DNA from: a virus | Strand: one strand, 5' to 3' | IMG/VR virus record: IMGVR_UViG_3300044655_001189 | Location: 6,114-70,113 of that record | Length of the DNA stretch: 64,000 bases | Shown here: piece after piece, positions 1-64,000 of the stretch | Numbering within the stretch: the first letter of the stretch is position 1 | Layout: each line of letters starts with the position of its first letter | Position numbers and translations under genes: made by a program | The notes under the pieces: model-generated | What the model saw: the letters and a program-made list of their open reading frames with translations, nothing else | Databases searched by the model: none | Told to the model about the DNA's origin: nothing

Positions 1-667
1 ATGGGTAGGCGTCCATCTGGAATAAAAGATATGCATCTTGAGTACCAATGCCCTCACGATACCACCATTGTTGCATATCGTAATCCATCAGGTCAATGTA
101 CTTATCCAGTTGCTCGTAGTTGAATCCAACACCGGGCTTGTCAAGATGAATCTTTTTGAGATCAACGTGATAATTGTACCCATCAGTTGCATCAATCAAT
201 CCTTTCATCTTAACTCCAAGGTGTAGCTTCTCGAAGGCCAGCTCACGATAAGTATCGTTAAGTAGTAGAGCTATGTCAGGTGTATTAGCCAGCCTATCAA
301 GCATGTTCTGATACATCGTATGTTGCTGTATGCTTACGATAGTTTGTTTCTTAGCTCTAGCTTCTTCCTCTACTTTTTCAAGGAACTCTTTGTACTTATT
401 TGTAGAGCGTGGCTTAGCACCACCAATAGCAAACAGCTCCCTTGAATCATCAAGGATAAGGTGTGATGCATTGTATCGTTCTGGCTCAAGTACTGCCATA
501 TGGTACTGTATGCCCTCTTGCATCGAATCAGTTGAGCGATTGTCTTTGTACCCTTGTAGGTGCATAGATAGTAGTTCAACGTTGCGATACCCTTCTTTCA
601 ATAAGCTAGAAGATAGATGGCCTGTGTTACTGTAATAAGCTTCTGGTGTGGTGTGCAGTAAGTTCAT
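1..667 (-). CDS. RecE/exonuclease VIII-like PD-(D/E)XK nuclease (DUF3799-like), truncated by the window edge
   Basis: Not in the ORF track; translated manually from ATG at 667: MNLLHTTPEAYYSNTGHLSSSLLK...MQEGIQYHMAVLEPE...RELAF...KMKGLIDA...HVDLKK...YDMQQWWY. It has the SxSxLK, GxxxHxxxLEP, KGxID, DLK and YxxQ motifs. Confidence 0.8.
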   Translation of the reverse strand, partial: MNLLHTTPEAYYSNTGHLSSSLLKEGYRNVELLSMHLQGYKDNRSTDSMQEGIQYHMAVLEPERYNASHLILDDSRELFAIGGAKPRSTNKYKEFLEKVEEEARAKKQTIVSIQQHTMYQNMLDRLANTPDIALLLNDTYRELAFEKLHLGVKMKGLIDATDGYNYHVDLKKIHLDKPGVGFNYEQLDKYIDLMDYDMQQWWYREGIGTQDAYLLFQMDAYP

Positions 668-729
668 TGCAAAAGGTAGCATCGCTAATCCTTTTTCATT
701 TCTACGGAGTGGATTGTTTATCTGTGGCA

Positions 730-1239
730 TTATGTGTTCATGGTTGTCCGAGCATAAGCAGCAAGCAATAGCGCATCAACCACACCTGTATGTGGTTTAG
801 TTGCTCTTGCTGTAGCTGTTGGGTCGGTGAGTTTAACATTAGGAAACATATTCAGTACAGCAGCATGAGCCATTGCTTTAGTATCTCTGCTACCATCAGC
901 ATTTCTGATGTCTTTGATACCAGAGAACGCCCACTTCTGCCACTCCTTCGGAGGTACTGGCTTAAATGGGATGCTACACATTACTAAGCCCATGCGTAGT
1001 AGACCAAGCGTTTCACCAAATTCAAATTGAGTTTGGCTTGCTACCTTCTGACCTCTGATAGCAGTCACCCCTTCTAGTACACAAAAGGAATTAATAGTGA
1101 TGCTCTTAAAGATTTCAGCAAGTGCAGATACGTTGATGTCTAATCCTACCTTGGGGTATGTGCGTACTTCAATAAGCCCACTCTCCCATATTATGGCAAT
1201 GGCGCCTGCCTTGCCGGGGTCAATGCCTACATAGTTCAT
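730..1239 (-). CDS. RuvC-like Holliday junction resolvase
   Basis: VGIDPGKAGAIA N-terminus, central LE, FEFG, PPKEWQK and C-terminal DALLLA. Confidence 0.85.
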   Translation of the reverse strand: MNYVGIDPGKAGAIAIIWESGLIEVRTYPKVGLDINVSALAEIFKSITINSFCVLEGVTAIRGQKVASQTQFEFGETLGLLRMGLVMCSIPFKPVPPKEWQKWAFSGIKDIRNADGSRDTKAMAHAAVLNMFPNVKLTDPTATARATKPHTGVVDALLLAAYARTTMNT

Positions 1240-1535
1240 ATCGTTTCAGGATTTAGTTTATACTGTTCAAGAATTTCCATCGTGTAGTCGTACTGTCGTA
1301 CAGCAGTGTCCTCTGTATTTGGTGCAGAGTTGATATGGATATTCATGTGATTATCATAATACGTTGCCACTATGTGGTATCTTCTATCAAAATATAATAG
1401 GACACAATGGTGGACAGCTTCTTCTTTATATAGCAGGGATAGTTTTGCTTGTATCTCTGGATAGTTAGTAAAGAAAGCGATTACTGTAGGGTCATCTTCT
1501 AATTGAATATCAAGTAGCTTGTCGATGATTTTCAT
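1236..1535 (-). CDS. hypothetical protein
   Basis: 99-aa ORF overlapping both neighbours in the operon. Confidence 0.6.
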   Translation of the reverse strand: MKIIDKLLDIQLEDDPTVIAFFTNYPEIQAKLSLLYKEEAVHHCVLLYFDRRYHIVATYYDNHMNIHINSAPNTEDTAVRQYDYTMEILEQYKLNPETI

Positions 1536-1941
1536 CTGGCGGTGTTATACCTAGAGCACCCCAATACAGGTCACAATTGGCAATGAATGTTTTGAACTCT
1601 TCCTTAGTCATTGCACTCACATGGAGTTCTTCAAATATCACAGCTTCTTTGCCGTCAATTTCAATGTACCTAAAGGTGCCGTTGTTTGCATCTTTCTTAC
1701 ACATCACATCAACTTCACCCATGCTTAAGGTTTTACCATTAAGCTGACGATACTGGACGATGATGTTCGGAATGTAGATGCCACGATAGTAGCGCATTGA
1801 TCCTTCGGATATGCGCTCAGGTAACGGACGTATTCTGATTTCAATTCTTTTACTTGAGGCCATTACAGCCTTTGCGTATTTATCTAATGGTATCGTAATC
1901 GAATTACCATCTACGCTGCTGCATAGAAAATAACTTTCCAT
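1510..1941 (-). CDS. NinB/Orf-like recombination mediator
   Basis: RISEGSMRYYRG and SAMTKEEFKTFI...LGITPP resemble NinB-family motifs; recombination gene context. Confidence 0.55.
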   Translation of the reverse strand: MESYFLCSSVDGNSITIPLDKYAKAVMASSKRIEIRIRPLPERISEGSMRYYRGIYIPNIIVQYRQLNGKTLSMGEVDVMCKKDANNGTFRYIEIDGKEAVIFEELHVSAMTKEEFKTFIANCDLYWGALGITPPDENHRQAT

Positions 1942-1951
1942 GATAAAGGTT

Positions 1952-1984
1952 AGCCCACCTATACCAATGCGATACAGGTGGGCT
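1952..1984. other. intergenic hairpin (terminator or processing site)
   Basis: AGCCCACCT...AGGTGGGCT inverted repeat downstream of the SSB gene; weak U-tract on the minus strand. Confidence 0.5.
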
Positions 1985-1992
1985 TACTTTAT

Positions 1993-2637
1993 TTAGAATG
2001 GCAAGTCATCATCCTCTAGGTCACCACCTGCCTGTGGTGTGGGGTATGCTGCATTAGCAGCAGGTATTCCACTCGGAGCTGGACTACTAGGTATGGCACT
2101 TGCACTGGCAGCACCTGGGTGTGACTTATCCCATCCATTCTGCATGGAAATCAACTTATTCCATTCAGCTTGGTCAAGCTTCTTGGTTAAGTAGTCCTCG
2201 TTTACATAGTCTTCAAACGGTTTGGTTGGTGGATTGGTGAAGCGTAAGATAATCTTAGTTGAGATACTAGGACGTTGGTCATCCTTAGATTTGATGTACT
2301 GTTCGCTTTGGAACGCACAGTTAATCTTTTTGCCAATTGCATTCTCAATCAGCTTATCTTCGGGCAAAGACATATTAACTTGAGCATGCGTAAGCAGCTC
2401 TTTAATCTTGCCAAGTTTCCACTTGTCTTTGGCTTCGTCCTTACCATTAGGCAACCAGTATGTGCCCTCGCACTCAAATCCACCTGCACTAATCAATATA
2501 ACCTCAAGGTACTTCGTACCTCCTCTGGTTTCCTTATCGGTAATTGTTTTGATGGTGCATAGATCCTTAAATGGTCTGGTAGGAAAACCACTGCTTGTTG
2601 GAATTTCTGCTGTCTTAATGCCTGATAAAATACTCAT
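1993..2637 (-). CDS. phage single-stranded DNA-binding protein (DUF669-like)
   Basis: Pro/Ala linker and acidic C-terminal tip EDDDLPF; directly downstream of the Sak4-like ATPase. Confidence 0.75.
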   Translation of the reverse strand: MSILSGIKTAEIPTSSGFPTRPFKDLCTIKTITDKETRGGTKYLEVILISAGGFECEGTYWLPNGKDEAKDKWKLGKIKELLTHAQVNMSLPEDKLIENAIGKKINCAFQSEQYIKSKDDQRPSISTKIILRFTNPPTKPFEDYVNEDYLTKKLDQAEWNKLISMQNGWDKSHPGAASASAIPSSPAPSGIPAANAAYPTPQAGGDLEDDDLPF

Positions 2638-2674
2638 GATGATTGATATTAAAAATGAAAGATTGAATTACAAA

Positions 2675-3373
2675 TTACTGTGCTACTGGTGCTACGGATT
2701 CCGCTGCATCATAAGCTTCAATGGCTTGGAGTACTGCTTCCAAATCATTAGGGATATACATATGTTCAAACATTCCCATTGGAGTCTTGGCTTCGCGAAG
2801 ATTATCCTGTTGTGTTTGGAATACAAACCTATCCTCTACATTCTCCTTGTCTGCAAGGATAGTAGTTTGCAGTACGATACGCACGTAGCTTACTGGATCA
2901 AGGTGGTCAGCCAATAGTTTGCCAAAGATTTTGAACTTGCTATATCCTGACTCATTGATGTCCGTGTGATGTAAGATTACAATCTTCACATCAGTAGGTA
3001 GCATCGCTGCCTTGAGGAAGATACTCTGCATCACATCACGAGCAAAGAATTTCCAACGCTCGAACACTGCATTGCCTGAGCTTTGCGCCATAAATCCATC
3101 GGATAAGATACGGCCAATAAAGAAGTGACTGAAATCTTCAATCACAAATAGCTTCACTCCCTTAGCGGTAAGTGAGTCAAGCTTGACAGGAATCATATTG
3201 ATTTCATCAATTAGAATCTTTGTCTTGCCCCACTTAGCATCACCACCACGGAAAGGTAGTGGCTTGGTGTTGGGCGTAAGTATCACAGCTTTACGCTCTA
3301 TCGGATTGATGTTGCGTAATGATGTGGTTTTGCCTGTGCCCGAAGGGCCTTCAATAATTATGACCTCTGCCAT
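2675..3373 (-). CDS. Sak4-like AAA_24 ATPase / single-strand annealing protein
   Basis: Walker A GPSGTGKTTS, Walker B FVIED, and C-terminal AKTPMGMF...IPNDL. Confidence 0.85.
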   Translation of the reverse strand: MAEVIIIEGPSGTGKTTSLRNINPIERKAVILTPNTKPLPFRGGDAKWGKTKILIDEINMIPVKLDSLTAKGVKLFVIEDFSHFFIGRILSDGFMAQSSGNAVFERWKFFARDVMQSIFLKAAMLPTDVKIVILHHTDINESGYSKFKIFGKLLADHLDPVSYVRIVLQTTILADKENVEDRFVFQTQQDNLREAKTPMGMFEHMYIPNDLEAVLQAIEAYDAAESVAPVAQ

Positions 3374-3612
3374 CCATTTTGTTTTTTAAATTCTCTGAGT
3401 TTTTTCATACTTGCATGCAAGGTACTCTTGCGTTTGAAAACAAACGATACAAGTGAACTGACTTTGAAGCGGACATTTTGCTCCAATAGTCTTAACATTA
3501 CTGTGCTCATAGCTTTCAAGATAACTCTTACTGTACGCTCAGGGATTTTCCGCTTCGCCATATCAGCAATAGTATTTGTAAGCTCTTCGCCTTGCTTGGT
3601 TGACCTATACAT
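3358..3612 (-). CDS. HU/IHF-like DNA-binding protein (divergent)
   Basis: Small basic protein with a helix-helix-beta pattern (ELTNTIAD...TVRVILKAM...LLEQNVRFKVSSLVSF). Confidence 0.5.
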   Translation of the reverse strand: MYRSTKQGEELTNTIADMAKRKIPERTVRVILKAMSTVMLRLLEQNVRFKVSSLVSFVFKRKSTLHASMKKLREFKKQNGWQRS

Positions 3613-4858
3613 AGCTCAAGATTTGAGTGTACTTACCATTCCAAAAGCAATCAACACTTCCTGCACCAGTACTCCTACCCTTGCCAATGATTACCTCAAG
3701 CTCTTGGATGTCTGAATTGCTTAATGATTCAGCACCAAAGTAAGCTGGCCTGTATGGAAACAATACATAGTCTGCAGCTTGCTCTATTTCACCTGATTCA
3801 CGCAAGTCACTAAGCTTGGGCTTGGTATTAGCACGCTTGGTATTCTCTCTGCTCAACTGACTAAGCGCAAAGACAATCGTATGCGTTTCCATTGCCACAT
3901 CCTTAAGCTGTCGTGCTATGGTAGCAATCTCCTGTTCCCTAGACTTTACACCCACTACAGTTACAAGCTGTAAATAGTCGACTACAAACGCTTTGTACCC
4001 TAAAGCGGCCTTAGCCCTTATCCCATTACAGATGTCCAGTAAGGTGCGAGCTTTGGCATTGACAAACCAACGGTGATTGGCTAGTCGGGAACGTAAAGCA
4101 TCTATGTCAGCTTTCTGCTGCAAAGTAAGACTGCCTTGCTTGATTGCATCGTTAGGTATCGAAAGCAAAGAACAACACCAACGCTGGACTAACTGAGTGT
4201 CTGGCATTTCTAACGAATAGAAACCCATAGGCTCGTCATGCAATACATTCTGAATCATTATGTGTAATGCTACAGAAGTCTTGCACATACCTGCGTTACC
4301 TGCTATGATAACCATATCCCCTGGCTCAAAGAAACCAATGAAATTATCAAGCGGTGCTATGCGTGATTTCAAACCTACTGATTGACGGTCAGGTGATAGC
4401 ATATCATCGAAAATGCTATCAGTATCTCTGACACGGTCACCCAATTGAGGTAGTACCAAATTCATACGGGCTGCATCAGCATCAACATAAATGTTGCTAC
4501 CGTTGTTAGCTGCGTAAGTAAGTTGATACCCTACTTGCATACAGATGTCCTTGGCTTTAAGTTCAAACAAGTCACGTAGGAGTAGCTGAACTACAGCATC
4601 ACGAAACACAACTGCAGGACTGAACAAGGCAACTAGCGAAGCTTGGCCAGAATAAAAGCTGGTATCGATCCCACGTAGCGAAGCTTGCAAAGTTTCTATC
4701 GCAACGGACTGCGGTGGAATACGAAGCAAAGCATCGGCTATAAAGTCACGTCCTTGCGTAAACATGTCCGAAGTCAATTGTGAGCTGTAAGCAGCCATTC
4801 TTAATGGCTCTTGGCACAGTAATGCGAGAACCTGATTTTCTATTTCTGCTCTCGTCAT
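3605..4858 (-). CDS. dnaB: DnaB-like replicative helicase
   Basis: IIAGNAGMCKTS (Walker A), FYSLEM, VVDYLQL, ALSQLSR, PKLSDLRESGEIEQAAD, IIGKGR. Confidence 0.95.
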   Translation of the reverse strand: MTRAEIENQVLALLCQEPLRMAAYSSQLTSDMFTQGRDFIADALLRIPPQSVAIETLQASLRGIDTSFYSGQASLVALFSPAVVFRDAVVQLLLRDLFELKAKDICMQVGYQLTYAANNGSNIYVDADAARMNLVLPQLGDRVRDTDSIFDDMLSPDRQSVGLKSRIAPLDNFIGFFEPGDMVIIAGNAGMCKTSVALHIMIQNVLHDEPMGFYSLEMPDTQLVQRWCCSLLSIPNDAIKQGSLTLQQKADIDALRSRLANHRWFVNAKARTLLDICNGIRAKAALGYKAFVVDYLQLVTVVGVKSREQEIATIARQLKDVAMETHTIVFALSQLSRENTKRANTKPKLSDLRESGEIEQAADYVLFPYRPAYFGAESLSNSDIQELEVIIGKGRSTGAGSVDCFWNGKYTQILSYV

Positions 4859-5250
4859 AAGTTTTCTTTAATTATGGTTTGTAAAGTAATTAACTGTGAA
4901 GGTGAAAGGTTTAGGCGTTTATCCAGTATCACTGCTTTAAGCAATGCCATGTTACGTTCCGTAGGGCCATTCATTTCTTTCATTACTGAATTGGCAACTG
5001 TTATTGCCAATGGTGTGCTTTGATTACTCGAATGCATTGAAAGGTAACCTAACGCTTTGGTGCGACCTAAATTCAATGGCTCGTGCAATGAGCGTAACGG
5101 GTATTTGAACCACTTAGCATTGATGATGATAGTGGCTTCCTTTACGATACTGCCTAAGTAGCTGCGATTGGACAGTAGGGTATCGTATGTGATTCCTACA
5201 TGGTTGCAACAGGCTGTGATGGTATCGGAAATGGTTTCATTAAACGTCAT
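4855..5250 (-). CDS. hypothetical protein, possible DnaA C-terminal-like HTH
   Basis: ITACCNHVGITYDTLLSNR...YPLRSLHEPLNLGR loosely resembles DnaA domain IV; coupled to dnaB. Confidence 0.4.
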   Translation of the reverse strand: MTFNETISDTITACCNHVGITYDTLLSNRSYLGSIVKEATIIINAKWFKYPLRSLHEPLNLGRTKALGYLSMHSSNQSTPLAITVANSVMKEMNGPTERNMALLKAVILDKRLNLSPSQLITLQTIIKENL

Positions 5251-5608
5251 TTACGTTAGTGAAGCCAATAGCAGAACTGCCGTCAGTCAGAATCTCTGGA
5301 CGTACTACGCGGCCATTGGGCGTGACTACTTTGGTTTGAGTTACCAAGTAAAGTTTATTGTGTAGAATAATCGGTTTAACCGATTTTCTTCCCGTTTTAG
5401 GAAAGTCCACATCAATGCGAGCAATCTGCCCGTTTGGTTTAGACTTTATTGGTAACTGTAGTGCTCTAGCAATCTCTTTGATTTTGGCAAAGATTCGACC
5501 TGCTTTAGCTGGGTCTGGTTGCTCTGCAATTTTGGGTGCAGCACCATTGAGTTGACCCTTTAACTTGAGTAGGTCGGTATTGTTGGCAAGTGGTTTGTAG
5601 GTACGCAT
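5240..5608 (-). CDS. hypothetical basic protein
   Basis: ORF track. Start reassigned to ATG 5608 (MRTYKP), which directly follows a TCACTATC box. Confidence 0.6.
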   Translation of the reverse strand: MRTYKPLANNTDLLKLKGQLNGAAPKIAEQPDPAKAGRIFAKIKEIARALQLPIKSKPNGQIARIDVDFPKTGRKSVKPIILHNKLYLVTQTKVVTPNGRVVRPEILTDGSSAIGFTNVNDV

Positions 5609-5654
5609 GATAGTGATTATGTGGTTGTGGCAAAATTGCCGATGCAAATAAAGT

Positions 5655-5679
5655 AAAAGCTAAGGGATTCTCCGCTCAG
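5655..5679 (-). terminator. intrinsic terminator with GGA-GAA-TCC apex
   Basis: Minus strand CTGAGC-GGAGAATCC-CTTAG-CTTTT. Confidence 0.5.
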
Positions 5680-5703
5680 TATTTACCTGTGGTAAAAAAC
5701 AGA

Positions 5704-6411
5704 TTAGTTTTCGAAAGGGTGAACTACCTCTAAAGATGGTTTAACAGCAGTTACCTCGAACTTGCATGGTAAGTCATGCTTGTTGATGATTTGCTTGTCA
5801 GCGCGTCTGAAAGTCACAGTTTTACCGTAAAACAGAATGTCAATCTGCGCTTCTCCGTTTTTGTAGAACTCTGTTAGTGCATCGTACTGGTCTTGAGTTA
5901 CCATGTAGGTACGATTTGACAATAGCACAGAAGTGCAAGGTGTACCCACTTCTGGGTAACCTTTTGGGTTACGCTTGAATGCAGCAGCACCTTTAGGAAA
6001 TAGCATTTGAAGCATTGGTTTGCCAATGATGCCTTGTTTGTTCCAAGGTTGATTAAGCATAGCAACGATTTTGTTTACAAAGAAGTCACGTGCTTCTGGG
6101 TGCTGCAACAAGTCAGCAGGGTATTCTTTTACACCTGCAAGGTGGCACAATGCACGTAAGCGATTTTCGTTACCAGCAGTAAGTACGTAGTTTTCGTAAT
6201 TAGCATCAGCACGTGAAGAGTCGCGTTGTTTGAAGAATATACGTACCATAGGCAGTACACCTGTAGAGCCATCTTGGAATGTGTGGTTCTTCATTTCAAA
6301 GGTTACTAATAATGGCATAACCACGTACTCGTATTTTACACGAGCCTTGAAGTCTTGGTTAGACTTTGAATTAGAAACAGCAACAACTTGGGCAACAGAC
6401 GAATTGTTCAT
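5704..6411 (-). CDS. hypothetical protein
   Basis: 235-aa ORF with an A-rich leader. Confidence 0.75.
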   Translation of the reverse strand: MNNSSVAQVVAVSNSKSNQDFKARVKYEYVVMPLLVTFEMKNHTFQDGSTGVLPMVRIFFKQRDSSRADANYENYVLTAGNENRLRALCHLAGVKEYPADLLQHPEARDFFVNKIVAMLNQPWNKQGIIGKPMLQMLFPKGAAAFKRNPKGYPEVGTPCTSVLLSNRTYMVTQDQYDALTEFYKNGEAQIDILFYGKTVTFRRADKQIINKHDLPCKFEVTAVKPSLEVVHPFEN

Positions 6412-6449
6412 TTTGAATTGTTTTTATTGGCAGAATTGCCGGGTTAATT

Positions 6450-6475
6450 AAAAACCTATGGATTCTCCGATAGGG
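6450..6475 (-). terminator. intrinsic terminator with GGA-GAA-TCC apex
   Basis: Minus strand CCTATC-GGAGAATCC-ATAGG-TTTTT. Confidence 0.65.
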
Positions 6476-6495
6476 TAAGCGTAGTCGTATTAGAA

Positions 6496-6687
6496 TTACT
6501 GCATTGAAGCAATAAGCGCAATGTTTTTTTCACGTTGGAATGATGCGTCAACGTAATTAGGCTCGGTAGGCAGTGATATATCGTCCTCGGTTTCGTCAAA
6601 GATGGCAATAGCATCTTTGAGTGTAGAAGCTTCGATGTGAACAGTACCGTACACTTCCCATGTTACAGGGATTTTGAAAGTAGCCAT
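6496..6687 (-). CDS. small acidic phage protein (DpnD/PcfM-like pattern)
   Basis: FKIPVTWEVYGTVHIEASTLKDAIAIF pattern, common in small phage early proteins. Confidence 0.6.
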   Translation of the reverse strand: MATFKIPVTWEVYGTVHIEASTLKDAIAIFDETEDDISLPTEPNYVDASFQREKNIALIASMQ

Positions 6688-6692
6688 GATAA

Positions 6693-6881
6693 TTAGTCGT
6701 TAATGAAGCTTGCACCGTAAAAAAACAAGTTGATGTTTAGTACACCGTGTTCACATTCAATAGCAAATAATGCTCTATTGGAATCTCCATAAGAAAAGCT
6801 AATGAATGATAAGCCAAAGCGTTTGTCTGAAGGGTAAACGTAAAGCTGTAGTAGATTGAATTGGAAATCGCGTTCTTCCAT
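6693..6881 (-). CDS. hypothetical protein
   Basis: Start reassigned to ATG 6881 (MEERDF), downstream of the terminator. Confidence 0.55.
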   Translation of the reverse strand: MEERDFQFNLLQLYVYPSDKRFGLSFISFSYGDSNRALFAIECEHGVLNINLFFYGASFIND

Positions 6882-6909
6882 GATGGCGAGAATATAAGTG
6901 ATAGTGAAT

Positions 6910-6943
6910 AAAAAACCCATGCACAGATTCTCCATGCATGGGT
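6910..6943 (-). terminator. intrinsic terminator with GGA-GAA-TCT apex
   Basis: Minus strand ACCCATGCAT-GGAGAATCT-GTGCATGGGT-TTTTT. Confidence 0.75.
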
Positions 6944-6951
6944 GTAATGGC

Positions 6952-7380
6952 CTAAAGAAGGATTTTAAGCGTTTCTTCTACTCTAGGTAGCACATCAGCA
7001 CCTTTGACGTTGGATAGGTCAACGTAGAAGTCGGCTATGGGCTTAGGCAAGCCAACAGTTTTATCTTCGGAGCGAGGAAACGCTAATATGCGTCCTGTGT
7101 CGAAGTTAGCTGCGTAAAGGATATGTATTCCTGGGGCGGCTAATGTGTTAATGACTAAGCTCTCTGGACGTTGTGGACAAGCATCGCTTTCTTGGTCAAC
7201 AAGTAAGCTAAACACTCGTAGATGAAAGTTAGCAGGTTTTTCTTTGTGCCTACGCAAGTTGCGCTCGGCTTCTTTACGATTGTAAGTGGGCGAAAGCGGT
7301 TTGACGTTAGCAATAAGATTAAAAGCATCAGCTGGTTCGATGATGCGCAATGCAGCAGGTACTAGGGCTTTTGTGGCCAT
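6952..7380 (-). CDS. hypothetical protein
   Basis: ORF track; likely start at ATG 7380 (MATKAL). Confidence 0.65.
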   Translation of the reverse strand: MATKALVPAALRIIEPADAFNLIANVKPLSPTYNRKEAERNLRRHKEKPANFHLRVFSLLVDQESDACPQRPESLVINTLAAPGIHILYAANFDTGRILAFPRSEDKTVGLPKPIADFYVDLSNVKGADVLPRVEETLKILL

Positions 7381-7469
7381 TGTAATAGGTATTTTGTACT
7401 GTCGTGGCAAAATTGCCAATGGTTCACGGTTGGGGTCAACGCACTATACCGTGTAATTGCGTAAATAGA

Positions 7470-7625
7470 TTAGCCTTTCAGCCATTTCTTGAGGTTGTGC
7501 TGTACAATCAGTACGTGACCTAAGTCGCTGCGTTTTCGCTTTGGCTGCTTGAGTAGATACTGAATTTCAGCATTTACAGAAGCTAACCGTTTTTCCAGTA
7601 GCATTGTTTCGCGTGGATTGGGCAT
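7470..7625 (-). CDS. small hypothetical protein (51 aa)
   Basis: Manual translation MPNPRETMLLEKRLASVNAEIQYLLKQPKRKRSDLGHVLIVQHNLKKWLKG; fills an operon gap. Confidence 0.55.
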   Translation of the reverse strand: MPNPRETMLLEKRLASVNAEIQYLLKQPKRKRSDLGHVLIVQHNLKKWLKG

Positions 7626-7652
7626 GGCTTGGTGAATTTGGGTTAAAAATAA

Positions 7653-7907
7653 TTACAGAACGTCAAAGTCCATGTTAGGGTCACTAACGCAGTCGAAGCA
7701 ATACACATCATTGTGGGGAATACTGCATCCACAGTCGGTGCATTCGCTTTTGGTGTTAGGACACCCTTTCTCGTGGAGAGGTGTGCCGTTAACGACCATT
7801 GCAACACATTGGCTGCATTGGACGGTAATGAAAGCGCCATCATGCTTGGATTTGTCGAAGCCTAAATCAATAAGTTGTTCAACGTGCATAGCTAAACCTA
7901 ATTTCAT
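7653..7907 (-). CDS. small Cys-rich zinc-binding protein
   Basis: CSQC...HEKGC...CTDC...CFDC. Confidence 0.65.
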   Translation of the reverse strand: MKLGLAMHVEQLIDLGFDKSKHDGAFITVQCSQCVAMVVNGTPLHEKGCPNTKSECTDCGCSIPHNDVYCFDCVSDPNMDFDVL

Positions 7908-8068
7908 GGCTTTACGAATAGAGGACGTTCGTGACTATCCTCGCATACTTGGCGGCACCATGCAAGTGCTTGGCCTGTTGGGAAGTGTTGTTTCCAGATG
8001 GCTTGAGCAAGTGCCATACGGTATTTGCGCCCGTACCAACGCTTTCTTAGATTGAGTGAATTATTCAT
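7904..8068 (-). CDS. small hypothetical protein (54 aa)
   Basis: Manual translation MNNSLNLRKRWYGRKYRMALAQAIWKQHFPTGQALAWCRQVCEDSHERPLFVKP; ATGA overlap with the next gene. Confidence 0.6.
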   Translation of the reverse strand: MNNSLNLRKRWYGRKYRMALAQAIWKQHFPTGQALAWCRQVCEDSHERPLFVKP

Positions 8069-8144
8069 TACTTAACCCGATTCGCTTTTGCTGTTTTCTT
8101 GGCTGTACACGGGTAATACAGTTGCGGTGAATGATAGTGATTGG

Positions 8145-8618
8145 TTAAATGAATTTGACTAAGGCGATACTGGATATGCTAGTAGGGTCGTAGTCGTAAG
8201 CGAGTGACATTAAAGTGTGCAGGGTAATACCACTGGTGGTGGCATCATCTACAAACAGAATGTGTTTATGTGCAAGTCGTTCTGGTTTGGCAAAGCGAAT
8301 TGTGCGCATAATAGATCTGGGCGTCCTTCTACCACCTAAACAGAAGCTTGCTGCATTACGAGAGCGAACAAGGCAATTTAAGGGCGTGTGACGGCCTTTG
8401 TAACCCATAACCAACGTAGTGATACTGTTGGTGGTGCCGACCTTGTGAGAGGGCACAGGAATGAGTATGGTGGGGTATTCGAGCGTGTCAAAGTACTGGT
8501 ACATTTCAGCACGAAAGAACTCGTAGTCGAACTGAGCACCATCTTTGAAATTCAGAAGCATACGCCTCATGTGGTTAGGCTTGCTGCCGAATGTGGTGTG
8601 TAAGCTGTCTATGTGCAT
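8145..8618 (-). CDS. type I phosphoribosyltransferase-fold protein (ComF-like)
   Basis: LIPVPSH and the PRPP-binding loop ILFVDDATTSGITL. Confidence 0.8.
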   Translation of the reverse strand: MHIDSLHTTFGSKPNHMRRMLLNFKDGAQFDYEFFRAEMYQYFDTLEYPTILIPVPSHKVGTTNSITTLVMGYKGRHTPLNCLVRSRNAASFCLGGRRTPRSIMRTIRFAKPERLAHKHILFVDDATTSGITLHTLMSLAYDYDPTSISSIALVKFI

Positions 8619-8620
8619 GA

Positions 8621-9160
8621 TTAGAAGTATCTGCTACGTTTGAGAGGATGAGTTTTGGAGAGAGCATCGAAGTATGGTTCTCCTGTAACGCGGTCTACCT
8701 CATTTTTGCAGAGTTGGTAGTAGTCAGAATCAGAAAGATGCGGATGGTGAGCGATATGATTGCTGTGCTCCGTTTTAGAACGGGTGACAGAATCATTAGT
8801 GCCAATCCAAGGCTTGTGACTGGATAGGCGCTGGCCGCAAATTAAACAGATACGTAATGTATTCGGCTCTTCAAACAAAGGAATGCGCTCAAGTTTATCC
8901 CATTCAGAAACAGGAATACCAACTTGAAAGCGTTTGTCAAGACTATCCCATTTGACCATCCGAAGCTTTTTTTCATCAGCATCTGGAAGTTTAATGAAGA
9001 TGCTATCTGGAAAGTCAGGGTGCTTGCGCCCATCATACATTAGAGCAAGATGCTCTAATTCACGGTTAACATCAAATAGCTTGGATAGAAGCTCAGCTTT
9101 ACGGACATCTGCATTGTGAACGGCTGAGTCAAGGCTGATATGGAAATGGGATTGTTCCAT
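8621..9160 (-). CDS. hypothetical protein
   Basis: 179-aa ORF with a CLIC...H...H possible Zn site. Confidence 0.65.
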   Translation of the reverse strand: MEQSHFHISLDSAVHNADVRKAELLSKLFDVNRELEHLALMYDGRKHPDFPDSIFIKLPDADEKKLRMVKWDSLDKRFQVGIPVSEWDKLERIPLFEEPNTLRICLICGQRLSSHKPWIGTNDSVTRSKTEHSNHIAHHPHLSDSDYYQLCKNEVDRVTGEPYFDALSKTHPLKRSRYF

Positions 9161-9242
9161 GGTTGTAGATGCAGCGTTGTGAACCCGTTAGGGCAAGGCC
9201 ATTACGCTGCGGCCTTTGGTTGGTTAAGGGATAGTGAAAGAT

Positions 9243-9596
9243 TTAATGTGCATTACGACACGCTTGTAGTAAGCGTGTTGCATAAGGCAGTGCGTGGTAT
9301 TCACGCAGAAATTCCTCGGACAGTTGGCATCTGTGTACTGCCGTATATCCGATTGGTATAACCTCCAGAACACTTGTGATTATGTCCGCTTTAATCAGGG
9401 CTTGCAATATCCCTTCGTTTTCGGAGTAGTTCTTTATTATGGCTTGGTCAACATCTACAAAGCGGTCTATTACTACCGTTGCGGTCATAAAGTCCTCCCC
9501 TGTGGACTCTTCGTAAAGAGTAATATCCGTCAGGTGACGGTAGGTATCGCGGTACATGACAGCGATACAGGCGGTGTTTAAAAAGGTAATTTTCAT
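9243..9596 (-). CDS. hypothetical phage protein
   Basis: IIKNYSENEGILQALIKADII motif, a pattern I recognise from small phage proteins. Confidence 0.65.
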   Translation of the reverse strand: MKITFLNTACIAVMYRDTYRHLTDITLYEESTGEDFMTATVVIDRFVDVDQAIIKNYSENEGILQALIKADIITSVLEVIPIGYTAVHRCQLSEEFLREYHALPYATRLLQACRNAH

Positions 9597-9734
9597 TCGT
9601 TATGGTGTTGCTCTGAAACCTACATTTGAGTAGGAACGCCAGCATCTAAGTTTTTGGTTATGCCAATATTGGCTTTGCTCCCCTTGTCACATCGCTGTGA
9701 CTAACGCTCTCAGAGCAAGGGGAATTACTACGTT

Positions 9735-10058
9735 TTAGTTAATTGGGCTTAATATCCAATTAGATGCATCGCAGAAGTGAGGGTTACGAATAATAGCATA
9801 TTGAAAATTCAATATATCTTGCGCAAGTCTTGGACATTGAATGCGTCTAGCTTGGCAGGTCATTAGACGAAGCATACGAAGGGCAGTAGCAATGTCGAAT
9901 TCGTTGTTGATACCTAAGTAGCATTTGTTGAATTCAATTGCAATGATGTCGTAAGCTATGCCTCGTTTGCCGCTACGATAGGCAGAAGTGGAGGCTTTGA
10001 GTTGTTTGCGTGTGTAGTTAACAATCTCAGGACGGTTGGCAAATGGTACGTGTTGCAT
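9735..10058 (-). CDS. hypothetical protein
   Basis: 107-aa ORF in the early operon. Confidence 0.6.
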   Translation of the reverse strand: MQHVPFANRPEIVNYTRKQLKASTSAYRSGKRGIAYDIIAIEFNKCYLGINNEFDIATALRMLRLMTCQARRIQCPRLAQDILNFQYAIIRNPHFCDASNWILSPIN

Positions 10059-10185
10059 TGGTAAGAGTATTAGGCACTGTTTGATGATAGTGAGGTTCCG
10101 ACACTACATTGGATTGCTCACTGGTGGCTACTGTCACAGCAGTCATAGCTCCCTATGCTTTGTTTCCGTGGCATAGGGATAGGCG

Positions 10186-10407
10186 TTAGCCTTTGAAGAG
10201 AATGCGGTCAAGACGCGCATACTTTTCTTCTTTGGTTAATAATTCGGTGTTGATTACACGGTCAACACTTAGGCCTGCTGCCACAGCATCAGCAATAATT
10301 GCTTCATGCTTGCGTGGTTTGCGAGGTGGCGTGGTCAGGGTTTTGCCATATAGTATGACAGGTTCTGAAACACAGGTAATAGTGGTAATTCTGGGTCGCT
10401 TAGCCAT
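10186..10407 (-). CDS. hypothetical basic protein
   Basis: 73-aa ORF directly downstream of the hammerhead. Confidence 0.6.
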   Translation of the reverse strand: MAKRPRITTITCVSEPVILYGKTLTTPPRKPRKHEAIIADAVAAGLSVDRVINTELLTKEEKYARLDRILFKG

Positions 10408-10431
10408 TTGATGGTTTATTAAGCTTTGACG

Positions 10432-10504
10432 GTGTCTGCCATCATCAGTAATCAGGAAACACCCTGACTAGATCCACAATGCTTCACAGCAGGTGGATTT
10501 CGGC
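10432..10504 (-). ncRNA. type II hammerhead ribozyme with loop I pseudoknot
   Basis: Minus strand GCC-GAAA-UCCAC..GUGGA-UC^-UAGUCAGG-GUGUUU-CCUGAUUA-CUGAUGA-U-GGC-AGACAC. The full CUGAUGA/GAAA/UH core and three stems are present, and loop GUGUUU pairs with 3' AGACAC. Predicted cut between 10471 and 10470. Confidence 0.9.
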
Positions 10505-10510
10505 TTTTAA

Positions 10511-10936
10511 TTAGTAACTGTTTAGAAGTTCTTGGTATTCAGCGTGTACAATGCAGTTACCACAGTATGTGTGACCGTTGGTGTGCGTGTACAATGGGCT
10601 GAATGAACCTCTGCGCTCACATGCATAGCAGCGCACTTCAACAGGACGATTAGGTATGTGAACATAACCAACTACCCTTGGCATTGGCCTTGGCACTGCC
10701 ACAATAGGAGCTGGCTTAGCCACAGGCTTTTCAAGTTGACCATCTGCTATGTAGAAAGCAGATACAGCTGCAACGAATAGCGCAAGGAAACAGGCAATGC
10801 CTAAGCAGACTGTTGACTGCACCATTGGTATTAGCTGGAATGAGCCAAGCGTGGCTATCCAAACTAAGGTTAGTGAGAAGGTTGGTGCGATAGCGGCAGC
10901 TATCACATTGCGAACAAAGAAATACGTTGCTTGCAT
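10511..10936 (-). CDS. membrane protein with C-terminal Zn finger
   Basis: Two hydrophobic helices, a Pro-rich linker, and CYAC...CGNC. Confidence 0.65.
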   Translation of the reverse strand: MQATYFFVRNVIAAAIAPTFSLTLVWIATLGSFQLIPMVQSTVCLGIACFLALFVAAVSAFYIADGQLEKPVAKPAPIVAVPRPMPRVVGYVHIPNRPVEVRCYACERRGSFSPLYTHTNGHTYCGNCIVHAEYQELLNSY

Positions 10937-11024
10937 TGTTACTGGTGACGGTGTTTAGGCAGTCGTCGGCTGAGAGTGATAGTGAGTGTGCTATGACTAC
11001 GCACTATCGGGTTATGGTCTAAAT

Positions 11025-11093
11025 CACGGACTTGGAACCGTGTTGCTTCGTATGAAGCAAGGCCTTACAAGGGATGTTCTCCCTTGTCCTCGG
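11025..11093 (-). ncRNA. twister-like ribozyme, P5-type permutation, copy A
   Basis: Minus strand CC-GAGG-ACAAGGGA(GAACA)UCCCUUGU^AA-G-GCC-UUGCUUC(AUAC)GAAGCAA-CACG-GUUCCAAGUC-CGUG. Twister UAA, GAGG, GCC and L4 GUNCCAAG elements are present; stems covary with copy B. Confidence 0.75.
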
Positions 11094-11096
11094 TAA

Positions 11097-11351
11097 TTAG
11101 ATGGCGCAATACAGGAACTGCAATGAGTGATTGTTCTGGGCACAGACCCAAAGCAATTGTTCAATAGAGAATTCTTGCAACATGAACCATCGGTTGTCAG
11201 TCCGTGGCACATGAATGTGTGCTGTGTATCTGGCATCAGAGCGAGCCAGACCAAACTTCTCAGGGGTTTGCAATTCAAACCACTGTGAAACGTGGGTAAC
11301 ATTTAAGTCCTTGTCGTTACAAGGGCCTTGAGCAACAAAATGAAAGCGCAT
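11097..11351 (-). CDS. hypothetical protein (flanked by two twister-like RNAs)
   Basis: 84-aa ORF. Confidence 0.6.
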   Translation of the reverse strand: MRFHFVAQGPCNDKDLNVTHVSQWFELQTPEKFGLARSDARYTAHIHVPRTDNRWFMLQEFSIEQLLWVCAQNNHSLQFLYCAI

Positions 11352-11433
11352 GGTTTATCAATACCTATTCTTGGCTCGTAAGGATTTGAACGAGTTGCGT
11401 GGGTGATAGTGAAAGCCTCACTACGTGTTGATT

Positions 11434-11500
11434 ACTGGACTTGGAACCAGTCTGCCAATGCAGGGCCTTACAACCCACCACTACGGTGGGCTGTCCTCGG
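11434..11500 (-). ncRNA. twister-like ribozyme, P5-type permutation, copy B
   Basis: Minus strand CC-GAGG-ACAGCCCACC(GUAGU)GGUGGGUUGU^AA-G-GCC-CUGC(AUUG)GCAG-ACUG-GUUCCAAGUC-CAGU. Unpaired core identical to copy A, with different stems. Confidence 0.75.
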
Positions 11501-11926
11501 TTAATTGTTATTAGCCATATCAGTGTAGTACTGAATGATGCGGCTTTCTAAGCGATGGAAATGACCTTTGTTGCTTACTACATCAGCGAGGTCTGTCATG
11601 ACCATAGATTTGCCATCAGGTAATGGAAGCGTAGCTTTGACAACGATTAAATCAAAAGCATTAACTTCTCCTTCTGACATACTAGCTAAGGCAGCTTGTT
11701 GCAAAGAATGGAAGGACGTTTGTGGAGCACGATTCTTACGCTGTATCAACGTGTATAGCCTGCGTGCTGCTTGTATCTCGTAGTAAGCTGATACCAACGT
11801 GTCGGCCACTCCTAACTTGTAGGATGTAACCTTCACCTGACCATAACGAGGCGTGAACTTGTAAACAAGCGTTTTGCCATCTAATGCTACTACTCTTAAC
11901 TCATGGGTAACTGATGCGTTTGCCAT
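11501..11926 (-). CDS. hypothetical protein
   Basis: 141-aa ORF, first gene of the ribozyme-rich cluster. Confidence 0.65.
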   Translation of the reverse strand: MANASVTHELRVVALDGKTLVYKFTPRYGQVKVTSYKLGVADTLVSAYYEIQAARRLYTLIQRKNRAPQTSFHSLQQAALASMSEGEVNAFDLIVVKATLPLPDGKSMVMTDLADVVSNKGHFHRLESRIIQYYTDMANNN

Positions 11927-12502
11927 TTCTTACTGGGATGCTCTATAAACTCTTGCGAGAGGTCAAGCATCGAAACCTTTTGATTCATCGCACAGCAATA
12001 GGGTTACGCCACTACAGCGCATTACCTACTACCATGCAATTAAATTTGCTTTAACGAAAGGAAAGCTTTAGCTTTCGCACACGCGGATATTTACCACATA
12101 AGTAATGATACAACCAATATCAGATTGGATAATCACCGCTATTCAAGACATTACCATCATCGACAATACATCGGCTTGGTGATAGTGACCCTTCGGAAAC
12201 CCACGCTATACCTACGATTGATGCAATCAAATGTAATCAACCATGATACAGATAGCATAATAATAACTACTACTAATAGTATCTATATATATATATGTGT
12301 GCGAGAAAGATTTTGAATTGTATGTGTGAAATAATCACAGACTATATATCCAAAAAAAGGTGATGGGGGGGATAAACGGAAATGACGAATGGTACGGGGG
12401 TTGGTGGGATGTGTCCCTCCACAGAAGATACTCTTATATCCACGGGTAATACCCTTATGTATTCTGTAATGGTGTTACTCTAGTAGAAGAGCTTAGAACT
12501 CT

Positions 12503-12709
12503 TTATTTGATTTGGTCTTTAAGTGCTTTCTCTATGTTCCTACATGCTTTACAATCTGGGTTATCGCATAGGCTACAGTCGTCTAGGTTTTGCAGGAGTA
12601 AACCTTTGGCCACACAATACGTGAACATGACTGTATGATTTGGTGTAATAGGTTTGGCCATTAGGGACTTCATGAATGAGATCAGCTTCTCTTCTGTTAA
12701 CCTGTCCAT
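12503..12709 (-). CDS. small Cys-rich protein, paralogous to the C-terminus of 13862..14365
   Basis: LTEEKLISF...AKP...LCDNPDCKACRNIEKALKDQ. Confidence 0.6.
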   Translation of the reverse strand: MDRLTEEKLISFMKSLMAKPITPNHTVMFTYCVAKGLLLQNLDDCSLCDNPDCKACRNIEKALKDQIK

Positions 12710-12729
12710 TGCTTTTTAGTTTGAATCGT

Positions 12730-13092
12730 TTAATATAAACTTGCTATTTTTTCATTAATTCCATAATCAAGTAAGATGTATTTCTTGCCTTTTACCCCCC
12801 AATTTTGGGGATTACGTAAATCGCAGTTATCGAAATTAAATTCAAGAACTTTTGATTTAATACGTCTGATTACTAGGATTGGTATTGATTCAACGGCAGC
12901 ATATCTCTTCTGACATACAACACCCATGAACATCCATTTCAGTTCTGCTAATGGTGCTATATGCTTGTATTTATCCCAAATTCTTTTTTCATTAAGTCCT
13001 TGTAAATAACCTTTTCTACCTATAGGAATCTTGATAACTACATCATTAAATAGAATCACAAATCTCGTTGAATGTTTAAATGAAATCATCAT
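12730..13092 (-). CDS. minimal protein-kinase/APH-fold protein
   Basis: VVIKIP (catalytic Lys), conserved Glu in NEKRIW, DLRNPQNWG catalytic loop, LLDYG metal loop. Confidence 0.6.
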   Translation of the reverse strand: MMISFKHSTRFVILFNDVVIKIPIGRKGYLQGLNEKRIWDKYKHIAPLAELKWMFMGVVCQKRYAAVESIPILVIRRIKSKVLEFNFDNCDLRNPQNWGVKGKKYILLDYGINEKIASLY

Positions 13093-13288
13093 TTCACTTC
13101 GTGTATGTCTTTATAGAACAACCTCTGCTGCTTAACAGTAAATAGGAGTACGTGCACTGGTGTAGGTTCAATCACTTCTTTGCATACATGTGGTTCGTAT
13201 GCTACGATAGGGCAAAGTAAACAGCTAAGGTAGTAGGTAAGGAATAGGGTTTTCATTTTAGATTTATTTATAGTTTCTATGGATTGAA

Positions 13289-13801
13289 TTATTTATTCCA
13301 ATGATTATTTTCTTTCTCCCAACTAAATGTTAAGTCTTGAGTTTTGTCATTATAGTACTTACCGACAAAGTCACTTTTAAAAGCACTGCCTGTGTTTTCA
13401 AATAAAGTCAAGGTTTTCACCTTAATCTCAGGATAATTCTCAAAAATCCATTCAGTCAAGAAGTTATAGTTTCCTCCACGAATAACTCCTGCTTCAACTA
13501 ACAATAAAGTTTTGTCATTGAATCCGTGGTCATGAGTAAAAAAAGCATACACTAACTCCCGAATAAAATCTGAGTCCCAAGTCTGGTCAGGATAAGGCAC
13601 ATCAACTGAGAACCCATCTGCAATCTCTCCTTTGTAAGATAGGTTATGCCTAATAATCTGACCTACAATGCTAGAGTAATCACTAGAAACAGTAACTACT
13701 ATAGTATTGCTTGCATTAAAACCTTGCTCTAACACTTCAAAAGATAAGCTTTTTATTAAAGCTAATTCTACTTCTATTGGTATTAAATGTTCTTCTCTCA
13801 T
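13289..13801 (-). CDS. divergent phosphoribosyltransferase-fold protein
   Basis: TLLLVEAGVIRGGNY resembles a PRPP loop; VKTLTLF...SDFVG...FSWE resembles the XPRT/HPRT C-terminus. Confidence 0.5.
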   Translation of the reverse strand: MREEHLIPIEVELALIKSLSFEVLEQGFNASNTIVVTVSSDYSSIVGQIIRHNLSYKGEIADGFSVDVPYPDQTWDSDFIRELVYAFFTHDHGFNDKTLLLVEAGVIRGGNYNFLTEWIFENYPEIKVKTLTLFENTGSAFKSDFVGKYYNDKTQDLTFSWEKENNHWNK

Positions 13802-13861
13802 GATTCCTCTATTCTGGGTTCATTGAGCCGCCCAATGCTATATCGTGTATGTATATAAGAA

Positions 13862-14365
13862 TCATTTGCATTGTTCTTTGAGTGCATCTTCCAATCCCCT
13901 GCAGTTTTTGCAGTCTGAGTTATTGCACAGGTTAAATTGTTCGGATTGATATACGATGCCTTGGTCTATACATCCCGTAATTAGAATCATTGGTTTGGGT
14001 GCATCGGGTTTGGCCGTAATGTCTTGGAGGAATGACATCAGTTTCTCTACGGTCAGTTCACCTTCCACCGAACCGTATGGTGCTTTCTTATCCTCAATCT
14101 GATGGATAATGCCTTGACCTTGTTCTAAATTCTCAATATGCTGCTTGAGGGTCATACCATCAGGAACATCTTTGAGGTCGATTACTTTTTTATTGTTTGT
14201 TACATCTGGTTGAAAATGTGTACAACGACATTGACACCCTGCTAAGTGCTTTGAATTAACGAACCAACTAGTGCACCAGCCACTTGTAGTGCTATGTTCT
14301 TTCAATGTATGCCCACAAACGCATTCTGCGTCATTAGAATTGATTGCTTTTTTCTTGTCTGTCAT
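13862..14365 (-). CDS. Cys-rich multi-domain protein
   Basis: N-terminal CVCGH..EH...C...CQCRCTHF; C-terminal domain paralogous to 12503..12709. Confidence 0.65.
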   Translation of the reverse strand: MTDKKKAINSNDAECVCGHTLKEHSTTSGWCTSWFVNSKHLAGCQCRCTHFQPDVTNNKKVIDLKDVPDGMTLKQHIENLEQGQGIIHQIEDKKAPYGSVEGELTVEKLMSFLQDITAKPDAPKPMILITGCIDQGIVYQSEQFNLCNNSDCKNCRGLEDALKEQCK

Positions 14366-14817
14366 GATTTCTATTGATTAGTGTTTCTGTATCGTGTATG
14401 TGTATAAGCATCCCTTCCCTGTCATGTTAGACAGAGTTGCCAGAAGCTTGGTTCGAAAGCTATTGGCACGCTACATGTATCTCTTGACATCCCTGTTGGT
14501 GCTTGACTGTCCTCTCGATAAACTATCCTTTCGGTAGCATGACGTGACCAAGTTGACGGATGCTAAGTCAGAGCTTGGATTTGTGAGAGAGCGTGAGAAC
14601 TGTAACTGGTAACTACTCCGAGGTGGTTTGGACGTCTATCGTTTCAGTCCAGGGGTCAGAGTTTTAGAGCCACCCCTATTGTGTCATGGTACTGGTAGAA
14701 ATGAGAATCCCCCTAAGAAGCGACCACTCTTCTTTCGGGGGATTTCTTTTCGCTTGGATCTTGTAAACCCGTAGCTAAAGGTCTTTGGTGTGCAGGAGGT
14801 CGTTTGCTGCTATGGCA

Positions 14818-14825
14818 CAAATGTA
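14818..14825 (-). promoter_or_regulatory. Bacteroidota primary-sigma -7 promoter element (leftward)
   Basis: Minus strand TACATTTG matches TAnnTTTG at the strand switch. Confidence 0.6.
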
Positions 14826-14900
14826 AAAGTATTTTCCAGTCTTTAACACTTGTCCACTAAAAAGTCAGTTCGGGTGTAATTCTGTTTGAGAGTGGTGGGG

Positions 14901-14908
14901 TATGTTTG
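14901..14908 (+). promoter_or_regulatory. Bacteroidota -7 promoter element (rightward)
   Basis: TATGTTTG, 23 nt before ATG 14932. Confidence 0.6.
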
Positions 14909-14931
14909 CAGCCTAACCAATTCACAACTAA

Positions 14932-15531
14932 ATGGAAGTAGTTAAGGGTGCGGATAAACTGAAAAAAGAATCCGAAAAAGAAATGTTTGAGGACGGCCAG
15001 CCTGTGCTAAGTCCATCAGAGGTTGAAACAAAACAATCTCATGAAGCAGCGAAGCTTGCTATGGAGAAGTACAGGGCTAACCTGATTGAAGTGGCCAAAG
15101 AGTACGGCCAGCTTTATGTGATAGCTAGTAAGTATGGCGAGGAATCCTTGCTTGAGCACGCTTATGGAGTATGGCAAATTCTGTTGTACGTAGAGTGCGT
15201 TACTGGTGATATGACAGCCAAGACTCAAGCGGAAGCGCATGCGCATATTGGGGCGTACATCTCCGACAAGTTTGTGGCACTATGGCCCGTAGATGAAGAA
15301 ACCAAGAAGCCATTAGCTACTTTCATCAGCGCGGTACGTGGTGACTTGATGGCTTACGAAATGCGGTCAGGTAAAGCCACCGTATCGCTTATGGAAGTGT
15401 ACCACAATAGCCCGAAGGTGTTTACTCAAGACGTGGCCTTTGCTATTAGCCTTGCTAATCGTTTGACTATAACTGCTGGTCGATTGCACCGTGAGCGTAT
15501 GCTAGTGTTTAACCCAGAAGTCAAAAACTAA
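14932..15531 (+). CDS. hypothetical protein
   Basis: 199-aa ORF after a promoter. Confidence 0.7.
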   Translation: MEVVKGADKLKKESEKEMFEDGQPVLSPSEVETKQSHEAAKLAMEKYRANLIEVAKEYGQLYVIASKYGEESLLEHAYGVWQILLYVECVTGDMTAKTQAEAHAHIGAYISDKFVALWPVDEETKKPLATFISAVRGDLMAYEMRSGKATVSLMEVYHNSPKVFTQDVAFAISLANRLTITAGRLHRERMLVFNPEVKN

Positions 15532-16175
15532 TGTTTGATGTAATTCTATCTGGAATACCGCACGATAGCTCTAGTGAGCAAAGTGGTGCGCTTGTGATTG
15601 ACACATCCTTATTGCGCAAAGTTGTGTTGAATAAGAAAGGCGGTCTTGATTTGGAGTACGCAATTGATGTGTACGATGCAGAGCGTCAGGAAACCATGAC
15701 CACCAAATTTGCATTAGATAGTCCTATACCGGTACATGAGGATTTAACCAAGGTGTTTGTTTTGCTTGGTGCCCACCTTGCGTATGTAACAGATCAGGTT
15801 ACTGACAAGACCAAGGGATTGAGCAATCGTATTGTGAAGCAAGAGTGCTTAGAGTCAGATGATGAAATCTTTGGCACCATCTATTGCAAACAAGTAGCAT
15901 TGAAAGGCAAACCTGATGAAGATGCATCGGTGATGCTCTTTGGTGGCCGTAGGCTTAAAAACAAGCAGCATCTGGCATTGAATGGCAGCTTAATTAAGCT
16001 TAATGAGGAAGATTCTACTTATTCAGAGGTAGGTCAATTGGAGAATCTGATTGAGGACTTACGCTATGAGATTAGTCTGTATCTAGGAGGTAAGCGGAAA
16101 CCTTTTATTCAAATGGAAATAGGCTTCACTTCTGCAGACCAAGTGGAAGAGATTGAAGAAATTGACGTAGAGTAA
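15531..16175 (+). CDS. hypothetical phage protein
   Basis: 214 aa; HEDL...AHLA...YLGGK...QMEIGF pattern and an acidic tail. Confidence 0.7.
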   Translation: MFDVILSGIPHDSSSEQSGALVIDTSLLRKVVLNKKGGLDLEYAIDVYDAERQETMTTKFALDSPIPVHEDLTKVFVLLGAHLAYVTDQVTDKTKGLSNRIVKQECLESDDEIFGTIYCKQVALKGKPDEDASVMLFGGRRLKNKQHLALNGSLIKLNEEDSTYSEVGQLENLIEDLRYEISLYLGGKRKPFIQMEIGFTSADQVEEIEEIDVE

Positions 16176-16195
16176 TTGGCACGTTGCTAAAAGAT

Positions 16196-16232
16196 AAAAT
16201 CCCTTGTGGCTTGATTGCTGCAAGGGATTTTT
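16196..16232 (+). terminator. intrinsic (bidirectional) terminator
   Basis: AAAATCCCTTGTGGC...GCTGCAAGGGATTTTT. Confidence 0.75.
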
Positions 16233-16262
16233 ATTTCTATGTTTGTCACTCATAAAAAAGGT

Positions 16263-16541
16263 ATGGGACTCCTACAAATTGATTCTGTAACTACAGCAGA
16301 ACGTATTAGTCAACTGACTGTGCAGAGTCTATTAGCACTAGCCGTTTTAATGCTTTCGGCCACTTGCATCTATCTTTACAAACAAGTACGTGATATGCAA
16401 AAAGCAGAAGTTGACCGCGCAGAAGAACGCACTGAAAAAATGATTGTTATATCTACGCAGACTAAAAGCGCGTTTGAAAATCTATCAGTAACTGTAAACG
16501 AAATTGTGGGAATTGTACGCGAGTTGAAATATAAACCATAG
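16263..16541 (+). CDS. putative holin-like membrane protein
   Basis: One TM helix followed by a coiled coil. Start reassigned to ATG 16263, after the TATGTTTG promoter at 16238. Confidence 0.45.
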   Translation: MGLLQIDSVTTAERISQLTVQSLLALAVLMLSATCIYLYKQVRDMQKAEVDRAEERTEKMIVISTQTKSAFENLSVTVNEIVGIVRELKYKP

Positions 16542-16545
16542 CATT

Positions 16546-16797
16546 ATGAAATCACAAATTAAAAGCCTGTACGCAAAGTGTGATGAATCAATGGATAACC
16601 TCATTTGTTCACTCAAAGAGTTTAATCAAAGTTTTGAGTCGTCAGAGTTAAATCCAAATATTCCACATGCAGTGCATAAAAAAGATAAAGACGAATCTTA
16701 CGCACAATACATAAGCACCTTACAAAGATTCACTGTTCCACGATTTGTAATTGACTTCATTACCTTGGGCTTCTTTTCAAAATACATTTACAGCTAA
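16546..16797 (+). CDS. hypothetical protein
   Basis: 83-aa ORF coupled to the next gene. Confidence 0.55.
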   Translation: MKSQIKSLYAKCDESMDNLICSLKEFNQSFESSELNPNIPHAVHKKDKDESYAQYISTLQRFTVPRFVIDFITLGFFSKYIYS

Positions 16798-17351
16798 TGC
16801 GTACAGCAATAGTTTTATCTTCAACCAATACAAAACATATACCTGTAGCTCAAGAAGACGTACAGGTATTTTTGTTATCAGAATCCTATGACACATTTAA
16901 GCAAGCATATAACGACATTCATGAAACTGGAAATGCGGTTGTTCCTTGTAGTTCTGAGTGGACTGGTCTTACTACGGTTTTAACACATGCATATCAAAAC
17001 CGTTATCAATTTTTAAAATGGATTGGCCCAAGTGGACAGCAAACGTTCATTAAAAAAAACGTGGCTATAACCATCTTAATTGACGGATCGTTTGGAGTTT
17101 CTTTGTATCAGCTTCGCAGACTTATTCAGTTGGCATATAAGCGAACAATCAGCGAAGAGGAAATAGTGAACTACATTTTTGATTTGAACTACACTGCCAA
17201 TGGTATAATCTATGATATTGCTAGGTGGTCAGGAATTACAGTACCAGATCACATTGCTCCATTGTCATTGAATGATGCTCAAGTGTATATTGCACGTTGG
17301 GGTGGAGTACCGGGCAAAGAAAGATTCAAGACTCCATACGCTATTAAATGA
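16797..17351 (+). CDS. hypothetical protein
   Basis: 184-aa ORF. Confidence 0.65.
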   Translation: MRTAIVLSSTNTKHIPVAQEDVQVFLLSESYDTFKQAYNDIHETGNAVVPCSSEWTGLTTVLTHAYQNRYQFLKWIGPSGQQTFIKKNVAITILIDGSFGVSLYQLRRLIQLAYKRTISEEEIVNYIFDLNYTANGIIYDIARWSGITVPDHIAPLSLNDAQVYIARWGGVPGKERFKTPYAIK

Positions 17352-17734
17352 TAATCTATACTTCACTATTTGCGTTACTGTGTGCTATGGTAGTTGTGCC
17401 AATGTGGTGCTTGGGATTGAGGATGATTAGTAACTATACAGAAGCTGGTCAATTTCGAGGAACGCCAATTGAATTTGTAAGCAATCCAGTAGATAAAAAA
17501 TTGTTTTGGTTTGTCCGCGCTTACTTCATGAGGAAGCATCAATTCATTGGCCGACCAATCATTACTTGTGTGAGCTGTATGCCATCAATCCATACGTTGT
17601 ACGTTATGGCCATACTCTACATAGGCTTAGAAGTATCGTTTACCCTTTGGTTTATTCCATGCTATATCTTTGTGGCTGTATCATCATCCTTCACCTGTGG
17701 GTACTGGTGGTCTAAATTCCAGAACAATGGCTGA
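17348..17734 (+). CDS. DUF1360-like membrane protein
   Basis: Hydrophobic helices with a PIITCVSCMPSIH CxxC motif. Confidence 0.55.
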   Translation: MIIYTSLFALLCAMVVVPMWCLGLRMISNYTEAGQFRGTPIEFVSNPVDKKLFWFVRAYFMRKHQFIGRPIITCVSCMPSIHTLYVMAILYIGLEVSFTLWFIPCYIFVAVSSSFTCGYWWSKFQNNG

Positions 17735-18017
17735 GCAAAAATCTAAACGAAATAGACTAGCTGGCACCACTAAGGGCAAGTCTGACAGTGCAAAGTTTTA
17801 CCACGAGAACGAAGATGCTCGTAAGAAAAAGGAAGCCTATGATAAGAAATTCCACGCTACTACAGAGCGAAAAAAATATAGAGCCGAACTCAATAAAGAG
17901 AATCGCAAATCGACATATAAGGTTGGGGACGGTAAAGATGCGTCACATACCAAATCAGGAAAAATGGTGCTTGAAAATCAATCTGCAAACAGAGCTAGAA
18001 ACAGAGGAAAGAAGTAG
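17727..18017 (+). CDS. HNH-like small basic protein
   Basis: RAELNKENR...GDGKDASH...ENQSANRARN, a reduced HNH pattern; start reassigned to ATG 17727. Confidence 0.65.
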   Translation: MAEQKSKRNRLAGTTKGKSDSAKFYHENEDARKKKEAYDKKFHATTERKKYRAELNKENRKSTYKVGDGKDASHTKSGKMVLENQSANRARNRGKK

Positions 18018-18257
18018 TAGTTTTTTTCTCATACTGGTTTCTGATATTGTTGTCAGGTATCGCTTGTATCAGAGCACTGAAATTAAATCAATACGAATAA
18101 AGGATTTTGTAAGTAGGTGGTGGAAAGGTTCGCTACAGCTTGATATTCCAAAGCAAAAATTCATAGAACAAGTAGTATATAGGGCAGGGTTAAAAACTAC
18201 TGGCAAAAAACCAATCGACTTGAACCATGTAACACTAGAGTTCAAAAACCTTGTAGG

Positions 18258-18815
18258 ATGATAGGACCAATTTTTAGTATCAATGCTCAAGGCGATTTTG
18301 GAATTATTGATGATCGACTTTACTTAGTTCCAGAGTTTCGTGAAATGCTTGCATTGCCAAATGGTATCAAGCTGATGCAATACACCTTTTGCATTTGTGA
18401 CTATTACTCTCCATACATACGCATAAGCGACCCAGACGACAGAGCACTCAAGGTATCAAATGATGTGTTAAAAGAAGCATTATCTAAAACTGAAAAAGAG
18501 CTTATTCGAAAAGCTACTAAAGTTTACAAAGAGCTGCAGGAACATCCATTAATGGAACAGTACGATGTAATGAAACGCATGCGTACATTGATGCAGAAAA
18601 AAATTGACATACTAGGTATTAGTGATGGGTCAAAAGCATCTGACATCATGGCTCTATCACAGCAACTTGTAAAGTACACAATGGATATGGAAAAGGTAGA
18701 AGAACAGATACGCCAGAAAAACGCTAAAATTGGTGGGTTATCGGGTATCAAACGTTCTTTATCAATTTATGAAGAGCGTGTGTACAAAGAACAACGGTCA
18801 AATGACTCTGAATGA
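18258..18815 (+). CDS. putative terminase small subunit
   Basis: Helical/coiled-coil protein with a DYYSPY motif, overlapping the TerL start. Confidence 0.5.
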   Translation: MIGPIFSINAQGDFGIIDDRLYLVPEFREMLALPNGIKLMQYTFCICDYYSPYIRISDPDDRALKVSNDVLKEALSKTEKELIRKATKVYKELQEHPLMEQYDVMKRMRTLMQKKIDILGISDGSKASDIMALSQQLVKYTMDMEKVEEQIRQKNAKIGGLSGIKRSLSIYEERVYKEQRSNDSE

Positions 18816-20755
18816 TTTACGGAATAGACTATGCTCCTGTTGTACGTTATGGTATGCCGCACAGACGGGATGGAGAAGGAGCGTATGAATTATTTTGGGA
18901 TGAAGAAATCAATCGTATAGAGAACGGGTACACACCACCATTAGGAACTTGGATTCCCGGTAACTACTATTTCTATTTAAATTATGGTACCATACGTGGT
19001 TTTCCAGAAGGAGTCAACGGTAAACGTGTAGCCAAACCAATACCAATGAAACCCATCTATAGAGATGGTGACCATCATGTATTCCAGCATTTGCACCAGT
19101 GCAAAATAGATGGGTGGGGTGCTATCCTACCTAAAGGACGTAGAAGGGGTTATTCATGGATGATTGACCATGTGGTGCTACATGAATTTATCACATCAGT
19201 ATCAGGACAGATGGCTGTAGGTTCTCAAGGAGAGCCAAACAAAGGGTACGTTAAAGAGTTTCGTAACAAGTTTGATTTGTCACTTTCTCGATTGCCTGAC
19301 GAATTACGTATAAGTTTGGGTCTAGAAAACAACATGGAGTTTTTGCGCACAGGATGGGATGAAACTGTAACTGGAGAAAAGCGCGAGTACGGACTACACA
19401 ACATTATTCATTGGGTCAACTTTGCAAACCCTGATAAACTTCGTGGTCTGCAGTTATCACTTTGCGTATGGGAAGAAGCAGGTGAGATTGAAAATCTGCT
19501 TTCATCATTTCTTGCCACCCAGGAATGTTTCAAGGAAGGTGACTGGATGTTTGGTCTGCCAATCATTGGCGGTACGTCAAACAAAATTCGCCATGACTCT
19601 ATGGACTTTCAAGAAATGTGTGAGAACGCAGAGGACAAGTATCACTTACGGCCGCTATTCCTAGATGCTACTACCTGTTACTTTCCGATGTACGATACCA
19701 AGACGGGTGTCAGCGATAGAGAAGGAGCAAAAGCCTTGCATGAAGCCAATCTGAAACGATTGAAAAAAAAGGATGGTAATGGCAACAATACTGCATACTG
19801 GACATATCGCCAAGAATATCCTCAAGAATGGTCTGACCTATGGTTGACCTATGGCTCTACAACATTTGACTTAGAGATAATCAACAATCAAATTGCGTAC
19901 CTATCTACAAGTGAACGTGCAATGGAAGGGGTTGAGTATGGAGAGCTTGAGTGGCCGAAGGACAAAGACGGCAAAGAACTTGAGGGTGCTATGCCAATAT
20001 GGGTGCCAAAACTTGATGGGAAATTGCTCAAGTGTGCCGATAATTTGCCACACCTACTGAATGCGCACAGCGCAGGTTATGACCCTTACTTTATTGATGA
20101 TTCGGTGAATGGTGGTAATCGCAATGCAGACCCTGACAACTCTAAGGCCGCTTGCGTTGTACGCAGAAGGTACATAGATGGCAACACGCTAGGTGACATG
20201 CCAGCGATGCTATACTTTGACAGGCCATATCTTAAAGAGGAAAGCTATATGTACACATGGAAAATGTGTGTGTACTATAACACTCAAGTGTTGGCTGAAA
20301 CTGGTGATGATATGTTCTTTAAGTTTTTTATTGATAGGAAGATTGCGCGTATGTTAAAGCCAAGGCCAGTAGCTGCTGAAAGCCCTAATAGCGAAGCGCA
20401 GAATCGGTATGGGATAAACATGAAAGGGTATCAGAAAGCATTGGGCGAAGGATTGGCTGATGATGATTTAAAACGCAACATTGGAAACCACAGAATGATT
20501 CCATTGCTTAAGCAATTGGCTGTCTATGGAACAAAAAATACTGACATTGCAATGGCCTACATAATTGCTCTAATACATGACTATGATATGAGTAGAATTA
20601 TGGTAAGCGAACAGGTCGATGAAACTGAGAAATTACGTTTACCATCATTCAGTGAAGTGAATGGTAGAATTGTATCTAATTTTGGAGCAACCAGTAGAGA
20701 GCGGTTAAGCAGTACAGGCAATTCATTTTCAGAACGTTTTAAATACGGATACTAA
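18812..20755 (+). CDS. terL: terminase large subunit
   Basis: NYYFYLNY, Walker A KGRRRGYS, Walker B WEEAG, coupling motif GGTS, nuclease GYDPY and TDIAMA. Confidence 0.93.
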   Translation: MIYGIDYAPVVRYGMPHRRDGEGAYELFWDEEINRIENGYTPPLGTWIPGNYYFYLNYGTIRGFPEGVNGKRVAKPIPMKPIYRDGDHHVFQHLHQCKIDGWGAILPKGRRRGYSWMIDHVVLHEFITSVSGQMAVGSQGEPNKGYVKEFRNKFDLSLSRLPDELRISLGLENNMEFLRTGWDETVTGEKREYGLHNIIHWVNFANPDKLRGLQLSLCVWEEAGEIENLLSSFLATQECFKEGDWMFGLPIIGGTSNKIRHDSMDFQEMCENAEDKYHLRPLFLDATTCYFPMYDTKTGVSDREGAKALHEANLKRLKKKDGNGNNTAYWTYRQEYPQEWSDLWLTYGSTTFDLEIINNQIAYLSTSERAMEGVEYGELEWPKDKDGKELEGAMPIWVPKLDGKLLKCADNLPHLLNAHSAGYDPYFIDDSVNGGNRNADPDNSKAACVVRRRYIDGNTLGDMPAMLYFDRPYLKEESYMYTWKMCVYYNTQVLAETGDDMFFKFFIDRKIARMLKPRPVAAESPNSEAQNRYGINMKGYQKALGEGLADDDLKRNIGNHRMIPLLKQLAVYGTKNTDIAMAYIIALIHDYDMSRIMVSEQVDETEKLRLPSFSEVNGRIVSNFGATSRERLSSTGNSFSERFKYGY

Positions 20756-22992
20756 TGTTCCCATCCACACTTGTACCACGTGACAAAGCAAAAAAAGAAG
20801 AATGGCTAACCAATTGGGGTAATGCCATTAGTAACGCCACTGGGTCTAATTATACGAGGCGTTTACATAGACTACATTCTAATTGGCAGCATTACTACGG
20901 TAATACAAATACCGAAGATTTCAGATACATGACTGAAATGTATGGCCTAAGAACACCAGCTCGTTTTGTTGGTTATCCATTCCTTTACAAATTGGTAGAA
21001 GCTTTAGTTGGAGAATCAAGTGGAGATACTTTAGACTTTTCTGTTGAATGCGTAGACAGCGACATTATTTCCTCAAAGCTTGAAAAGCGGATTGAAGCTG
21101 GAACTAATGTGCTTACTGCAGGGTTACGTAAAATACTAGGTGGAGTAAGCAAACAAGACTTGTTTCAACAAGAAGGTGTGGCGGATGAGTTGCCTGACAA
21201 CATTGCTGCATTGGATGAAATGAGTTTCCATGATAATACGGAAGTCGGTATGATGTATGTGATGCGCCACTTGCAACAGAAGTATGACTTAGACTTAATT
21301 TTTGAGGATGGTATGCGTGAGATGGCAATCAGTTATTCACCTACCTATAGGGTATATGTAAAAAATGGTGACCCATTTGCCGAAGTAGTAAGCCCATCAA
21401 GGATAACTTATGGTTCTCACGAAAGCTTGAAGTGGTTACAATACGCTCCATGGGTACGTGATGAACAGGAAATACCATTGTCGCACGTTATTGACGAATA
21501 CCGTCACATATTAAAACCAGAGGATATTCGAAAGTTTGAGGGGTGGATGTCTGGTGGTGAAATCAAATCTTTTGATGGTTCTATTCCTTGGGCCAAATGG
21601 GGGCGTTACGATACAGAGAATCAGCAAATTTTATTGCGCGTGGTACGATGGGAGTTCATGGCCATAGAAGAAATTGCAATGCGCCAGAGCGCGAATAAGT
21701 ACGCTCCTAATATGCCATTCCTAAAGATTGTTTCGGGTGATACTGAATCCAAAGATGTGAAGCGCAAGCCTATCAATATGGTGTATCAAGGTGTAATGAT
21801 AGCTGGAAAGCAGTACGATAAACGTTTGCGCAATGATCAAGTACGCCACAATGAAGATTATGCTCAAACCCATCTAAGCTACTTTGGTTGTGTAAAGAAT
21901 GGCATCAGTATCATTGACGCTACTAAGGAACTATCGAACATGATGTGTATCGTAATGTTCCACATAGAATCCATGCTCAATAGAGCAGGTGGTCGTGCGG
22001 TGGTTTATGATATTGCACAGAAGCCAAAGAACATTCCCCTGGAAGATATTTTTTACCATGCCAAAGAAGGGGGTATCATTTTCATCAACACTAAAGAAGA
22101 GGGCAGTCAGCTTTCTCGTGGATTTAATCAGTTCCAACAGATAGACTTTACACTATCTAGTTCTATCCAGCAGTTGTTTCAATTGAAAGCGATGTTGGAA
22201 GATACTATGCAAAGCATTACGGGCATCAACCCTAATCGTACTGGTGAAGGTCGCCATGATGAAACGGTAAAGAATAACAATAGTAAAATTCAGCAATCCA
22301 CATATATCACACAGTCGATGTATGACGACCATTACAAAGTGGTCCAAGACGTTATGAATGAATTGTTGAACTTGGTAAAGATTGCTTGGGATGATGACAA
22401 TGAAAGGCTTGTAACTGTCTTTGGAGATAGAGGACGAGAGATTGTAAAGTTGATGAAAGACTGGTTGGGCCACCACTATGGTCTGTATGTCAAAAACTCT
22501 CAAAAAGAAAAAGCTAAAAAACAGAACATAATGGAATTGGGGCGTGCAGCTCTTGCTTCTGGTCAAATAGGATTTGAACAAATTTTATTGATGGGTAATA
22601 AATCGAACTCTAAAGAAATGGAGCGCGTATTTAAAAAATCCATGGCTATTATGAAAAAAGAATCAGCAGCCAATCAAAATGCTAAGATGCAGTCTGAGGA
22701 AGGTGATAGACAGTTAAAGCGCGAAGAGATACAGTCACGCATTGTTGCCGCACGTATTGAAGCTGGTGCTTATGTAGAAACTAAACGTCTGGAAATATCT
22801 GCACAGTATGGATTGGCCGATAGTCAAAACATGACCAAGCTTGCACAAGTTGCTGCAGAAAGCACAAACTCTCTTGATAAAATAGTTGAGGAAGCAAAGG
22901 TGAAATCAGGTGAGGAAATGGCTGCTATGCAACCACAACAACAACAACAACCAGAAAATGTAAATGCACAACAACCTATTGCAAGTGAATAA
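20755..22992 (+). CDS. portal protein
   Basis: 745 aa directly after TerL; FQQIDFTLS...ITGINPNRTG motif and a coiled-coil C-terminal barrel. Confidence 0.88.
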   Translation: MFPSTLVPRDKAKKEEWLTNWGNAISNATGSNYTRRLHRLHSNWQHYYGNTNTEDFRYMTEMYGLRTPARFVGYPFLYKLVEALVGESSGDTLDFSVECVDSDIISSKLEKRIEAGTNVLTAGLRKILGGVSKQDLFQQEGVADELPDNIAALDEMSFHDNTEVGMMYVMRHLQQKYDLDLIFEDGMREMAISYSPTYRVYVKNGDPFAEVVSPSRITYGSHESLKWLQYAPWVRDEQEIPLSHVIDEYRHILKPEDIRKFEGWMSGGEIKSFDGSIPWAKWGRYDTENQQILLRVVRWEFMAIEEIAMRQSANKYAPNMPFLKIVSGDTESKDVKRKPINMVYQGVMIAGKQYDKRLRNDQVRHNEDYAQTHLSYFGCVKNGISIIDATKELSNMMCIVMFHIESMLNRAGGRAVVYDIAQKPKNIPLEDIFYHAKEGGIIFINTKEEGSQLSRGFNQFQQIDFTLSSSIQQLFQLKAMLEDTMQSITGINPNRTGEGRHDETVKNNNSKIQQSTYITQSMYDDHYKVVQDVMNELLNLVKIAWDDDNERLVTVFGDRGREIVKLMKDWLGHHYGLYVKNSQKEKAKKQNIMELGRAALASGQIGFEQILLMGNKSNSKEMERVFKKSMAIMKKESAANQNAKMQSEEGDRQLKREEIQSRIVAARIEAGAYVETKRLEISAQYGLADSQNMTKLAQVAAESTNSLDKIVEEAKVKSGEEMAAMQPQQQQQPENVNAQQPIASE

Positions 22993-23031
22993 GGTTTCTC
23001 TCTATATTTGAGCGCACCTAAAACTAATGAC

Positions 23032-24060
23032 ATGGTAGTTGAAGCACAAGCTAATGCAGTACCCACAGAACAACCCCAAGGGTTTGATGCGGCTGCGTTC
23101 TTGACTGGAAGAAATACAGAAGTACTTGGAGGTAAGCCAAACGAAGTTGCTTCTCCAATTGCAACACAACAATCCCAAGTAGAAGCACCAGCGCCAGTAT
23201 CGGCAGCTAGTGTTGCTGCAGCAGAAGCAGAAGCGGCTTTTAATCTTACGCTTTCTCAACGTGCTGCAACTCGTCTGACTGAACGACTAGGGGTTACAGA
23301 AGAAAACCCATTGACCGAGGATAGGCTCTTAGAATACTTTGATGCCATAGAGCGCAATGAATCAACCCTACGTGCTCAATTAGTAGAGAGTGGAGTGTAC
23401 GACAGCGAGGTTATCAAGGACATTGAAAAAACTAAGGCGCTATCAAAAGAAGATGCTGTAAAACAGCACTTAATTGCTTTGGGTTTAGATGAAGAGGATG
23501 CAGCTACACGAGTAGAAATCCTAGAGAGTACTGGTGGAATTGACAGCATCTACAACAAGTATGTCACTTCATTAGATGCAAAAAAACAAGTAGAAATTGA
23601 CCGTCTGAAAGCAGAAAATGCACAGGCGATAGATAAACGTTCCCGTGGTTTGAATGGCTCAATGAGTCAGGAAGAAGCGGGGCAGCTCACCACTCTGCTC
23701 AATGAGCAACTAAAGGACGTGAGCACGATTGCTGGTGTGAGTTTTGGCTCTACACCAGAAGAAGCCCAAGCAAGCAAAGCTGCTCATGTGGAGTACTTAG
23801 TTTCTGGCAAATTTGAAAAAGACCTTAGAGAAAACCCGACTGTGTATGCACAGATGGCGTTTGTATTTAAGAACCTAAAGACCATTCAGAGCGTTGCAAT
23901 AAGCAAGGGCGCTGAGTTGGGTAAGGCTGCGATTTTAAGCAAAATACAGAATCCAACTATTCCAAAATCAGGGCAACCCCCTGTACCTAACGGTAGTGGA
24001 GCTGGCTTTGATCCAGTAGCATTTAATCAAGGACGGCAAGAGGCACAAGCTAATAAGTAA
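23032..24060 (+). CDS. putative capsid scaffolding protein
   Basis: Acidic helical protein between portal and MCP; ATG 23032 follows the TATATTTG promoter at 23003. Confidence 0.6.
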   Translation: MVVEAQANAVPTEQPQGFDAAAFLTGRNTEVLGGKPNEVASPIATQQSQVEAPAPVSAASVAAAEAEAAFNLTLSQRAATRLTERLGVTEENPLTEDRLLEYFDAIERNESTLRAQLVESGVYDSEVIKDIEKTKALSKEDAVKQHLIALGLDEEDAATRVEILESTGGIDSIYNKYVTSLDAKKQVEIDRLKAENAQAIDKRSRGLNGSMSQEEAGQLTTLLNEQLKDVSTIAGVSFGSTPEEAQASKAAHVEYLVSGKFEKDLRENPTVYAQMAFVFKNLKTIQSVAISKGAELGKAAILSKIQNPTIPKSGQPPVPNGSGAGFDPVAFNQGRQEAQANK

Positions 24061-24090
24061 AGTCTACTCTGTTCTTAAATCCCATTTGTT

Positions 24091-25473
24091 ATGATTGTAA
24101 ATACAGGAAATTCTAGCACTTCGGCTACAGAAGCCAATTCGCTGATTACCAATTTGCTCAAGTACCCCGAAATCAGTCCAGTAGTTACTGACTTGTTTCC
24201 TCAGTATTCTTTGAACTACTTTATTGAGAACACCAAAAAGTATGCAAAGGAAGTTGAGTACGGGTCAAACAACGTAAGTTGGTTTCTAAAAGGACGTAGA
24301 TCACGTCCAAGTATTATTGACCCTGCCTATACAGGTTCGGCTACTGCAGGTGCTGGTAACACAGCTTTTGTGGTTGACTTTGCTCCAGGCGAATTGCATC
24401 TTTACCCTAAAGCGGTTGTTCGCTTTCCGGGCGAAGTAAACGCATGGGTAGAAAGTATCTCTGGCCTACAGGTTACTTTCCGTTTACAGGACAATAGTTC
24501 AACCCCTGCTACTGTAGACTTGTCTGCACCGGGTGGTATGACTGTTGGTATTATTGGAAACATGAACGAAGAAGGTTCTGCTCGTGGTTACGGCAACCAA
24601 ACGTTCCCTGATAAATACACCAATTACATGGGTATTTACCGCCAAGAAATGGAGATTACAGGCGATGCCTTGACCGACAAACTTTGGATTGAGTACAATG
24701 GCCAAGCGTTGTGGTATCACCGTCAATGGGCTGAATGGATGGAAGAGATTGAGTACGAGCGTGAGCTTGCACGTATCTACATGCACGCTACTATGAACAA
24801 TGCTGGTGTTGCTTTCCAATACGAGCCTGTGAGTGGTAAGCCGTTGATTCACGGTGATGGTCTGTTGAAGCAGATTGGTTTGAACAACGTTGACACCTAC
24901 TCAGGTGCTTCTTTGACTGAATCGCAAATTACTTCATTCCTTGCTGCTTTGTCTTTGAATACAGGACAGGGTCAAGAGTATTTGGTACTTGGAGGAACTG
25001 CAGGTATTTTGGCATTCGAAACTGCTATGAAAGCTTATGCTCCAGCGTTTGGTGCTCGCTTTGCAATGTCAGGTGGTGGTGATGTTACCCTTGGTGCTAA
25101 TTATCGTTCATTCGTGGGCTTTAATACCAAGTTGACTATCGCTCACAACCCATGTTTTGATGATGTGAACATTCACGGAAACGATATGGTAACTAATGCT
25201 TTTGGTGTTTATCCAAAAGAAAGTTACCGTTTGTTGTTCTTGAATGTGGGCAAACAAGGAGTAAGTAACTTCAACTTGGAAATGGCTGTAAAGTCTGCAG
25301 GTGGAATCAATCGTGGACGTGTTATCAAATACGTAAATGGTATGATTGACCCAATGAACCCAAGCAGCATGTATGCCGCAAGCGGTGATGACAAATTCAA
25401 AATTGAATATTTGTCACACACTGCATTGGTATTGCGCAATCCATGGAGTTGCGGTATGTTAGTACACGCCTAG
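24091..25473 (+). CDS. major capsid protein (HK97 fold)
   Basis: Position and size; EEGS...YTNYMGIYRQEMEITGDA, GDGLLKQI, and C-terminal LRNPWSCG. Confidence 0.88.
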   Translation: MIVNTGNSSTSATEANSLITNLLKYPEISPVVTDLFPQYSLNYFIENTKKYAKEVEYGSNNVSWFLKGRRSRPSIIDPAYTGSATAGAGNTAFVVDFAPGELHLYPKAVVRFPGEVNAWVESISGLQVTFRLQDNSSTPATVDLSAPGGMTVGIIGNMNEEGSARGYGNQTFPDKYTNYMGIYRQEMEITGDALTDKLWIEYNGQALWYHRQWAEWMEEIEYERELARIYMHATMNNAGVAFQYEPVSGKPLIHGDGLLKQIGLNNVDTYSGASLTESQITSFLAALSLNTGQGQEYLVLGGTAGILAFETAMKAYAPAFGARFAMSGGGDVTLGANYRSFVGFNTKLTIAHNPCFDDVNIHGNDMVTNAFGVYPKESYRLLFLNVGKQGVSNFNLEMAVKSAGGINRGRVIKYVNGMIDPMNPSSMYAASGDDKFKIEYLSHTALVLRNPWSCGMLVHA

Positions 25474-25508
25474 ATTTTAATTATTAACCATTCTAAAACC
25501 ATAGCACC

Positions 25509-26153
25509 ATGAGTACTGCAGTGCAAGCAAAAGACCTAGTAACCATCAGCTTTAAGGATAAGCCGGGCAAGATTACTTTACGTGACCATACTAACATAAA
25601 GGGTGATGATTACGTTCTAACTAATTCGAAAGGAGAATCCACTTCGTACACGTTAGACCGAACTCAGCAATTCGATTTGTCAAAGCCGTTTGATGCTAAG
25701 ATTGTCGAAGGGTTTAGGAATCATCCGATATTCGGAAAGGCCCTTGTAATTAAATCGCGTACTGCGGAAGCCAAGAAGGTGGTAGTAACCTATGACTTGA
25801 TGGAAGCCGCTGGCACATTCATTAAGAAGATGGGTGCAGGTGTAGGTAGTTTTGCACGAGTACTTGGAGTGCATGTGAATGGCTTAGACCCAATTGAAAT
25901 CAAGGCACGCTTGTTGGAGATTGCCATGAAAGACCCACAAAGAATCTTAGACTTGAAGGAGGATCCAAACTTCGCTCTAAGAGTCCTTTTAATTGAAGGT
26001 TTGTCTGTAGGTGTATTTACTCGAAGAGAAGGTATCTACATGTATGGAACGACATCATTAGGTTCAACGGAACCATTGGCTATTGAGTGGTTAAGCAAAA
26101 ACACAGACCTTACGCCAGCTCTCCGCAAGGAGGTTGACGGCAAACTTAAATAG
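25509..26153 (+). CDS. conserved crAss-like protein downstream of MCP
   Basis: Position; IAMKDPQ...GVFTRREGIYMYGTTSLG...EWL pattern. Confidence 0.6.
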   Translation: MSTAVQAKDLVTISFKDKPGKITLRDHTNIKGDDYVLTNSKGESTSYTLDRTQQFDLSKPFDAKIVEGFRNHPIFGKALVIKSRTAEAKKVVVTYDLMEAAGTFIKKMGAGVGSFARVLGVHVNGLDPIEIKARLLEIAMKDPQRILDLKEDPNFALRVLLIEGLSVGVFTRREGIYMYGTTSLGSTEPLAIEWLSKNTDLTPALRKEVDGKLK

Positions 26154-26155
26154 GA

Positions 26156-26848
26156 ATGACTATTGCCCAGATGCATGAGCAGTTCGAGTTAGGAATGGAC
26201 GAGAGGAATAACTCTCGTTTTACTCCACCCGAAAAAGACGAGATACTGAATCGTGCATGTCAGGCATTTGCCAGAGAGTACTATAAAGAGTTTGAGAGTA
26301 ACGAAGAGATCAGGCAGTCCTTGGCTATGCTAGTCGAGGTACTGCCTGTGACCTTTGTACAAACCTTGAACGTGGCGATTGCTAACTTAGATGGCTTGGT
26401 TATACCCAACGCTTCTACTGGAAGTACAATAATGTTCATCTTATCCTTGAATGCACAAATTACTGATAACTGTGGCAGAACTCACCGTAGGGCGGTAAGA
26501 CCGCACATGAGTAATGATGAAGTGCATATTACCAATGATCCATTCAATACACCGAGTGCTAGAGAGCCCAAGCTTCATGTTGAACACAATGGAACGCAAG
26601 CTCGTAGAATGAGGTTGTATGTGGATGGAGATAATGGCATAGCGCCATTCCCTGTGGTGGGTTTGGCCACAGTAAGAGTACTTCGTTCACCACGGTTAAT
26701 GAATATTTCCTCGTCACCTGCAATCAATTGCGAATTACCCGCATATTTGCATCAGGAAATTGTGAATAAGGCAGTAAGCTTTGCCTTAGAAAATGTAAGC
26801 TCAGACCGCCTAGCGGAACATTCACTTCTCAGCAATGAGAAACCCTAA
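26156..26848 (+). CDS. ring / head-tail adaptor protein
   Basis: MTIAQMHEQF...EKDEILNRA and CELPAYLHQEIVNKAV, typical of crAss ring proteins. Confidence 0.7.
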   Translation: MTIAQMHEQFELGMDERNNSRFTPPEKDEILNRACQAFAREYYKEFESNEEIRQSLAMLVEVLPVTFVQTLNVAIANLDGLVIPNASTGSTIMFILSLNAQITDNCGRTHRRAVRPHMSNDEVHITNDPFNTPSAREPKLHVEHNGTQARRMRLYVDGDNGIAPFPVVGLATVRVLRSPRLMNISSSPAINCELPAYLHQEIVNKAVSFALENVSSDRLAEHSLLSNEKP

Positions 26849-26860
26849 TACCCTATTATC

Positions 26861-27610
26861 ATGGCTATTGTAAAATATCCTTACGAAGAAGTAAACTTGC
26901 TTGTAGATGCTGCTGCTGTACCTGCGCCTGCTGCTGGTGTGTTTGCTGTTTCCTCTACCATCAGCTTTCCAATGAAAAGCATTGATTCGGTTGAGGCGTT
27001 TACGAATACTGCTGGTACTACTCGCGTAGTAACCCTTACACCGTCAGCAGGTGCATGGACAGCAGGTAGCACCATCAAGATTGGTCTACACGGTATCAAA
27101 GATGGTACAAATGGTTTTGCAGCTCAATACTGCACAATCGATGTACCTGCTGCTGGATTTGCGAATGCTACGGCTGCTTGTAATGCAATACGCGCTGCGG
27201 TTGCTGCTAAATTTACTGCCATCACAGGTTCTGGAACTGCAACAGCAATTCTAAGTGGTGCAGGAGCTGGTAGCCTTGACCGTGGAAAGCCATTCAAGAT
27301 CAGCACTTATACGGACGACCCTGCCCGTACTATTGCAACAGTAGTTACTGCTGCTGGTGTAGCTCCATTGGGAACTATTGCTCAAGTGCAAGCAGCTCTT
27401 CCAACAGCAACTATCACTGCAGTACACAACTTGGTGAAAGTGAAACGCACATTGACTGGTGATGATGGAACGTCACGCAAGCAGTTAATCAACCTATGGG
27501 TTGACTTTTCAACTACTGCTACGTTGGCTGCTGACATCGTTGCTGCATTGACCATTGTGACTACTCAGACAACTGACGAAAGCGGACCTGCTCAAATCAT
27601 TGCGGTTTAG
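26861..27610 (+). CDS. putative auxiliary capsid/virion protein
   Basis: Ala/Thr/Gly-rich beta protein with biased codon use, followed by a terminator. Confidence 0.5.
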   Translation: MAIVKYPYEEVNLLVDAAAVPAPAAGVFAVSSTISFPMKSIDSVEAFTNTAGTTRVVTLTPSAGAWTAGSTIKIGLHGIKDGTNGFAAQYCTIDVPAAGFANATAACNAIRAAVAAKFTAITGSGTATAILSGAGAGSLDRGKPFKISTYTDDPARTIATVVTAAGVAPLGTIAQVQAALPTATITAVHNLVKVKRTLTGDDGTSRKQLINLWVDFSTTATLAADIVAALTIVTTQTTDESGPAQIIAV

Positions 27611-27633
27611 TAACAGGATTTGATTTAAGAATG

Positions 27634-27668
27634 GAAAGGGAGGTACGCAAGTATCTCCCTTTCTTTTT
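27634..27668 (+). terminator. intrinsic terminator
   Basis: GAAAGGGAGGTAC-GCAA-GTATCTCCCTTTC-TTTTT. Confidence 0.85.
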
Positions 27669-27686
27669 GTTTAGATTTGAACCATC

Positions 27687-28490
27687 ATGGCAACACTACT
27701 TCAGGACATCTACAACATTAAGAATATCGCGGTACATGGTAAGACTTCTACCACTGATGCCTTGCGTGAATCTCAAGTAAAACATTGGATTCAATACTAT
27801 CGTGCATTGGCTATTGAGCAATTGTTCAAAACCACCGATAGGACTCCACAGATGCTCTGGCAAAAGACAGGATGCCTAGAGCTTACCTCCGTAGATATGG
27901 CTGAGTGCCCGTGTGAGGATATTATGTGGGGCTGTAGTATCTTTAAAGTTGACATACCGAAAGCAATAGACTTAGCTGGCCGCGCTGCGGTATCGGTAAC
28001 TACAGTAGACGGATTACATCACATTGAATTAGTAAATCCTTCGGCTATGATTGTTTCACGCCATGCGAAATGGACGGGAGTAAAAGACAGAGCCTACTTA
28101 GATAGGTCAACTACAGAAGGAATGATGTCGCTGTATATAGGCAGTGCAAATGAGGACTTGCAATACATTAAAGTTCGGGAAATAGCTGACGACCCTACAC
28201 TCGTATCAACGATGATAGGTTCCCCTGGCACATGTACCGAACGATGCTTTGACATGGACAAGGATGATTACCCTATGACTGGACAGGTCAGGGCACTTGT
28301 TTACGATATGATATTCAAAAAGGAATTGGCATTAACCAATCAATCAATTGAAGATATTTTGAATAACAATAATGAGGATAGGCAGTATCTTGCAGTTAAA
28401 CAAGTTCTTGAATCTCTAGGTCAAAATGCAAAGCGAAACCAACAATACAGTCCGGCCACTGGGGCCAGAATGGGTAGAAGTAAATCATAA
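27687..28490 (+). CDS. ring / tail tubular protein
   Basis: QVKHWIQYYRA, CLELTSVD, DDP...CFDMDKDDYP motifs. Confidence 0.7.
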   Translation: MATLLQDIYNIKNIAVHGKTSTTDALRESQVKHWIQYYRALAIEQLFKTTDRTPQMLWQKTGCLELTSVDMAECPCEDIMWGCSIFKVDIPKAIDLAGRAAVSVTTVDGLHHIELVNPSAMIVSRHAKWTGVKDRAYLDRSTTEGMMSLYIGSANEDLQYIKVREIADDPTLVSTMIGSPGTCTERCFDMDKDDYPMTGQVRALVYDMIFKKELALTNQSIEDILNNNNEDRQYLAVKQVLESLGQNAKRNQQYSPATGARMGRSKS

Positions 28491-28833
28491 AGCGTTTGCG
28501 CAATTAGTTGCAGACGAGTGTGGTTATTCTGCTAGTACTTGTGAGCGCGTGATGGACTGCTACTGGAAAAACGTTTTAGACGTTTTGGAACAGAGCAAGA
28601 TGGTCAGCGTGTATGGTATAGGTATTCAACTAATCTTAGCGGTTATACCTGCGCCTACAGAGCAGAAGGTTCTGATGAAACGCATAGAAAATTTATCTGT
28701 CATTAAGACTAGACCAAAAAAAAAGTACCTCCGCTATCAGGTTAGAGTAGCTAAGTATCGATACATCAAATGGCTCTGGATGATGAATCAAGGGCATCAA
28801 TTCATAAAACTTAAAGGCGATGATTCAGAATAA
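28426..28833 (+). CDS. IHF/HU-like protein of the tail module
   Basis: FAQLVADECGYSASTCERVMD...LEQSKMVSVYGIG; matches the conserved position of the crAss IHF-like gene. Confidence 0.55.
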   Translation: MQSETNNTVRPLGPEWVEVNHKAFAQLVADECGYSASTCERVMDCYWKNVLDVLEQSKMVSVYGIGIQLILAVIPAPTEQKVLMKRIENLSVIKTRPKKKYLRYQVRVAKYRYIKWLWMMNQGHQFIKLKGDDSE

Positions 28834-29539
28834 AGCTTCGATTTACCAAGCCATTGACATGGCTAGACGAGGACTAGAGATAGAACAACTAGGCCCTATT
28901 ATGTCAACTTTCATAGAGTGGGTATGGGATGGAGAAAAGAAAATCGGTTCTTCTGTAACATTTACTCGAAAGGAATGTTTGATTGACATTGATGAAAATG
29001 GTGTAGGTTGCTTACCAAAGGATGTGCTTTATATTCTTGCCATAGGTAAAACAGGCATGAAAATGGAACAGTCTACTACAGACTTCCAATTGTTTGAAAA
29101 AAAACTTGTAAATAACAATAGTGGATTTGCAATGACTTCTTCTGCATCAGCAAGTCAATACCTAGATGCATTGTATGGGTTCTTCATTAATAGCCCAATG
29201 AAGTTCTCTGTGCACAATGGAAAGATTTATATGGCTGGATATAAATCTGGTCAAATATCAATTGCTTACAAAGGAGTATGCTTAGATGATGAAGGATATC
29301 CATTGGTAAATGAATTGCATATAGAAGCGTTAGCAGCGTTCCTTATCTATATGCACACGCAAACTGAATATCTACGCGCAAGAGCGCCTAAGTACCTGCA
29401 TGATGATATGAAGCTACGCTGGCTAGAGTTATGCCTACAGGCACGCTCTGAGGACGAAATGCCAAATCCACTTGACCTACGCATACTTAATGGTATCTGG
29501 AATAATATGCTTCCACTAGGCGAATTAAATAATTTCTGA
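28820..29539 (+). CDS. ring / tail tubular protein (P22 gp4-like)
   Basis: IEWVWDGEKKIG, LPKD, IAYKGVCLDDEGYPLV...EAL motifs. Confidence 0.75.
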   Translation: MIQNKASIYQAIDMARRGLEIEQLGPIMSTFIEWVWDGEKKIGSSVTFTRKECLIDIDENGVGCLPKDVLYILAIGKTGMKMEQSTTDFQLFEKKLVNNNSGFAMTSSASASQYLDALYGFFINSPMKFSVHNGKIYMAGYKSGQISIAYKGVCLDDEGYPLVNELHIEALAAFLIYMHTQTEYLRARAPKYLHDDMKLRWLELCLQARSEDEMPNPLDLRILNGIWNNMLPLGELNNF

Positions 29540-32500
29540 TGATAGAACATAGCAACGAATTTTCTGGCGGCTTAGACCGAGGAACAAATGAGCGTACACA
29601 GATGGAGAAAACCATCTTTGACAGCGTAAATGGTCAACTTTACTTTGACCATACAGGAAATGTGATATGGCGGCCATATAATGGCAACACGCGCATGCTT
29701 GTTTTTGATTGTGAGCAAGATGATCCAATAACCTCTGCTGCAGTAGATACGGGCAATAGTGCAGTGCATACTCCGATAGGTGGGTGTTCCTTTGCCGATT
29801 GCTTTATTGTAATAACGGTACGTCAAACATCAGGTTTATATGACCCAATGATTATATGGCTATTCCAAGAAAATGTGGATGGTGAAGTCTATGGTCAGGT
29901 GCTATTGTCAGACGTTGCTTCTACAGACAAATTCAATCAGAAAATCTCGAATAACATTCGGATGCGTCCAATTTATGAGAACGATGAACTGTATCGTATC
30001 AAATGGGTTGATGGTGTAGAAATCGATAGCAATCCACCAAGGTCACTGACTTTTAGCAAGACGGGAACGGTAACAGGCCCAACATACAACGGAGCGACTG
30101 TCACAGGTCGCTTTTCTGTTTTTACGGTTTTAGGTAATGTAACACCTACATTGACCAATTTAATGGCTCCATTTAAGATGGGGTATATCCATTTTCTCAA
30201 GCGAGTAAAAGGTCAAATAGCTTCTGGTCGATACATTTATTTATATCGGGAAATTTTAGAAGATGGGTATCGCACACCATGGAGTCACCATACTAATCCT
30301 GTATTTGTTTCTGTAGACATACAAAATGGAACTGATATGCATCTGTATGAAATGGAAGGAAGCAATGAAGTTACAGTGCATGGAAATCGTTTAGGAATAT
30401 ATGGTGTAGATATAGCTTACCAAACATTAGAAGTAGCCTATGTGTATATTCCTGATGATACTAACATTCCTACGGTAGCTGCTTCATTTGCTTTTATAGA
30501 AATTAATGGCCAAGGTTACATTGAGGTTGACCATACATCAATGAGTGGAGAGATATTGAATGTGGCTGAAATTATTGCACTTCGTTTAAATATGACAGCA
30601 GCTCAAACATTGGAAATAAAAGACGAGCATTTATGGCATGGCAACTATAAAGCTGGAAGTTTATTATTGACCAATAATGAAATAGAAAAAGTTTTAGAAG
30701 GATTAAAAGTCATTCACATTTTCCGTGACATGCCAATAGATAGAAAAGGCAAAACAGATAAATTTGGAAACATTGATCCAATCAATTTATTCAATTTACC
30801 ATTAGAAACTAGAGATACCAAATTTGCACTAAACGATGTGCAAGAGTTCACATTTCCAATTGACGATGATTACTGTGGTTATAGAGGGCAGCAGATTGAT
30901 AACACTTATGTTGGATATCCAAGGGATGAAGTTGGTCGTTTTGGAATAGTGTTTTATGACTTAGTAGGTAACCCTACAAACGTAGAGCACTTCTGTGATT
31001 ACTACTGGCCTAAAATGTATTTGGGTGGTGATGGTACGAGTGACCCATCAGGAACGCCAGTAGCTGTAATTGACCCTGATTTATCTGCTAAAGCTTTTCG
31101 CATTCGTAGGGATGATTCTCGCACTCTAACGGGTATAGGTGATCCTGATAATATTTTGGATTTAACTGCATTGTCTTTGCATAAACGTTCATGGCTTACT
31201 ACAGGTGGAGCTGATGTGCATAGCATTAGCGACCCTACGCTTGAGCGTGCTGTGGTAGATGGTGACGACCCATTGACAGACACTATGCAGCATTACACCA
31301 ATATGCCACAATCCTATGCGCGTATACAAGGAATTAAATTCTCTGGCATAGACATATCAGATATTCGCGACAAAATTAGTGGGTATGCTATTGTGCGTTG
31401 CCCTATAGAGTATTCCACGATAGCACAGGGGCTAATTTCACCTACGTCCATCACAGACGACCAAGGCGATGAGGAACGCCTAGGCCCATGGCCAAGACCT
31501 AATTTGGCATTCCGTGATTATGGTATTGGTTCTTTTGGTGTTGCTCCTAGTGACAATCATGGTGAGTTCAGAGCAAGTGGATATACACCTATACGTTTAT
31601 GGGATAGACAAGAAGGTAACGGTGTGTATTTGAATGGAACGTCAGACTTCTTTTCAATGTATATTCCAGAAATGATGTTCGGTTCTCCGATGCCATCTTA
31701 CAATCAAGGGCAGAAATTTGAGTTGGTTCAAGTTTGTTGGGAAGAGTATAACTGCGGTCAGGAAGATGCAAGTACTTTATTTCCAACAGGACTTCTTGCA
31801 CCAGTAGGGCCATATCTATCAAACAACTTTGCTTTAGATAAACATTCATGGCATTTGCTTGTGAATACGCGAATACATCATTTCAATATTCCACCTGCAC
31901 CTGCATCACAACCATACTCGTGGAACTTTCATTCTGAGGACCAAGGAATACCATTTGATGCTACGAACATAATGCCAGCGGCTTTATATGCTTCTTCTTA
32001 TGGTGTATCATGGGGTACTTTAGGTCAGGCCGAAGCTTTATTTCCAACATATGGAACTACATTCACTCCTGACTGGCTTCGTAAAATTGGAATGAATGAG
32101 AAAGAGTATGGAATCGACCCATCCTATCCTGCGCGGTTTTTTCACAATATGAAATGGTATTATCATCCATCAGATTATGACGCACCTACACCTGCAGACC
32201 GAGATCGCCATGATGATTATTATGGAGGATTCCGTGATTACGCAAATCTTTTAGCTGATTATTATGATCAATCAAAACGTCAAGCGGTAGGTCACGATAA
32301 TACTATACTACTGCGCAATACTATTGCAATGAAGGACTGGAATGGCACCACTTCTCCATGCCGACACGTCATGGCTTTTCCAATGCCTACGTGGGCATAC
32401 GAAACTTTAGGTGGTTCTGCAGTGCCAAGTGCCAATGCTTACGCTCACGATGCTAAGAGAGGTGCTACTGCTCGGTGGATGGTAAACTGGAAACGAGAAC

Positions 32501-34728
32501 TTGGTGCACCATATGGTGGCAACTTTCAAAATAATTTGCAATACAATATTTTTATTGGAACTGGTCATTTTCAACCTGTAGGTAATGATGAATTTGACAC
32601 ATTTATGGGTGCTACTACTCCTGACCGTATTGATAATGCAGAAGTTTGGGGTGGGGAATGTTGGTTGGACTTACATGCAGGAACGTTTATGTATCCGGGA
32701 TATGCGCATGACAAGATTTCTGACCAAGATTCTACTGGTTATTCAGTAGATTCATTTGGATTTATTTTAGCGTTTCCACATGAAGCTAGAATCAATCTTG
32801 CATTGCGTAATGCTCCATCACCGGGCAATCCTATGTCACCACACGCAGGTTTACGTTCATGGAAAATGTACAACGATTTTGCTGGTGCAGGTTCCTCACC
32901 TTGGACAGATAAAGGTCTATTCCACTATAGCGGATTGAATGGTGATGCAGAAGATGCTTCTAAGCACTTGATTGAAGAGTTCTTTATCAATGAAGTGATG
33001 GGCTATCGTGACAAGTTCAAAGGATATACTACGATACCTAGAGGATTTAGAAGTATTAAGCATTGGCCGCAACGGTGGGCATACAGCAACAAGAAAATCT
33101 ATGGTGAGATTGCCGATGTATTCAGAGAAGTTCTTATCGCAAATTACCGTGACCTAGATGGTTCATTTGGCGCAATCATGGCCAGTGCTAATCATGCGGA
33201 TAAAATCATTTCATTTCAAGAATTGGCCTATGGTCAATTGAGAATCTATGAGCGCACGATTATTCCATCAACAGAGGGGCAACTTACCACGGGTGATGCA
33301 AGTGTTATTGATGGCATCAAATACTCTACAGACCAAATAGGGTGTCAGCACCCTGAGTCGGTTGTTATTACACCAGATGGCGTGTATTGGGTTGACTGTT
33401 TTGCTTACTCCATATTTTTCTCTCAAGGAGAAGATGCTGTAAACTTGTCTGACAAGGCTGGCATGAATCAATACCTACGTGAATTGCTATGGAGATATGT
33501 GGGTGGCCGAAGCATCTATGGTGAAAAAGGGGTGGCCATTGTAGGTGGCTATGACCAACGTACTAAGCGTGTAACGATGTCCTTTCCTTCAATTATGAAG
33601 TATCAGGTACACAGCCGAAGCACAGCTCCATTCGATAGCAATAGGTACAATTGGTTTGGGCCTGTGTACACTACGGTTGCCATTAGTGGAAACAATCACC
33701 AGAGAGCGCGAGTAAAGCCATTGGATAAGGGTAGCGATGTTGCACAGGACATTACTAATGGCTATGTGCACATAAGCAATCAGGATATACTTGTAATACA
33801 TACGTTGGGCTATGGTGCGGTGCCAGCTTATTTGTATGTCGATTTGTATCAAGGCATCTATGGTAGCGATACGATTACACCATTAAGCAACACGGTGACT
33901 GAATTTTATTTGGTGTTACCGGGCAAGACAGGCACAGCTTCTAATAAAGGATGGGTAGTAGAATTTGCGAATTACCGCGAAGGAAGTCCTGACTTGACAA
34001 CTCCTGATATTGTAACTCCATTAGCTACAACAGTAACAGAAAAGGAAGGGTACGTTTATCACAATGCAATCTATCCGCATACACCACCTAGCCAATCTAT
34101 TGCTACGGATTCTGATGCTGCTGTGTTCCATTTGTTCAGAGCCGAGAAGGATAGTCCTTTCCAAGTTCGATTGATACAGTCTAGCAGTTCTTTTGAGGAT
34201 GTAGGGCTAGGAATACAGATGCGTAATCGGATGGTGTATAATGAAGAGTTCAAAGCATTCGAATCATTTATATCTGCAGGAGATATCTTCAACATCAATT
34301 TCAGAAAGAAGCGTTATGCTGCAATAGAAACCAGTGTAACGAATGGCATGTATGTAGATGACATGAGAAGTCCAGAAGTGCCAAAACTATACGGGAAAGA
34401 GTTTGAATCCTATCTAGAGTTTGTTGCTAATACAGGTGCTGCAATTGATAAAATTTTTGATGCTTTACGCCTTGACTCAAGCGATTTGGGCGATGTTAAG
34501 AGCGTGCGTTACACGAATGAAAATAATGCAGTATTGATTATTATTGCAACTGATTCTAGTGTTGCGTATATCAGGAGGATAAACCGTATACCAATTAGAA
34601 GGAAGTGGCAACTAAGTAGAGTGACGGGGCACTACCTTCGCGTTATGGTTGAGATAAATGGCAAGCGTAATAAATTGGCGTATGTGTTCACAGCTCGAAC
34701 TTTATTTAGACTAAGCAATAAAAACTAA
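29539..34728 (+). CDS. tail muzzle / stabilization protein (P22 gp10-like)
   Basis: 1729 aa; N-terminal FSGGLD, GYPRDEVGRFGIVFYD, WGGECW, YRDLDGSFGAI, GCQHPESVV..GVYWVD. Confidence 0.8.
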   Translation: MIEHSNEFSGGLDRGTNERTQMEKTIFDSVNGQLYFDHTGNVIWRPYNGNTRMLVFDCEQDDPITSAAVDTGNSAVHTPIGGCSFADCFIVITVRQTSGLYDPMIIWLFQENVDGEVYGQVLLSDVASTDKFNQKISNNIRMRPIYENDELYRIKWVDGVEIDSNPPRSLTFSKTGTVTGPTYNGATVTGRFSVFTVLGNVTPTLTNLMAPFKMGYIHFLKRVKGQIASGRYIYLYREILEDGYRTPWSHHTNPVFVSVDIQNGTDMHLYEMEGSNEVTVHGNRLGIYGVDIAYQTLEVAYVYIPDDTNIPTVAASFAFIEINGQGYIEVDHTSMSGEILNVAEIIALRLNMTAAQTLEIKDEHLWHGNYKAGSLLLTNNEIEKVLEGLKVIHIFRDMPIDRKGKTDKFGNIDPINLFNLPLETRDTKFALNDVQEFTFPIDDDYCGYRGQQIDNTYVGYPRDEVGRFGIVFYDLVGNPTNVEHFCDYYWPKMYLGGDGTSDPSGTPVAVIDPDLSAKAFRIRRDDSRTLTGIGDPDNILDLTALSLHKRSWLTTGGADVHSISDPTLERAVVDGDDPLTDTMQHYTNMPQSYARIQGIKFSGIDISDIRDKISGYAIVRCPIEYSTIAQGLISPTSITDDQGDEERLGPWPRPNLAFRDYGIGSFGVAPSDNHGEFRASGYTPIRLWDRQEGNGVYLNGTSDFFSMYIPEMMFGSPMPSYNQGQKFELVQVCWEEYNCGQEDASTLFPTGLLAPVGPYLSNNFALDKHSWHLLVNTRIHHFNIPPAPASQPYSWNFHSEDQGIPFDATNIMPAALYASSYGVSWGTLGQAEALFPTYGTTFTPDWLRKIGMNEKEYGIDPSYPARFFHNMKWYYHPSDYDAPTPADRDRHDDYYGGFRDYANLLADYYDQSKRQAVGHDNTILLRNTIAMKDWNGTTSPCRHVMAFPMPTWAYETLGGSAVPSANAYAHDAKRGATARWMVNWKRELGAPYGGNFQNNLQYNIFIGTGHFQPVGNDEFDTFMGATTPDRIDNAEVWGGECWLDLHAGTFMYPGYAHDKISDQDSTGYSVDSFGFILAFPHEARINLALRNAPSPGNPMSPHAGLRSWKMYNDFAGAGSSPWTDKGLFHYSGLNGDAEDASKHLIEEFFINEVMGYRDKFKGYTTIPRGFRSIKHWPQRWAYSNKKIYGEIADVFREVLIANYRDLDGSFGAIMASANHADKIISFQELAYGQLRIYERTIIPSTEGQLTTGDASVIDGIKYSTDQIGCQHPESVVITPDGVYWVDCFAYSIFFSQGEDAVNLSDKAGMNQYLRELLWRYVGGRSIYGEKGVAIVGGYDQRTKRVTMSFPSIMKYQVHSRSTAPFDSNRYNWFGPVYTTVAISGNNHQRARVKPLDKGSDVAQDITNGYVHISNQDILVIHTLGYGAVPAYLYVDLYQGIYGSDTITPLSNTVTEFYLVLPGKTGTASNKGWVVEFANYREGSPDLTTPDIVTPLATTVTEKEGYVYHNAIYPHTPPSQSIATDSDAAVFHLFRAEKDSPFQVRLIQSSSSFEDVGLGIQMRNRMVYNEEFKAFESFISAGDIFNINFRKKRYAAIETSVTNGMYVDDMRSPEVPKLYGKEFESYLEFVANTGAAIDKIFDALRLDSSDLGDVKSVRYTNENNAVLIIIATDSSVAYIRRINRIPIRRKWQLSRVTGHYLRVMVEINGKRNKLAYVFTARTLFRLSNKN

Positions 34729-34733
34729 AACAA

Positions 34734-35627
34734 ATGGCATACGGAGGTAAGTTTTCATCTAAAGAAGATCTAAGTGGTAATCGTCAGGCACTACAAGTAG
34801 GTCGCGATTTCAAACCGTTAGAAGGAGCTGATAAAGTTTGGGCTGATATGGTAGGCATGAACGAAGATGGTTCATTTAATACTTGGGGTCAAGTTCAAAA
34901 TCAACTTTTAAGTTGGCTTGGTATGGGTGCATTAACACGTACTCTAACCAACGTAGGCCGTGATAAAATTATGAAAGACCGTGATGATGATTATGGTCGG
35001 GCGTATGATCAAGTAGGAAAACAACTAATTGATGAAAGTCAAAATCTTAGTTGGAATATGAGCGTTGAAGGAGGTAAAGCAACTGGACAAATTATTGGAA
35101 TGGTTGGTGCTGGCATGGCAGCAGGTGGAGGTGGAGCAGCTGGAGCAGGTGGCGTAGATTATGAAGATGCATTAGGAGCAGGCACTAACACAAGCACTTT
35201 AATGGGTCCACCAGAAGCAATAACATCATTCGATGGTGATGTGAGTAACGTGGTAAATGCCACGGGTTACGGCTTGAGTTCTGAGGATAAAAAAATCTTA
35301 GGAGAGCGTAAAACCGCCAATGACTTGCTAAATAAAGTTGGTGGTAGTTTAGGTAAAAATACATCACCTACTGACATGGCATTACAACAATCACAATCTG
35401 ACAATCAAAATGCTTATGCTGACCAAAGATTACAAAAAAATCAGGAGTCCATTAATGACATTGCAGGTTCTATGGCTTGGGGAGAATCAGTGCCTGTGGT
35501 TGGTAAATTTATTACATCTGCAACTAATTACGGATTACATAATGATGTGTGGAAAGCAACAATGGAGGACGCAATCAATCGTATGGATAGAAGTTTAATG
35601 CTCGATTCGGGCGAATACATGGCATAA
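34734..35627 (+). CDS. putative ejected cargo protein
   Basis: Gly/Ala-rich hydrophobic segments; first gene after the muzzle. Confidence 0.5.
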   Translation: MAYGGKFSSKEDLSGNRQALQVGRDFKPLEGADKVWADMVGMNEDGSFNTWGQVQNQLLSWLGMGALTRTLTNVGRDKIMKDRDDDYGRAYDQVGKQLIDESQNLSWNMSVEGGKATGQIIGMVGAGMAAGGGGAAGAGGVDYEDALGAGTNTSTLMGPPEAITSFDGDVSNVVNATGYGLSSEDKKILGERKTANDLLNKVGGSLGKNTSPTDMALQQSQSDNQNAYADQRLQKNQESINDIAGSMAWGESVPVVGKFITSATNYGLHNDVWKATMEDAINRMDRSLMLDSGEYMA

Positions 35628-37816
35628 TGATACAAGGACCTACTCCCAAAGAACGATATGCTGCATTACTCGCTAAAGCGAGAAGTGGCAAGCTCCCATT
35701 TAACCAACAGCAGTTAAAGGAGATTTTTCAAAAGATTGTAATCACAAAGAATAATACACCTGCTCAAGCAGCAGCTAGTGTAGATCAAGCTTTTACCACT
35801 CTGGATAAGATGCTTGAGAACTATCAAGGTTCTATTGATAAACTTGGCACCAGTGAAGTGTCAAATCATTCCGCAGATGCTATCAAAAACAGCTACCAAC
35901 TGAATGACAAATGGGCTAAATATTTTGACGAGAATGACATCAGCTCCGAAGAGTTTACTATAGACAATCTCAAGGAACTAACCATAGAAAAATTAGAAGC
36001 GTATGTCAATCATGCGAATGACCTAAACGCCTATGGCAAATCAAAAGGGGTTGCTGCTGAATTTAATGTAGGTAAAGGGCAGGTAATAGCAAAATCTGTG
36101 CCTAGTATGCCACGGGCAGAGCGATTGGCTGCTGTATCTGATTTTAAGTTGATAGAAGCGGAAAGAAAAGATGCTGCGCGTAAGGTTTTAAAGCCCGGTA
36201 TCATTTCAGATGCAAGAGCGTGGCTGAGTGACAATTACAATGTGGCTCAATCATTAGAGGGTGCCAAAGAAGCTGGTGCGATAGCATTGAGTATAGAAAT
36301 AAGAAGAGGTGCAATTACCAAAGAACAATATTTATCTAAACTTGAGGACCTTGAAAACGGAGTCAAACTTGGTAAAGATGGTTCGTTAGATGCCATAAAA
36401 GCTTATAGACAAAAACCAGTATCAGAGCGAATTAAAGGGGGCAGCCAAAAAATTACAGAAGCATTGCTAAAGGAAAGGGCAGCTGACAATGCTGAAACAA
36501 AAAAACTTTTAGAAGAACATTATGCAGCAGAAGCGCAAGCTCCATTAACGATTAAGCCTACACCTGCACAAGCATCTGCACAAGCATCTGCACAGGCGGC
36601 AAGTGCACCAGCATCTACTCCAACTGTGACTGAACCTGTTGCCGCTACTGCTGCGCCATTACAAAAAGAAACAATTGAGCCGTTACCCGTATCAGGTACT
36701 GTACCACAAATAGCAAGCATACCTACAGAAGCTTTACCTGCACCATTACGCCCACCATTATCAACAAAAAATTTACAAGTACAAACCCCAGGAGTATCTT
36801 CTCGTCAAGCTGCATTAGCAGAAGCTAAGAATGCTGCTGGCCAAGTACAAGATAAAGTCACAGGGCAATGGCATGATAAGACCTCTGCCGAAGGGCAGAA
36901 GATAATGGCCGCGTACAATACGGCTAATGCAGCCAATGCAGCACAGACAGCAGCACAAACTCCATCACCACAAGGAGGTAGAGGAGGACAAGGACAAGGA
37001 GGTGGAGGAGGTGGTGGAGCAGGTGGAGCAGGTGGAGCAGAAGCTAACCCTGAACAAATGAGAGGACAGTTTCAAGATGTACTGGATGCAATGAAGCGTG
37101 GTGACACTAAAGGAAGTATTCTAAATGCTGCATCATTCCTACAGGACTTCACAGGAATGATAGCAGGACTGAATCAAATGGGTGATTCACAGCTTGAGGA
37201 CTATGCACCATCAAAGTATCTGAATGAAATGGTGCGTGTCACGCGCAACATGGTAGAAACAGGAACGCCAGAGATTGCAGAAGAACAACGAAGAGCTGAT
37301 GTAAGAAGAGGACTAGATGTTGATTTGGGCGTTGTTAAGCAAGCAGCAGGTGGAAGTGGTGGTGCAGTTCTCGGTACACGCTTTCAATCTATCAGAGATT
37401 ACAATGATGCATTAGCTAAAGTATCGGTAGAAGATATGGAAGCTAAGTTTCGTGCTATGCCATTATACGTGGACGCACTAGGTCAAATGGAAACAGCTCA
37501 CAAAGAGCGATATGCCAAGCGTTATGAAATGGAACTGGCTAGGCAGAATGCTGCTGCAGACCTAGTAAGTGGCAGCATAAAGAACATGCACAATGCAGCA
37601 CAAATGGAGCAATACTATGGTGCTGGCAGTGTTAACGCTGTACTTAAATGGGCAGATGCTACTAAGATTGCCAAGGAACGTGACCAGATGGTAGTAGGTG
37701 GTAATCAGTTGATGGAACAGTTGCCGGGTCCAACTCAAGGTGTTATACCTAGTACTTACACAGGAGGGTCGGGTGTAAATCAAAGTCCTATTGTAAATAA
37801 AGTTGGTGGAGGATAA
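35627..37816 (+). CDS. putative ejected cargo protein
   Basis: 729 aa, helical with low-complexity linkers. Confidence 0.55.
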   Translation: MIQGPTPKERYAALLAKARSGKLPFNQQQLKEIFQKIVITKNNTPAQAAASVDQAFTTLDKMLENYQGSIDKLGTSEVSNHSADAIKNSYQLNDKWAKYFDENDISSEEFTIDNLKELTIEKLEAYVNHANDLNAYGKSKGVAAEFNVGKGQVIAKSVPSMPRAERLAAVSDFKLIEAERKDAARKVLKPGIISDARAWLSDNYNVAQSLEGAKEAGAIALSIEIRRGAITKEQYLSKLEDLENGVKLGKDGSLDAIKAYRQKPVSERIKGGSQKITEALLKERAADNAETKKLLEEHYAAEAQAPLTIKPTPAQASAQASAQAASAPASTPTVTEPVAATAAPLQKETIEPLPVSGTVPQIASIPTEALPAPLRPPLSTKNLQVQTPGVSSRQAALAEAKNAAGQVQDKVTGQWHDKTSAEGQKIMAAYNTANAANAAQTAAQTPSPQGGRGGQGQGGGGGGGAGGAGGAEANPEQMRGQFQDVLDAMKRGDTKGSILNAASFLQDFTGMIAGLNQMGDSQLEDYAPSKYLNEMVRVTRNMVETGTPEIAEEQRRADVRRGLDVDLGVVKQAAGGSGGAVLGTRFQSIRDYNDALAKVSVEDMEAKFRAMPLYVDALGQMETAHKERYAKRYEMELARQNAAADLVSGSIKNMHNAAQMEQYYGAGSVNAVLKWADATKIAKERDQMVVGGNQLMEQLPGPTQGVIPSTYTGGSGVNQSPIVNKVGGG

Positions 37817-37830
37817 TTAAATCAAAAGTC

Positions 37831-39297
37831 ATGATAAATCAAGGAGCTAGAACTCGTGCAATGAATGTGGAAAAGGATTTCTCCATTGCACTACAAGGTC
37901 AACGTGACCAACGTGAAGCACTCAATCGTGCTCAAGACGAAACTAGAAAAGACCAATTGGAATACGATGCTTTCTCCAAAGAGATAGCTGACCAAATGGG
38001 TCAATTCGGTAAGCTTGATATGCTTGAGAATGATGTGGCCGCTATTCGTGGCGTAGAAAAAAGTGCTAGAAGTAAAGTAGCTGAATTGCTCCGTAAGCAT
38101 GGTGGTGATGTACGTGCATTCATGCGTGCAGGTGGAGGTAGAAGTGCATTAGCCAATTATGCTTCTACAATCAAGAATAGCAAAGAGTACGGTAGTGGTG
38201 TATTCAATGCGCAAACATTTGACCTGATAAACAAAGCTGTAGAGAAAGGTGAGATACCGCATTATACCGATATAGGTACACCTGACAAACCAAATGAGAT
38301 TCCTATGCAAGAAGCTGTGAAGCTGCTAGCAATGGGTAAGATTCCTAGAATATCGTGGAATGGTTCATTTAAGCCTAAACAGATTTCTGATATAGCAGAT
38401 ATGACGAGGAATATCGTAAATCAAAGTGCTAATCCAAGAGAAGCTACTGATAACGAAGTGAGAGCAATGTACCGTTCTTTAAACATGCCTGACCATTGGG
38501 TGGAGTCCGAAGTTGCTAAATACATAAAAGAGTTTTATGGAAAAGGCACTAAAAATCCTTTATGGATTGACGGTAATCAGGGTTTACGTCAAATAAGAGA
38601 GAACGATAAGAATCGTGCAGCTAGTGCTGCTGAGCTAGAGAAGCGTTTAGCTGCAAAACCACAGGGTATTTCTCCGCGTGCGCTTGTGCTTAACAGTCCT
38701 ATGGGCTGGACGGATTTTAATGGTGATGCAGCAGCATTATACAAAGCAGAACCGTTAGCAACAAACATTCAATATAAACGATTCCATGACGTAAAGAATG
38801 ACCCTATAACTGCAACGGGTATGCAGGTGGGATATAGACCAGAAGATGCTATAGTTATATCTAAAGACGGTAAATTACGCGCAATAAATCTTAATGGTAA
38901 TGCAACGCCTACAGCTAAATTACTTGGGGGTATAGGTGGTAGTGATTCCCTACGAGCAAAGGTGATGGAAAACTCCTTTGACACAAAAAAACAATATCCA
39001 GATGAAGCAAATACAATCAAAAATTTTACTGGTGAAATAATGAAAGTTGATTTACCGCCAAGTAAAGGTGGGCCAGTATATTATACAAAAGCTATAATCA
39101 CCACTTATCCCGGTCATATAACAGCTGAATGGTTCAAACATACAGGACGCTCATCGGCTATCGGTAAAAGTGCTACAAATGAAGAGTACGAAGTGTGGTT
39201 GCCAATGAAAACGACTGCTGCTGATGAACTTGCACAAGTAGACCAAGTCGCTGCGCTAGGAAGTCAACAGACTAATTCACAACAGCAAGCGTACTAA
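37831..39297 (+). CDS. putative ejected cargo protein
   Basis: 488 aa with an N-terminal coiled coil, just upstream of the RNA polymerase. Confidence 0.55.
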   Translation: MINQGARTRAMNVEKDFSIALQGQRDQREALNRAQDETRKDQLEYDAFSKEIADQMGQFGKLDMLENDVAAIRGVEKSARSKVAELLRKHGGDVRAFMRAGGGRSALANYASTIKNSKEYGSGVFNAQTFDLINKAVEKGEIPHYTDIGTPDKPNEIPMQEAVKLLAMGKIPRISWNGSFKPKQISDIADMTRNIVNQSANPREATDNEVRAMYRSLNMPDHWVESEVAKYIKEFYGKGTKNPLWIDGNQGLRQIRENDKNRAASAAELEKRLAAKPQGISPRALVLNSPMGWTDFNGDAAALYKAEPLATNIQYKRFHDVKNDPITATGMQVGYRPEDAIVISKDGKLRAINLNGNATPTAKLLGGIGGSDSLRAKVMENSFDTKKQYPDEANTIKNFTGEIMKVDLPPSKGGPVYYTKAIITTYPGHITAEWFKHTGRSSAIGKSATNEEYEVWLPMKTTAADELAQVDQVAALGSQQTNSQQQAY

Positions 39298-39349
39298 ACC
39301 TAATGTTTAATTTCATCTTAGCTTTGGGGCACACTAAGACCTTAAAGCT

Positions 39350-42300
39350 ATGGATGAAGAAATGTTGCAACAGTTACTTGCCGAGCAAGCTGCTCAAGAA
39401 GGACAAGTACAATCTCAAGGACAACCTGTTGCTGCACAGGTAGCCCAACCTACTCAAGCGGTGGGTACACAAATAAGTCCAATGACTAACCCTTTTCTAT
39501 CCCCACAAAGGAAGGAGAGGGTTTTGTCTAATACATGGATGGACCATGTCGTTGACGACCCTATCAGTTCTGCTAAGGGTACACCTGATGAAGAGTCTGT
39601 TCGTTCCTTAAGCGATGAAGAGATAGCACAGCGCTTAGAGTTCTTTGCCAATCCTTCTAGCAATCCACAATGGATGGAGGAAATGAAAAAAGACTCCGTA
39701 GGTTTTGATAGAGCGCGTAATGCTTCGATTGAAGAAGCTGCGCGTAGAGCAAATGAAAAAACTGGCGAACAGAAAGACCCTAATGATTTCTGGAAGGAAT
39801 ACAATGGTCAGTATGATACTGAACCTATGGGTAAAAAAGAACAGGACAAGCGCAAACTTGATACCTACTCTGCCAAGATGAAAGAGCAAGGCTCTTCTGA
39901 TGAAGAAGTCGGAAACTTAGAATCTATGTGGAATGAATTAAAGAAAGCTAAAACAGGGGTAGATTTAATACCTCATGCTTTAATTAACGGCTTGACAGGG
40001 GTAGTAGAACAGGGCCATGATTTATACTTACATGGCGTTTCGTTAATAGCTGGTTTTACTCCGAGGGAAACCTTAACCTATAAAGCCGTAATGATGGGTG
40101 GAGCCACCGATAAGTTTATGGAAACAGGTGACCGCAAAGACTTACAGGCAGATAAGTATGACCGTTTTAGAGCGAGTTTAACCGAATACATGAATCAGGA
40201 AAATGAAAGAGTAGGTGCATTACCTACAAAAACATTTATTGCTTCTGCAAAAAAAGATGATTTCGTAGGGTCTTTGGTTGCAGGTTTTGGGGGTACTATG
40301 GGTCTTGTACCATCTGCTATTGTTGGCGTTGGAACAATGGGATGGGGCATGGAACCATATATGGCAGGTATGGCAGAAGCCGATAAGGTTACCAACTCTC
40401 GGTTAGCCACAGGAAAAGAAATAGCTGATGCATATCGTGATGGTGACAACGACCAACTTATGTCATGGACAACTAGCATGATCGTTGGTTTTACCGAAAA
40501 ACTAGGTTTGAAAAAATTAGGAAAAAGCATAGAGGAAGCGTTTAGCAGTAAAACATTAAAGGATAAAGCAATTCGATTCCTAAGTGATTCTGGCATCCAA
40601 GGTGCTACTGAAACATTTCAAGGCGGTATAGAACACGTTGGTACGGCTTACAATGAAATCAAATTAGCCAATCCTGAAATGAGTGATGCGGAAGCTATGG
40701 CTAGAGCGGTCAAGGAAGGGGCATTATGGTACGGCTCTGGCGAAGCATTTGAAACATTTGCTACTACTGCATTAGGCGTATCATACATGACTGGTGCTTC
40801 ACATGTTGCAGGTAAAGCGTGGAGAAAAGCTACTGAAACTCAAGAGCAAAAACTAGCTGCTAAACTTGACGACCCAAATGTATCAGAAGCTAGTAAGACA
40901 ATCCTTCGTGACAAGTTTAATCAGTTAAGACAACAAGCATCTGCTGAGTACCAACAAGAGCGAACCATTTTCAAATCATTATCTCAAGAAGAGCAAACAG
41001 AACTAGGTTCTTTAGCGAAAACAATTAAAGTGCAAGAAGAGATATTAGCTGAACAAGACCTTGATGATGATGCAAAACAAATTGCAGAACAAAGAATAGG
41101 TGAAACATTAGCTCGTATAGATGCAATTAAAGCGCCTATCAAAGAGCAACTATTAGAGAAGGATAAAGAGAAGCTTCGTAGCATGGGAGTTTATACTGTA
41201 CCAATGGTTGATGGTGTACTAGACCCGACTGCTAAAACACAACTTCATACAGAAGAAGAACAAAAAATTGCTGCAAAAGCCATTGACGAGATTGTTCAGA
41301 CAGGCATAAAAGAGAAGTTGCCTGCGAAACAAATAGCTGCAAACATAGAAGCAGCTGGTCACATGGTAGGTGATGGAATATTGTTCACTACTCAAGAGTA
41401 TGTGGAAATGGCTACGACTAAAGCATTGCCATCACTGACAGAAGCATTTGACGGGAAAGTAACTGCAAAAGAAGTTTCTAATACTGATACGACTACTACA
41501 ACCGAATCTACATCTGAATCTACGGATGATACACTCAAGCCGTTTACAGAGTTAGATGCTAGAAATGATGAACTGAATACCTATTTTGATGAAAGGAAAC
41601 GTATAGACGAGATTTATGAATCAGACTGGGATGGTTTATCTGAGGATGAAGCTGATGAACACCGAAATGCCCTAATAGCAAATGAAGAACAACGAGATAT
41701 TCTATTTGAAAAGTACGCTTCTCCGAAAGAAAAAAAGGAATACGAAAGATTAGTGGCTAAAGAAAAATCCACATTTGAAAATCTAAAAAACAGAGTTGGA
41801 CTTGGAGAAACACGCTATCAGAGGTATCGTAAAGCCAACAATTACAAAGAGTCTGTAATGGACAGGCTATATGATATGACACCTGCTCGTGCCACATCAA
41901 CTGAAAGCACAACAGAAGCTACTCCAACAGCAACAGAGCCAGTAGCAGTTACTCCAACTCCAACTGAAAAAGAATTAAGAGATAATATTGTAATAGCTGA
42001 TATTGAAAAAAGAAGAAAAGAAGCTTTAGCTGCCAATGTTAAATTGACTGAATTAACAGGTGGAGCTATAGGCGGAGAAAAAGATTTTGCTGACCAACTC
42101 AATGCTAAATTCGATGCGGAAATAGATGCTGTAACATCAAGTCAGTCTACATCAAAAGCTGATGAAGTAATGGCTGCTGCCAAAGCTGCTATTGAAAGAG
42201 AGCGCGAGGTAGATGATTTACCTTTTGGGGCAAGTGGGAATGATGTTTTTGAAAGTGATAAGGGCAATAAAGAAGGTGATAAAAAGGGTGATACAGTTTC

Positions 42301-45300
42301 CGAATCAAATAAGGAAAGTGAGGCTACGCCTACTGCCAGTGAAGATTCTAAGGCTAAATCCGAATCCAAGTCCGAGTCAAATAAAAAAGCTGAACCTGTA
42401 GTTAAAAAGAAAGCACCTGCTAAGAAAGTTTCCAAACCTAAAGCACCTGCGAAACCTAAAGCTGCAAAGAAGCCTAAAACCACAAAGAAACCTACGACCA
42501 AGCAAAAAGAAGCTGCCCCAACTGTAACGGAAGAAGTTGCACCAGTAACTGAATTACCTACTGATCCAGAAGCGCGCAAAGCAGCCATCATAGCGCGTAA
42601 AGCAGAGATATTTAAAAGCATTAAAGACCGTTGGTTACCTGATAAAGAAAATCAAACATTTAACATCATAGCCGCTGGACCTGAAGAGAATTTAGCTGAA
42701 ATGAAAAAGGATGTTGATGCTATTATTGAATTGGCGAAGTTGAGTATAGAGGAAATGGGAATGACTCTTCAAGAATTTGTGGATGAAATGGTGGTAGCCT
42801 TTGGAAAAAAATTGCCAAACATCACACAGCTTGCTACTGATGTTTACAATAGCGTAAGTCTAGGTTCTGATACAGTAAGGAATGAAGTTGATGTATTGAT
42901 TGACGAGTTTCTGAATGCTGAACCAACAATAGAAACTGAATCGGGTCAGGTGTTGCCTGTAGGTGAAAATCCAGAGCAGCGCACATTACGCTCTTCTATT
43001 TTGGCAATAGCAGATAGAGCTATGCTCGCAGGTGGAGAATGGTTACGCGAAAAAGACTTTCAGAAGATTGGGTCAAAAGGTAGAATGAGATACTTCTTTG
43101 ACAATCCCAAAGCGTATATCGTTATGAATGCCCTTGATGGTTATTCAAGGAATTTGAAGGGCTACTCATTCATGAAAACTCTTCTGACCAAAGACGAAGC
43201 AATGAACATCATGCAGAATTTCGTTGAGGAAATTGACAAGATGGAAGAGCGTACTGGCTTTAAGCTAGACGGTAAAAAAATCAAAGAGCCTAATTATGGT
43301 GATGTCAATACGGTTGTTCAAGGTTTCTTTAAGGAATTTGAAGCTGCTTGGAAAGATAAAGACCCTGAGAGCTATGCAATCTTTGACAAGTATTCAAAGC
43401 TTATAGCTGGAATACCTAGCATTAAACCATCATACGCAATGGCAGGGCCAAATGAATGGTCAGACCTTGGGTTGAAACGCCTTGTGACGGGATTGTTCAG
43501 TGAAGATGGAATGCTATTAAATCCTGATGTTATTACCCAAACTATACAAGGTATTGCTGCTAGTGTGCCACGCGGTGGAGGTAATAAAGGATTCATCGCA
43601 GCCATGCGTAAAGTGGCCTATGGAGCAGAAGGAGAGCAGCAAGTTATAGCTATGCGAATGCTTGACAGAATTGGCGCTTTAGTTGACCTTGATTCAGCGC
43701 AGATAAACAATAGCGGTGAGCTTAAAGCTATCTTCAACACGTTAGCAAATATGGGTACTGACCAAATTGTAGTGAGCGTATTTGGTAGTGATGGCATGGT
43801 GCGCAGGGAAATAATGAATGTCGCCATTTCCGCCAAAGAATTAGTTTCAAATCTGGTAGGAAAGCTAGACACATACCTTACTCAAGCAAGGGCTGTGAGT
43901 GCGTTTAATTCATTGATACGTGAGTATAAAAACATCAGCAAAGAAGTCACCCATCAAATTGCAAATCAAGGAGCACTTACCCCAGAACAAGATATTGACT
44001 ATGCAAAACGCTTATTGAATTTATACCATGAACGAATCATAAAACCGTATGGTGGGCTATACAATGTAGACAATAGCTATGTAGATGGAGTGGTGAAATC
44101 GCTAAGCATGAAAAATTCTACTAAACCAGTATGGGTTCAAGCTGCAGGGATGATTCAAGTGTTGGACAATAGCAATGTTCGAGATAAATTAAGCAATGGC
44201 AAAGTAGTCGATGTATTGTCAGAGTCCAGCAGTTACTTCAATTTAATTTCACAATCCATTGTAAACCGTCAGGCAAATGCAACTACATGGAGAAATGCTG
44301 ATGGTGAGAATGTAACTGCACAAGGGCCTAAAGACCACGTTACTTTGGTTACAGATTCTATGTTGATACCTACAGAGGAAGGTGGTACTACACCAGCACA
44401 GAAGATGCTGAAACTACCTTTTTACAAAAACAATCCTATTCTAAAATTTTGGAATAAGGGAACTACAACAGGTCGGCAATTATGGACAGAAGGTAACTTC
44501 AAAAAGCAATTTAGTATAGAGCTGGATAAGATGGGTTCCTCTGGCGTATTAGCGGATAACCTGATGGCATTCTTTGACAACACAAAGGAGAGCTACAAGC
44601 ACATGTATATGCTCAATGGTGACCGTATGAGAAGATATGTGTTCGATGCTCCACTTCTTTCGTTTCAAGAAATTGGCGATCACTTTGGGTTGACTAATGG
44701 TAAGTTCGACCCTACTACAGCTATTGTAAAACAGTTTGAGCAACGAGCTGCAAATGCATTAGCAGGTGGTGATGTGCAGCTTAATGCGGAAGGTTTGGAT
44801 AGGCTCAATTCTACATACCACATTAAATTCAAAATTGAGAATGGAAAGTTTGTAGCTGATGGCGAATTAACCAATAGTGCTAGACAAGCAAACATCAATG
44901 CACTAACTGAAAAATTCAGAGAATTGAATAAGCATCCTGTCCAGTATGAAGGAATGCAACTACGGTATATGGATGCAGTACTGGCAATGGCAGCTAAAAA
45001 TCCTAAGCTGGCTGAACTACTAAATCCTAACCAAGCCTATGATTCACGGTTGCGTAAACTTGCTGCGCTGTATGAAGGAAACAACAGTATCAATGAGCTT
45101 GCATTAAGTGATGTCTTGGTTGGTGACTTGATTAACCTACGTCCGGGCGCGAAGGGAATGAAGGATGCTAAGAGTCAATCAACGGGTGGTATGAATGTGT
45201 CAGCTACAGTCGGCCCATTCTACATCGTTACATTAAAAGAGTTCCCTGGAATGGACTCTGGTTCATTTATGAATGCGCACATGAGTGAAGCTGCAGGTCA

Positions 45301-48300
45301 GGGTGTCATTAACGGACTAGGGCCAAACATTAAGATTGGCTTCTTTGGAGTGGTTCGAAATGGCTTAAAGACTGGACATGGCCTTGCATATAAAATGGCT
45401 ACCATGAATGCGGTGCGAGGTAAAGACGGTAAGAACAAAATGGAGTATGACCATGGAGATTCTGACCAGTACGCTAAACTAGCGCGTTTAATGGATAGGA
45501 TAGAAGCTGAAATTACTGCTAAGAATACCAGTGACGTTAAACCACGCATTCTATTCATGCCACCAACTTCTCAGAAGGTACAGCCATATAAGACAACGCC
45601 AATCGACCTTTCTACTTACAACGATGACTTTGTTCTAAATGAATCTCATTTTCAAAAGGTAACACCAGAAACACATACAGTCAATTTCAATATCAATAAT
45701 GATATGACTGATGGCGCTCGTTCTAAATCACAACTTGTGCAAATGCTTTCTATCATTCAAGAAGCTGTTGATGGACAAGACTTGGCTATACGTGAAGCAT
45801 TCCTTAACAAATTCCATTCAAAAATGGTTGACGTTATGAAGGAGCAAATGAAGGAAGGTTTTAATACTGACCCTGATGTTCTAGCTAAACAATTGATAGA
45901 GCAAGTTTTTGGAAACGATATGTCATTCAGTTCAAAAGCTGCACTACAGCATTTGAAAAATCTATTTGAGGACCCGAATATTACACACCATATTGAAGAT
46001 GAAAATCTATTTGGCACAGCACTAGGTAAGCTTACCCAAACATTCAATAGGGTGGCTATGACTATGCAATTAGATGGCGGTACGCTGCAAACGTTCCCTG
46101 ACCTTGAAACAGACCCTAACAAAAGGCTTAAATGGAAAGATGCTAATGGTACTGCGTTAATCAATCCAGAGGTAGCTGTACCGCCATCAATGGGTGCTAT
46201 TGGCGACCTAATTATTTTGGCTCGCGTACCATCATCAGGTTCTGAATCGATGTTCGTTGGTAGAATAGTGGGGCACCTGCCAGCAAATGTAAATGGAGTG
46301 AAAGTTCCATTTGAATACTTGCTTAATTCCAACTCCGACCATGATGGAGATATGCTTCATGCGTTTATAGAAAAACAAAGCAAGGCTGCTAAAAAAGCAT
46401 TCGTTGATTTTATGATGAGTACCGAAGCCATGTTGTCGCCAACGTTTCTACAAAGGCGTGACAAGCCATTAACATTGGATCTACTGGATAATGCTTTAAA
46501 TAGAGCTGGCTTGCCGAAGGTTAAGGTTAGCTTGAACTCCGTAATGGGTAGAATGAATATCCTAGATCAGATGAACTCAAGTTCGTCTGCTATTGGAATA
46601 TTTGCCAATGCTAAAAAAGTGTTTACAAACTTGGCTGCATCAGGTAAGAGTACTGTAGAGCCAACTCAAGTTTTAATCAACGGCAAAGTAGAAAATGCTA
46701 AAGCTTACAGTACAAAGAATCTTCCAATGATGGGAGAGCTATTGCAAGCTGCCTTGGATAAGTTCGATAATCTGATGCTGTCCAGAATGGGTATTGACAT
46801 GGCGAACATAAATGAGATTGCTCTATTGGCAAACTTAGAAACGCGCAACAACGAAGTAATGAGTTATGACGACATCATAACGCTCTTACAGTCGCCCGAA
46901 ATGAAAGCGTATGTCAAGGGCGTGAATGATTTGATTAGCCCATTTGAAGGTAAGGACACTGCTTGGCCCAAGGATAAAACAAATATCCTAGACCTATTGA
47001 TGTCTAATTCGCAAAACAATGGACTGAACAAAGAAATACTTGGCCTTATTCGTTTAGCGGTTGTTGAAGGTAATCAATTGAATGCAGTGGCATCTATGAC
47101 TAGCTTAGACAAAGGGATGCAGTATGGCATGGGTCAAGTGTTGCACGTACTAGATATGTACAATGCATTAGAAGCAGGTAAAACGGGCTATCTTCAATTA
47201 TTTAAAAACGCATTGGGCAAACATCATCATGAGGTGTTGGAGCTGTTTGTGAATACAATGAAACAAATGTCATTGTCATTTGGAAATGATGCTGTCAGAG
47301 GAGCGCAAGATATATGGGATGCGCTAGGAATCTATGACCGTAAAGCAAAACATTGGGAAAAGCTTGCGACCATTGGAAACAAAATGCTTAATGCTACGGT
47401 GACCATAAAAAAGTATGACAATCCAGATGCGTTTGTGCAATCTTTTGGAGAGTTTCTATATGGATTGAAGAATGGTAGCGATACCATGTACCCAATCAAT
47501 AGCACTAGCGATACTGAAATTGACCAGATAGCAAATTTACAAGCGATGCAAGAGTTTGCGAATAATGCAAGAGAACAATTGCTGGCAAATAAAACTTCTC
47601 CAAAGTCAAATCCATTGAGCAATACTGCCAAACAAAAATACTTGGCACAAATTTCTGATTATGTGATTGCAAAAAACATGGTGAGCACATTGACAAACAA
47701 TGTATTCATACGAAATCTAACCGTCATTAAAGACAGGAATACAGGAAAGGTTATTGTAAACCTGAGTAGGAATGCGCGACAGTTAAATGGAGTAGATAAG
47801 GCAGCTTTACTTGCAGCGTATGAAAAATTGCCACAACAGTTTAGAGATTCATTGCATGACTTTGCATTGCTAAATACAGGCTCTAAGATTACACCATCTT
47901 CATTGTGGTCGTTACTACCAAATAGTTCAGTAGAACGATACAACGCAGCCACTAAGCTCATCAATGACCAAAAAGAAGGAGCTGCATCAACTCCAACTAC
48001 CGCTAAGAATAATGCTGAGTTTAGCGAAGCGTTAATGATGGAAAGCATGGATATGCTCGGAGCAGTAAGAGTTCCGCAAGGAAAGGTATTCTCTGACATA
48101 TTTAGAACTGTAGCTACTGGCTTAACTCAAGACCAAAAGAATGGTTTAGTTGGTAAATTGAAATCATACTTTCCAAACTCAGCAGAACAGATACTTGCTG
48201 CCAATGGAGAAGTGTTTGAGATAACTCATCCTGCCACGACTATAGGCGCCATGACCAATGGTAAAATGAGTTACAGAGGAACGCCAATGTTGCGCGTGGC

Positions 48301-51300
48301 TAATGCTAATGGAATTGGATCGCGATACTTTCTACTAGCGAAATCAGATGGTACATTAACCAAAGACAATGGGCTGTTCACTATGGGCATTGCTCAAACC
48401 TATGTGGAGATAACAGCTGGCATTGAAGCGTTACAAAAAACCAATCCACAGGGATATACTATGGATGGTGATAGACGAGAAACTAAAAATGCTGATGCTA
48501 TTGCAGATGAAATGCGCAAACTATTCGAGGACCGCTTTAAGGATGTGAATGAGGACATCAAAGAAGGGGTGCGAATGGAAACAGCTAATCACATGGGCAC
48601 AATGAATGCGCCTGCTTCTGCTACACGAACTATCGCAAGTGACCCTAAGCTATACGACAAAATAGTTAAGCGATTAAAAGAGAAGTTTCCAGAGGTTCAA
48701 GTTATGGATTGGGATGCGTATCAAAAAGAGTTTGGTGCAGCACCGGGCGTTGGTCAAGCAAGACAATTTGGTTTACCTAATGCAATGCAACGAATAGTTG
48801 CTTGGTCTATGTCAGAGGGTGAGCTTGAAACTCCACCACACGAATATGCACACCAGTACGTTTGGATGTTTAAGAGTCACCCATTGATTCAAAAAGGAAT
48901 TGAATTGTATGGTTCTGCAGAAGCTTTGGTAGATGCTGTAGGTAAAGACTACGTTCGTCAAATAGAAAGCGAGGGTACAATTTACGGTGCGTTTTCTAAT
49001 ACGATAGCAGGTATGAGAGGATATGCTGAAAAGCAAGCGGCCAAGAAAGGCTATGCTCAATCGTTCTGGAAACTAATGAGGTCCATTTTTGGATCAAATG
49101 ACATTGCTCAAGTGCTTGCAAAAAATATGTTGGATGGTACGCGCTTAGATGCGGAGCCAACATTAAATGAGCAAGTAGGAAACATGGTCGGGCGTAGGCC
49201 GCTACCTTCTAATGCCAATCAATTTATGGATAGCAATGTAATTCCTCATAAGGTACAACGCTCAGATGCCGACCTTGATGCTTCTGAAAGCGCCATGACG
49301 GAAGCAGGGAAGAACATAGTGCAGAATTTAATTGACAATGACATAGCTAAGGAACGGCTACGTAGAAACTCAGGTACTGGATTCTTATTTCAAGTGGTAC
49401 AGAACTTCCCTGGACTAGACCCTAGTACTCAATGGAGTGCTCACAATTTTGCATTGAATATAAGTTCATGGCTGAACAATGAAATTTATACGCCAGCTGA
49501 AGTTAAGGAGAAAGGTGGATATTTTGCATCGACTGTATTGAGTGACGAGTCATTGCAAACAGACCCATTGTTTATGGCGCACAGCTTTAAGCAAGTTATG
49601 AGTGATTTGCTGTATCTCAAAGGTGAATTTGACCGTACTGCTGGCACTACTCATGCAGTTCAACAAGTAACTGCAGCTAAAAGAATCAATGGCTTGATGG
49701 CATTGATGTATAATTCTAGCGACCCATTAGATGCATCCTCACTTGGATTTCAGAACGCACTTAGCGCAATGGAAGTAGCGGAGGTACGTCAGGCGTATGA
49801 TGCTATAATGCGAACTCATGCAATGCTTCAATACCAAAAGATTGCCAGCAAGCAATTGAATATTGCAGAAGGAGAGGTTGCAGAAACATCTAAAGTGTTG
49901 ACTACAATCAATGATTCTATTACCGCCAAGTCTGCAGTCTTAAAAAGAATTTGGCTTGCAATGCAACACGATGAAGGATTTGTTGGCAAGGCAACAGATA
50001 CTTTTAAAGGCATCTATAGTTGGTACCAAGATAAGTTTGACCGTCTTGATGTAAAGGTTTTTGCAATCACTGGTGATGAAAGTGCTCCGTTGTATCAGGT
50101 GCTAGTACAGTCATTAAAGACTGCGCAAAACCGATACAACAGGATATATCACGGCACTTCTATTGATAAAGGCGTTGCTTATATCTGGTCTGATGCTATT
50201 GGCAAACTCAAAGGCTTGGATGCTATTACCTACAATACTTGGGATCAAGGAACTGTATGGAAACTAAAAGATGCAACTCCTATTGAGGTAATGCAAGTAC
50301 GTGAAGTTAATGGCGTAAATGTTTTGCAACCCATAACCGTATCTATGAGTGTAGGTGAAAAGCTATGGGTGTCTATTATGGCAAAACAAGTAGATGCTAA
50401 AACTGGTATTAGCTTCCGCGATGTATTGAAAAACGGTGGTATGGGATTCTCTACTCAACGTCATAAGAAAGATGTAGTGACTGCTAAATACAAGCTGACA
50501 GAAGCACAGATAGTAGCTATAGAAAATGAAGTTGCAGCATACCAAGGCGGTAAACTTCTTAGCCAAGTGATGCCAGCAATAGCAAATGTTTTTGCTAAGA
50601 TGCAGCCAGCTATCAATCAAACTTACAAAGAGCTGACAGGACTAGACCTACTTACTGACCCTGATTACTTTCCGAAAAAAATGCATGGCAAAGGTTCGGG
50701 AAATAGCAATCATGTAACTGGACAATGGGATAGAGTTATATCTCCTTTGGGAATCATAGGAACATCCGTGACCTTGGAAGTGCAGGACGTATTTAGCATG
50801 ATGCATGATTACACAATTAAAGGTGCAGAGTTTCATGCGTATGCTATTCCTATCCGAAATGCTGGAAAACTTTTGTCAGGTAAAGATGCAGAGGGATATA
50901 AATTGGAAGATAGCTTAATGAAGGTTGGCTTAAAAGACCATCTGGATGATGTTGTCAAACACATAGAGGGTATGATTAACACAAAGAAGCAATTAGGCTA
51001 CGAAGGGGGTAAACTCAATGTACAAAACGAATTGAAACCAGCGCATTGGTTATCCCATAAATTGCATTCTAGGCTTACTGTACATGCACTTGGTCACAAC
51101 TTGGTGGTAACTGCTACACAGTTACTTGGAGGGCCTATGGCTACGCAGCGCATTCCATGGAAGTATTTGCAATCCGATACAATACGGGTGGACAAAACAA
51201 TCTTTTCGTTATTGGAAACCTTAAATCGGGAGAAGATATTTACTTTGGATAGCGTATTTGATTATGCCAATACCAATATGCCAGAGTATCACGAAATGAG

Positions 51301-52279
51301 GGCTCACAGTAGTGACTTAAATGCTAGGTTAACCACAAGGGTGATTGATAGTTCTCAAGAATCCAGTATGCAATCCGTTAATGGTGGCAAAGAAGATAAA
51401 CTCCTTTGGTTAGTCAATCCATCGTACTTCTTAGCCGCTATTACATGGGCTGACTTGCAAGGGTTAAGAATAATATGGAATGGCGCTAAAAATATGGCAG
51501 CCGACCCCGACTTAAACCTTGGATTGGTTGTGGGTAGTACAGAGTATTGGGAACACGTTGCTGCTGTAGCAGAAGATGTGGTTAGAGAAACACAATCTTC
51601 ATTCGATAAAGTAAATCGTACTAGAGCACAGGCTAACCCTGGACATAACTTCTATTCGTACTTCCAACGGTTCTCGTCACAATCAGTAGCTATATCTGCT
51701 CAATTAAAGAAAGCACATTATCAATCGGTACATAACCCTACTCCTGCTAATCGTGCGCATGAAAAAAGGTCAATGGCTGCGTATGTATTGATTAACTCTA
51801 CAGGTTATGTAGCAGTCAGATTGATAGAAATGTTCATGATGTATGCTATTTCCATGCAGTTAAATAAAACTGCATCCATTGATATACCAGAAGCAGAAGA
51901 TCCGTTAATGCCAGATTGGATGAAACAAGTAATTATGACTGTCGGTGATATAATTGGAGTAAGCTTTGGCGTTTTTCCTATAGGTGGTGATTTAGTAAAG
52001 GCATCTACTAAAAGCTTGTCGAATTATGCAATTACTCATAGCCCCAAAGAAGCTGCTAGTACGTTTGGTAAAAGCGTATTCAATCCTGTTGACCATCCAA
52101 TTATTGATGCACCGGTCCACGTATACGATGGTGTCATGGCTCTGAATGATGGCGATGTTGACAAAGGTTTGGCTAGCTTTTTCAAAAGTGGGGTAACGGG
52201 TTCAGGATTTCCTTCTTCTTATTTCAGAACTCCCGAAAAATATATAGAGATTTCAAAGCCAACGCAATACCATAAATAA
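39350..52279 (+). CDS. giant virion-packaged DNA-dependent RNA polymerase polyprotein with zincin-like domain
   Basis: ILARVPSSG followed by NSDHDGD (double-psi barrel RxP and DxDGD, nt 46331-46351), then AIGIFAN; HEYAH at 48839-48853; position typical of crAss vRNAP. Confidence 0.85.
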   Translation: MDEEMLQQLLAEQAAQEGQVQSQGQPVAAQVAQPTQAVGTQISPMTNPFLSPQRKERVLSNTWMDHVVDDPISSAKGTPDEESVRSLSDEEIAQRLEFFANPSSNPQWMEEMKKDSVGFDRARNASIEEAARRANEKTGEQKDPNDFWKEYNGQYDTEPMGKKEQDKRKLDTYSAKMKEQGSSDEEVGNLESMWNELKKAKTGVDLIPHALINGLTGVVEQGHDLYLHGVSLIAGFTPRETLTYKAVMMGGATDKFMETGDRKDLQADKYDRFRASLTEYMNQENERVGALPTKTFIASAKKDDFVGSLVAGFGGTMGLVPSAIVGVGTMGWGMEPYMAGMAEADKVTNSRLATGKEIADAYRDGDNDQLMSWTTSMIVGFTEKLGLKKLGKSIEEAFSSKTLKDKAIRFLSDSGIQGATETFQGGIEHVGTAYNEIKLANPEMSDAEAMARAVKEGALWYGSGEAFETFATTALGVSYMTGASHVAGKAWRKATETQEQKLAAKLDDPNVSEASKTILRDKFNQLRQQASAEYQQERTIFKSLSQEEQTELGSLAKTIKVQEEILAEQDLDDDAKQIAEQRIGETLARIDAIKAPIKEQLLEKDKEKLRSMGVYTVPMVDGVLDPTAKTQLHTEEEQKIAAKAIDEIVQTGIKEKLPAKQIAANIEAAGHMVGDGILFTTQEYVEMATTKALPSLTEAFDGKVTAKEVSNTDTTTTTESTSESTDDTLKPFTELDARNDELNTYFDERKRIDEIYESDWDGLSEDEADEHRNALIANEEQRDILFEKYASPKEKKEYERLVAKEKSTFENLKNRVGLGETRYQRYRKANNYKESVMDRLYDMTPARATSTESTTEATPTATEPVAVTPTPTEKELRDNIVIADIEKRRKEALAANVKLTELTGGAIGGEKDFADQLNAKFDAEIDAVTSSQSTSKADEVMAAAKAAIEREREVDDLPFGASGNDVFESDKGNKEGDKKGDTVSESNKESEATPTASEDSKAKSESKSESNKKAEPVVKKKAPAKKVSKPKAPAKPKAAKKPKTTKKPTTKQKEAAPTVTEEVAPVTELPTDPEARKAAIIARKAEIFKSIKDRWLPDKENQTFNIIAAGPEENLAEMKKDVDAIIELAKLSIEEMGMTLQEFVDEMVVAFGKKLPNITQLATDVYNSVSLGSDTVRNEVDVLIDEFLNAEPTIETESGQVLPVGENPEQRTLRSSILAIADRAMLAGGEWLREKDFQKIGSKGRMRYFFDNPKAYIVMNALDGYSRNLKGYSFMKTLLTKDEAMNIMQNFVEEIDKMEERTGFKLDGKKIKEPNYGDVNTVVQGFFKEFEAAWKDKDPESYAIFDKYSKLIAGIPSIKPSYAMAGPNEWSDLGLKRLVTGLFSEDGMLLNPDVITQTIQGIAASVPRGGGNKGFIAAMRKVAYGAEGEQQVIAMRMLDRIGALVDLDSAQINNSGELKAIFNTLANMGTDQIVVSVFGSDGMVRREIMNVAISAKELVSNLVGKLDTYLTQARAVSAFNSLIREYKNISKEVTHQIANQGALTPEQDIDYAKRLLNLYHERIIKPYGGLYNVDNSYVDGVVKSLSMKNSTKPVWVQAAGMIQVLDNSNVRDKLSNGKVVDVLSESSSYFNLISQSIVNRQANATTWRNADGENVTAQGPKDHVTLVTDSMLIPTEEGGTTPAQKMLKLPFYKNNPILKFWNKGTTTGRQLWTEGNFKKQFSIELDKMGSSGVLADNLMAFFDNTKESYKHMYMLNGDRMRRYVFDAPLLSFQEIGDHFGLTNGKFDPTTAIVKQFEQRAANALAGGDVQLNAEGLDRLNSTYHIKFKIENGKFVADGELTNSARQANINALTEKFRELNKHPVQYEGMQLRYMDAVLAMAAKNPKLAELLNPNQAYDSRLRKLAALYEGNNSINELALSDVLVGDLINLRPGAKGMKDAKSQSTGGMNVSATVGPFYIVTLKEFPGMDSGSFMNAHMSEAAGQGVINGLGPNIKIGFFGVVRNGLKTGHGLAYKMATMNAVRGKDGKNKMEYDHGDSDQYAKLARLMDRIEAEITAKNTSDVKPRILFMPPTSQKVQPYKTTPIDLSTYNDDFVLNESHFQKVTPETHTVNFNINNDMTDGARSKSQLVQMLSIIQEAVDGQDLAIREAFLNKFHSKMVDVMKEQMKEGFNTDPDVLAKQLIEQVFGNDMSFSSKAALQHLKNLFEDPNITHHIEDENLFGTALGKLTQTFNRVAMTMQLDGGTLQTFPDLETDPNKRLKWKDANGTALINPEVAVPPSMGAIGDLIILARVPSSGSESMFVGRIVGHLPANVNGVKVPFEYLLNSNSDHDGDMLHAFIEKQSKAAKKAFVDFMMSTEAMLSPTFLQRRDKPLTLDLLDNALNRAGLPKVKVSLNSVMGRMNILDQMNSSSSAIGIFANAKKVFTNLAASGKSTVEPTQVLINGKVENAKAYSTKNLPMMGELLQAALDKFDNLMLSRMGIDMANINEIALLANLETRNNEVMSYDDIITLLQSPEMKAYVKGVNDLISPFEGKDTAWPKDKTNILDLLMSNSQNNGLNKEILGLIRLAVVEGNQLNAVASMTSLDKGMQYGMGQVLHVLDMYNALEAGKTGYLQLFKNALGKHHHEVLELFVNTMKQMSLSFGNDAVRGAQDIWDALGIYDRKAKHWEKLATIGNKMLNATVTIKKYDNPDAFVQSFGEFLYGLKNGSDTMYPINSTSDTEIDQIANLQAMQEFANNAREQLLANKTSPKSNPLSNTAKQKYLAQISDYVIAKNMVSTLTNNVFIRNLTVIKDRNTGKVIVNLSRNARQLNGVDKAALLAAYEKLPQQFRDSLHDFALLNTGSKITPSSLWSLLPNSSVERYNAATKLINDQKEGAASTPTTAKNNAEFSEALMMESMDMLGAVRVPQGKVFSDIFRTVATGLTQDQKNGLVGKLKSYFPNSAEQILAANGEVFEITHPATTIGAMTNGKMSYRGTPMLRVANANGIGSRYFLLAKSDGTLTKDNGLFTMGIAQTYVEITAGIEALQKTNPQGYTMDGDRRETKNADAIADEMRKLFEDRFKDVNEDIKEGVRMETANHMGTMNAPASATRTIASDPKLYDKIVKRLKEKFPEVQVMDWDAYQKEFGAAPGVGQARQFGLPNAMQRIVAWSMSEGELETPPHEYAHQYVWMFKSHPLIQKGIELYGSAEALVDAVGKDYVRQIESEGTIYGAFSNTIAGMRGYAEKQAAKKGYAQSFWKLMRSIFGSNDIAQVLAKNMLDGTRLDAEPTLNEQVGNMVGRRPLPSNANQFMDSNVIPHKVQRSDADLDASESAMTEAGKNIVQNLIDNDIAKERLRRNSGTGFLFQVVQNFPGLDPSTQWSAHNFALNISSWLNNEIYTPAEVKEKGGYFASTVLSDESLQTDPLFMAHSFKQVMSDLLYLKGEFDRTAGTTHAVQQVTAAKRINGLMALMYNSSDPLDASSLGFQNALSAMEVAEVRQAYDAIMRTHAMLQYQKIASKQLNIAEGEVAETSKVLTTINDSITAKSAVLKRIWLAMQHDEGFVGKATDTFKGIYSWYQDKFDRLDVKVFAITGDESAPLYQVLVQSLKTAQNRYNRIYHGTSIDKGVAYIWSDAIGKLKGLDAITYNTWDQGTVWKLKDATPIEVMQVREVNGVNVLQPITVSMSVGEKLWVSIMAKQVDAKTGISFRDVLKNGGMGFSTQRHKKDVVTAKYKLTEAQIVAIENEVAAYQGGKLLSQVMPAIANVFAKMQPAINQTYKELTGLDLLTDPDYFPKKMHGKGSGNSNHVTGQWDRVISPLGIIGTSVTLEVQDVFSMMHDYTIKGAEFHAYAIPIRNAGKLLSGKDAEGYKLEDSLMKVGLKDHLDDVVKHIEGMINTKKQLGYEGGKLNVQNELKPAHWLSHKLHSRLTVHALGHNLVVTATQLLGGPMATQRIPWKYLQSDTIRVDKTIFSLLETLNREKIFTLDSVFDYANTNMPEYHEMRAHSSDLNARLTTRVIDSSQESSMQSVNGGKEDKLLWLVNPSYFLAAITWADLQGLRIIWNGAKNMAADPDLNLGLVVGSTEYWEHVAAVAEDVVRETQSSFDKVNRTRAQANPGHNFYSYFQRFSSQSVAISAQLKKAHYQSVHNPTPANRAHEKRSMAAYVLINSTGYVAVRLIEMFMMYAISMQLNKTASIDIPEAEDPLMPDWMKQVIMTVGDIIGVSFGVFPIGGDLVKASTKSLSNYAITHSPKEAASTFGKSVFNPVDHPIIDAPVHVYDGVMALNDGDVDKGLASFFKSGVTGSGFPSSYFRTPEKYIEISKPTQYHK

Positions 52280-52293
52280 TTTACTTTTGAGCC

Positions 52294-52863
52294 ATGGCAA
52301 CAATCCTTATCCCTCAATTAGACACTACCTCACAATGCGGTAGATTGATATTCACAGATGCTACTGCGGTGGGTAGTGGTACAGGCTACGATGTAGCAGG
52401 TGGCATAGACCTATCTACGGTAACAGATGCTTCGCTATCTTACACTAACTTATCAGGAACGTCACAAGGATATCTGTGGGCTACTGGTGACTGGATGCCA
52501 GCAACAGGCGACATGTCGTACACGATTGATTATCCATCATTGCTAGGTGTGTATGAGTTCACGTACAGTGTGACGGGTCTAATTGATGGGGCAGGTGAAC
52601 CCGTGACTATTGAAACTAAGTTTATGGTGTTGTTTGACTGCGCTGTAATCGCTTGTCTTAAGTCTAAGGTACTTGCACTTGCAAAGCAAGGTTGCGGATG
52701 CTGTGGAGGCTGTGGTAATGGCCTTGACCAAGCTAAAGTAAATTGGATGTACGCTCAATTGTCTGCTGTGCAAATAGCATTTGCAGAAGGGTACTACGAT
52801 TGTCTTGATGGAATACTTGAATCAGTACTTTCTAAATGCGATAATGCTTGTAGCTCATGTTAG
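52294..52863 (+). CDS. Cys-rich virion protein (tail hub-like)
   Basis: LIFTDAT...GVYEFTYSV...CGCCGGC; structural module. Confidence 0.45.
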   Translation: MATILIPQLDTTSQCGRLIFTDATAVGSGTGYDVAGGIDLSTVTDASLSYTNLSGTSQGYLWATGDWMPATGDMSYTIDYPSLLGVYEFTYSVTGLIDGAGEPVTIETKFMVLFDCAVIACLKSKVLALAKQGCGCCGGCGNGLDQAKVNWMYAQLSAVQIAFAEGYYDCLDGILESVLSKCDNACSSC

Positions 52864-54350
52864 ACTTTACTATTGTTCGTGACCAGAATGCTAAGAAAAC
52901 CAACATGAAATTGTTGGCTGATACCAAAGTAGCAATTGGTAAATGCTTGAATGCTCACCTATGTCGGCACATGAAGTATGCGCGTATTGGTCGCATCAAT
53001 AAGAACGAACAATGCAGCGTATATGAGTTGACCAATTTGTACAATGCATTAAGCTCTCCGTTGTCATTTGCTGATGGAGTAGGTATGCAAGGTAGTTGGG
53101 ATTTATTGAGTTACAGCGAAAATGGTATTGTCACTACCGATGTACCAGATGGGTATGTCACATTGGTAATAGGTGAAACTCAAATGCTACCAAATTTTGC
53201 AATGGATGGTAATTGGGTTGATTATACACAAGTGGACTTCTATACCATTACGCATTACAATATTGTGGACAACATCACCGTTACGATTGTCTATAATATT
53301 GATGGCACTCTTACTGCAAGCTGGACTAACGACAGAATTACATACATACTCATTTTTGAAAGAGTAGTTGAAGAAGCTAAAGACTGCTGTGTAACCCGTG
53401 AGGACATCATTGCTGCTTACTGCCATGTGATTAACTACTGTGGCTGTACTCCTGTGGTGGTAGGTGAGTTTCCTGATTTTCCAGAGCCACCAGAATGTTC
53501 ATGTGCTGATGGAATTACTTTTTGGCTTCCGTATTCCACGGATAATGCTTTATTGGTATATTTGGGTTTGTATTTCTCTTACAGTGATACTGTACGAGGT
53601 TATTGCGTATTTACGTATAAAACTGAAAAGGGAGAAGCTACTTTAAGTTACAATGAAACTTTATCACAATGGGAACTTTCAGAACCTGAAGGCGTAATTG
53701 GTACATCACCTGATTTAATTGGTACAGAATGGGTTGTTAATTATGGTGATGGTGACTGGACCATTTTGGGTATAACTGAATGTGGAAATACATTAGAAAC
53801 ACTTTGTATAAGTGTAATTACAGAAGATGGAAGTATAAAACATGAGTTTTTCCCATTACGAGATGCTACTACTTTATTGACAGTAGCATATGGTGGACTT
53901 GGTGATGGCGAATTGTATGCAGTTGATGCAATTAGTGATTATTGGGTATTAGAAGTTCTGGATATTACTGGGAATGATTGCTTAGCTAGTGTACATAAAA
54001 TTTACGCACCTATAGATGAACCTCCACTTGGAACTTATATAGATGCTTGCCATAGAAAAATAATTATTTCGAATGGTCCATGTACTGAACTGACTGCTTG
54101 TGATTTGTTCTATGTTCAATCAGCACAGAAGCTAGGTGAATTAAAAATGGGTCCGCATTCAATAGAACTTGCTGTAACGGGTGGAACTGGACCATATACT
54201 TACGAATGGTTTAGCGATGCTGGAATGACTGTATTAGTTGCTACTACATCTACAATTGGAAGTCTTAGTTGTGGTAATCAAAGATGGTTTAGAGTGACCG
54301 ATTCATTAGGTTGTACTTTTGAGGACTCACGAAGCATTATTTGCACATGA
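52857..54350 (+). CDS. Cys-rich virion protein
   Basis: Acidic beta-rich protein with a C-terminal Ig/SprB-like repeat (TGGTGPYTYEW...VTDSLGC). Confidence 0.5.
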   Translation: MLDFTIVRDQNAKKTNMKLLADTKVAIGKCLNAHLCRHMKYARIGRINKNEQCSVYELTNLYNALSSPLSFADGVGMQGSWDLLSYSENGIVTTDVPDGYVTLVIGETQMLPNFAMDGNWVDYTQVDFYTITHYNIVDNITVTIVYNIDGTLTASWTNDRITYILIFERVVEEAKDCCVTREDIIAAYCHVINYCGCTPVVVGEFPDFPEPPECSCADGITFWLPYSTDNALLVYLGLYFSYSDTVRGYCVFTYKTEKGEATLSYNETLSQWELSEPEGVIGTSPDLIGTEWVVNYGDGDWTILGITECGNTLETLCISVITEDGSIKHEFFPLRDATTLLTVAYGGLGDGELYAVDAISDYWVLEVLDITGNDCLASVHKIYAPIDEPPLGTYIDACHRKIIISNGPCTELTACDLFYVQSAQKLGELKMGPHSIELAVTGGTGPYTYEWFSDAGMTVLVATTSTIGSLSCGNQRWFRVTDSLGCTFEDSRSIICT

Positions 54351-54823
54351 GATTAAATCACAGATTCAATTTGCAAGAGTACGTTTCTAAAAGCGCGTAT
54401 CTTAAGTATGGTGACCAATCTTCGCGATTCATTTGCCCAACTTTGCTTGAAGTTGATTTACTACTTTGTAAATTAGTAGAAGCCGAACTTGGCCATGCTG
54501 TAAGTTGTACCATCAATAACTGGTCAACTGGTGGTGATAGGGTTGCAAGTGGATTAAGAATGGTTGGAGAGCCACATTACTCAATAACATCTTCTCATGC
54601 ATGGGGTAGAGGTTCTGACAAGCAGTTCTCTCATAAAGAAACTAAAGCTCGCATTGCAAATAATATCATCTACAATGTAGTCTTAAACAATCAAGGGGCG
54701 TTATACTTGGCTGGTATGCGTAGAATAGAACACATAGATGATGCTCCAACGTGGTTACATTCGGACACGCTATGGACTCCTGATGAATTTGTAAATAAAA
54801 TACAGGTAGTACGTGCTAAGTAA
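54347..54823 (+). CDS. endolysin, peptidase M15 family
   Basis: INNW...SGLR...SSHAWGRGSD...WLHSD Zn-ligand pattern. Confidence 0.8.
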   Translation: MRLNHRFNLQEYVSKSAYLKYGDQSSRFICPTLLEVDLLLCKLVEAELGHAVSCTINNWSTGGDRVASGLRMVGEPHYSITSSHAWGRGSDKQFSHKETKARIANNIIYNVVLNNQGALYLAGMRRIEHIDDAPTWLHSDTLWTPDEFVNKIQVVRAK

Positions 54824-55274
54824 AGCATTACAAGTCACAAGAAAAATTCTACAAAGGATGACTAATCAACCGAGTGACTTAAATACCACCAAATTTGATA
54901 AGTATTATCAGTATATTGAATTGATTTCAGTGCTTTTAATTGTTGTCATAACAGGTTATTGTGTAGTGATGTTGGTATTACAAGAAGGTAAAAGCAAAGA
55001 GTCTAATCAATTCAAACCAGAAACTGTAGACTTGACTATACCCAATGCAAAAATTGCACAACTTGAGTTAAAAATTCAAGAGAATGAGGTAATCATCAAT
55101 CAACTTCTTAAATCCTTAGCCAAAAAAAAAGCAAATGAAAAACGTGACGTTATTGATTATGTTGGTGTTGAGTACTTGGACTCTACAGGCATCGATAATA
55201 AAGCCAGAGCAATCATACTACTTGCCGATAGTCTTAGAAGGACCGGACACTCTTGGTACGAGCCTATACCTTGA
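54813..55274 (+). CDS. putative inner-membrane spanin (Rz-like)
   Basis: One TM helix then a coiled coil; follows the endolysin. Confidence 0.5.
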   Translation: MLSKALQVTRKILQRMTNQPSDLNTTKFDKYYQYIELISVLLIVVITGYCVVMLVLQEGKSKESNQFKPETVDLTIPNAKIAQLELKIQENEVIINQLLKSLAKKKANEKRDVIDYVGVEYLDSTGIDNKARAIILLADSLRRTGHSWYEPIP

Positions 55275-55632
55275 AGGAGATACATTAATTTGCTTTACAG
55301 CAGATGAATGGAATGCTATCCAGTATGGATTGATTGGATGGACTGCTATGTCACAATTAGCTACAATTCGATTAGACATAATTGAGCAGCAAGATTCACT
55401 CATTACAAAATATATAGACCAAAGCATCACTTGCGATTCAATTATACAGCAAGAGCAATTTAAGTCTGATGAATTAACTTTTGGATTGAGGCGTTCTAAT
55501 GCACGATTAGCTGTGAGTGAGAGCAAACTAGCTAAGATAGAGAAACGAAGGAACACATGGCGCGTGGTAGCGTTAATGAGCATTACTTTCAATCTGATTG
55601 GAATAGCATTAGGAGCTGCTTTAATTAAGTAG
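55135..55632 (+). CDS. putative second spanin component
   Basis: Overlaps the previous gene by 140 nt; signal peptide, coiled coil, C-terminal TM helix. Confidence 0.45.
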   Translation: MKNVTLLIMLVLSTWTLQASIIKPEQSYYLPIVLEGPDTLGTSLYLEGDTLICFTADEWNAIQYGLIGWTAMSQLATIRLDIIEQQDSLITKYIDQSITCDSIIQQEQFKSDELTFGLRRSNARLAVSESKLAKIEKRRNTWRVVALMSITFNLIGIALGAALIK

Positions 55633-55688
55633 TCTTTTTAGGTTTTTTTTATTTATACTTTTGGCCAATCATTTAAAAAACAAACATC

Positions 55689-56066
55689 ATGAGTGTAGTT
55701 ACATGGATTTCCAATTCAATGCACAGGGCGTCACCAAATCGCTTGTCAGGTATTTTCAGACTAGGTCCAATATTATATGGCGTACAAGATGATGACGCTC
55801 TTAGTTTAGGTCAATTAAAAAGCTTTCAAGGGTCAATCCTTCCAGTAATGAGTCAAATTACAGGACAGACTATTGATCAAGGAATTACCACTATAATTCA
55901 TGGAGCAGGACATCCTGCAAAACATATAACTTTTATTGGTAACGATGGTTGGCCAATGTATGTAGCTTGGCAACCAACAATAGGACATGAAAGTGAAAGT
56001 ATTACAGTTAGTTCTTTGGAAGAATTTACTGATGTAACTATAGACGTAATTGCATACACCATTTAA
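55689..56066 (+). CDS. hypothetical virion protein
   Basis: 125 aa after the TACTTTTG promoter at 55656; DDALSLGQL fibre-type motif. Confidence 0.55.
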   Translation: MSVVTWISNSMHRASPNRLSGIFRLGPILYGVQDDDALSLGQLKSFQGSILPVMSQITGQTIDQGITTIIHGAGHPAKHITFIGNDGWPMYVAWQPTIGHESESITVSSLEEFTDVTIDVIAYTI

Positions 56067-56087
56067 TAACCAAACAAAACCAAAGCT

Positions 56088-57197
56088 ATGAAAGCACAAA
56101 AACAATTCGGTAGTATGATTTTGATATTTACAGCCATAATGATGGCAATAGGTTTTGGCAAAGCCAATGCTCAGGTTTACAAAGTATCTACTGATATGAG
56201 AGTTAGTGGAGAACTTGAAGTGATTGATAGTATAAAAACTCGTGTTGGTTATTTTCAATGGAATGGCTCTGCATGGGAAAGTGCTGGCGTTGGTATACCA
56301 AAACTTAGTGATGTTCTTTTTCAAGGAAACAATACAGATGGATATAACATCAACATAAGTGATGGTGACCAAATTTATTTTGACAATGGATCTAGAATAC
56401 GAAAAGGCATTACTGATATGAGCAATGGTGGTGCAAAAGGAGTAGCTTTAGTTTGCTCTATTGACTATGAATTAAAATGGGAAGCTGGACGCCTTTACAT
56501 TCTTCAACAAGATGGATTTACTATTCGGGAAGTCAGATATAATTTTACAATGACTCCAACGGTAAACGATGATGCTACAAAAGGATTTGTGATTGGCAGT
56601 AAGTGGGTTATGGATGATGGACTTGAATATATATGCGCAGATAGCGCGACAGGTGCAGCCGTTTGGAATTATGCAGCACGATGGGAGCAAGTTGGTGGAA
56701 TTATTACAACACTTACAGCAGATACCGTTTTTATACCAAATTTAAACGTAGATGAATTCGCTTTATACTCGTATAGTCCTGATTCAGGTGATGTATTAAC
56801 TGCTGTAGACCCTACAGGTCACGCTCAATGGCAAGCACCTGCATACTCATCAGGTACATATACGCCAACAGCTACTTCTATAACCAATATCGCATCGTCA
56901 ACATCACGTAAAAGTAATTGGTCAAGAGTTGGTAATATTGTAACTGTGGCTGGTACAGTAACTCTAACTACTTCAGGAAATGGATCAACTGAACTAGGTT
57001 TATCACTTCCAGTTCCTAGTAATTTTGGAACGACATACGAGGCTTCTGGTAACGCTATAGCTATAACAAGCGCAGGTCATCCTGCTGTAATTTATTCAAA
57101 TGTGGCTAACGATTATGTTGTATTACTATTTGACCACAATGGTCCAACAGCTTCCGATAATTTCAGATATACTTATAGCTACGAAATACTTGAATAA
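56088..57197 (+). CDS. tail-fibre-like protein with N-terminal signal peptide
   Basis: Signal-like N-terminus ending ANA-Q; LSDVLFQGN, PTVNDDATKGFVIGSKW, SGTYTPT...WSRVGNIVTV fibre motifs. Confidence 0.6.
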   Translation: MKAQKQFGSMILIFTAIMMAIGFGKANAQVYKVSTDMRVSGELEVIDSIKTRVGYFQWNGSAWESAGVGIPKLSDVLFQGNNTDGYNINISDGDQIYFDNGSRIRKGITDMSNGGAKGVALVCSIDYELKWEAGRLYILQQDGFTIREVRYNFTMTPTVNDDATKGFVIGSKWVMDDGLEYICADSATGAAVWNYAARWEQVGGIITTLTADTVFIPNLNVDEFALYSYSPDSGDVLTAVDPTGHAQWQAPAYSSGTYTPTATSITNIASSTSRKSNWSRVGNIVTVAGTVTLTTSGNGSTELGLSLPVPSNFGTTYEASGNAIAITSAGHPAVIYSNVANDYVVLLFDHNGPTASDNFRYTYSYEILE

Positions 57198-57203
57198 TTA
57201 GTT

Positions 57204-57443
57204 ATGGAAACAATTTTCAAGTCATCTGCCAGAATACGTTTGTTCTTAGCGTTAATACTTATACCGCCTGCAATGGCTTATTTGTTTATAGCATCCTTTG
57301 GGCATGTTCCAGAAGCTAATCAAAACACTGTTAGCACTATTGTAGGCTTTATACTTGGTAGTATTCTTGGATCTATAGCCACATATTATTGGGGTTCTAG
57401 TCAGGGTAGTGCTGATAAGAATAAACCATTGTCTGAATCATAA
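57204..57443 (+). CDS. putative holin
   Basis: Two TM helices and a YYWGSSQGS C-terminal motif. Confidence 0.65.
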   Translation: METIFKSSARIRLFLALILIPPAMAYLFIASFGHVPEANQNTVSTIVGFILGSILGSIATYYWGSSQGSADKNKPLSES

Positions 57444-57508
57444 GCAAACTAATTCACGTCTTACTAAGTAAGCAACAATAAATCTACATTTGTCTAAACA
57501 CATTAGCC

Positions 57509-57802
57509 ATGCCAAGCACAGAAGAAATATACTTATCAAGAATTGAAAAACATCTAGCGGTGTCTAGGGGTATTGCTGGAAGTCAAATCATTATAGGTGG
57601 AGGTACGCCTGATGTAGCTACAGGAAACATTATTGCTATTGAGTGCATTGGCACTACGTATGAGCTTGGTGTTGTTGTAGGTAACTGTGATGGTTTATCA
57701 GGAGCCACGTTGCTTGTGCCTAAAACTATTTACGGACAGTTCAGCTCTGTAGAAGCTGGTCCTGCAGCTACAGATGTATTCTTAGTTTATTTCGGAATCT
57801 AA
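57509..57802 (+). CDS. hypothetical virion protein
   Basis: 97-aa beta protein (TIYGQFSSVE); follows the TACATTTG promoter at 57485. Confidence 0.55.
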   Translation: MPSTEEIYLSRIEKHLAVSRGIAGSQIIIGGGTPDVATGNIIAIECIGTTYELGVVVGNCDGLSGATLLVPKTIYGQFSSVEAGPAATDVFLVYFGI

Positions 57803-59133
57803 TGTTACAGATAGGCTCTTCCAATTTAGGTCAACTGGGTGGTACTCCTTCAATTCCTTTATCAATCAATGGAGCATCAGCAGAAACTCTTACAGGGGCA
57901 TTCAACTTAGTTGCTACATTAGATGGCGTTCCTTCAGGTACATACACGCCAGCCACCGACACGCTTGCGTTTACTTCAAATAGTGGATGGGCTAGACCTT
58001 CTGATTGGAGGACATTGCCAACACTAACAGCAGCAAGTGAAGCTGGATATATACTTTTATTTGTCTATGAGAATAGGTTAAATAGGTTTGGAGTAACAGT
58101 TGGTCCTAATGGGTCAGCTAACATAGCTTGGGGAGATGGAACATCTGTTACCAGTAATGGTGCGTCTCAAATTAAAACATATACGTATTCAAGTATTACT
58201 GAAACTGTTTATGTAGATTCTGAAACTGGAGAAAACTATAAACAAGTAATTATTGCTATTACTAGAATAGGTGCGGCAATAACTAATGTTGATTTTCATA
58301 ATCATTATCCAACTACCGCAACTATAACACCATTTTACGGAGTTGACTATAATTTATCATTTCCAAATACAACGCAGTTATATATTAACTCACCATATGT
58401 TAGACGGACTAGTTATTTACAAAGATTACGAATATGGGCTATAGGGTCAAGTTGTAATTTAACTTTAAAAAGCTTAGATAATTTGAAAAGTGTTAGCATA
58501 CCAGCGACAGTAAATGTTTCACAGTATTTAATGATTGGTTGTTTGGGGTATTATGAATTTGGCGATATTAACTATGGCACAAATACTCAAGCATATCAAA
58601 GTTTATATGGTATGGGAGCTGTATCAATTGGTAATTTTGTTGCCAACTCTGCTATAGGTGCTGCATATTTTTGTGGTGAAAACAAACTTATTGTAAAACA
58701 AGGAACAGTTAATTTAGCTGTTGCTACAACTATAACTTATGCTTGGTCATATAACACCAACTTAAGAACTATAGGTTTAATTACCTGTCCATTAGCTACT
58801 GATTATACTTATGCATTTGCTGGTTGTCTTGCACTTACAAGTATTGAGTTTTCTGATTGTTCCGCTTGTACTGTTACAACAGGTTTTTTACTGTACTGTC
58901 ACTCTCTTAATTCAGCAATACTACCAGGGCTAACTAGAGGTGTAAATTTTAATAATAATGCAATGGGTAATTATGGAATGAACCTATTTGCAAACTCAAT
59001 AGGTACAGCAAGCGGTTCTCAAACCATAACAATAACAGGTACACCATTTGGGGCGTTGGTTACGGCATCGGATGCAACGGCTTTAGCTATACGAGCAGTA
59101 ATGATAGGTAAAGGTTACACAATAGCGAACTAA
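57802..59133 (+). CDS. tail fibre / receptor-binding protein with BspA-like LRRs
   Basis: WARPSDW, IAWGDGT, and repeated LRR-like units (YAFAGCLALTSI, YCHSLNSA); AT-rich. Confidence 0.6.
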   Translation: MLQIGSSNLGQLGGTPSIPLSINGASAETLTGAFNLVATLDGVPSGTYTPATDTLAFTSNSGWARPSDWRTLPTLTAASEAGYILLFVYENRLNRFGVTVGPNGSANIAWGDGTSVTSNGASQIKTYTYSSITETVYVDSETGENYKQVIIAITRIGAAITNVDFHNHYPTTATITPFYGVDYNLSFPNTTQLYINSPYVRRTSYLQRLRIWAIGSSCNLTLKSLDNLKSVSIPATVNVSQYLMIGCLGYYEFGDINYGTNTQAYQSLYGMGAVSIGNFVANSAIGAAYFCGENKLIVKQGTVNLAVATTITYAWSYNTNLRTIGLITCPLATDYTYAFAGCLALTSIEFSDCSACTVTTGFLLYCHSLNSAILPGLTRGVNFNNNAMGNYGMNLFANSIGTASGSQTITITGTPFGALVTASDATALAIRAVMIGKGYTIAN

Positions 59134-59137
59134 GGAC

Positions 59138-59311
59138 ATGTGGTACAACGAAGAGCAGCAGACAAGGGGATATGTAATTACATTTCCTGATGGCACAGAG
59201 ATAACAGCAGTAGACGCAGGACAATCTCCTGTAAATGGATGGGAGTTTAATAGTGATCCACCAGCGTGGTGGGATTTATTATATCCTGTAGTAGAACCTA
59301 TAGTGCCATAA
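59138..59311 (+). CDS. small fibre-associated protein (57 aa)
   Basis: Manual translation MWYNEEQQTRGYVITFPDGTEITAVDAGQSPVNGWEFNSDPPAWWDLLYPVVEPIVP. Confidence 0.6.
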   Translation: MWYNEEQQTRGYVITFPDGTEITAVDAGQSPVNGWEFNSDPPAWWDLLYPVVEPIVP

Positions 59312-59356
59312 AATAAATTATACATTTGCAACTCACCAATCTTAAAAACAAACAAC

Positions 59357-59467
59357 ATGGCTGCTTCTAAAAAACCAATGTCAAAAAAACCTGCATCTAA
59401 ACCAGCCGTTAAAGGCGGCAAAAAACTGCCAGCTTTTTTGGAAAAGAAAATGGGTGGTAAATACTAA
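59357..59467 (+). CDS. small Lys-rich peptide (36 aa)
   Basis: MAASKKPMSKKPASKPAVKGGKKLPAFLEKKMGGKY, with its own TACATTTG promoter at 59321 and a terminator. Confidence 0.6.
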   Translation: MAASKKPMSKKPASKPAVKGGKKLPAFLEKKMGGKY

Positions 59468-59487
59468 ACTACCCACCATAGGGGTTT

Positions 59488-59530
59488 AAAAAGAACCCTC
59501 CCTGTATCTTAGGACGCAGGGAGGGTTTTT
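59488..59530. terminator. bidirectional terminator between convergent modules
   Basis: AACCCTCCCTG...CAGGGAGGGTT flanked by A and T runs. Confidence 0.85.
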
Positions 59531-59548
59531 ATTTTACACTTGGCGGTG

Positions 59549-59845
59549 TTAAAGGTTATCTCTGGCCATTTCGATAAGTTCCCTTACTTCATCTAAATCG
59601 AATTGGTCAGGGTTCAATCCAGCGAGTTCACGGACAATCTTACGGAGTACGGGTGCAGAAGCTATCAGCTCTGCATATACCCGTACCTCTTCTGCATTCT
59701 GTTTGAAATACGGTTGTACGGAGGCAACATTGTTTTGCTGAGAATCTACAATTACAAACCCTTTGCTGTCACCAAATGAGTTTTTGTGATTCTCTCCCCA
59801 ACTAGCATTTGGTACAGCAGTCCAAGCACTTTGAATCTTTGACAT
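59549..59845 (-). CDS. hypothetical phage protein
   Basis: AELIASAP motif (NAxLIAAAP-type family). Confidence 0.6.
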   Translation of the reverse strand: MSKIQSAWTAVPNASWGENHKNSFGDSKGFVIVDSQQNNVASVQPYFKQNAEEVRVYAELIASAPVLRKIVRELAGLNPDQFDLDEVRELIEMARDNL

Positions 59846-60309
59846 TACGCTAGGAAGGAATAAATATTGAATGTTACATCATACCCATTAGGCCATTTAG
59901 ATTGTCTACGTGGGTTTTTCATCCAGTAAGCATCAACGGTTACCATACCTTCAATGACATTCACATCGTGAATTACCTCATGTGTGCCTATACGGGCAAA
60001 GAGGAATGGAGTAGGTTTGTCGAACTCAATCTTACATAGTTCCTCATCGGCTTTCCAGTGCAAGGTGAATCCATCACCTTTGTACTCACGATTCTCTACG
60101 CTGGTTTTAACGGTAGCCCACTTGAGCCAAGCAACGCTTCCTTCATCATCAATAGCTTTAGCAAGCTTCTGATAACTCATTACGTTAGGAAACGTACCAT
60201 CTTCATCATCAGAGAAGTGGTCAAGGTGCAATATATCATTGTGCGGATCCATAATCATATCCTCGGTGCACTGAAACAATTGGCTAGTGTATTCTTTTGG
60301 TTTGCTCAT
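59845..60309 (-). CDS. hypothetical protein
   Basis: 154-aa coupled ORF. Confidence 0.65.
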   Translation of the reverse strand: MSKPKEYTSQLFQCTEDMIMDPHNDILHLDHFSDDEDGTFPNVMSYQKLAKAIDDEGSVAWLKWATVKTSVENREYKGDGFTLHWKADEELCKIEFDKPTPFLFARIGTHEVIHDVNVIEGMVTVDAYWMKNPRRQSKWPNGYDVTFNIYSFLA

Positions 60310-60311
60310 AG

Positions 60312-60734
60312 CTAGGAAGCTTTAAGTAATTGTAGATGCTCTCCTTTATCAAGGTCTAAGCTTTCAAGGTATTCGTTAGCAATTCTTGCTGACAAATCTT
60401 GATCATCGAAATCAAACCCTTCGCAGGCATTTGCCCACTCCCAGAAAGCAATATGCTTATCTATGTCATAGGCTTCATCATCTTCATCCTCCCATGAATC
60501 AATAAGAGTACGGTCATAGATGATAACGATTTCCTTGTACCGTCCGAAGTCGTGGTCAAACGATTTGGATGTGATCCAGGCGATTCCTTGAAATTGTGGT
60601 GGTACGGGGAAAGCTTGCTCAATAAACTCTTCGCATACTCTCATTTCAACTGCTGCTTTAGCGGAGTAATCAGGTTTGCCTAATTGAGCAAAGCCAGTGC
60701 AGCCTATGTTTAGGTAATCGTAGTCGGACATCAT
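60312..60734 (-). CDS. acidic phage protein
   Basis: FAQLGKPDY...FDHDFGRYKEIVI motif; very acidic. Confidence 0.65.
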   Translation of the reverse strand: MMSDYDYLNIGCTGFAQLGKPDYSAKAAVEMRVCEEFIEQAFPVPPQFQGIAWITSKSFDHDFGRYKEIVIIYDRTLIDSWEDEDDEAYDIDKHIAFWEWANACEGFDFDDQDLSARIANEYLESLDLDKGEHLQLLKAS

Positions 60735-61093
60735 AGCTTGTTGTTTGTATATGTAAGTGAGAATGTATTGTTTTTGAGAGTTACGGGAAATGGTTCGCTT
60801 TCAATTTGAATTGATGAATCATATTTAGATTGCGCATAGTAATAGCAGGTGTTGCCGACAATGCAAATATTTTGTACGTTACTTCGAAAACGAGGCTCAA
60901 CATTGTCATCATCAAAGTATGTGATGTCATCATGTGGAACAGATACTGTAACTCCATGTTTCATGGAATATAGTATATGCTTACGGAGATTGTGTAATTG
61001 TTCATTGGTAAATTTAATTATTACGTTTTCTGGTGTATCAACAAAATCGTTGCTGTTCCAAACAATTCGTAAAGAGATTTGATATATGGCCAT
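60731..61093 (-). CDS. hypothetical protein
   Basis: 120-aa coupled ORF. Confidence 0.6.
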   Translation of the reverse strand: MAIYQISLRIVWNSNDFVDTPENVIIKFTNEQLHNLRKHILYSMKHGVTVSVPHDDITYFDDDNVEPRFRSNVQNICIVGNTCYYYAQSKYDSSIQIESEPFPVTLKNNTFSLTYTNNKL

Positions 61094-61281
61094 GATAGGA
61101 ATTATTAAAAGTGATACTCACCTGATTCATCTTCGGACCAGTACTCGAATGGCATATCACCGAAGATAGATTGTACGTGGTCAATAAGCTGTGGCAGATT
61201 CTCACATCCACAGTTATTGTCAATAATGCTAGAGCCTATCAGTCTATAGGACATTAAGGTAGAATTGTTTTTTAAAGATGG

Positions 61282-61536
61282 CTATGGAATGATAAAGTAT
61301 GCGTATTTAGAACCTAGTACGGAGTGATGGATTTCCCGTTTTATGACATTTGGGTAATCATCAGCTAGTGTTGCACAATCAGAAGCATATTTGAAACGAG
61401 CGTTGTCAGGAACGTCTTCGCAATAGAAAGGTATCACCTTAACTCCGTTGCTGGTCAATTCTTGTCCGGGCATCACAGGCACAGGAGGATTGTGTTCATA
61501 CACTCGAACACCTGTGTTAAAAAGAAACTTTTTCAT
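61282..61536 (-). CDS. hypothetical protein
   Basis: 84-aa coupled ORF. Confidence 0.6.
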   Translation of the reverse strand: MKKFLFNTGVRVYEHNPPVPVMPGQELTSNGVKVIPFYCEDVPDNARFKYASDCATLADDYPNVIKREIHHSVLGSKYAYFIIP

Positions 61537-61781
61537 GATAAAGAAATGAAATTCTTAAGGATTTTGTTGTGAACTTGGGTCATAGGAATGCGCTTCGCGA
61601 CACTCTTAGAACTTTGAGGAATGACTAGGTACTTGGCATCCCAATCGGAACCATGTAGGTTACCTGATTTTCCCATACGCTGTAATGCATGGTCAGTATC
61701 TCTGCCTACATAGTTACCCATAGGTGATAGGTCACCTGATGGTAGTAATTTGTAGACACAGTATTTGCGGTCTTTACTCAC
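61533..61781 (-). CDS. hypothetical protein
   Basis: 82-aa coupled ORF. Confidence 0.6.
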   Translation of the reverse strand: MSKDRKYCVYKLLPSGDLSPMGNYVGRDTDHALQRMGKSGNLHGSDWDAKYLVIPQSSKSVAKRIPMTQVHNKILKNFISLS

Positions 61782-61996
61782 GATTTAGGTAGTATTGTTA
61801 CACAAGTAATGCTTTCCATAAGAGGATGCATGTCTACTGAGAAGTCGATAACTTCATCTACATCACTCATAGGGTCACGTAGTATACCCATACGGCAATG
61901 TTTGTCGAAGATGGTACGTGCTTCATCTTCGCTTTTAGCGTCAATGATGAATTTACCTTCGAATACGGCAATGGTGTCTAATTGAAATCTTTTCAT
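61778..61996 (-). CDS. small acidic protein similar in pattern to 6496..6687
   Basis: Likely start MKRFQLDTIAVFEGKFIIDAKSEDEARTIF. Confidence 0.55.
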   Translation of the reverse strand: MKRFQLDTIAVFEGKFIIDAKSEDEARTIFDKHCRMGILRDPMSDVDEVIDFSVDMHPLMESITCVTILPKS

Positions 61997-61997
61997 G

Positions 61998-62393
61998 TTA
62001 GTATAGGTCTGGCCAAGTGTTACGTGCACGAATGATACTGTGGTCACGGGCAATCTCCCGTTGTTTAGGATTGGCACTAGAGCCGCGACCAAAGAATTCT
62101 TCTTTGGCAACTCTAGCCCCACGCTTTTCACCTGCAATGAATCCTTCTCGGTAACGGTCTTTTACTGCTTCTGTCAAGTCAGTATTTGCATCTACCAACG
62201 AAAGCAATGTCTGCTCAAGGGTATCGAAGCTGGCTTCTTTCTCAAGCACAAGCTTATGTGCATTACTAAATTCAACAGAATTGGCGCCATGCTTTGCTCT
62301 AAGTCGATTCGAATAGGCAAGGTTCTTTGTACGCATGACTGTGATAATGGCTAGTGAAGCCTTTATCTGAACTTCAAGGGATGTGCTGTGCAT
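61998..62393 (-). CDS. hypothetical protein
   Basis: 131 aa; ATG directly preceded by a TCACTATC box. Confidence 0.6.
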   Translation of the reverse strand: MHSTSLEVQIKASLAIITVMRTKNLAYSNRLRAKHGANSVEFSNAHKLVLEKEASFDTLEQTLLSLVDANTDLTEAVKDRYREGFIAGEKRGARVAKEEFFGRGSSANPKQREIARDHSIIRARNTWPDLY

Positions 62394-62562
62394 GATAGTG
62401 ACTCCCGTTAGTTATGCTTTTAGGTGCGTTGTTAATGGTACTGTGGCTACAATCCTTGGTCAGCATCGCTGTGGCAGATGTCACCATGCCCAGTAGGGCT
62501 ATCATCTATTTCATCGTATTCTTCCCAATTATCATCGGGGTCGGTAGTATAGTTATTCATGG

Positions 62563-63018
62563 TTATGGCATTTTACCATCATCAGCAAAAGAATAGTAAT
62601 CATCTTCGGTGAGAATGATGTGGTCAAGCGCGGCTATATCGAACAACGCAAGTCCTTCTTTGATTTTACGGGTGAGGTTAATGTCCTCTGTGCTTGGTTG
62701 GGTATTGCCACTTGGATGATTGTGGCAAAGGATAACGCCAGATGCAAGTGATTCAATGGCATACTTGGCTACGATACTCGCATCTACTACAGTTCCTACT
62801 ACTCCACCTTGTGAAATCTTCACATAGCCAATAGTGTTGTTGGCGCGATTGATAAGTAGAATAAAAAAACTTTCATAGATAGTAAGGTCGTCATGAAAGA
62901 ATTGACGACAGTATTCAGCAGCAATCTTACTTGAGTTGATTTTTACTTTATTGAATCCAGAATCTCCTTCTTCTGATACGATATTAAGCTTGCGTGATAA
63001 TCCTTTGTAAGTAATCAT
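62563..63018 (-). CDS. radC: RadC-family JAB/MPN domain protein
   Basis: ESFFILLIN, SQGG, HNHPSGNTQPSTED, LDHII. Confidence 0.92.
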   Translation of the reverse strand: MITYKGLSRKLNIVSEEGDSGFNKVKINSSKIAAEYCRQFFHDDLTIYESFFILLINRANNTIGYVKISQGGVVGTVVDASIVAKYAIESLASGVILCHNHPSGNTQPSTEDINLTRKIKEGLALFDIAALDHIILTEDDYYSFADDGKMP

Positions 63019-63040
63019 GTGGTCGTTGTATTGTTAATGG

Positions 63041-63565
63041 TTAATTAGTACGTTGCACTATGATTTTATTCTCTATTGCATTGAATAGCTGAATGAAATA
63101 TCGCTTATTCTTATCGCTTACATCTCCAGTATAACTCTCGTATGTTCTGCCATTAGTCATTCGGATTTTAGACATAGGCTGCGTTTTCAATAACTTCATA
63201 TCTGAATCCGATATATTGAAATAAGCATTCCCTTTACAATTGAATTTTTGAGCAGATTTTTTTATAATCTTTTCTCCATTTTCAAAGAGGATAATCATTT
63301 CATCATTCTCATTGCACCCACCAATACCAACCATTGTGACTGCAATCCATTCAAATAGTAAGTTCTCCTTTAGAACTGGAGTAACCTTGAATCCTTTTGT
63401 TCGCGTTTCATTAGCGCAAACAAAATCTCTATTAGGGTAGACGTAAATCTCTCCACTCATAGCATCTGTGTTTTGCACCACATGAACGCTGTCTGTCTGG
63501 CTAAAGGTTAGTGAAGTGATAAAGCATAAGCTAATTGCAACTGTCATGTTTTTAAGATTGTTCAT
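63041..63565 (-). CDS. exported protein with signal peptide
   Basis: MNNLKNMTVAISLCFITSLTFS-Q signal peptide; one Cys pair; AT-rich. Confidence 0.65.
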   Translation of the reverse strand: MNNLKNMTVAISLCFITSLTFSQTDSVHVVQNTDAMSGEIYVYPNRDFVCANETRTKGFKVTPVLKENLLFEWIAVTMVGIGGCNENDEMIILFENGEKIIKKSAQKFNCKGNAYFNISDSDMKLLKTQPMSKIRMTNGRTYESYTGDVSDKNKRYFIQLFNAIENKIIVQRTN

Positions 63566-63620
63566 TTTTTTAATTGTTAAATGGTTAGTTTGTTTAGTAA
63601 TTAGATTTGGAAATTGGTAT

Positions 63621-63809
63621 TTAGATACGGTGGTCAATGAGCATGTAATTAGCTACGGTCATAGCTTGGCAGTTAGATGCTTGCCAGCCTATGCCGTCAG
63701 GGTCAATGTCAAGGTATTCATCGACATCATCATAATCATAGGTGGTATCATCATAGTTACATACGTGCACAAGCCCTGTGCTAAAATCTAATACAATAAT
63801 TGTTTTCAT
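63621..63809 (-). CDS. small acidic phage protein
   Basis: IIVLDFSTGLVHV...SNCQAM pattern. Confidence 0.6.
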   Translation of the reverse strand: MKTIIVLDFSTGLVHVCNYDDTTYDYDDVDEYLDIDPDGIGWQASNCQAMTVANYMLIDHRI

Positions 63810-64000
63810 CGCTTGGTGTAGTTTTTTACTAAATCAATATATACAGATTGGCGTATTACTGTAAGCTGTGTGCCGTCTTCGTCAGCACTAAACTTGCATG
63901 ATAGCACTTCATTGGTTAGGGTATTGTAGACTTGGGTGACGTATGCTATACGTCTACCCCAAGCTACTTCATATACCTTAGTTTCAATGATTCCAATTGT

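Follow-up and report, generated by a model that had tools for sequence, protein, structure and literature searches.

A compact RNA motif of 50-75 nt directly precedes selected early genes of two related freshwater crAss-like phages. Its parts are, in order, CGCAA, a 5-bp hairpin (P1), CCAAG, an insert of 0-19 nt, GAAU and a strand complementary to the hairpin loop (P2), after which 5-6 nt lead to the start codon. We put the probability at about 0.5 that this element is an H-type pseudoknot that would occlude the ribosome landing site of these genes and would be stabilised by a putative factor. A translational switch had been suggested in the preliminary description of the window (the whole 64,000-nucleotide stretch of DNA that was analysed), and it is also the reading preferred here.

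The genome that was searched has 70,113 bp, and the comparison was made with a single related phage (locus L133). Profile matches to the Crassvirales marker proteins Crass_capsid (78.7 bits) and crAss_MUZ (234.8 bits) were found, and with both capsid and muzzle present the phage genome belongs to Crassvirales; a Crass_capsid match was found in G001 too. CrAss-like phages rank with the most abundant of all known phages, and their early-gene expression is barely understood.

Architecture and instances of the motif

Both minus-strand sequences quoted in the preliminary description were present exactly as given there, and CGCAACT and GCCAAGAA co-occurred at these two places only in the whole 70,113-bp genome. 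The motif has five instances in three paralogous lineages; two of them lie in the window and the other three in the related phage:

8069..8126, minus strand: motif copy 1 (59.5 bits with covariance model R2)
8126-8122, minus strand: CGCAA of copy 1, followed by P1 (CTGTA 8121-8117 with TACAG 8107-8103)
8116-8108, minus strand: loop of copy 1, containing the P2 5' strand ACCCG (8114-8110)
8102-8096, minus strand: CCAAGAA of copy 1, followed by a 12-nt insert (8095-8084) and GAAT (8083-8080)
8079-8075, minus strand: P2 3' strand CGGGT of copy 1, followed by a 6-nt spacer (8074-8069) and ATG (8068)
11352..11399, minus strand: motif copy 2, the minimal form (30.2 bits with R2)
11399-11395, minus strand: CGCAA of copy 2, followed by P1 (CTCGT 11394-11390 with ACGAG 11379-11375)
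11389-11380, minus strand: loop of copy 2
11374-11367, minus strand: CCAAGAAT (CCAA plus GAAT) of copy 2
11366-11358, minus strand: P2 3' strand AGGTATTGA of copy 2, followed by a 6-nt spacer (11357-11352) and ATG (11351)
L133 6626-6686: ortholog of copy 1, with a compensatory P1 change from U-A to C-G
L133 2162-2212: ortholog of copy 2, with P1 G-C changed to U-A and a loop C-to-G change matched by G-to-C in the tail
L133 5042: third copy in the relative, without a counterpart in the orthologous leader of the window

A first covariance model, for which only copy 1 and the orthologous L133 copy were used, was run against 76 kb on both strands. This two-sequence model recovered copy 2 at 13.3 bits (E 0.34) and also the third copy of the relative at 22.3 bits (E about 1e-3). 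With model R2 the five instances scored 59.5, 58.0, 46.9, 30.2 and 14.1 bits, and the next best score in the 76 kb was 12.4. The motif sequences are not chance. About 14 unpaired nucleotides are conserved while stems and loops change: CGCAA, which is single-stranded, CCAAG and GAAU are retained, P1 is free in sequence, and the P1 loop has 8-10 nt, the 3' part of which pairs with the tail strand to form P2. For copies 1 and 2 it had been stated that 6 nt separate the end of the loop-complementary strand from the ATG, and this is so; in all five instances the start codon (four ATG and one GTG, the latter in frame with its ORF) lies 5-6 nt after P2.

The motif was sampled in two genomes that are about 80% identical in the region, with three independent paralog lineages, and on such a sample R-scape-type tests have no power. 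The other viral loci examined contained no further instance, and 151 Bacteroidia genomes none that was convincing. Because the ORFs behind the motif copies are unrelated, the motif is a portable module. The window ortholog (9243-9596) of the gene behind the third copy of the relative has a different leader in which the motif is absent, and the motif is therefore dispensable for that gene. The leader at 9229-9160 carries a different conserved hairpin.

That the element belongs to no known family, as had been suspected, agrees with the Rfam searches, which found no family at any motif copy. At the gathering threshold of Rfam 15 the whole window gave Hammerhead_II only. When searched at E<=10 as 141 and 131 nt, the window copies gave no match and one junk match (CRISPR-DR57, 13.9 bits), and L133 had no match at its three motif copies at E<=1.

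Support for the two helices

Between copies 1 and 2, three of the five P1 pairs differ on both sides and all are Watson-Crick, exactly the compensatory change that had been claimed. Over the five instances P1 was Watson-Crick in 25 of 25 cells and four of the five pairs changed on both sides, counts that come from an alignment fitted to the model. The P1 covariation score was reached by none of 500 shuffles, and slid controls paired in just 18-42% of cells. Both orthologous pairs contain one compensatory double change in P1. These orthologous changes, together with full stem turnover between paralogs under perfect pairing, show that pairing is under selection. Covariation among homologues, on which the preliminary description had staked the motif, is present.

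For P2, the best loop-tail duplex begins at the first nucleotide after GAAU in all five instances, and an invariant CC:GG core makes up part of it. Comparison of its energy with shuffled loops gave p=0.02 for copy 1, 0.10 for window copy 2 and 0.017 for copy 3, with a joint p of about 2e-4 for the three independent lineages; in L133 copy 2 the helix is weak (p=0.54). A longest-helix test with G-U allowed was significant for no copy (0.13 to 1.0). Overall, P2 is moderately supported. Minimum-energy folds of the five leaders were not stabler than shuffles (z-scores -0.44 to +1.43), and P1 was missing from some of these structures. Collectively, the P1 covariation, the loop-tail duplex and the fixed spacing support the covarying hairpin with a loop-tail pseudoknot abutting the start codon that had been proposed.

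The thermodynamic weakness of the fold would also suit a duplicated leader that is merely structural or roleless, protecting the mRNA end or setting basal translation with no ligand or switch, and spread by recombination between early-gene leaders. We regard this as unlikely. The few copies in one small phage clade, the one ortholog that lacks the motif and the hairpin at 9229-9160, by which structured leaders are common here, are in line with it; it is at odds with the compensatory changes in orthologs and the perfectly paired stem turnover between paralogs, and a simple protective hairpin has no need of some 14 conserved unpaired nucleotides.

P1 has no G-U pair in its 25 cells, and therefore nothing ties the hairpin to RNA rather than DNA. 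By analogy with the early promoters of coliphage N4, the inverted repeat might extrude as a DNA hairpin and serve as a promoter for a virion RNA polymerase, which would read the conserved flanks and start just downstream. The copies (two to three per genome) all lie on the early strand, with conserved flanks and a covarying stem of Watson-Crick pairs only, and the giant 4309-aa ORF of the phage contains a DHDGD motif, all of which this reading could use. N4 early promoters are hairpins with a 5-7-bp stem and a 3-nt loop with specific bases, and the distance to their transcript start is fixed. The loops here have 8-10 nt and are unconserved, and in this the element does not fit a hairpin promoter of the N4 type. 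The preprint Drobysheva 2020 (10.1101/2020.03.07.982082) describes the crAss-like virion RNA polymerase gp66 as transcribing denatured or single-stranded DNA well but double-stranded DNA poorly, and a common motif as absent upstream of the virion-polymerase early transcripts of phi14:2, both of which would be compatible with a DNA promoter. Such a promoter leaves unexplained, however, the loop-tail complementarity and the GAAU block, whose distance to the hairpin varies (0-19 nt) while that to the start codon is fixed. Furthermore, 3 kb of the early block precede the first copy, and a different promoter would have to serve the genes between 14365 and 11501. We consider this explanation very unlikely.

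The TCACTATCA box is separable from the folded RNA

In the preliminary description the 9-mer TCACTATCA had been taken as the 5' part of the motif. This part of the description has to be abandoned, as the box repeats eight times per genome and is absent or degenerate beside three of the five motif copies, all of them in the relative (absent beside two, degenerate beside the third). It is a module separable from the folded RNA. Exact copies numbered 0 on the plus and 8 on the minus strand of the 70,113-bp genome (reversed-pattern control, 1 and 2) and 0 forward and 8 reverse in the relative; in both genomes every copy reads in the direction of the early genes:

8132..8140, minus strand: box 5' of motif copy 1; missing at the orthologous place in L133
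11404..11412, minus strand: box 5' of motif copy 2; degenerate at the orthologous place in L133
12180..12188, minus strand: box; kept in L133 at 1419
10977..10985, minus strand: box, 40 nt after the second twister-like RNA; kept in L133 at 2639
10085..10093, minus strand: box; kept in L133 at 3838
6899..6907, minus strand: box right after a terminator-like hairpin with a T run; kept in L133 at 8145
5608..5616, minus strand: box ending on the A of the ATG that starts a 122-aa ORF
62393..62401, minus strand: box ending on the A of the ATG that starts a 131-aa ORF; same fusion in the relative

Five of the eight boxes fall entirely within the 7% of the genome outside the ORF map. At three independent sites the final A of the box also serves as the A of an ATG with which an ORF of 88-131 codons begins, and this coincidence of the last base of the box with the first base of the ATG is as expected if transcription starts there. 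No conservation was seen upstream of the 9-mer. We infer that TCACTATCA serves the early gene block as a promoter or transcript-start signal, and the transcript probably starts at its last A. T7-class and yeast mitochondrial nonanucleotide promoters are short and end at the transcript start; the box resembles them in being short, strictly oriented and upstream of genes, and it has TCACTAT in common with the T7-class promoter core. A search for PF00940 (T7-like RNA polymerase) gave no match in either of the two genomes (G000 and G001), nor in any control genome.

Genes and ribozymes around the motif copies

The following features surround the two window copies:

7904..8068, minus strand: 54-aa ORF starting 6 nt after the P2 strand of copy 1, with a basic N-terminus and H..C..C..H spacing
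11097..11351, minus strand: 84-aa ORF starting 6 nt after the P2 strand of copy 2 and ending 3 nt before the second twister-like RNA
11435..11501, minus strand: twister-P5-like RNA, 22 nt upstream of the copy-2 box (32.8 bits, E 8e-4), nearly invariant in L133
11026..11094, minus strand: second twister-P5-like RNA, directly after the copy-2 ORF (32.6 bits)
10430..10505, minus strand: type II hammerhead ribozyme (Hammerhead_II; 42.8 bits against a gathering score of 37), with an L133 ortholog at 41.7

The 54-aa product has an arginine/lysine-rich N-terminus and a counterpart in L133 that is 76% identical, beyond which no homologue and no family match was found. No family match was obtained for the 84-aa ORF, and the corresponding slot in L133 holds an unrelated 104-aa ORF. 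Both twister-like RNAs (RF02684) score below the gathering score of 37.6, as do their L133 counterparts (32.7 and 29.8 bits), and they share core blocks; in the L133 ortholog of the second (29.8 bits) one stem is fully exchanged with pairing kept.

The small basic protein behind copy 1 is also the candidate factor in a reading by analogy with nut or put sites, in which the linear box and a nascent-RNA hairpin would load an antitermination factor that reads through early terminator-like hairpins. Lambda N is encoded behind nutL, and lambda boxB is a conserved hairpin loop, after an early promoter, that is read by an arginine-rich protein. Both window copies lie 5-6 nt after the promoter-like box, the 54-aa protein with its arginine/lysine-rich N-terminus is conserved, and terminator-like hairpins occur downstream, for example before the box at 6907. 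Unlike boxB, however, the loops are unconserved, sharing no sequence across the three lineages, and two of the three copies in the relative are not near a box; in both respects the element does not fit a nut site of the lambda type. What stays constant is the spacing to the start codon, and this indicates translation rather than transcription. We hold antitermination to be highly improbable.

The neighbouring RNAs raise a further explanation, a new class of small self-cleaving ribozyme, cleavage by which would separate a gene from the part of the polycistronic early transcript that precedes it. The preliminary description had offered a new small ribozyme as an alternative in view of the neighbours; we consider it quite unlikely. 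Hammerhead_II and the two twister-P5-like RNAs lie within 1.1 kb, all three are kept in the relative, and they presumably cut between other genes. The conserved unpaired nucleotides around freely varying helices resemble small ribozymes, and the likeness extends to the pistol ribozyme (RF02679), with its short P1 hairpin whose loop forms a pseudoknot downstream, its few invariant unpaired nucleotides and its occurrence in phage DNA near other ribozymes. According to Harris 2015 (PMC4604425), pistol ribozymes, which likewise have a short P1 with a pseudoknotting loop, were discovered through searches in the vicinity of other ribozymes and phage genes; they also have the stems P2 and P3, a pseudoknot strand located between the left shoulders of these two stems, and a GU cleavage junction that follows P3. 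The motif does not fit the pistol class: only 8 nt separate P1 from P2 in copy 2, which leaves no room for a pistol P2 or P3, the start codon of this copy comes 6 nt after P2, and there is no Rfam match. No ribozyme family was matched even at E<=10, and the strict spacing to the start codon has no obvious use in cleavage. Moreover, the known ribozymes here directly follow stop codons and do not abut start codons, and the window copies come 5-6 nt after the probable transcript start, so cleavage would remove almost nothing.

A putative translational operator

Among the 56 gene leaders examined, SD-like tetramers occurred in 5, G was found in 0-4 of 56 at each position from -14 to -9, and A in 33-35 of 56 at -10, -12 and -13. 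Because these positions are poor in G, a G-rich P2 strand there is exceptional. The folded pseudoknot would bury about -7 to -60 of the mRNA, a region that is otherwise A-rich, G-poor and SD-free in this phage, as in Bacteroidota-type initiation, and because it is this landing region that the fold would bury, we infer a translational operator. If the pseudoknot forms in vivo, the folded form would block 30S binding. As the helices are thermodynamically weak alone, a partner probably stabilises the fold, and its binding would switch the gene off. Candidate partners would be a phage or host protein, possibly the basic 54-aa product behind copy 1, or a small ligand.

A bolder proposal is that the motif is a new functional RNA class of crAss-like phages, either a self-cleaving ribozyme or a ligand-sensing riboswitch gating early translation, beside a new 9-bp TCACTATCA promoter of leaderless mRNAs; taken as a whole it is unlikely. 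If it were true, the TCACTATCA promoter could be the missing promoter type of the crAss-like phage transcription programme. Two handles are available. One is the 9-mer, which is strict in its orientation and behaves as a transcript-start signal would, with three leaderless-type ATG fusions; the other is a compact covarying pseudoknot that sits where initiation takes place on several unrelated early genes, in a type of host without Shine-Dalgarno pairing. Binding of a factor would make the pseudoknot a portable translational operator for use in Bacteroidota-type systems; cleavage would make it a new class of ribozyme discovered beside twister and hammerhead RNAs, as were pistol and hatchet.

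Comparison with known systems

The preQ1-I and SAM-II riboswitches are small H-type pseudoknots, the former with an A-rich tail over the initiation region. In architecture only, the motif resembles both (RF00522 and RF00521): its P1 has 5 bp, the 3' part of the loop, which includes the CC core, pairs with a G-containing tail by the start codon, and an A-rich linker joins P1 and P2, all within an element of <60 nt on the ribosome landing site. It differs from them in its conserved nucleotides (CGCAA, CCAAG and GAAU), in its genes, which are small phage ORFs rather than queuosine or methionine genes, and in a host type without Shine-Dalgarno use. Neither family was matched by covariance model at E<=10. 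Membership of preQ1-I was rejected, as RF00522 was unmatched and the downstream ORFs have no family match and are not queuosine/preQ1 genes.

The E. coli rpsO/S15 operator and the T4 gene 32 leader are protein-bound leader pseudoknots that repress translation, and the motif is like them in having a pseudoknot between a hairpin loop and downstream sequence near or over the initiation region of a leader. It has no sequence relation to either, and the gene 32 pseudoknot sits further upstream of the start than the motif here. Operators of this type precede only the regulator's own gene, whereas the present module precedes several unrelated genes. In phage T4, too, a leader pseudoknot is used for early or middle gene control.

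Motif copies and their pairing

The two minus-strand sequences quoted in the preliminary description were both found exactly in the window, each running from a 9-mer, TCACTATCA (the box), to a start codon:

8140 (box) to 8068 (ATG), minus strand: motif copy 1
11412 (box) to 11351 (ATG), minus strand: motif copy 2

CGCAACT and GCCAAGAA occur together only at these copies in the whole genome. Comparison of the copies shows both bases exchanged at three of the five stem pairs, with all pairs still Watson–Crick, and both copies have a loop-complementary segment ending 6 nt before the ATG, as had been described. We found that a related phage (locus L133 of genome G001) holds orthologs of both, each adding a compensatory stem change, so that the proposed covariation is borne out in homologues. 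In the copy 1 ortholog stem pair 4 changes from U-A to C-G, with the loop, CCAAGAA, GAAU and CGGGT kept; in the copy 2 ortholog pair 4 changes from G-C to U-A, and a loop C to G change is matched by G to C in the tail. A covariance model of copy 1 and its ortholog revealed a third copy at L133 5042-5080 (22.3 bits), in which the stem sequence is entirely different and the pairing perfect. A second model built from four sequences (R2) scored the five copies at 59.5, 58.0, 46.9, 30.2 and 14.1 bits, the next match reaching 12.4; whole-record searches gave no further copies, and also missed the weak L133 copy 2. All five share one order: CGCAA (UGCAA once), a 5-bp stem (P1) with a loop of 8-10 nt, CCAAG (CCGAG once), an insert of 0, 12 or 19 nt, GAAU, a loop-complementary strand (forming P2) and, 5-6 nt later, a start codon, which is ATG in four copies and GTG, in frame with the ORF, in one.

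In an alignment that was fitted to the model and holds few, related sequences (two genomes, three lineages), all 25 P1 cells are standard pairs, every one Watson–Crick, and both sides change in four of the five pairs; the covariation score was reached by none of 500 shuffles, and when the 3′ partner was slid by 1-3 columns 18-42% of cells paired. The cleanest evidence for P1 is the two compensatory changes between orthologs. Because a longest-helix test allowing G-U was uninformative, P2 was tested by duplex energy against shuffled loops, giving P values of 0.02 for copy 1, 0.027 for its ortholog, 0.10 for window copy 2, 0.54 for L133 copy 2 and 0.017 for copy 3 (joint P = 2e-4 over three independent lineages). 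In all five copies the base immediately following GAAU opens the best P2 duplex, and the loop lengths are compatible with an H-type pseudoknot. Single-sequence folding z-scores ranged from −0.44 to +1.43, and the predicted fold is weak by itself. That the motif is merely a structural leader seems unlikely.

No Rfam family matched the motif, in line with the preliminary description, in which it was not recognised as a known family. An exact-pattern scan of IMG/VR returned 51 stretches, all lacking the 3′ block, which we regard as chance matches. A second such scan gave at least 115; among the matches listed, 15 contained a stem of 3 bp and none was judged convincing, the most promising, L220, being rejected since it lies inside a 700-aa ORF. 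R2 had no match in one Saprospiraceae metagenome-assembled genome (MAG) and no convincing copy in 151 Bacteroidia genomes (43 candidates scored per genome), where three matches of 24-27 bits were rejected for having neither a paired stem nor the start-codon arrangement. The literature, searched but not exhaustively, yielded no description of the motif or the box.

Phage genome and early genes

The window covers bases 6114-70113 of the 70,113-bp IMG/VR record. Matches to Crass_capsid and crAss_MUZ identify the phage as crAss-like, and its genome includes the following features:

3605-4858: DnaB-type helicase, at the lower end of the minus-strand block
14366-14931: divergent intergenic region of 566 nt between early (minus) and late (plus) blocks, with several hairpins and no box
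24091-25473: Crass_capsid match, 78.7 bits
29539-34728: crAss_MUZ match, 234.8 bits
39350-52279, plus strand: 4309-aa ORF, no Pfam or PHROG match and no DFDxD, with SDHDGDM at residue 2330

SDHDGDM is similar to the metal-binding motif found in two-barrel RNA polymerases, and the 4309-aa ORF may be a divergent virion RNA polymerase fusion. From 14365 down to the helicase the minus-strand genes are small and mostly lack family matches; we take them as the early block. An SD-like tetramer is present in 5 of 56 gene leaders, while G occurs at positions −14 to −9 in 0-4 of the 56 genes and A at −10, −12 and −13 in 33-35, an A-rich, G-poor pattern, which is the Bacteroidota initiation context.

Helicase homologues were found at 85, 68, 50, 42, 41 and 38% identity. 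Only the 85% homologue (L133/G001) is in IMG/VR; P0003, P0004 and P0007 came from ENA/Logan, P0003 being the 68% homologue with a contig of 72.9 kb, and P0005 and P0006 are absent from IMG/VR. With the window's own helicase as query no relative was found in IMG/VR, and a metagenome scan with a seven-sequence helicase alignment picked generic DnaB motifs, all matches being at most 38% identical. A capsid alignment search returned the same relative only, whose capsid is 97% identical; its early region consists of blocks at 71-90% identity and includes replaced genes. The sequencing runs holding phage DNA are lake and freshwater metagenomes; no RNA run was among those listed, and contigs of four of these DNA runs showed no variant at copy 1 or copy 2.

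Among GenBank phages the only match was 270 bp, to Flavobacterium elemo phages, and capsids were 24% identical. The 120-aa ORF at 12730-13092 (minus) has a counterpart with 76% DNA identity in 62 Flavobacterium elemo phage records, and a Saprospiraceae MAG encodes, on a contig of 30.9 kb, a protein 63% identical to its product, a hint from sequence similarity that the host range lies towards Bacteroidota. At 11927-12502 (minus), 576 nt without a credible ORF carry a box at 12188 and are 82% identical in the relative. This stretch may be a non-coding early RNA, by analogy with phage phi14:2, for which a preprint (10.1101/2020.03.07.982082) reports highly transcribed intergenic regions.

The TCACTATCA box

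All eight genomic occurrences of TCACTATCA are in the reverse orientation (0 forward; reversed-pattern control, 1 forward and 2 reverse), and G001 likewise has 8 reverse and 0 forward, mostly at orthologous places. Five of the eight lie wholly within the 7% of the genome outside a crude ORF map (93% coverage); one of the others touches only the A of an ATG and two overlap doubtful ORF calls. No conservation was seen upstream of the 9-mer. The box at 6907 is preceded by a terminator-like hairpin and those at 11412 and 10985 by twister-like RNAs. The box overlaps a start codon by one base at window 5608, at window 62393 (as well as its G001 ortholog) and at L133 4760, its final A also serving as the first base of an ATG that begins an ORF of 88-131 codons. 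Such fusion is the expected product of a transcript starting at that A (leaderless mRNA), and we infer that the box is a promoter, the alternative being an RNA-processing site. Upstream of the first five early genes (14365 to 12503) there is no TCACTATCA, and these genes must hence rely on a different signal. The accessible part of the P23-45 preprint contained no promoter consensus.

The box had initially been included in the motif. In the relative it is missing beside copies 1 and 3 and degenerate beside copy 2, placing it outside the RNA fold. Around the motif the location of the box seems subject to turnover: at L133 6696-6704 the beginning of the 64-aa ORF that follows copy 1 contains an exact TCACTATCA, whose window counterpart is a near-copy with an extra base. 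TCACTATCA is also found 7 times forward and 0 reverse in G153 (locus L027), an IMG/VR phage of 109.7 kb that gave no crAss-type capsid match, and 4 forward and 0 reverse in its 36-kb relative (G154, locus L035); an unrelated phage group may use the same oriented 9-mer.

Neighbouring RNA elements

Three ribozyme-like RNAs lie within 1.1 kb among the early genes, each directly 3′ of a stop codon:

11435-11501, minus strand: twister-P5-like RNA, 32.8 bits (below the gathering score of 37.6)
11026-11094, minus strand: second twister-P5-like RNA, 32.6 bits (below 37.6)
10430-10505, minus strand: hammerhead type II, 42.8 bits

The relative retains all three, with one twister stem exchanged and its pairing kept. 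With such neighbours the motif had been thought a possible new small ribozyme; given its conserved placement before start codons, we consider self-cleavage quite improbable. In both phages the slot between the twister-like RNAs (window 11097-11412, minus; L133 2130-2530) is occupied by a box, a motif copy and an ORF, and it has the appearance of an exchanged gene cassette flanked by conserved RNA elements. An IMG/VR twister-pattern scan gave six stretches, with real twister-like RNA only in the known relative and in L254, an unrelated 41.8-kb phage, where it (3151-3230, minus) has the same core blocks and lies directly upstream of an ORF. At 9160-9237 (minus), a near-box TCACTATCC, for which the relative has an exact TCACTATCA, precedes a leader of another kind that is nearly invariant between the phages and folds at −21.4 kcal/mol (z = −2.08); a GGCC hairpin loop within this leader and a 6-nt segment lying 10 nt upstream of the ATG at 9160 are complementary.

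A possible translational operator

Besides the fold, all five copies have in common a fixed distance to the start codon. The downstream genes are unrelated to each other, indicating a portable module that acts on whatever follows: copy 1 precedes the gene of a basic 54-aa protein, conserved in the relative and otherwise giving no homologue or atlas match, the copy 2 slot holds an 84-aa ORF in the window and an unrelated 104-aa ORF in the relative, and copy 3 precedes the gene of a 119-aa protein, the window ortholog of which is preceded by a different leader. The motif also puts G-rich paired RNA where leaders of this phage are otherwise A-rich and G-free. Taken together, the fixed distance, the portability and the G-rich pairing in an A-rich zone argue for a translational operator, to which we assign a probability of about one half. 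The folded pseudoknot would cover the 30S landing site of the downstream gene, and a partner molecule would stabilise the otherwise weak pseudoknot. For the partner of this operator we rank a protein above a small ligand and constitutive structure last; that the 54-aa protein is the partner is speculation. The hairpin could instead act as DNA, as an N4-like promoter, or the RNA as a nut-like antitermination site; beside the constant spacing to the start codon, both are very improbable.

Comparison with known pseudoknots

The pistol ribozyme has in common with the motif a P1 with a loop pseudoknot. Pistol also needs the stems P2 and P3 and a GU junction (PMC4604425), for which the minimal motif copy has no room. 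Similar in architecture are the preQ1-I and SAM-II riboswitches and protein-bound operators, which are pseudoknotted; neither the riboswitches nor the operators gave a model match or a related gene context. The motif belongs to none of the preQ1-I, SAM-II, pseudoknot-operator or pistol families and, by analogy of architecture, may work like preQ1-I and SAM-II riboswitches or like protein-bound pseudoknot operators.

What the first reader, a model, noticed from the sequence alone, without database searches (positions are those of the whole stretch)
11025..11500. Twister-like ribozyme variant with P2 reduced to about one base pair
Seen: two copies share identical unpaired blocks CCGAGG, GUAAGGCC and GGUUCCAAGUCC, while P1, P3 and P4 differ in sequence and length yet remain paired. 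Established: canonical twister has UAA, then a 3-4 bp P2, then GCC, with L4 GUCCCAAGC and GAGG. Here only one G lies between UAA and GCC, and the AAGGCC and CAAGUCC blocks recall twister-sister. Inference: a compact structural variant or intermediate that standard models could miss.
Basis: partly seen in the sequence, partly recalled or inferred. Interest (0 to 1): 0.8.

Follow-up and report, generated by a model that had tools for sequence, protein, structure and literature searches.

The report
Short-stem twister ribozymes in lake phage
Two small self-cutting RNAs of the known twister family, in an uncommon form with one stem cut to two base pairs, sit right after the stop codons of two small genes of a lake-water phage and probably chop its long messenger RNA into single-gene pieces.

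Summary
They share the blocks CCGAGG, GUAAGGCC and GGUUCCAAGUCC, while P1, P3 and P4 differ yet stay paired.

Both copies are type-P5 twister ribozymes. Rfam Twister-P5 scores them 32.6 and 32.8 bits, under the 37.6 cut-off. The twister-sister model gives nothing.

A model built only from seven relatives in other contigs finds exactly these two sites in the window (E 2e-15 and 1e-12).

They belong to a rare phage subclass: 17 unique sequences among the 83 unique type-P5 twisters I collected.
- P2 has only two Watson-Crick pairs. The second one covaries (C-G 12, U-A 4, U.G 1).
- The L4 dinucleotide is always GU.
- Only 2 of 17 pass the Rfam cut-off. One that passes, L010 at 40.1 bits, has the same core blocks as the window.

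So this is a divergent variant of a known class, not a new class. Published assays already report that P2 imperfections are tolerated.

With a nearby hammerhead, each ribozyme directly follows a stop codon, which suggests intercistronic mRNA processing. Cleavage itself is untested.

The parts
11024..11094 (-). Twister copy 1, type P5. Layout: A11094; P2 5' strand C11093-C11092; GAGG 11091-11088; P1 11087-11080 with 11074-11067; predicted cleavage between U11067 and A11066; GGCC 11064-11061; P3 11060-11054 with 11049-11043; P4 11042-11038 with 11029-11025; L4 UUCCAAGU 11037-11030; trailing A11024.
   Evidence: Sequence. Fold. Rfam Twister-P5 32.6 bits, E 1.4e-4. Leave-out model R2 65.3 bits, E 2.3e-15. 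The cleavage site is inferred from the family's U^AA, not measured.
11433..11501 (-). Twister copy 2, type P5. Layout: A11501, which is the last base of the stop codon 11503-11501; C11500-C11499; GAGG 11498-11495; P1 11494-11485 with 11479-11470; predicted cleavage between U11470 and A11469; GGCC 11467-11464; P3 11463-11460 with 11455-11452; P4 11451-11447 with 11438-11434; L4 11446-11439; trailing A11433.
   Evidence: Sequence. Fold. Rfam Twister-P5 32.8 bits, E 1.2e-4. R2 55.2 bits, E 1e-12.
10430..10505 (-). Hammerhead type II ribozyme, the third self-cleaver of the same minus-strand transcript. It starts 5 nt after the stop of ORF 10936..10511 and ends 22 nt before the ATG at 10407.
   Evidence: Rfam RF02276, 42.8 bits against a gathering score of 37. 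ORF coordinates.
11501..11926 (-). Upstream ORF of 141 aa with no family match. Its stop codon overlaps the first base of twister copy 2.
11097..11351 (-). ORF of 84 aa lying between the two twisters. Its stop is 2 nt before copy 1. The sister phage L002 has an unrelated ORF at this position.
10511..10936 (-). ORF of 141 aa between twister copy 1 and the hammerhead. It is 81% identical to its counterpart in L002.

Best explanation
Both elements are self-cleaving twister ribozymes of the circularly permuted type P5. P1 is closed by a loop, an optional P3 hairpin is present, and the ends are open where P5 would be. They are encoded on the minus strand of a tailed phage from lake water.

They belong to a minor phage subclass with these features:
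- P2 has only two Watson-Crick pairs, G-C and R-Y.
- Only four bases (G-R-C-C) lie between UAA and P3.
- The L4 loop reads UUCCAAGU or UCCCAAGU.

Expected chemistry (inferred from the family, not shown here):
- L4 docks on GAGG(A/G) to form T1.
- L4 docks on the bases after P2 to form T2.
- The guanine of L1 acts as general base and the A after the scissile bond as general acid.
- The chain is cut between U and A of UAA (U11067^A11066 and U11470^A11469), leaving a 2',3'-cyclic phosphate and a 5'-OH.

Because of the P5 permutation, the upstream gene keeps its stop codon and ends in the P1 hairpin. The downstream fragment starts with the P3 and P4 hairpins.

Together with the hammerhead at 10505..10430, the ribozymes would cut a polycistronic early-region transcript into single-gene mRNAs. 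This function is inferred from position only.
For: Family match:
- Rfam Twister-P5 is the only family matching either site, end to end over model positions 1-58 (E about 1e-4).
- The blocks that the Rfam Twister-P5 consensus line prints in capitals, GAGG, UAA and GU.CCAAG.C, are all present.

Covariation in 11 subclass sequences:
- 97.2% of cells are paired, against 73.9% in shuffles.
- 14 of 23 pairs show double changes.
- 0 of 500 shuffles reach the observed values.
- The slid controls fall to 26-51% paired.

Pseudoknots:
- T1 covaries: GGA/UCC 66, GGG/CCC 12, GGC/GCC 1 and CGA/UCG 1 among 83 unique sequences.
- In the ordinary relatives, T2 covaries at an offset equal to the P2 length: AC/GU 22, CC/GG 16, GC/GC 12, GC/GU 3.

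Independent detection:
- The leave-out model finds only these two sites in the window.
- The fuller model R1, trained on ten subclass sequences including both window copies, reports no other site in the whole 70-kb record.
- A sibling with the same core (L010) passes the Rfam cut-off at 40.1 bits.

Published assay (McKinley 2024, PMC11662667, section 32 read in full): about 94% of more than 2600 natural twisters cleaved. P2 imperfections and length did not affect cleavage. G.U wobbles in the two-pair pseudoknot were tolerated.

Position:
- Each window ribozyme starts -1 to +5 nt after a stop codon.
- Across 83 unique relatives, 49 have a 50-codon or longer frame ending within -2..+6 nt of GAGG. 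At random positions of the same strands the figure is 713 of 16600, or 4.3%.
Against: - No cleavage assay exists and no RNA data. No RNA run holds the stretch.
- Both copies fall below Rfam's curated cut-off.
- P2 is two pairs, or one, against a consensus of four. A structural paper cited in the review PMC5408937 suggested that changing the number of P2 pairs could disturb the active site.
- If T2 uses the two bases next to P3 (CC), it carries a C/U mismatch in 11 of 11 sequences. The published assay found non-wobble mismatches in that pseudoknot harmful.
- The processing role rests on gene position alone.
Confidence: 0.82

Rival explanations
1. A new ribozyme class, or an evolutionary intermediate between twister and twister-sister, that only resembles twister.
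For: - P2 is far shorter than the consensus.
- The expected GC of T2 is replaced (GGCC against UGCg-GC in the Rfam consensus).
- 15 of 17 subclass members miss the Twister-P5 cut-off.
Against: - The twister-sister model gives no match at E<=10.
- All twister core bases and the order of helices are kept.
- T1 covaries as in twister.
- The same phage contigs and their relatives hold a continuum of P2 lengths (2, 3 and 4 pairs) with otherwise identical cores.
- Two subclass members pass the Twister-P5 cut-off.
Confidence: 0.04
2. Catalytically dead twister relics kept for another use. They could serve as stable hairpins that end or protect the upstream mRNA, or as protein-binding sites.
For: - P2 is reduced and T2 is possibly mismatched.
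- Only one strong intrinsic terminator was found on the minus strand in 5000-14500, so 3'-end elements would be useful.
- No expression or cleavage data exist.
Against: - Seventeen unique sequences from 13 contigs have fully diverged stems yet keep every unpaired catalytic-core base and compensate every helix. A mere hairpin would not need that.
- T1 switches GGA/UCC to GGG/CCC in concert, 10 against 7 within the subclass.
Confidence: 0.1
3. A chance resemblance or a simple duplicated intergenic repeat.
For: The two copies lie 400 nt apart in one operon and share 30 identical bases.
Against: - The stems differ in sequence and length between the copies, so this is not a plain duplication.
- E-values are 1e-12 to 1e-15 with a model trained elsewhere.
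- Relatives occur in 12 other contigs.
Confidence: 0.01

Closest known systems
Twister ribozyme, type P5 (Rfam RF02684)
   Same: - The helices run in the same order: P2 strand, GAGG, P1 hairpin, U^AA, P2 strand, T2 bases, optional P3, P4 with L4.
- The core bases are the same.
- T1 complementarity is kept.
- It occurs in phage and metagenome contexts beside hammerhead and pistol ribozymes.
   Different: - P2 has two Watson-Crick pairs against four in the model consensus and 3-4 in 55 of the 66 other unique relatives.
- Four bases, not 5-6, lie between UAA and P3.
- The T2 partner is ambiguous.
- Scores of 32.6 and 32.8 bits fall below the 37.6 cut-off.
Common phage type-P5 twisters with GAGGA / UUCCAAGN cores (for example the arrays in loci L034, L051 and L067)
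   Same: - Identical GAGGACA...UGUAA and GGUUCCAAG blocks.
- They sit directly after stop codons.
- Several copies occur per operon.
   Different: - They have a 3-bp P2 (UGC/GCA, AUC/GAU, ACC/GGU) and a perfectly complementary T2.
- 14 of 17 pass the Rfam cut-off, against 2 of 17 for the short subclass.
Twister-sister ribozyme (Rfam RF02681)
   Same: There is a vague likeness of loop sequences, as the review PMC5408937 also says of twister in general.
   Different: - The model gives no match.
- By the review passages read, twister-sister lacks pseudoknots and cuts the opposite strand. Here T1 covaries.
Natural twisters with 'imperfections' tested by CHiTA (McKinley et al. 2024, PMC11662667)
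   Same: The study shows that natural twisters with deletions or mismatches in P2 still cleave, so a short P2 is compatible with activity.
   Different: - The main text does not mention type P5 or phage. A 'find' for both terms gave 0 occurrences.
- The P2 length range tested is in a supplementary figure that I could not open.

Membership tests
Twister ribozyme (type P5) | Conserved L1 bases: GAGG on the 3' side, U-A-A with the scissile U^A on the 5' side | tested here: met
   Both copies carry GAGG and UGU-AA. They align to the model's GAGgG and UAA.
Twister ribozyme (type P5) | L4 loop G-U-N-C-C-A-A-G-N-C closing P4 | tested here: met
   GGUUCCAAGUCC is present in both copies. It is invariant in 11 of 11 subclass sequences apart from the T1 base.
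Twister ribozyme (type P5) | Pseudoknot T1 between L1 (GGN) and L4 (NCC) | tested here: met
   GGA/UCC is complementary in both copies. Covariation across 83 unique relatives: GGA/UCC 66, GGG/CCC 12, GGC/GCC 1, CGA/UCG 1; 3 do not fit.
Twister ribozyme (type P5) | Pseudoknot T2: two bases after P2 pair with the two bulged L4 bases | tested here: inconclusive
   - With bases 2-3 (RC) against GU: G.U 8, A-U 3 and C-G 11 of 11. But base 2 is then taken from P2.
- With bases 3-4 (CC): C/U unpaired 11 of 11, C-G 11 of 11.
Twister ribozyme (type P5) | P2 helix between L1 and L2 (consensus four Watson-Crick pairs) | tested here: inconclusive
   - A helix is present and covaries, but it has only two pairs: C-G 17 of 17 at the first; C-G 12, U-A 4, U.G 1 at the second.
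- The third layer is C opposite A in 16 of 17.
- Published assays report that P2 length does not affect cleavage (PMC11662667, section 32).
Twister ribozyme (type P5) | P1 and P4 helices, and the type-P5 permutation (P1 closed, ends after P4 and before the P2 strand) | tested here: met
   - P1 has 5 of 7 and P4 3 of 5 pairs with double changes.
- No conserved pairing of the flanks (P5) was seen. This was checked by eye on the flanks printed.
Twister ribozyme (type P5) | Score at or above Rfam's curated gathering cut-off (an operational feature, not a structural one) | tested here: not met
   32.6 and 32.8 bits against 37.6. Siblings with the same core: L010 40.1 and L093 38.2 pass. 15 of 17 fail.
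Twister ribozyme (type P5) | Site-specific self-cleavage giving a 2',3'-cyclic phosphate and a 5'-OH | not testable with these tools
   No RNA run holds the stretch. Needs a bench assay.
Twister-sister ribozyme | Match to the family's covariance model | tested here: not met
   RF02681: 0 matches at E<=10 in the 70-kb virus record, 2 candidates scored.
Twister-sister ribozyme | No pseudoknots; cleavage on the strand opposite to twister's (per review PMC5408937, passages read) | tested here: not met
   The T1 pseudoknot is complementary and covaries. The cleavage strand is not testable here.

The most novel reading that the evidence does not exclude
The short-P2 twisters may be a re-wired structural subclass. 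P2 is cut to two pairs, and its second purine is shared with, or handed over to, the T2 pseudoknot, possibly as a triple or a folding switch.

In addition:
- The 5' strand is fused to the stop codon of the upstream gene, so a terminating ribosome would gate folding and cleavage.
- The conserved cores may act as joints at which phages swap gene cassettes. Homology between this phage and its sister L002 ends exactly at the 5' base of both twisters, and the gene between them is replaced.
Probability: 0.15. Interest if true: 0.6.

Novelty: new variant of a known kind. Interest (0 to 1): 0.3.

Why it matters
For annotation, the curated Twister-P5 threshold misses this subclass almost entirely (15 of 17). 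Ribozyme counts in phage genomes are therefore underestimates, and a subclass model recovers the missing sites cleanly.

For RNA structure, a natural and conserved twister with a two-pair P2 and an ambiguous T2 tests how much spacing the double-pseudoknot fold needs.

For phage biology, three ribozymes in 1.1 kb each abut a stop codon. This adds to the case that phages use self-cleavers to cut polycistronic mRNAs. The role has been suggested in reviews (PMC6765202, passages read) but not demonstrated.

It does not reveal a new catalytic class.

Tried and rejected
- Twister-sister kinship: rejected.
- Exact-block scans of viral contigs gave true relatives only in L002 and L010. The other loci, L001, L003-L009 and L011-L024, were chance matches with no ribozyme fold, judged by eye, and were dropped.
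- The first genome-contig scan with the subclass pattern gave 0 hits. The broader pattern gave 9 loci, none of the short subclass.
- P5 pairing of the flanks: inspected by eye in the output. There is a 6-of-7 match for copy 1 only. It is absent in copy 2 and in the L002 ortholog, so it was rejected.
- A(-3) as a functional invariant: A in 11 of 11 at first, then U in L096 and G in L092:6008. It is often the last base of the stop codon, so no role is claimed.
- RNA evidence: no RNA holder listed.
- Laying contigs of four lake-water DNA runs showed identical sequence, with no variants to use.
- Neighbouring ORFs: no PHROG or Pfam function.
- Literature:
  - The original twister paper is not held, so the consensus was taken from the Rfam alignment and from passages of the review PMC5408937.
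  - Searches for phage, crAss, stop-codon or P2-variant twister reports found no description of a two-pair-P2 type-P5 subclass, nor of stop-codon fusion.
  - PMC8501958 (passages read) concerns P1/L1 variants only.
  - Supplements are closed. Supplementary Figure S12 of PMC11662667 may already show two-pair P2 examples.
- I could not decide between the two T2 registers.
- Ten of the 66 non-subclass sequences had no clean P2/T2 parse in my script. They are counted as unclear.

Full report
**What is there**

The window is bases 6114-70113 of a 70,113-bp virus record. On the minus strand, two about 70-nt elements share the blocks A-CC-GAGG-ACA, UGUAAGGCC and GGUUCCAAGUCC. Copy 1 is 11094..11024 and copy 2 is 11501..11433.

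Between the blocks lie three hairpins that differ between the copies but all pair:
- P1 is 8 bp in copy 1 and 10 bp in copy 2.
- P3 is 7 bp and 4 bp.
- P4 is 5 bp in each, with three different pairs.

Single-sequence folds give exactly these helices plus a two-pair helix CC/GG. The z-scores are -4.68 and -3.43.

**Scoring against known families**

At gathering thresholds the only Rfam hit in the window is a type II hammerhead at 10505..10430, with 42.8 bits.

With E-value thresholds, both copies match Twister-P5 (RF02684) over the whole model:
- Scores are 32.6 and 32.8 bits, against a cut-off of 37.6.
- E is about 1e-4 on 1.5 kb and about 0.005 on the whole window.

The printed alignment shows where score is lost. 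One position is deleted from each P2 strand, there is a non-standard outer pair, and the P3 hairpin is treated as an insertion.

Twister-sister (RF02681) gives no match at E<=10 in the whole record.

**Relatives**

Exact-block scans of IMG/VR found true relatives only in a sister phage (L002, two copies) and in L010.

Freeing the stretch between UAA and P4 gave 52 loci with 72 copies. This is a large phage family of type-P5 twisters with the same GAGGACA...UGUAA and GGUUCCAAGN cores, often several per operon.

Further scans added more members:
- metagenome contigs: L076-L079
- viral contigs with a relaxed P1 closure: L091-L096
- genome contigs: 9 loci, mostly Bacteroidota MAGs

A covariance model (R1) aligned 90 + 16 hits. 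After removing duplicates, 83 unique sequences could be parsed.

**Anatomy of the family**

In the 66 sequences outside the subclass:
- P2 is 3 pairs in 45, 4 pairs in 10, 2 pairs in 1, and unclear in 10.
- The two bases right after P2 are complementary to the two L4 bases after CCAA: AC/GU 22, CC/GG 16, GC/GC 12, GC/GU 3, others 3.

This is clear covariation for pseudoknot T2. T1 also covaries: GGA/UCC 66, GGG/CCC 12, GGC/GCC 1, CGA/UCG 1.

**The subclass**

Seventeen unique sequences from 13 contigs have only G-R-C-C between UAA and P3, or between UAA and the linker. These include the two window copies.

In an 11-sequence alignment:
- 97.2% of cells pair, against 73.9% in shuffles.
- 14 of 23 pairs show double changes.
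- 0 of 500 shuffles reach the observed values.
- The slid controls drop to 26-51% paired.

So the fold is under selection.

The base 2 nt before GAGG always pairs with the second base after UAA: C-G 12, U-A 4, U.G 1. This supports a second P2 pair. The third layer is C opposite A in 16 of 17.

The L4 dinucleotide is GU in all 17. It is complementary to bases 2-3 (RC: G.U or A-U plus C-G). It is not complementary to bases 3-4 (CC: C/U in 11 of 11).

Two readings follow:
- P2 has two pairs and T2 has one Watson-Crick pair next to a conserved C/U.
- P2 has one pair and T2 is intact.

Published tolerance data favour the second: wobbles are tolerated and other mismatches are harmful in the two-pair pseudoknot (PMC11662667, section 32 read; equating their PK1 with T2 is my inference). 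A shared or switching purine is possible. I could not resolve this.

**Is it ordinary?**

A model built from seven subclass sequences, none from this phage or L002, finds the two window sites and nothing else in 64 kb with filters off. The E-values are 2e-15 and 1e-12. R1, whose ten training sequences include both window copies, reports no other site in the whole record.

Against Rfam's cut-off:
- Only L010 (40.1 bits) and L093 (38.2 bits) of the 17 subclass members pass. The rest score 29.8-37.1 or give no hit.
- In four loci of the ordinary form, 14 of 17 copies pass.

So the subclass is real, coherent and systematically under-called. It is still a twister:
- same core
- same permutation
- same pseudoknot T1
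- a continuum of P2 lengths
- two members above the curated threshold

On the literature:
- The review PMC5408937 (passages read) gives P2 as four pairs and relays a suggestion that changing that number might disturb the active site.
- The 2024 high-throughput study found that P2 length and imperfections have no effect on cleavage. That removes most of the surprise.
- My six literature searches found no description of this subclass.
- Supplements were closed, and the original twister paper is not held.

**Context and likely role**

The phage has a terminase large subunit, a portal and a DnaB-like helicase. Its terminase is about 24% identical to those of crAss-like phages of Bacteroides and Flavobacterium. 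The stretch occurs, identical in sequence, in contigs from lake-water and freshwater DNA metagenomes.

The ribozymes lie in a minus-strand block of small genes with no known function. The order along the transcript is:
1. ORF 141 aa, whose stop overlaps the first base of copy 2
2. twister copy 2
3. ORF 84 aa, whose stop is 2 nt before copy 1
4. twister copy 1
5. ORF 141 aa
6. hammerhead, starting 5 nt after that ORF's stop
7. ORF 73 aa

Across the 83 unique relatives, 49 have an open frame of 50 codons or more whose stop ends -2..+6 nt from GAGG. At random positions the figure is 4.3%. Often the stop codon supplies bases of the P2 strand (UAG-CA, UGA-U, UAA-CC).

The P5 permutation leaves the stop codon and the P1 hairpin on the upstream fragment, so translation can still terminate normally after the cut. 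I infer intercistronic processing that gives each cistron hairpin-capped ends. Ribosome gating of folding is a further possibility. None of this is shown.

**Verdict**

- The element is a divergent variant of a known ribozyme class.
- It is useful for annotation and mildly interesting for structure.
- It is not a new class.

Noticed in passing
window 10430-10505 (-): A type II hammerhead ribozyme (42.8 bits) lies 5 nt after the stop of ORF 10936..10511 and 22 nt before the next ATG. That makes three self-cleavers within 1.1 kb of one transcript.
   Followed up: partly
window 11094 and 11501; loci L002-L096: The stop codon of the upstream gene abuts or overlaps the ribozyme's 5' (P2) strand in 49 of 83 unique phage type-P5 twisters. 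At random positions the figure is 4.3%. The stop codon often supplies P2 bases (UAG-CA, UGA-U, UAA-CC). My literature searches did not find this described.
   Followed up: partly
window 11095-11363 and 11502-11724 against L002: DNA homology with the sister phage L002 stops exactly at the first base of each twister (11094 and 11501). The 84-aa ORF between the twisters is replaced by an unrelated 104-aa ORF, while the flanking ORFs are 81-84% identical. This looks like ribozyme-bounded gene cassettes.
   Followed up: partly
window minus strand at 5607, 6898, 8131, 9228, 10084, 10976, 11403, 12179: The 10-mer TCACTATCAY recurs in the intergenic spaces of the minus-strand gene block. There are 15 hits in the window against 4.6 expected. 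One lies about 20-40 nt downstream of each twister, and one directly follows the terminator at 6943-6915. It could be a promoter or a processing signal.
   Followed up: partly
window 39350-52279 (+): A giant ORF of 4309 aa has no PHROG or Pfam match. The phage's terminase is distantly crAss-like.
   Followed up: no
L093:2011-2074; L095:3782-4616; L048:9508-9567: Other ribozymes sit beside short-P2 twisters in relatives: a pistol (54.8 bits) about 650 nt upstream in L093; two hammerhead II copies above the cut-off and one below it in L095; and a sub-threshold hammerhead II in L048.
   Followed up: no
L010:8244-8332 (-); L092:1182-1262 (-): Odd relatives were seen. L010 has a second, low-scoring copy (22.9 bits) with a 3-bp P2 but a non-complementary T2 (CU against GU). 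L092:1182 reads UAA-GGAAC, with an A/A third layer followed by a normal AC/GU T2. These may be links between the 3-bp form and the short form.
   Followed up: no
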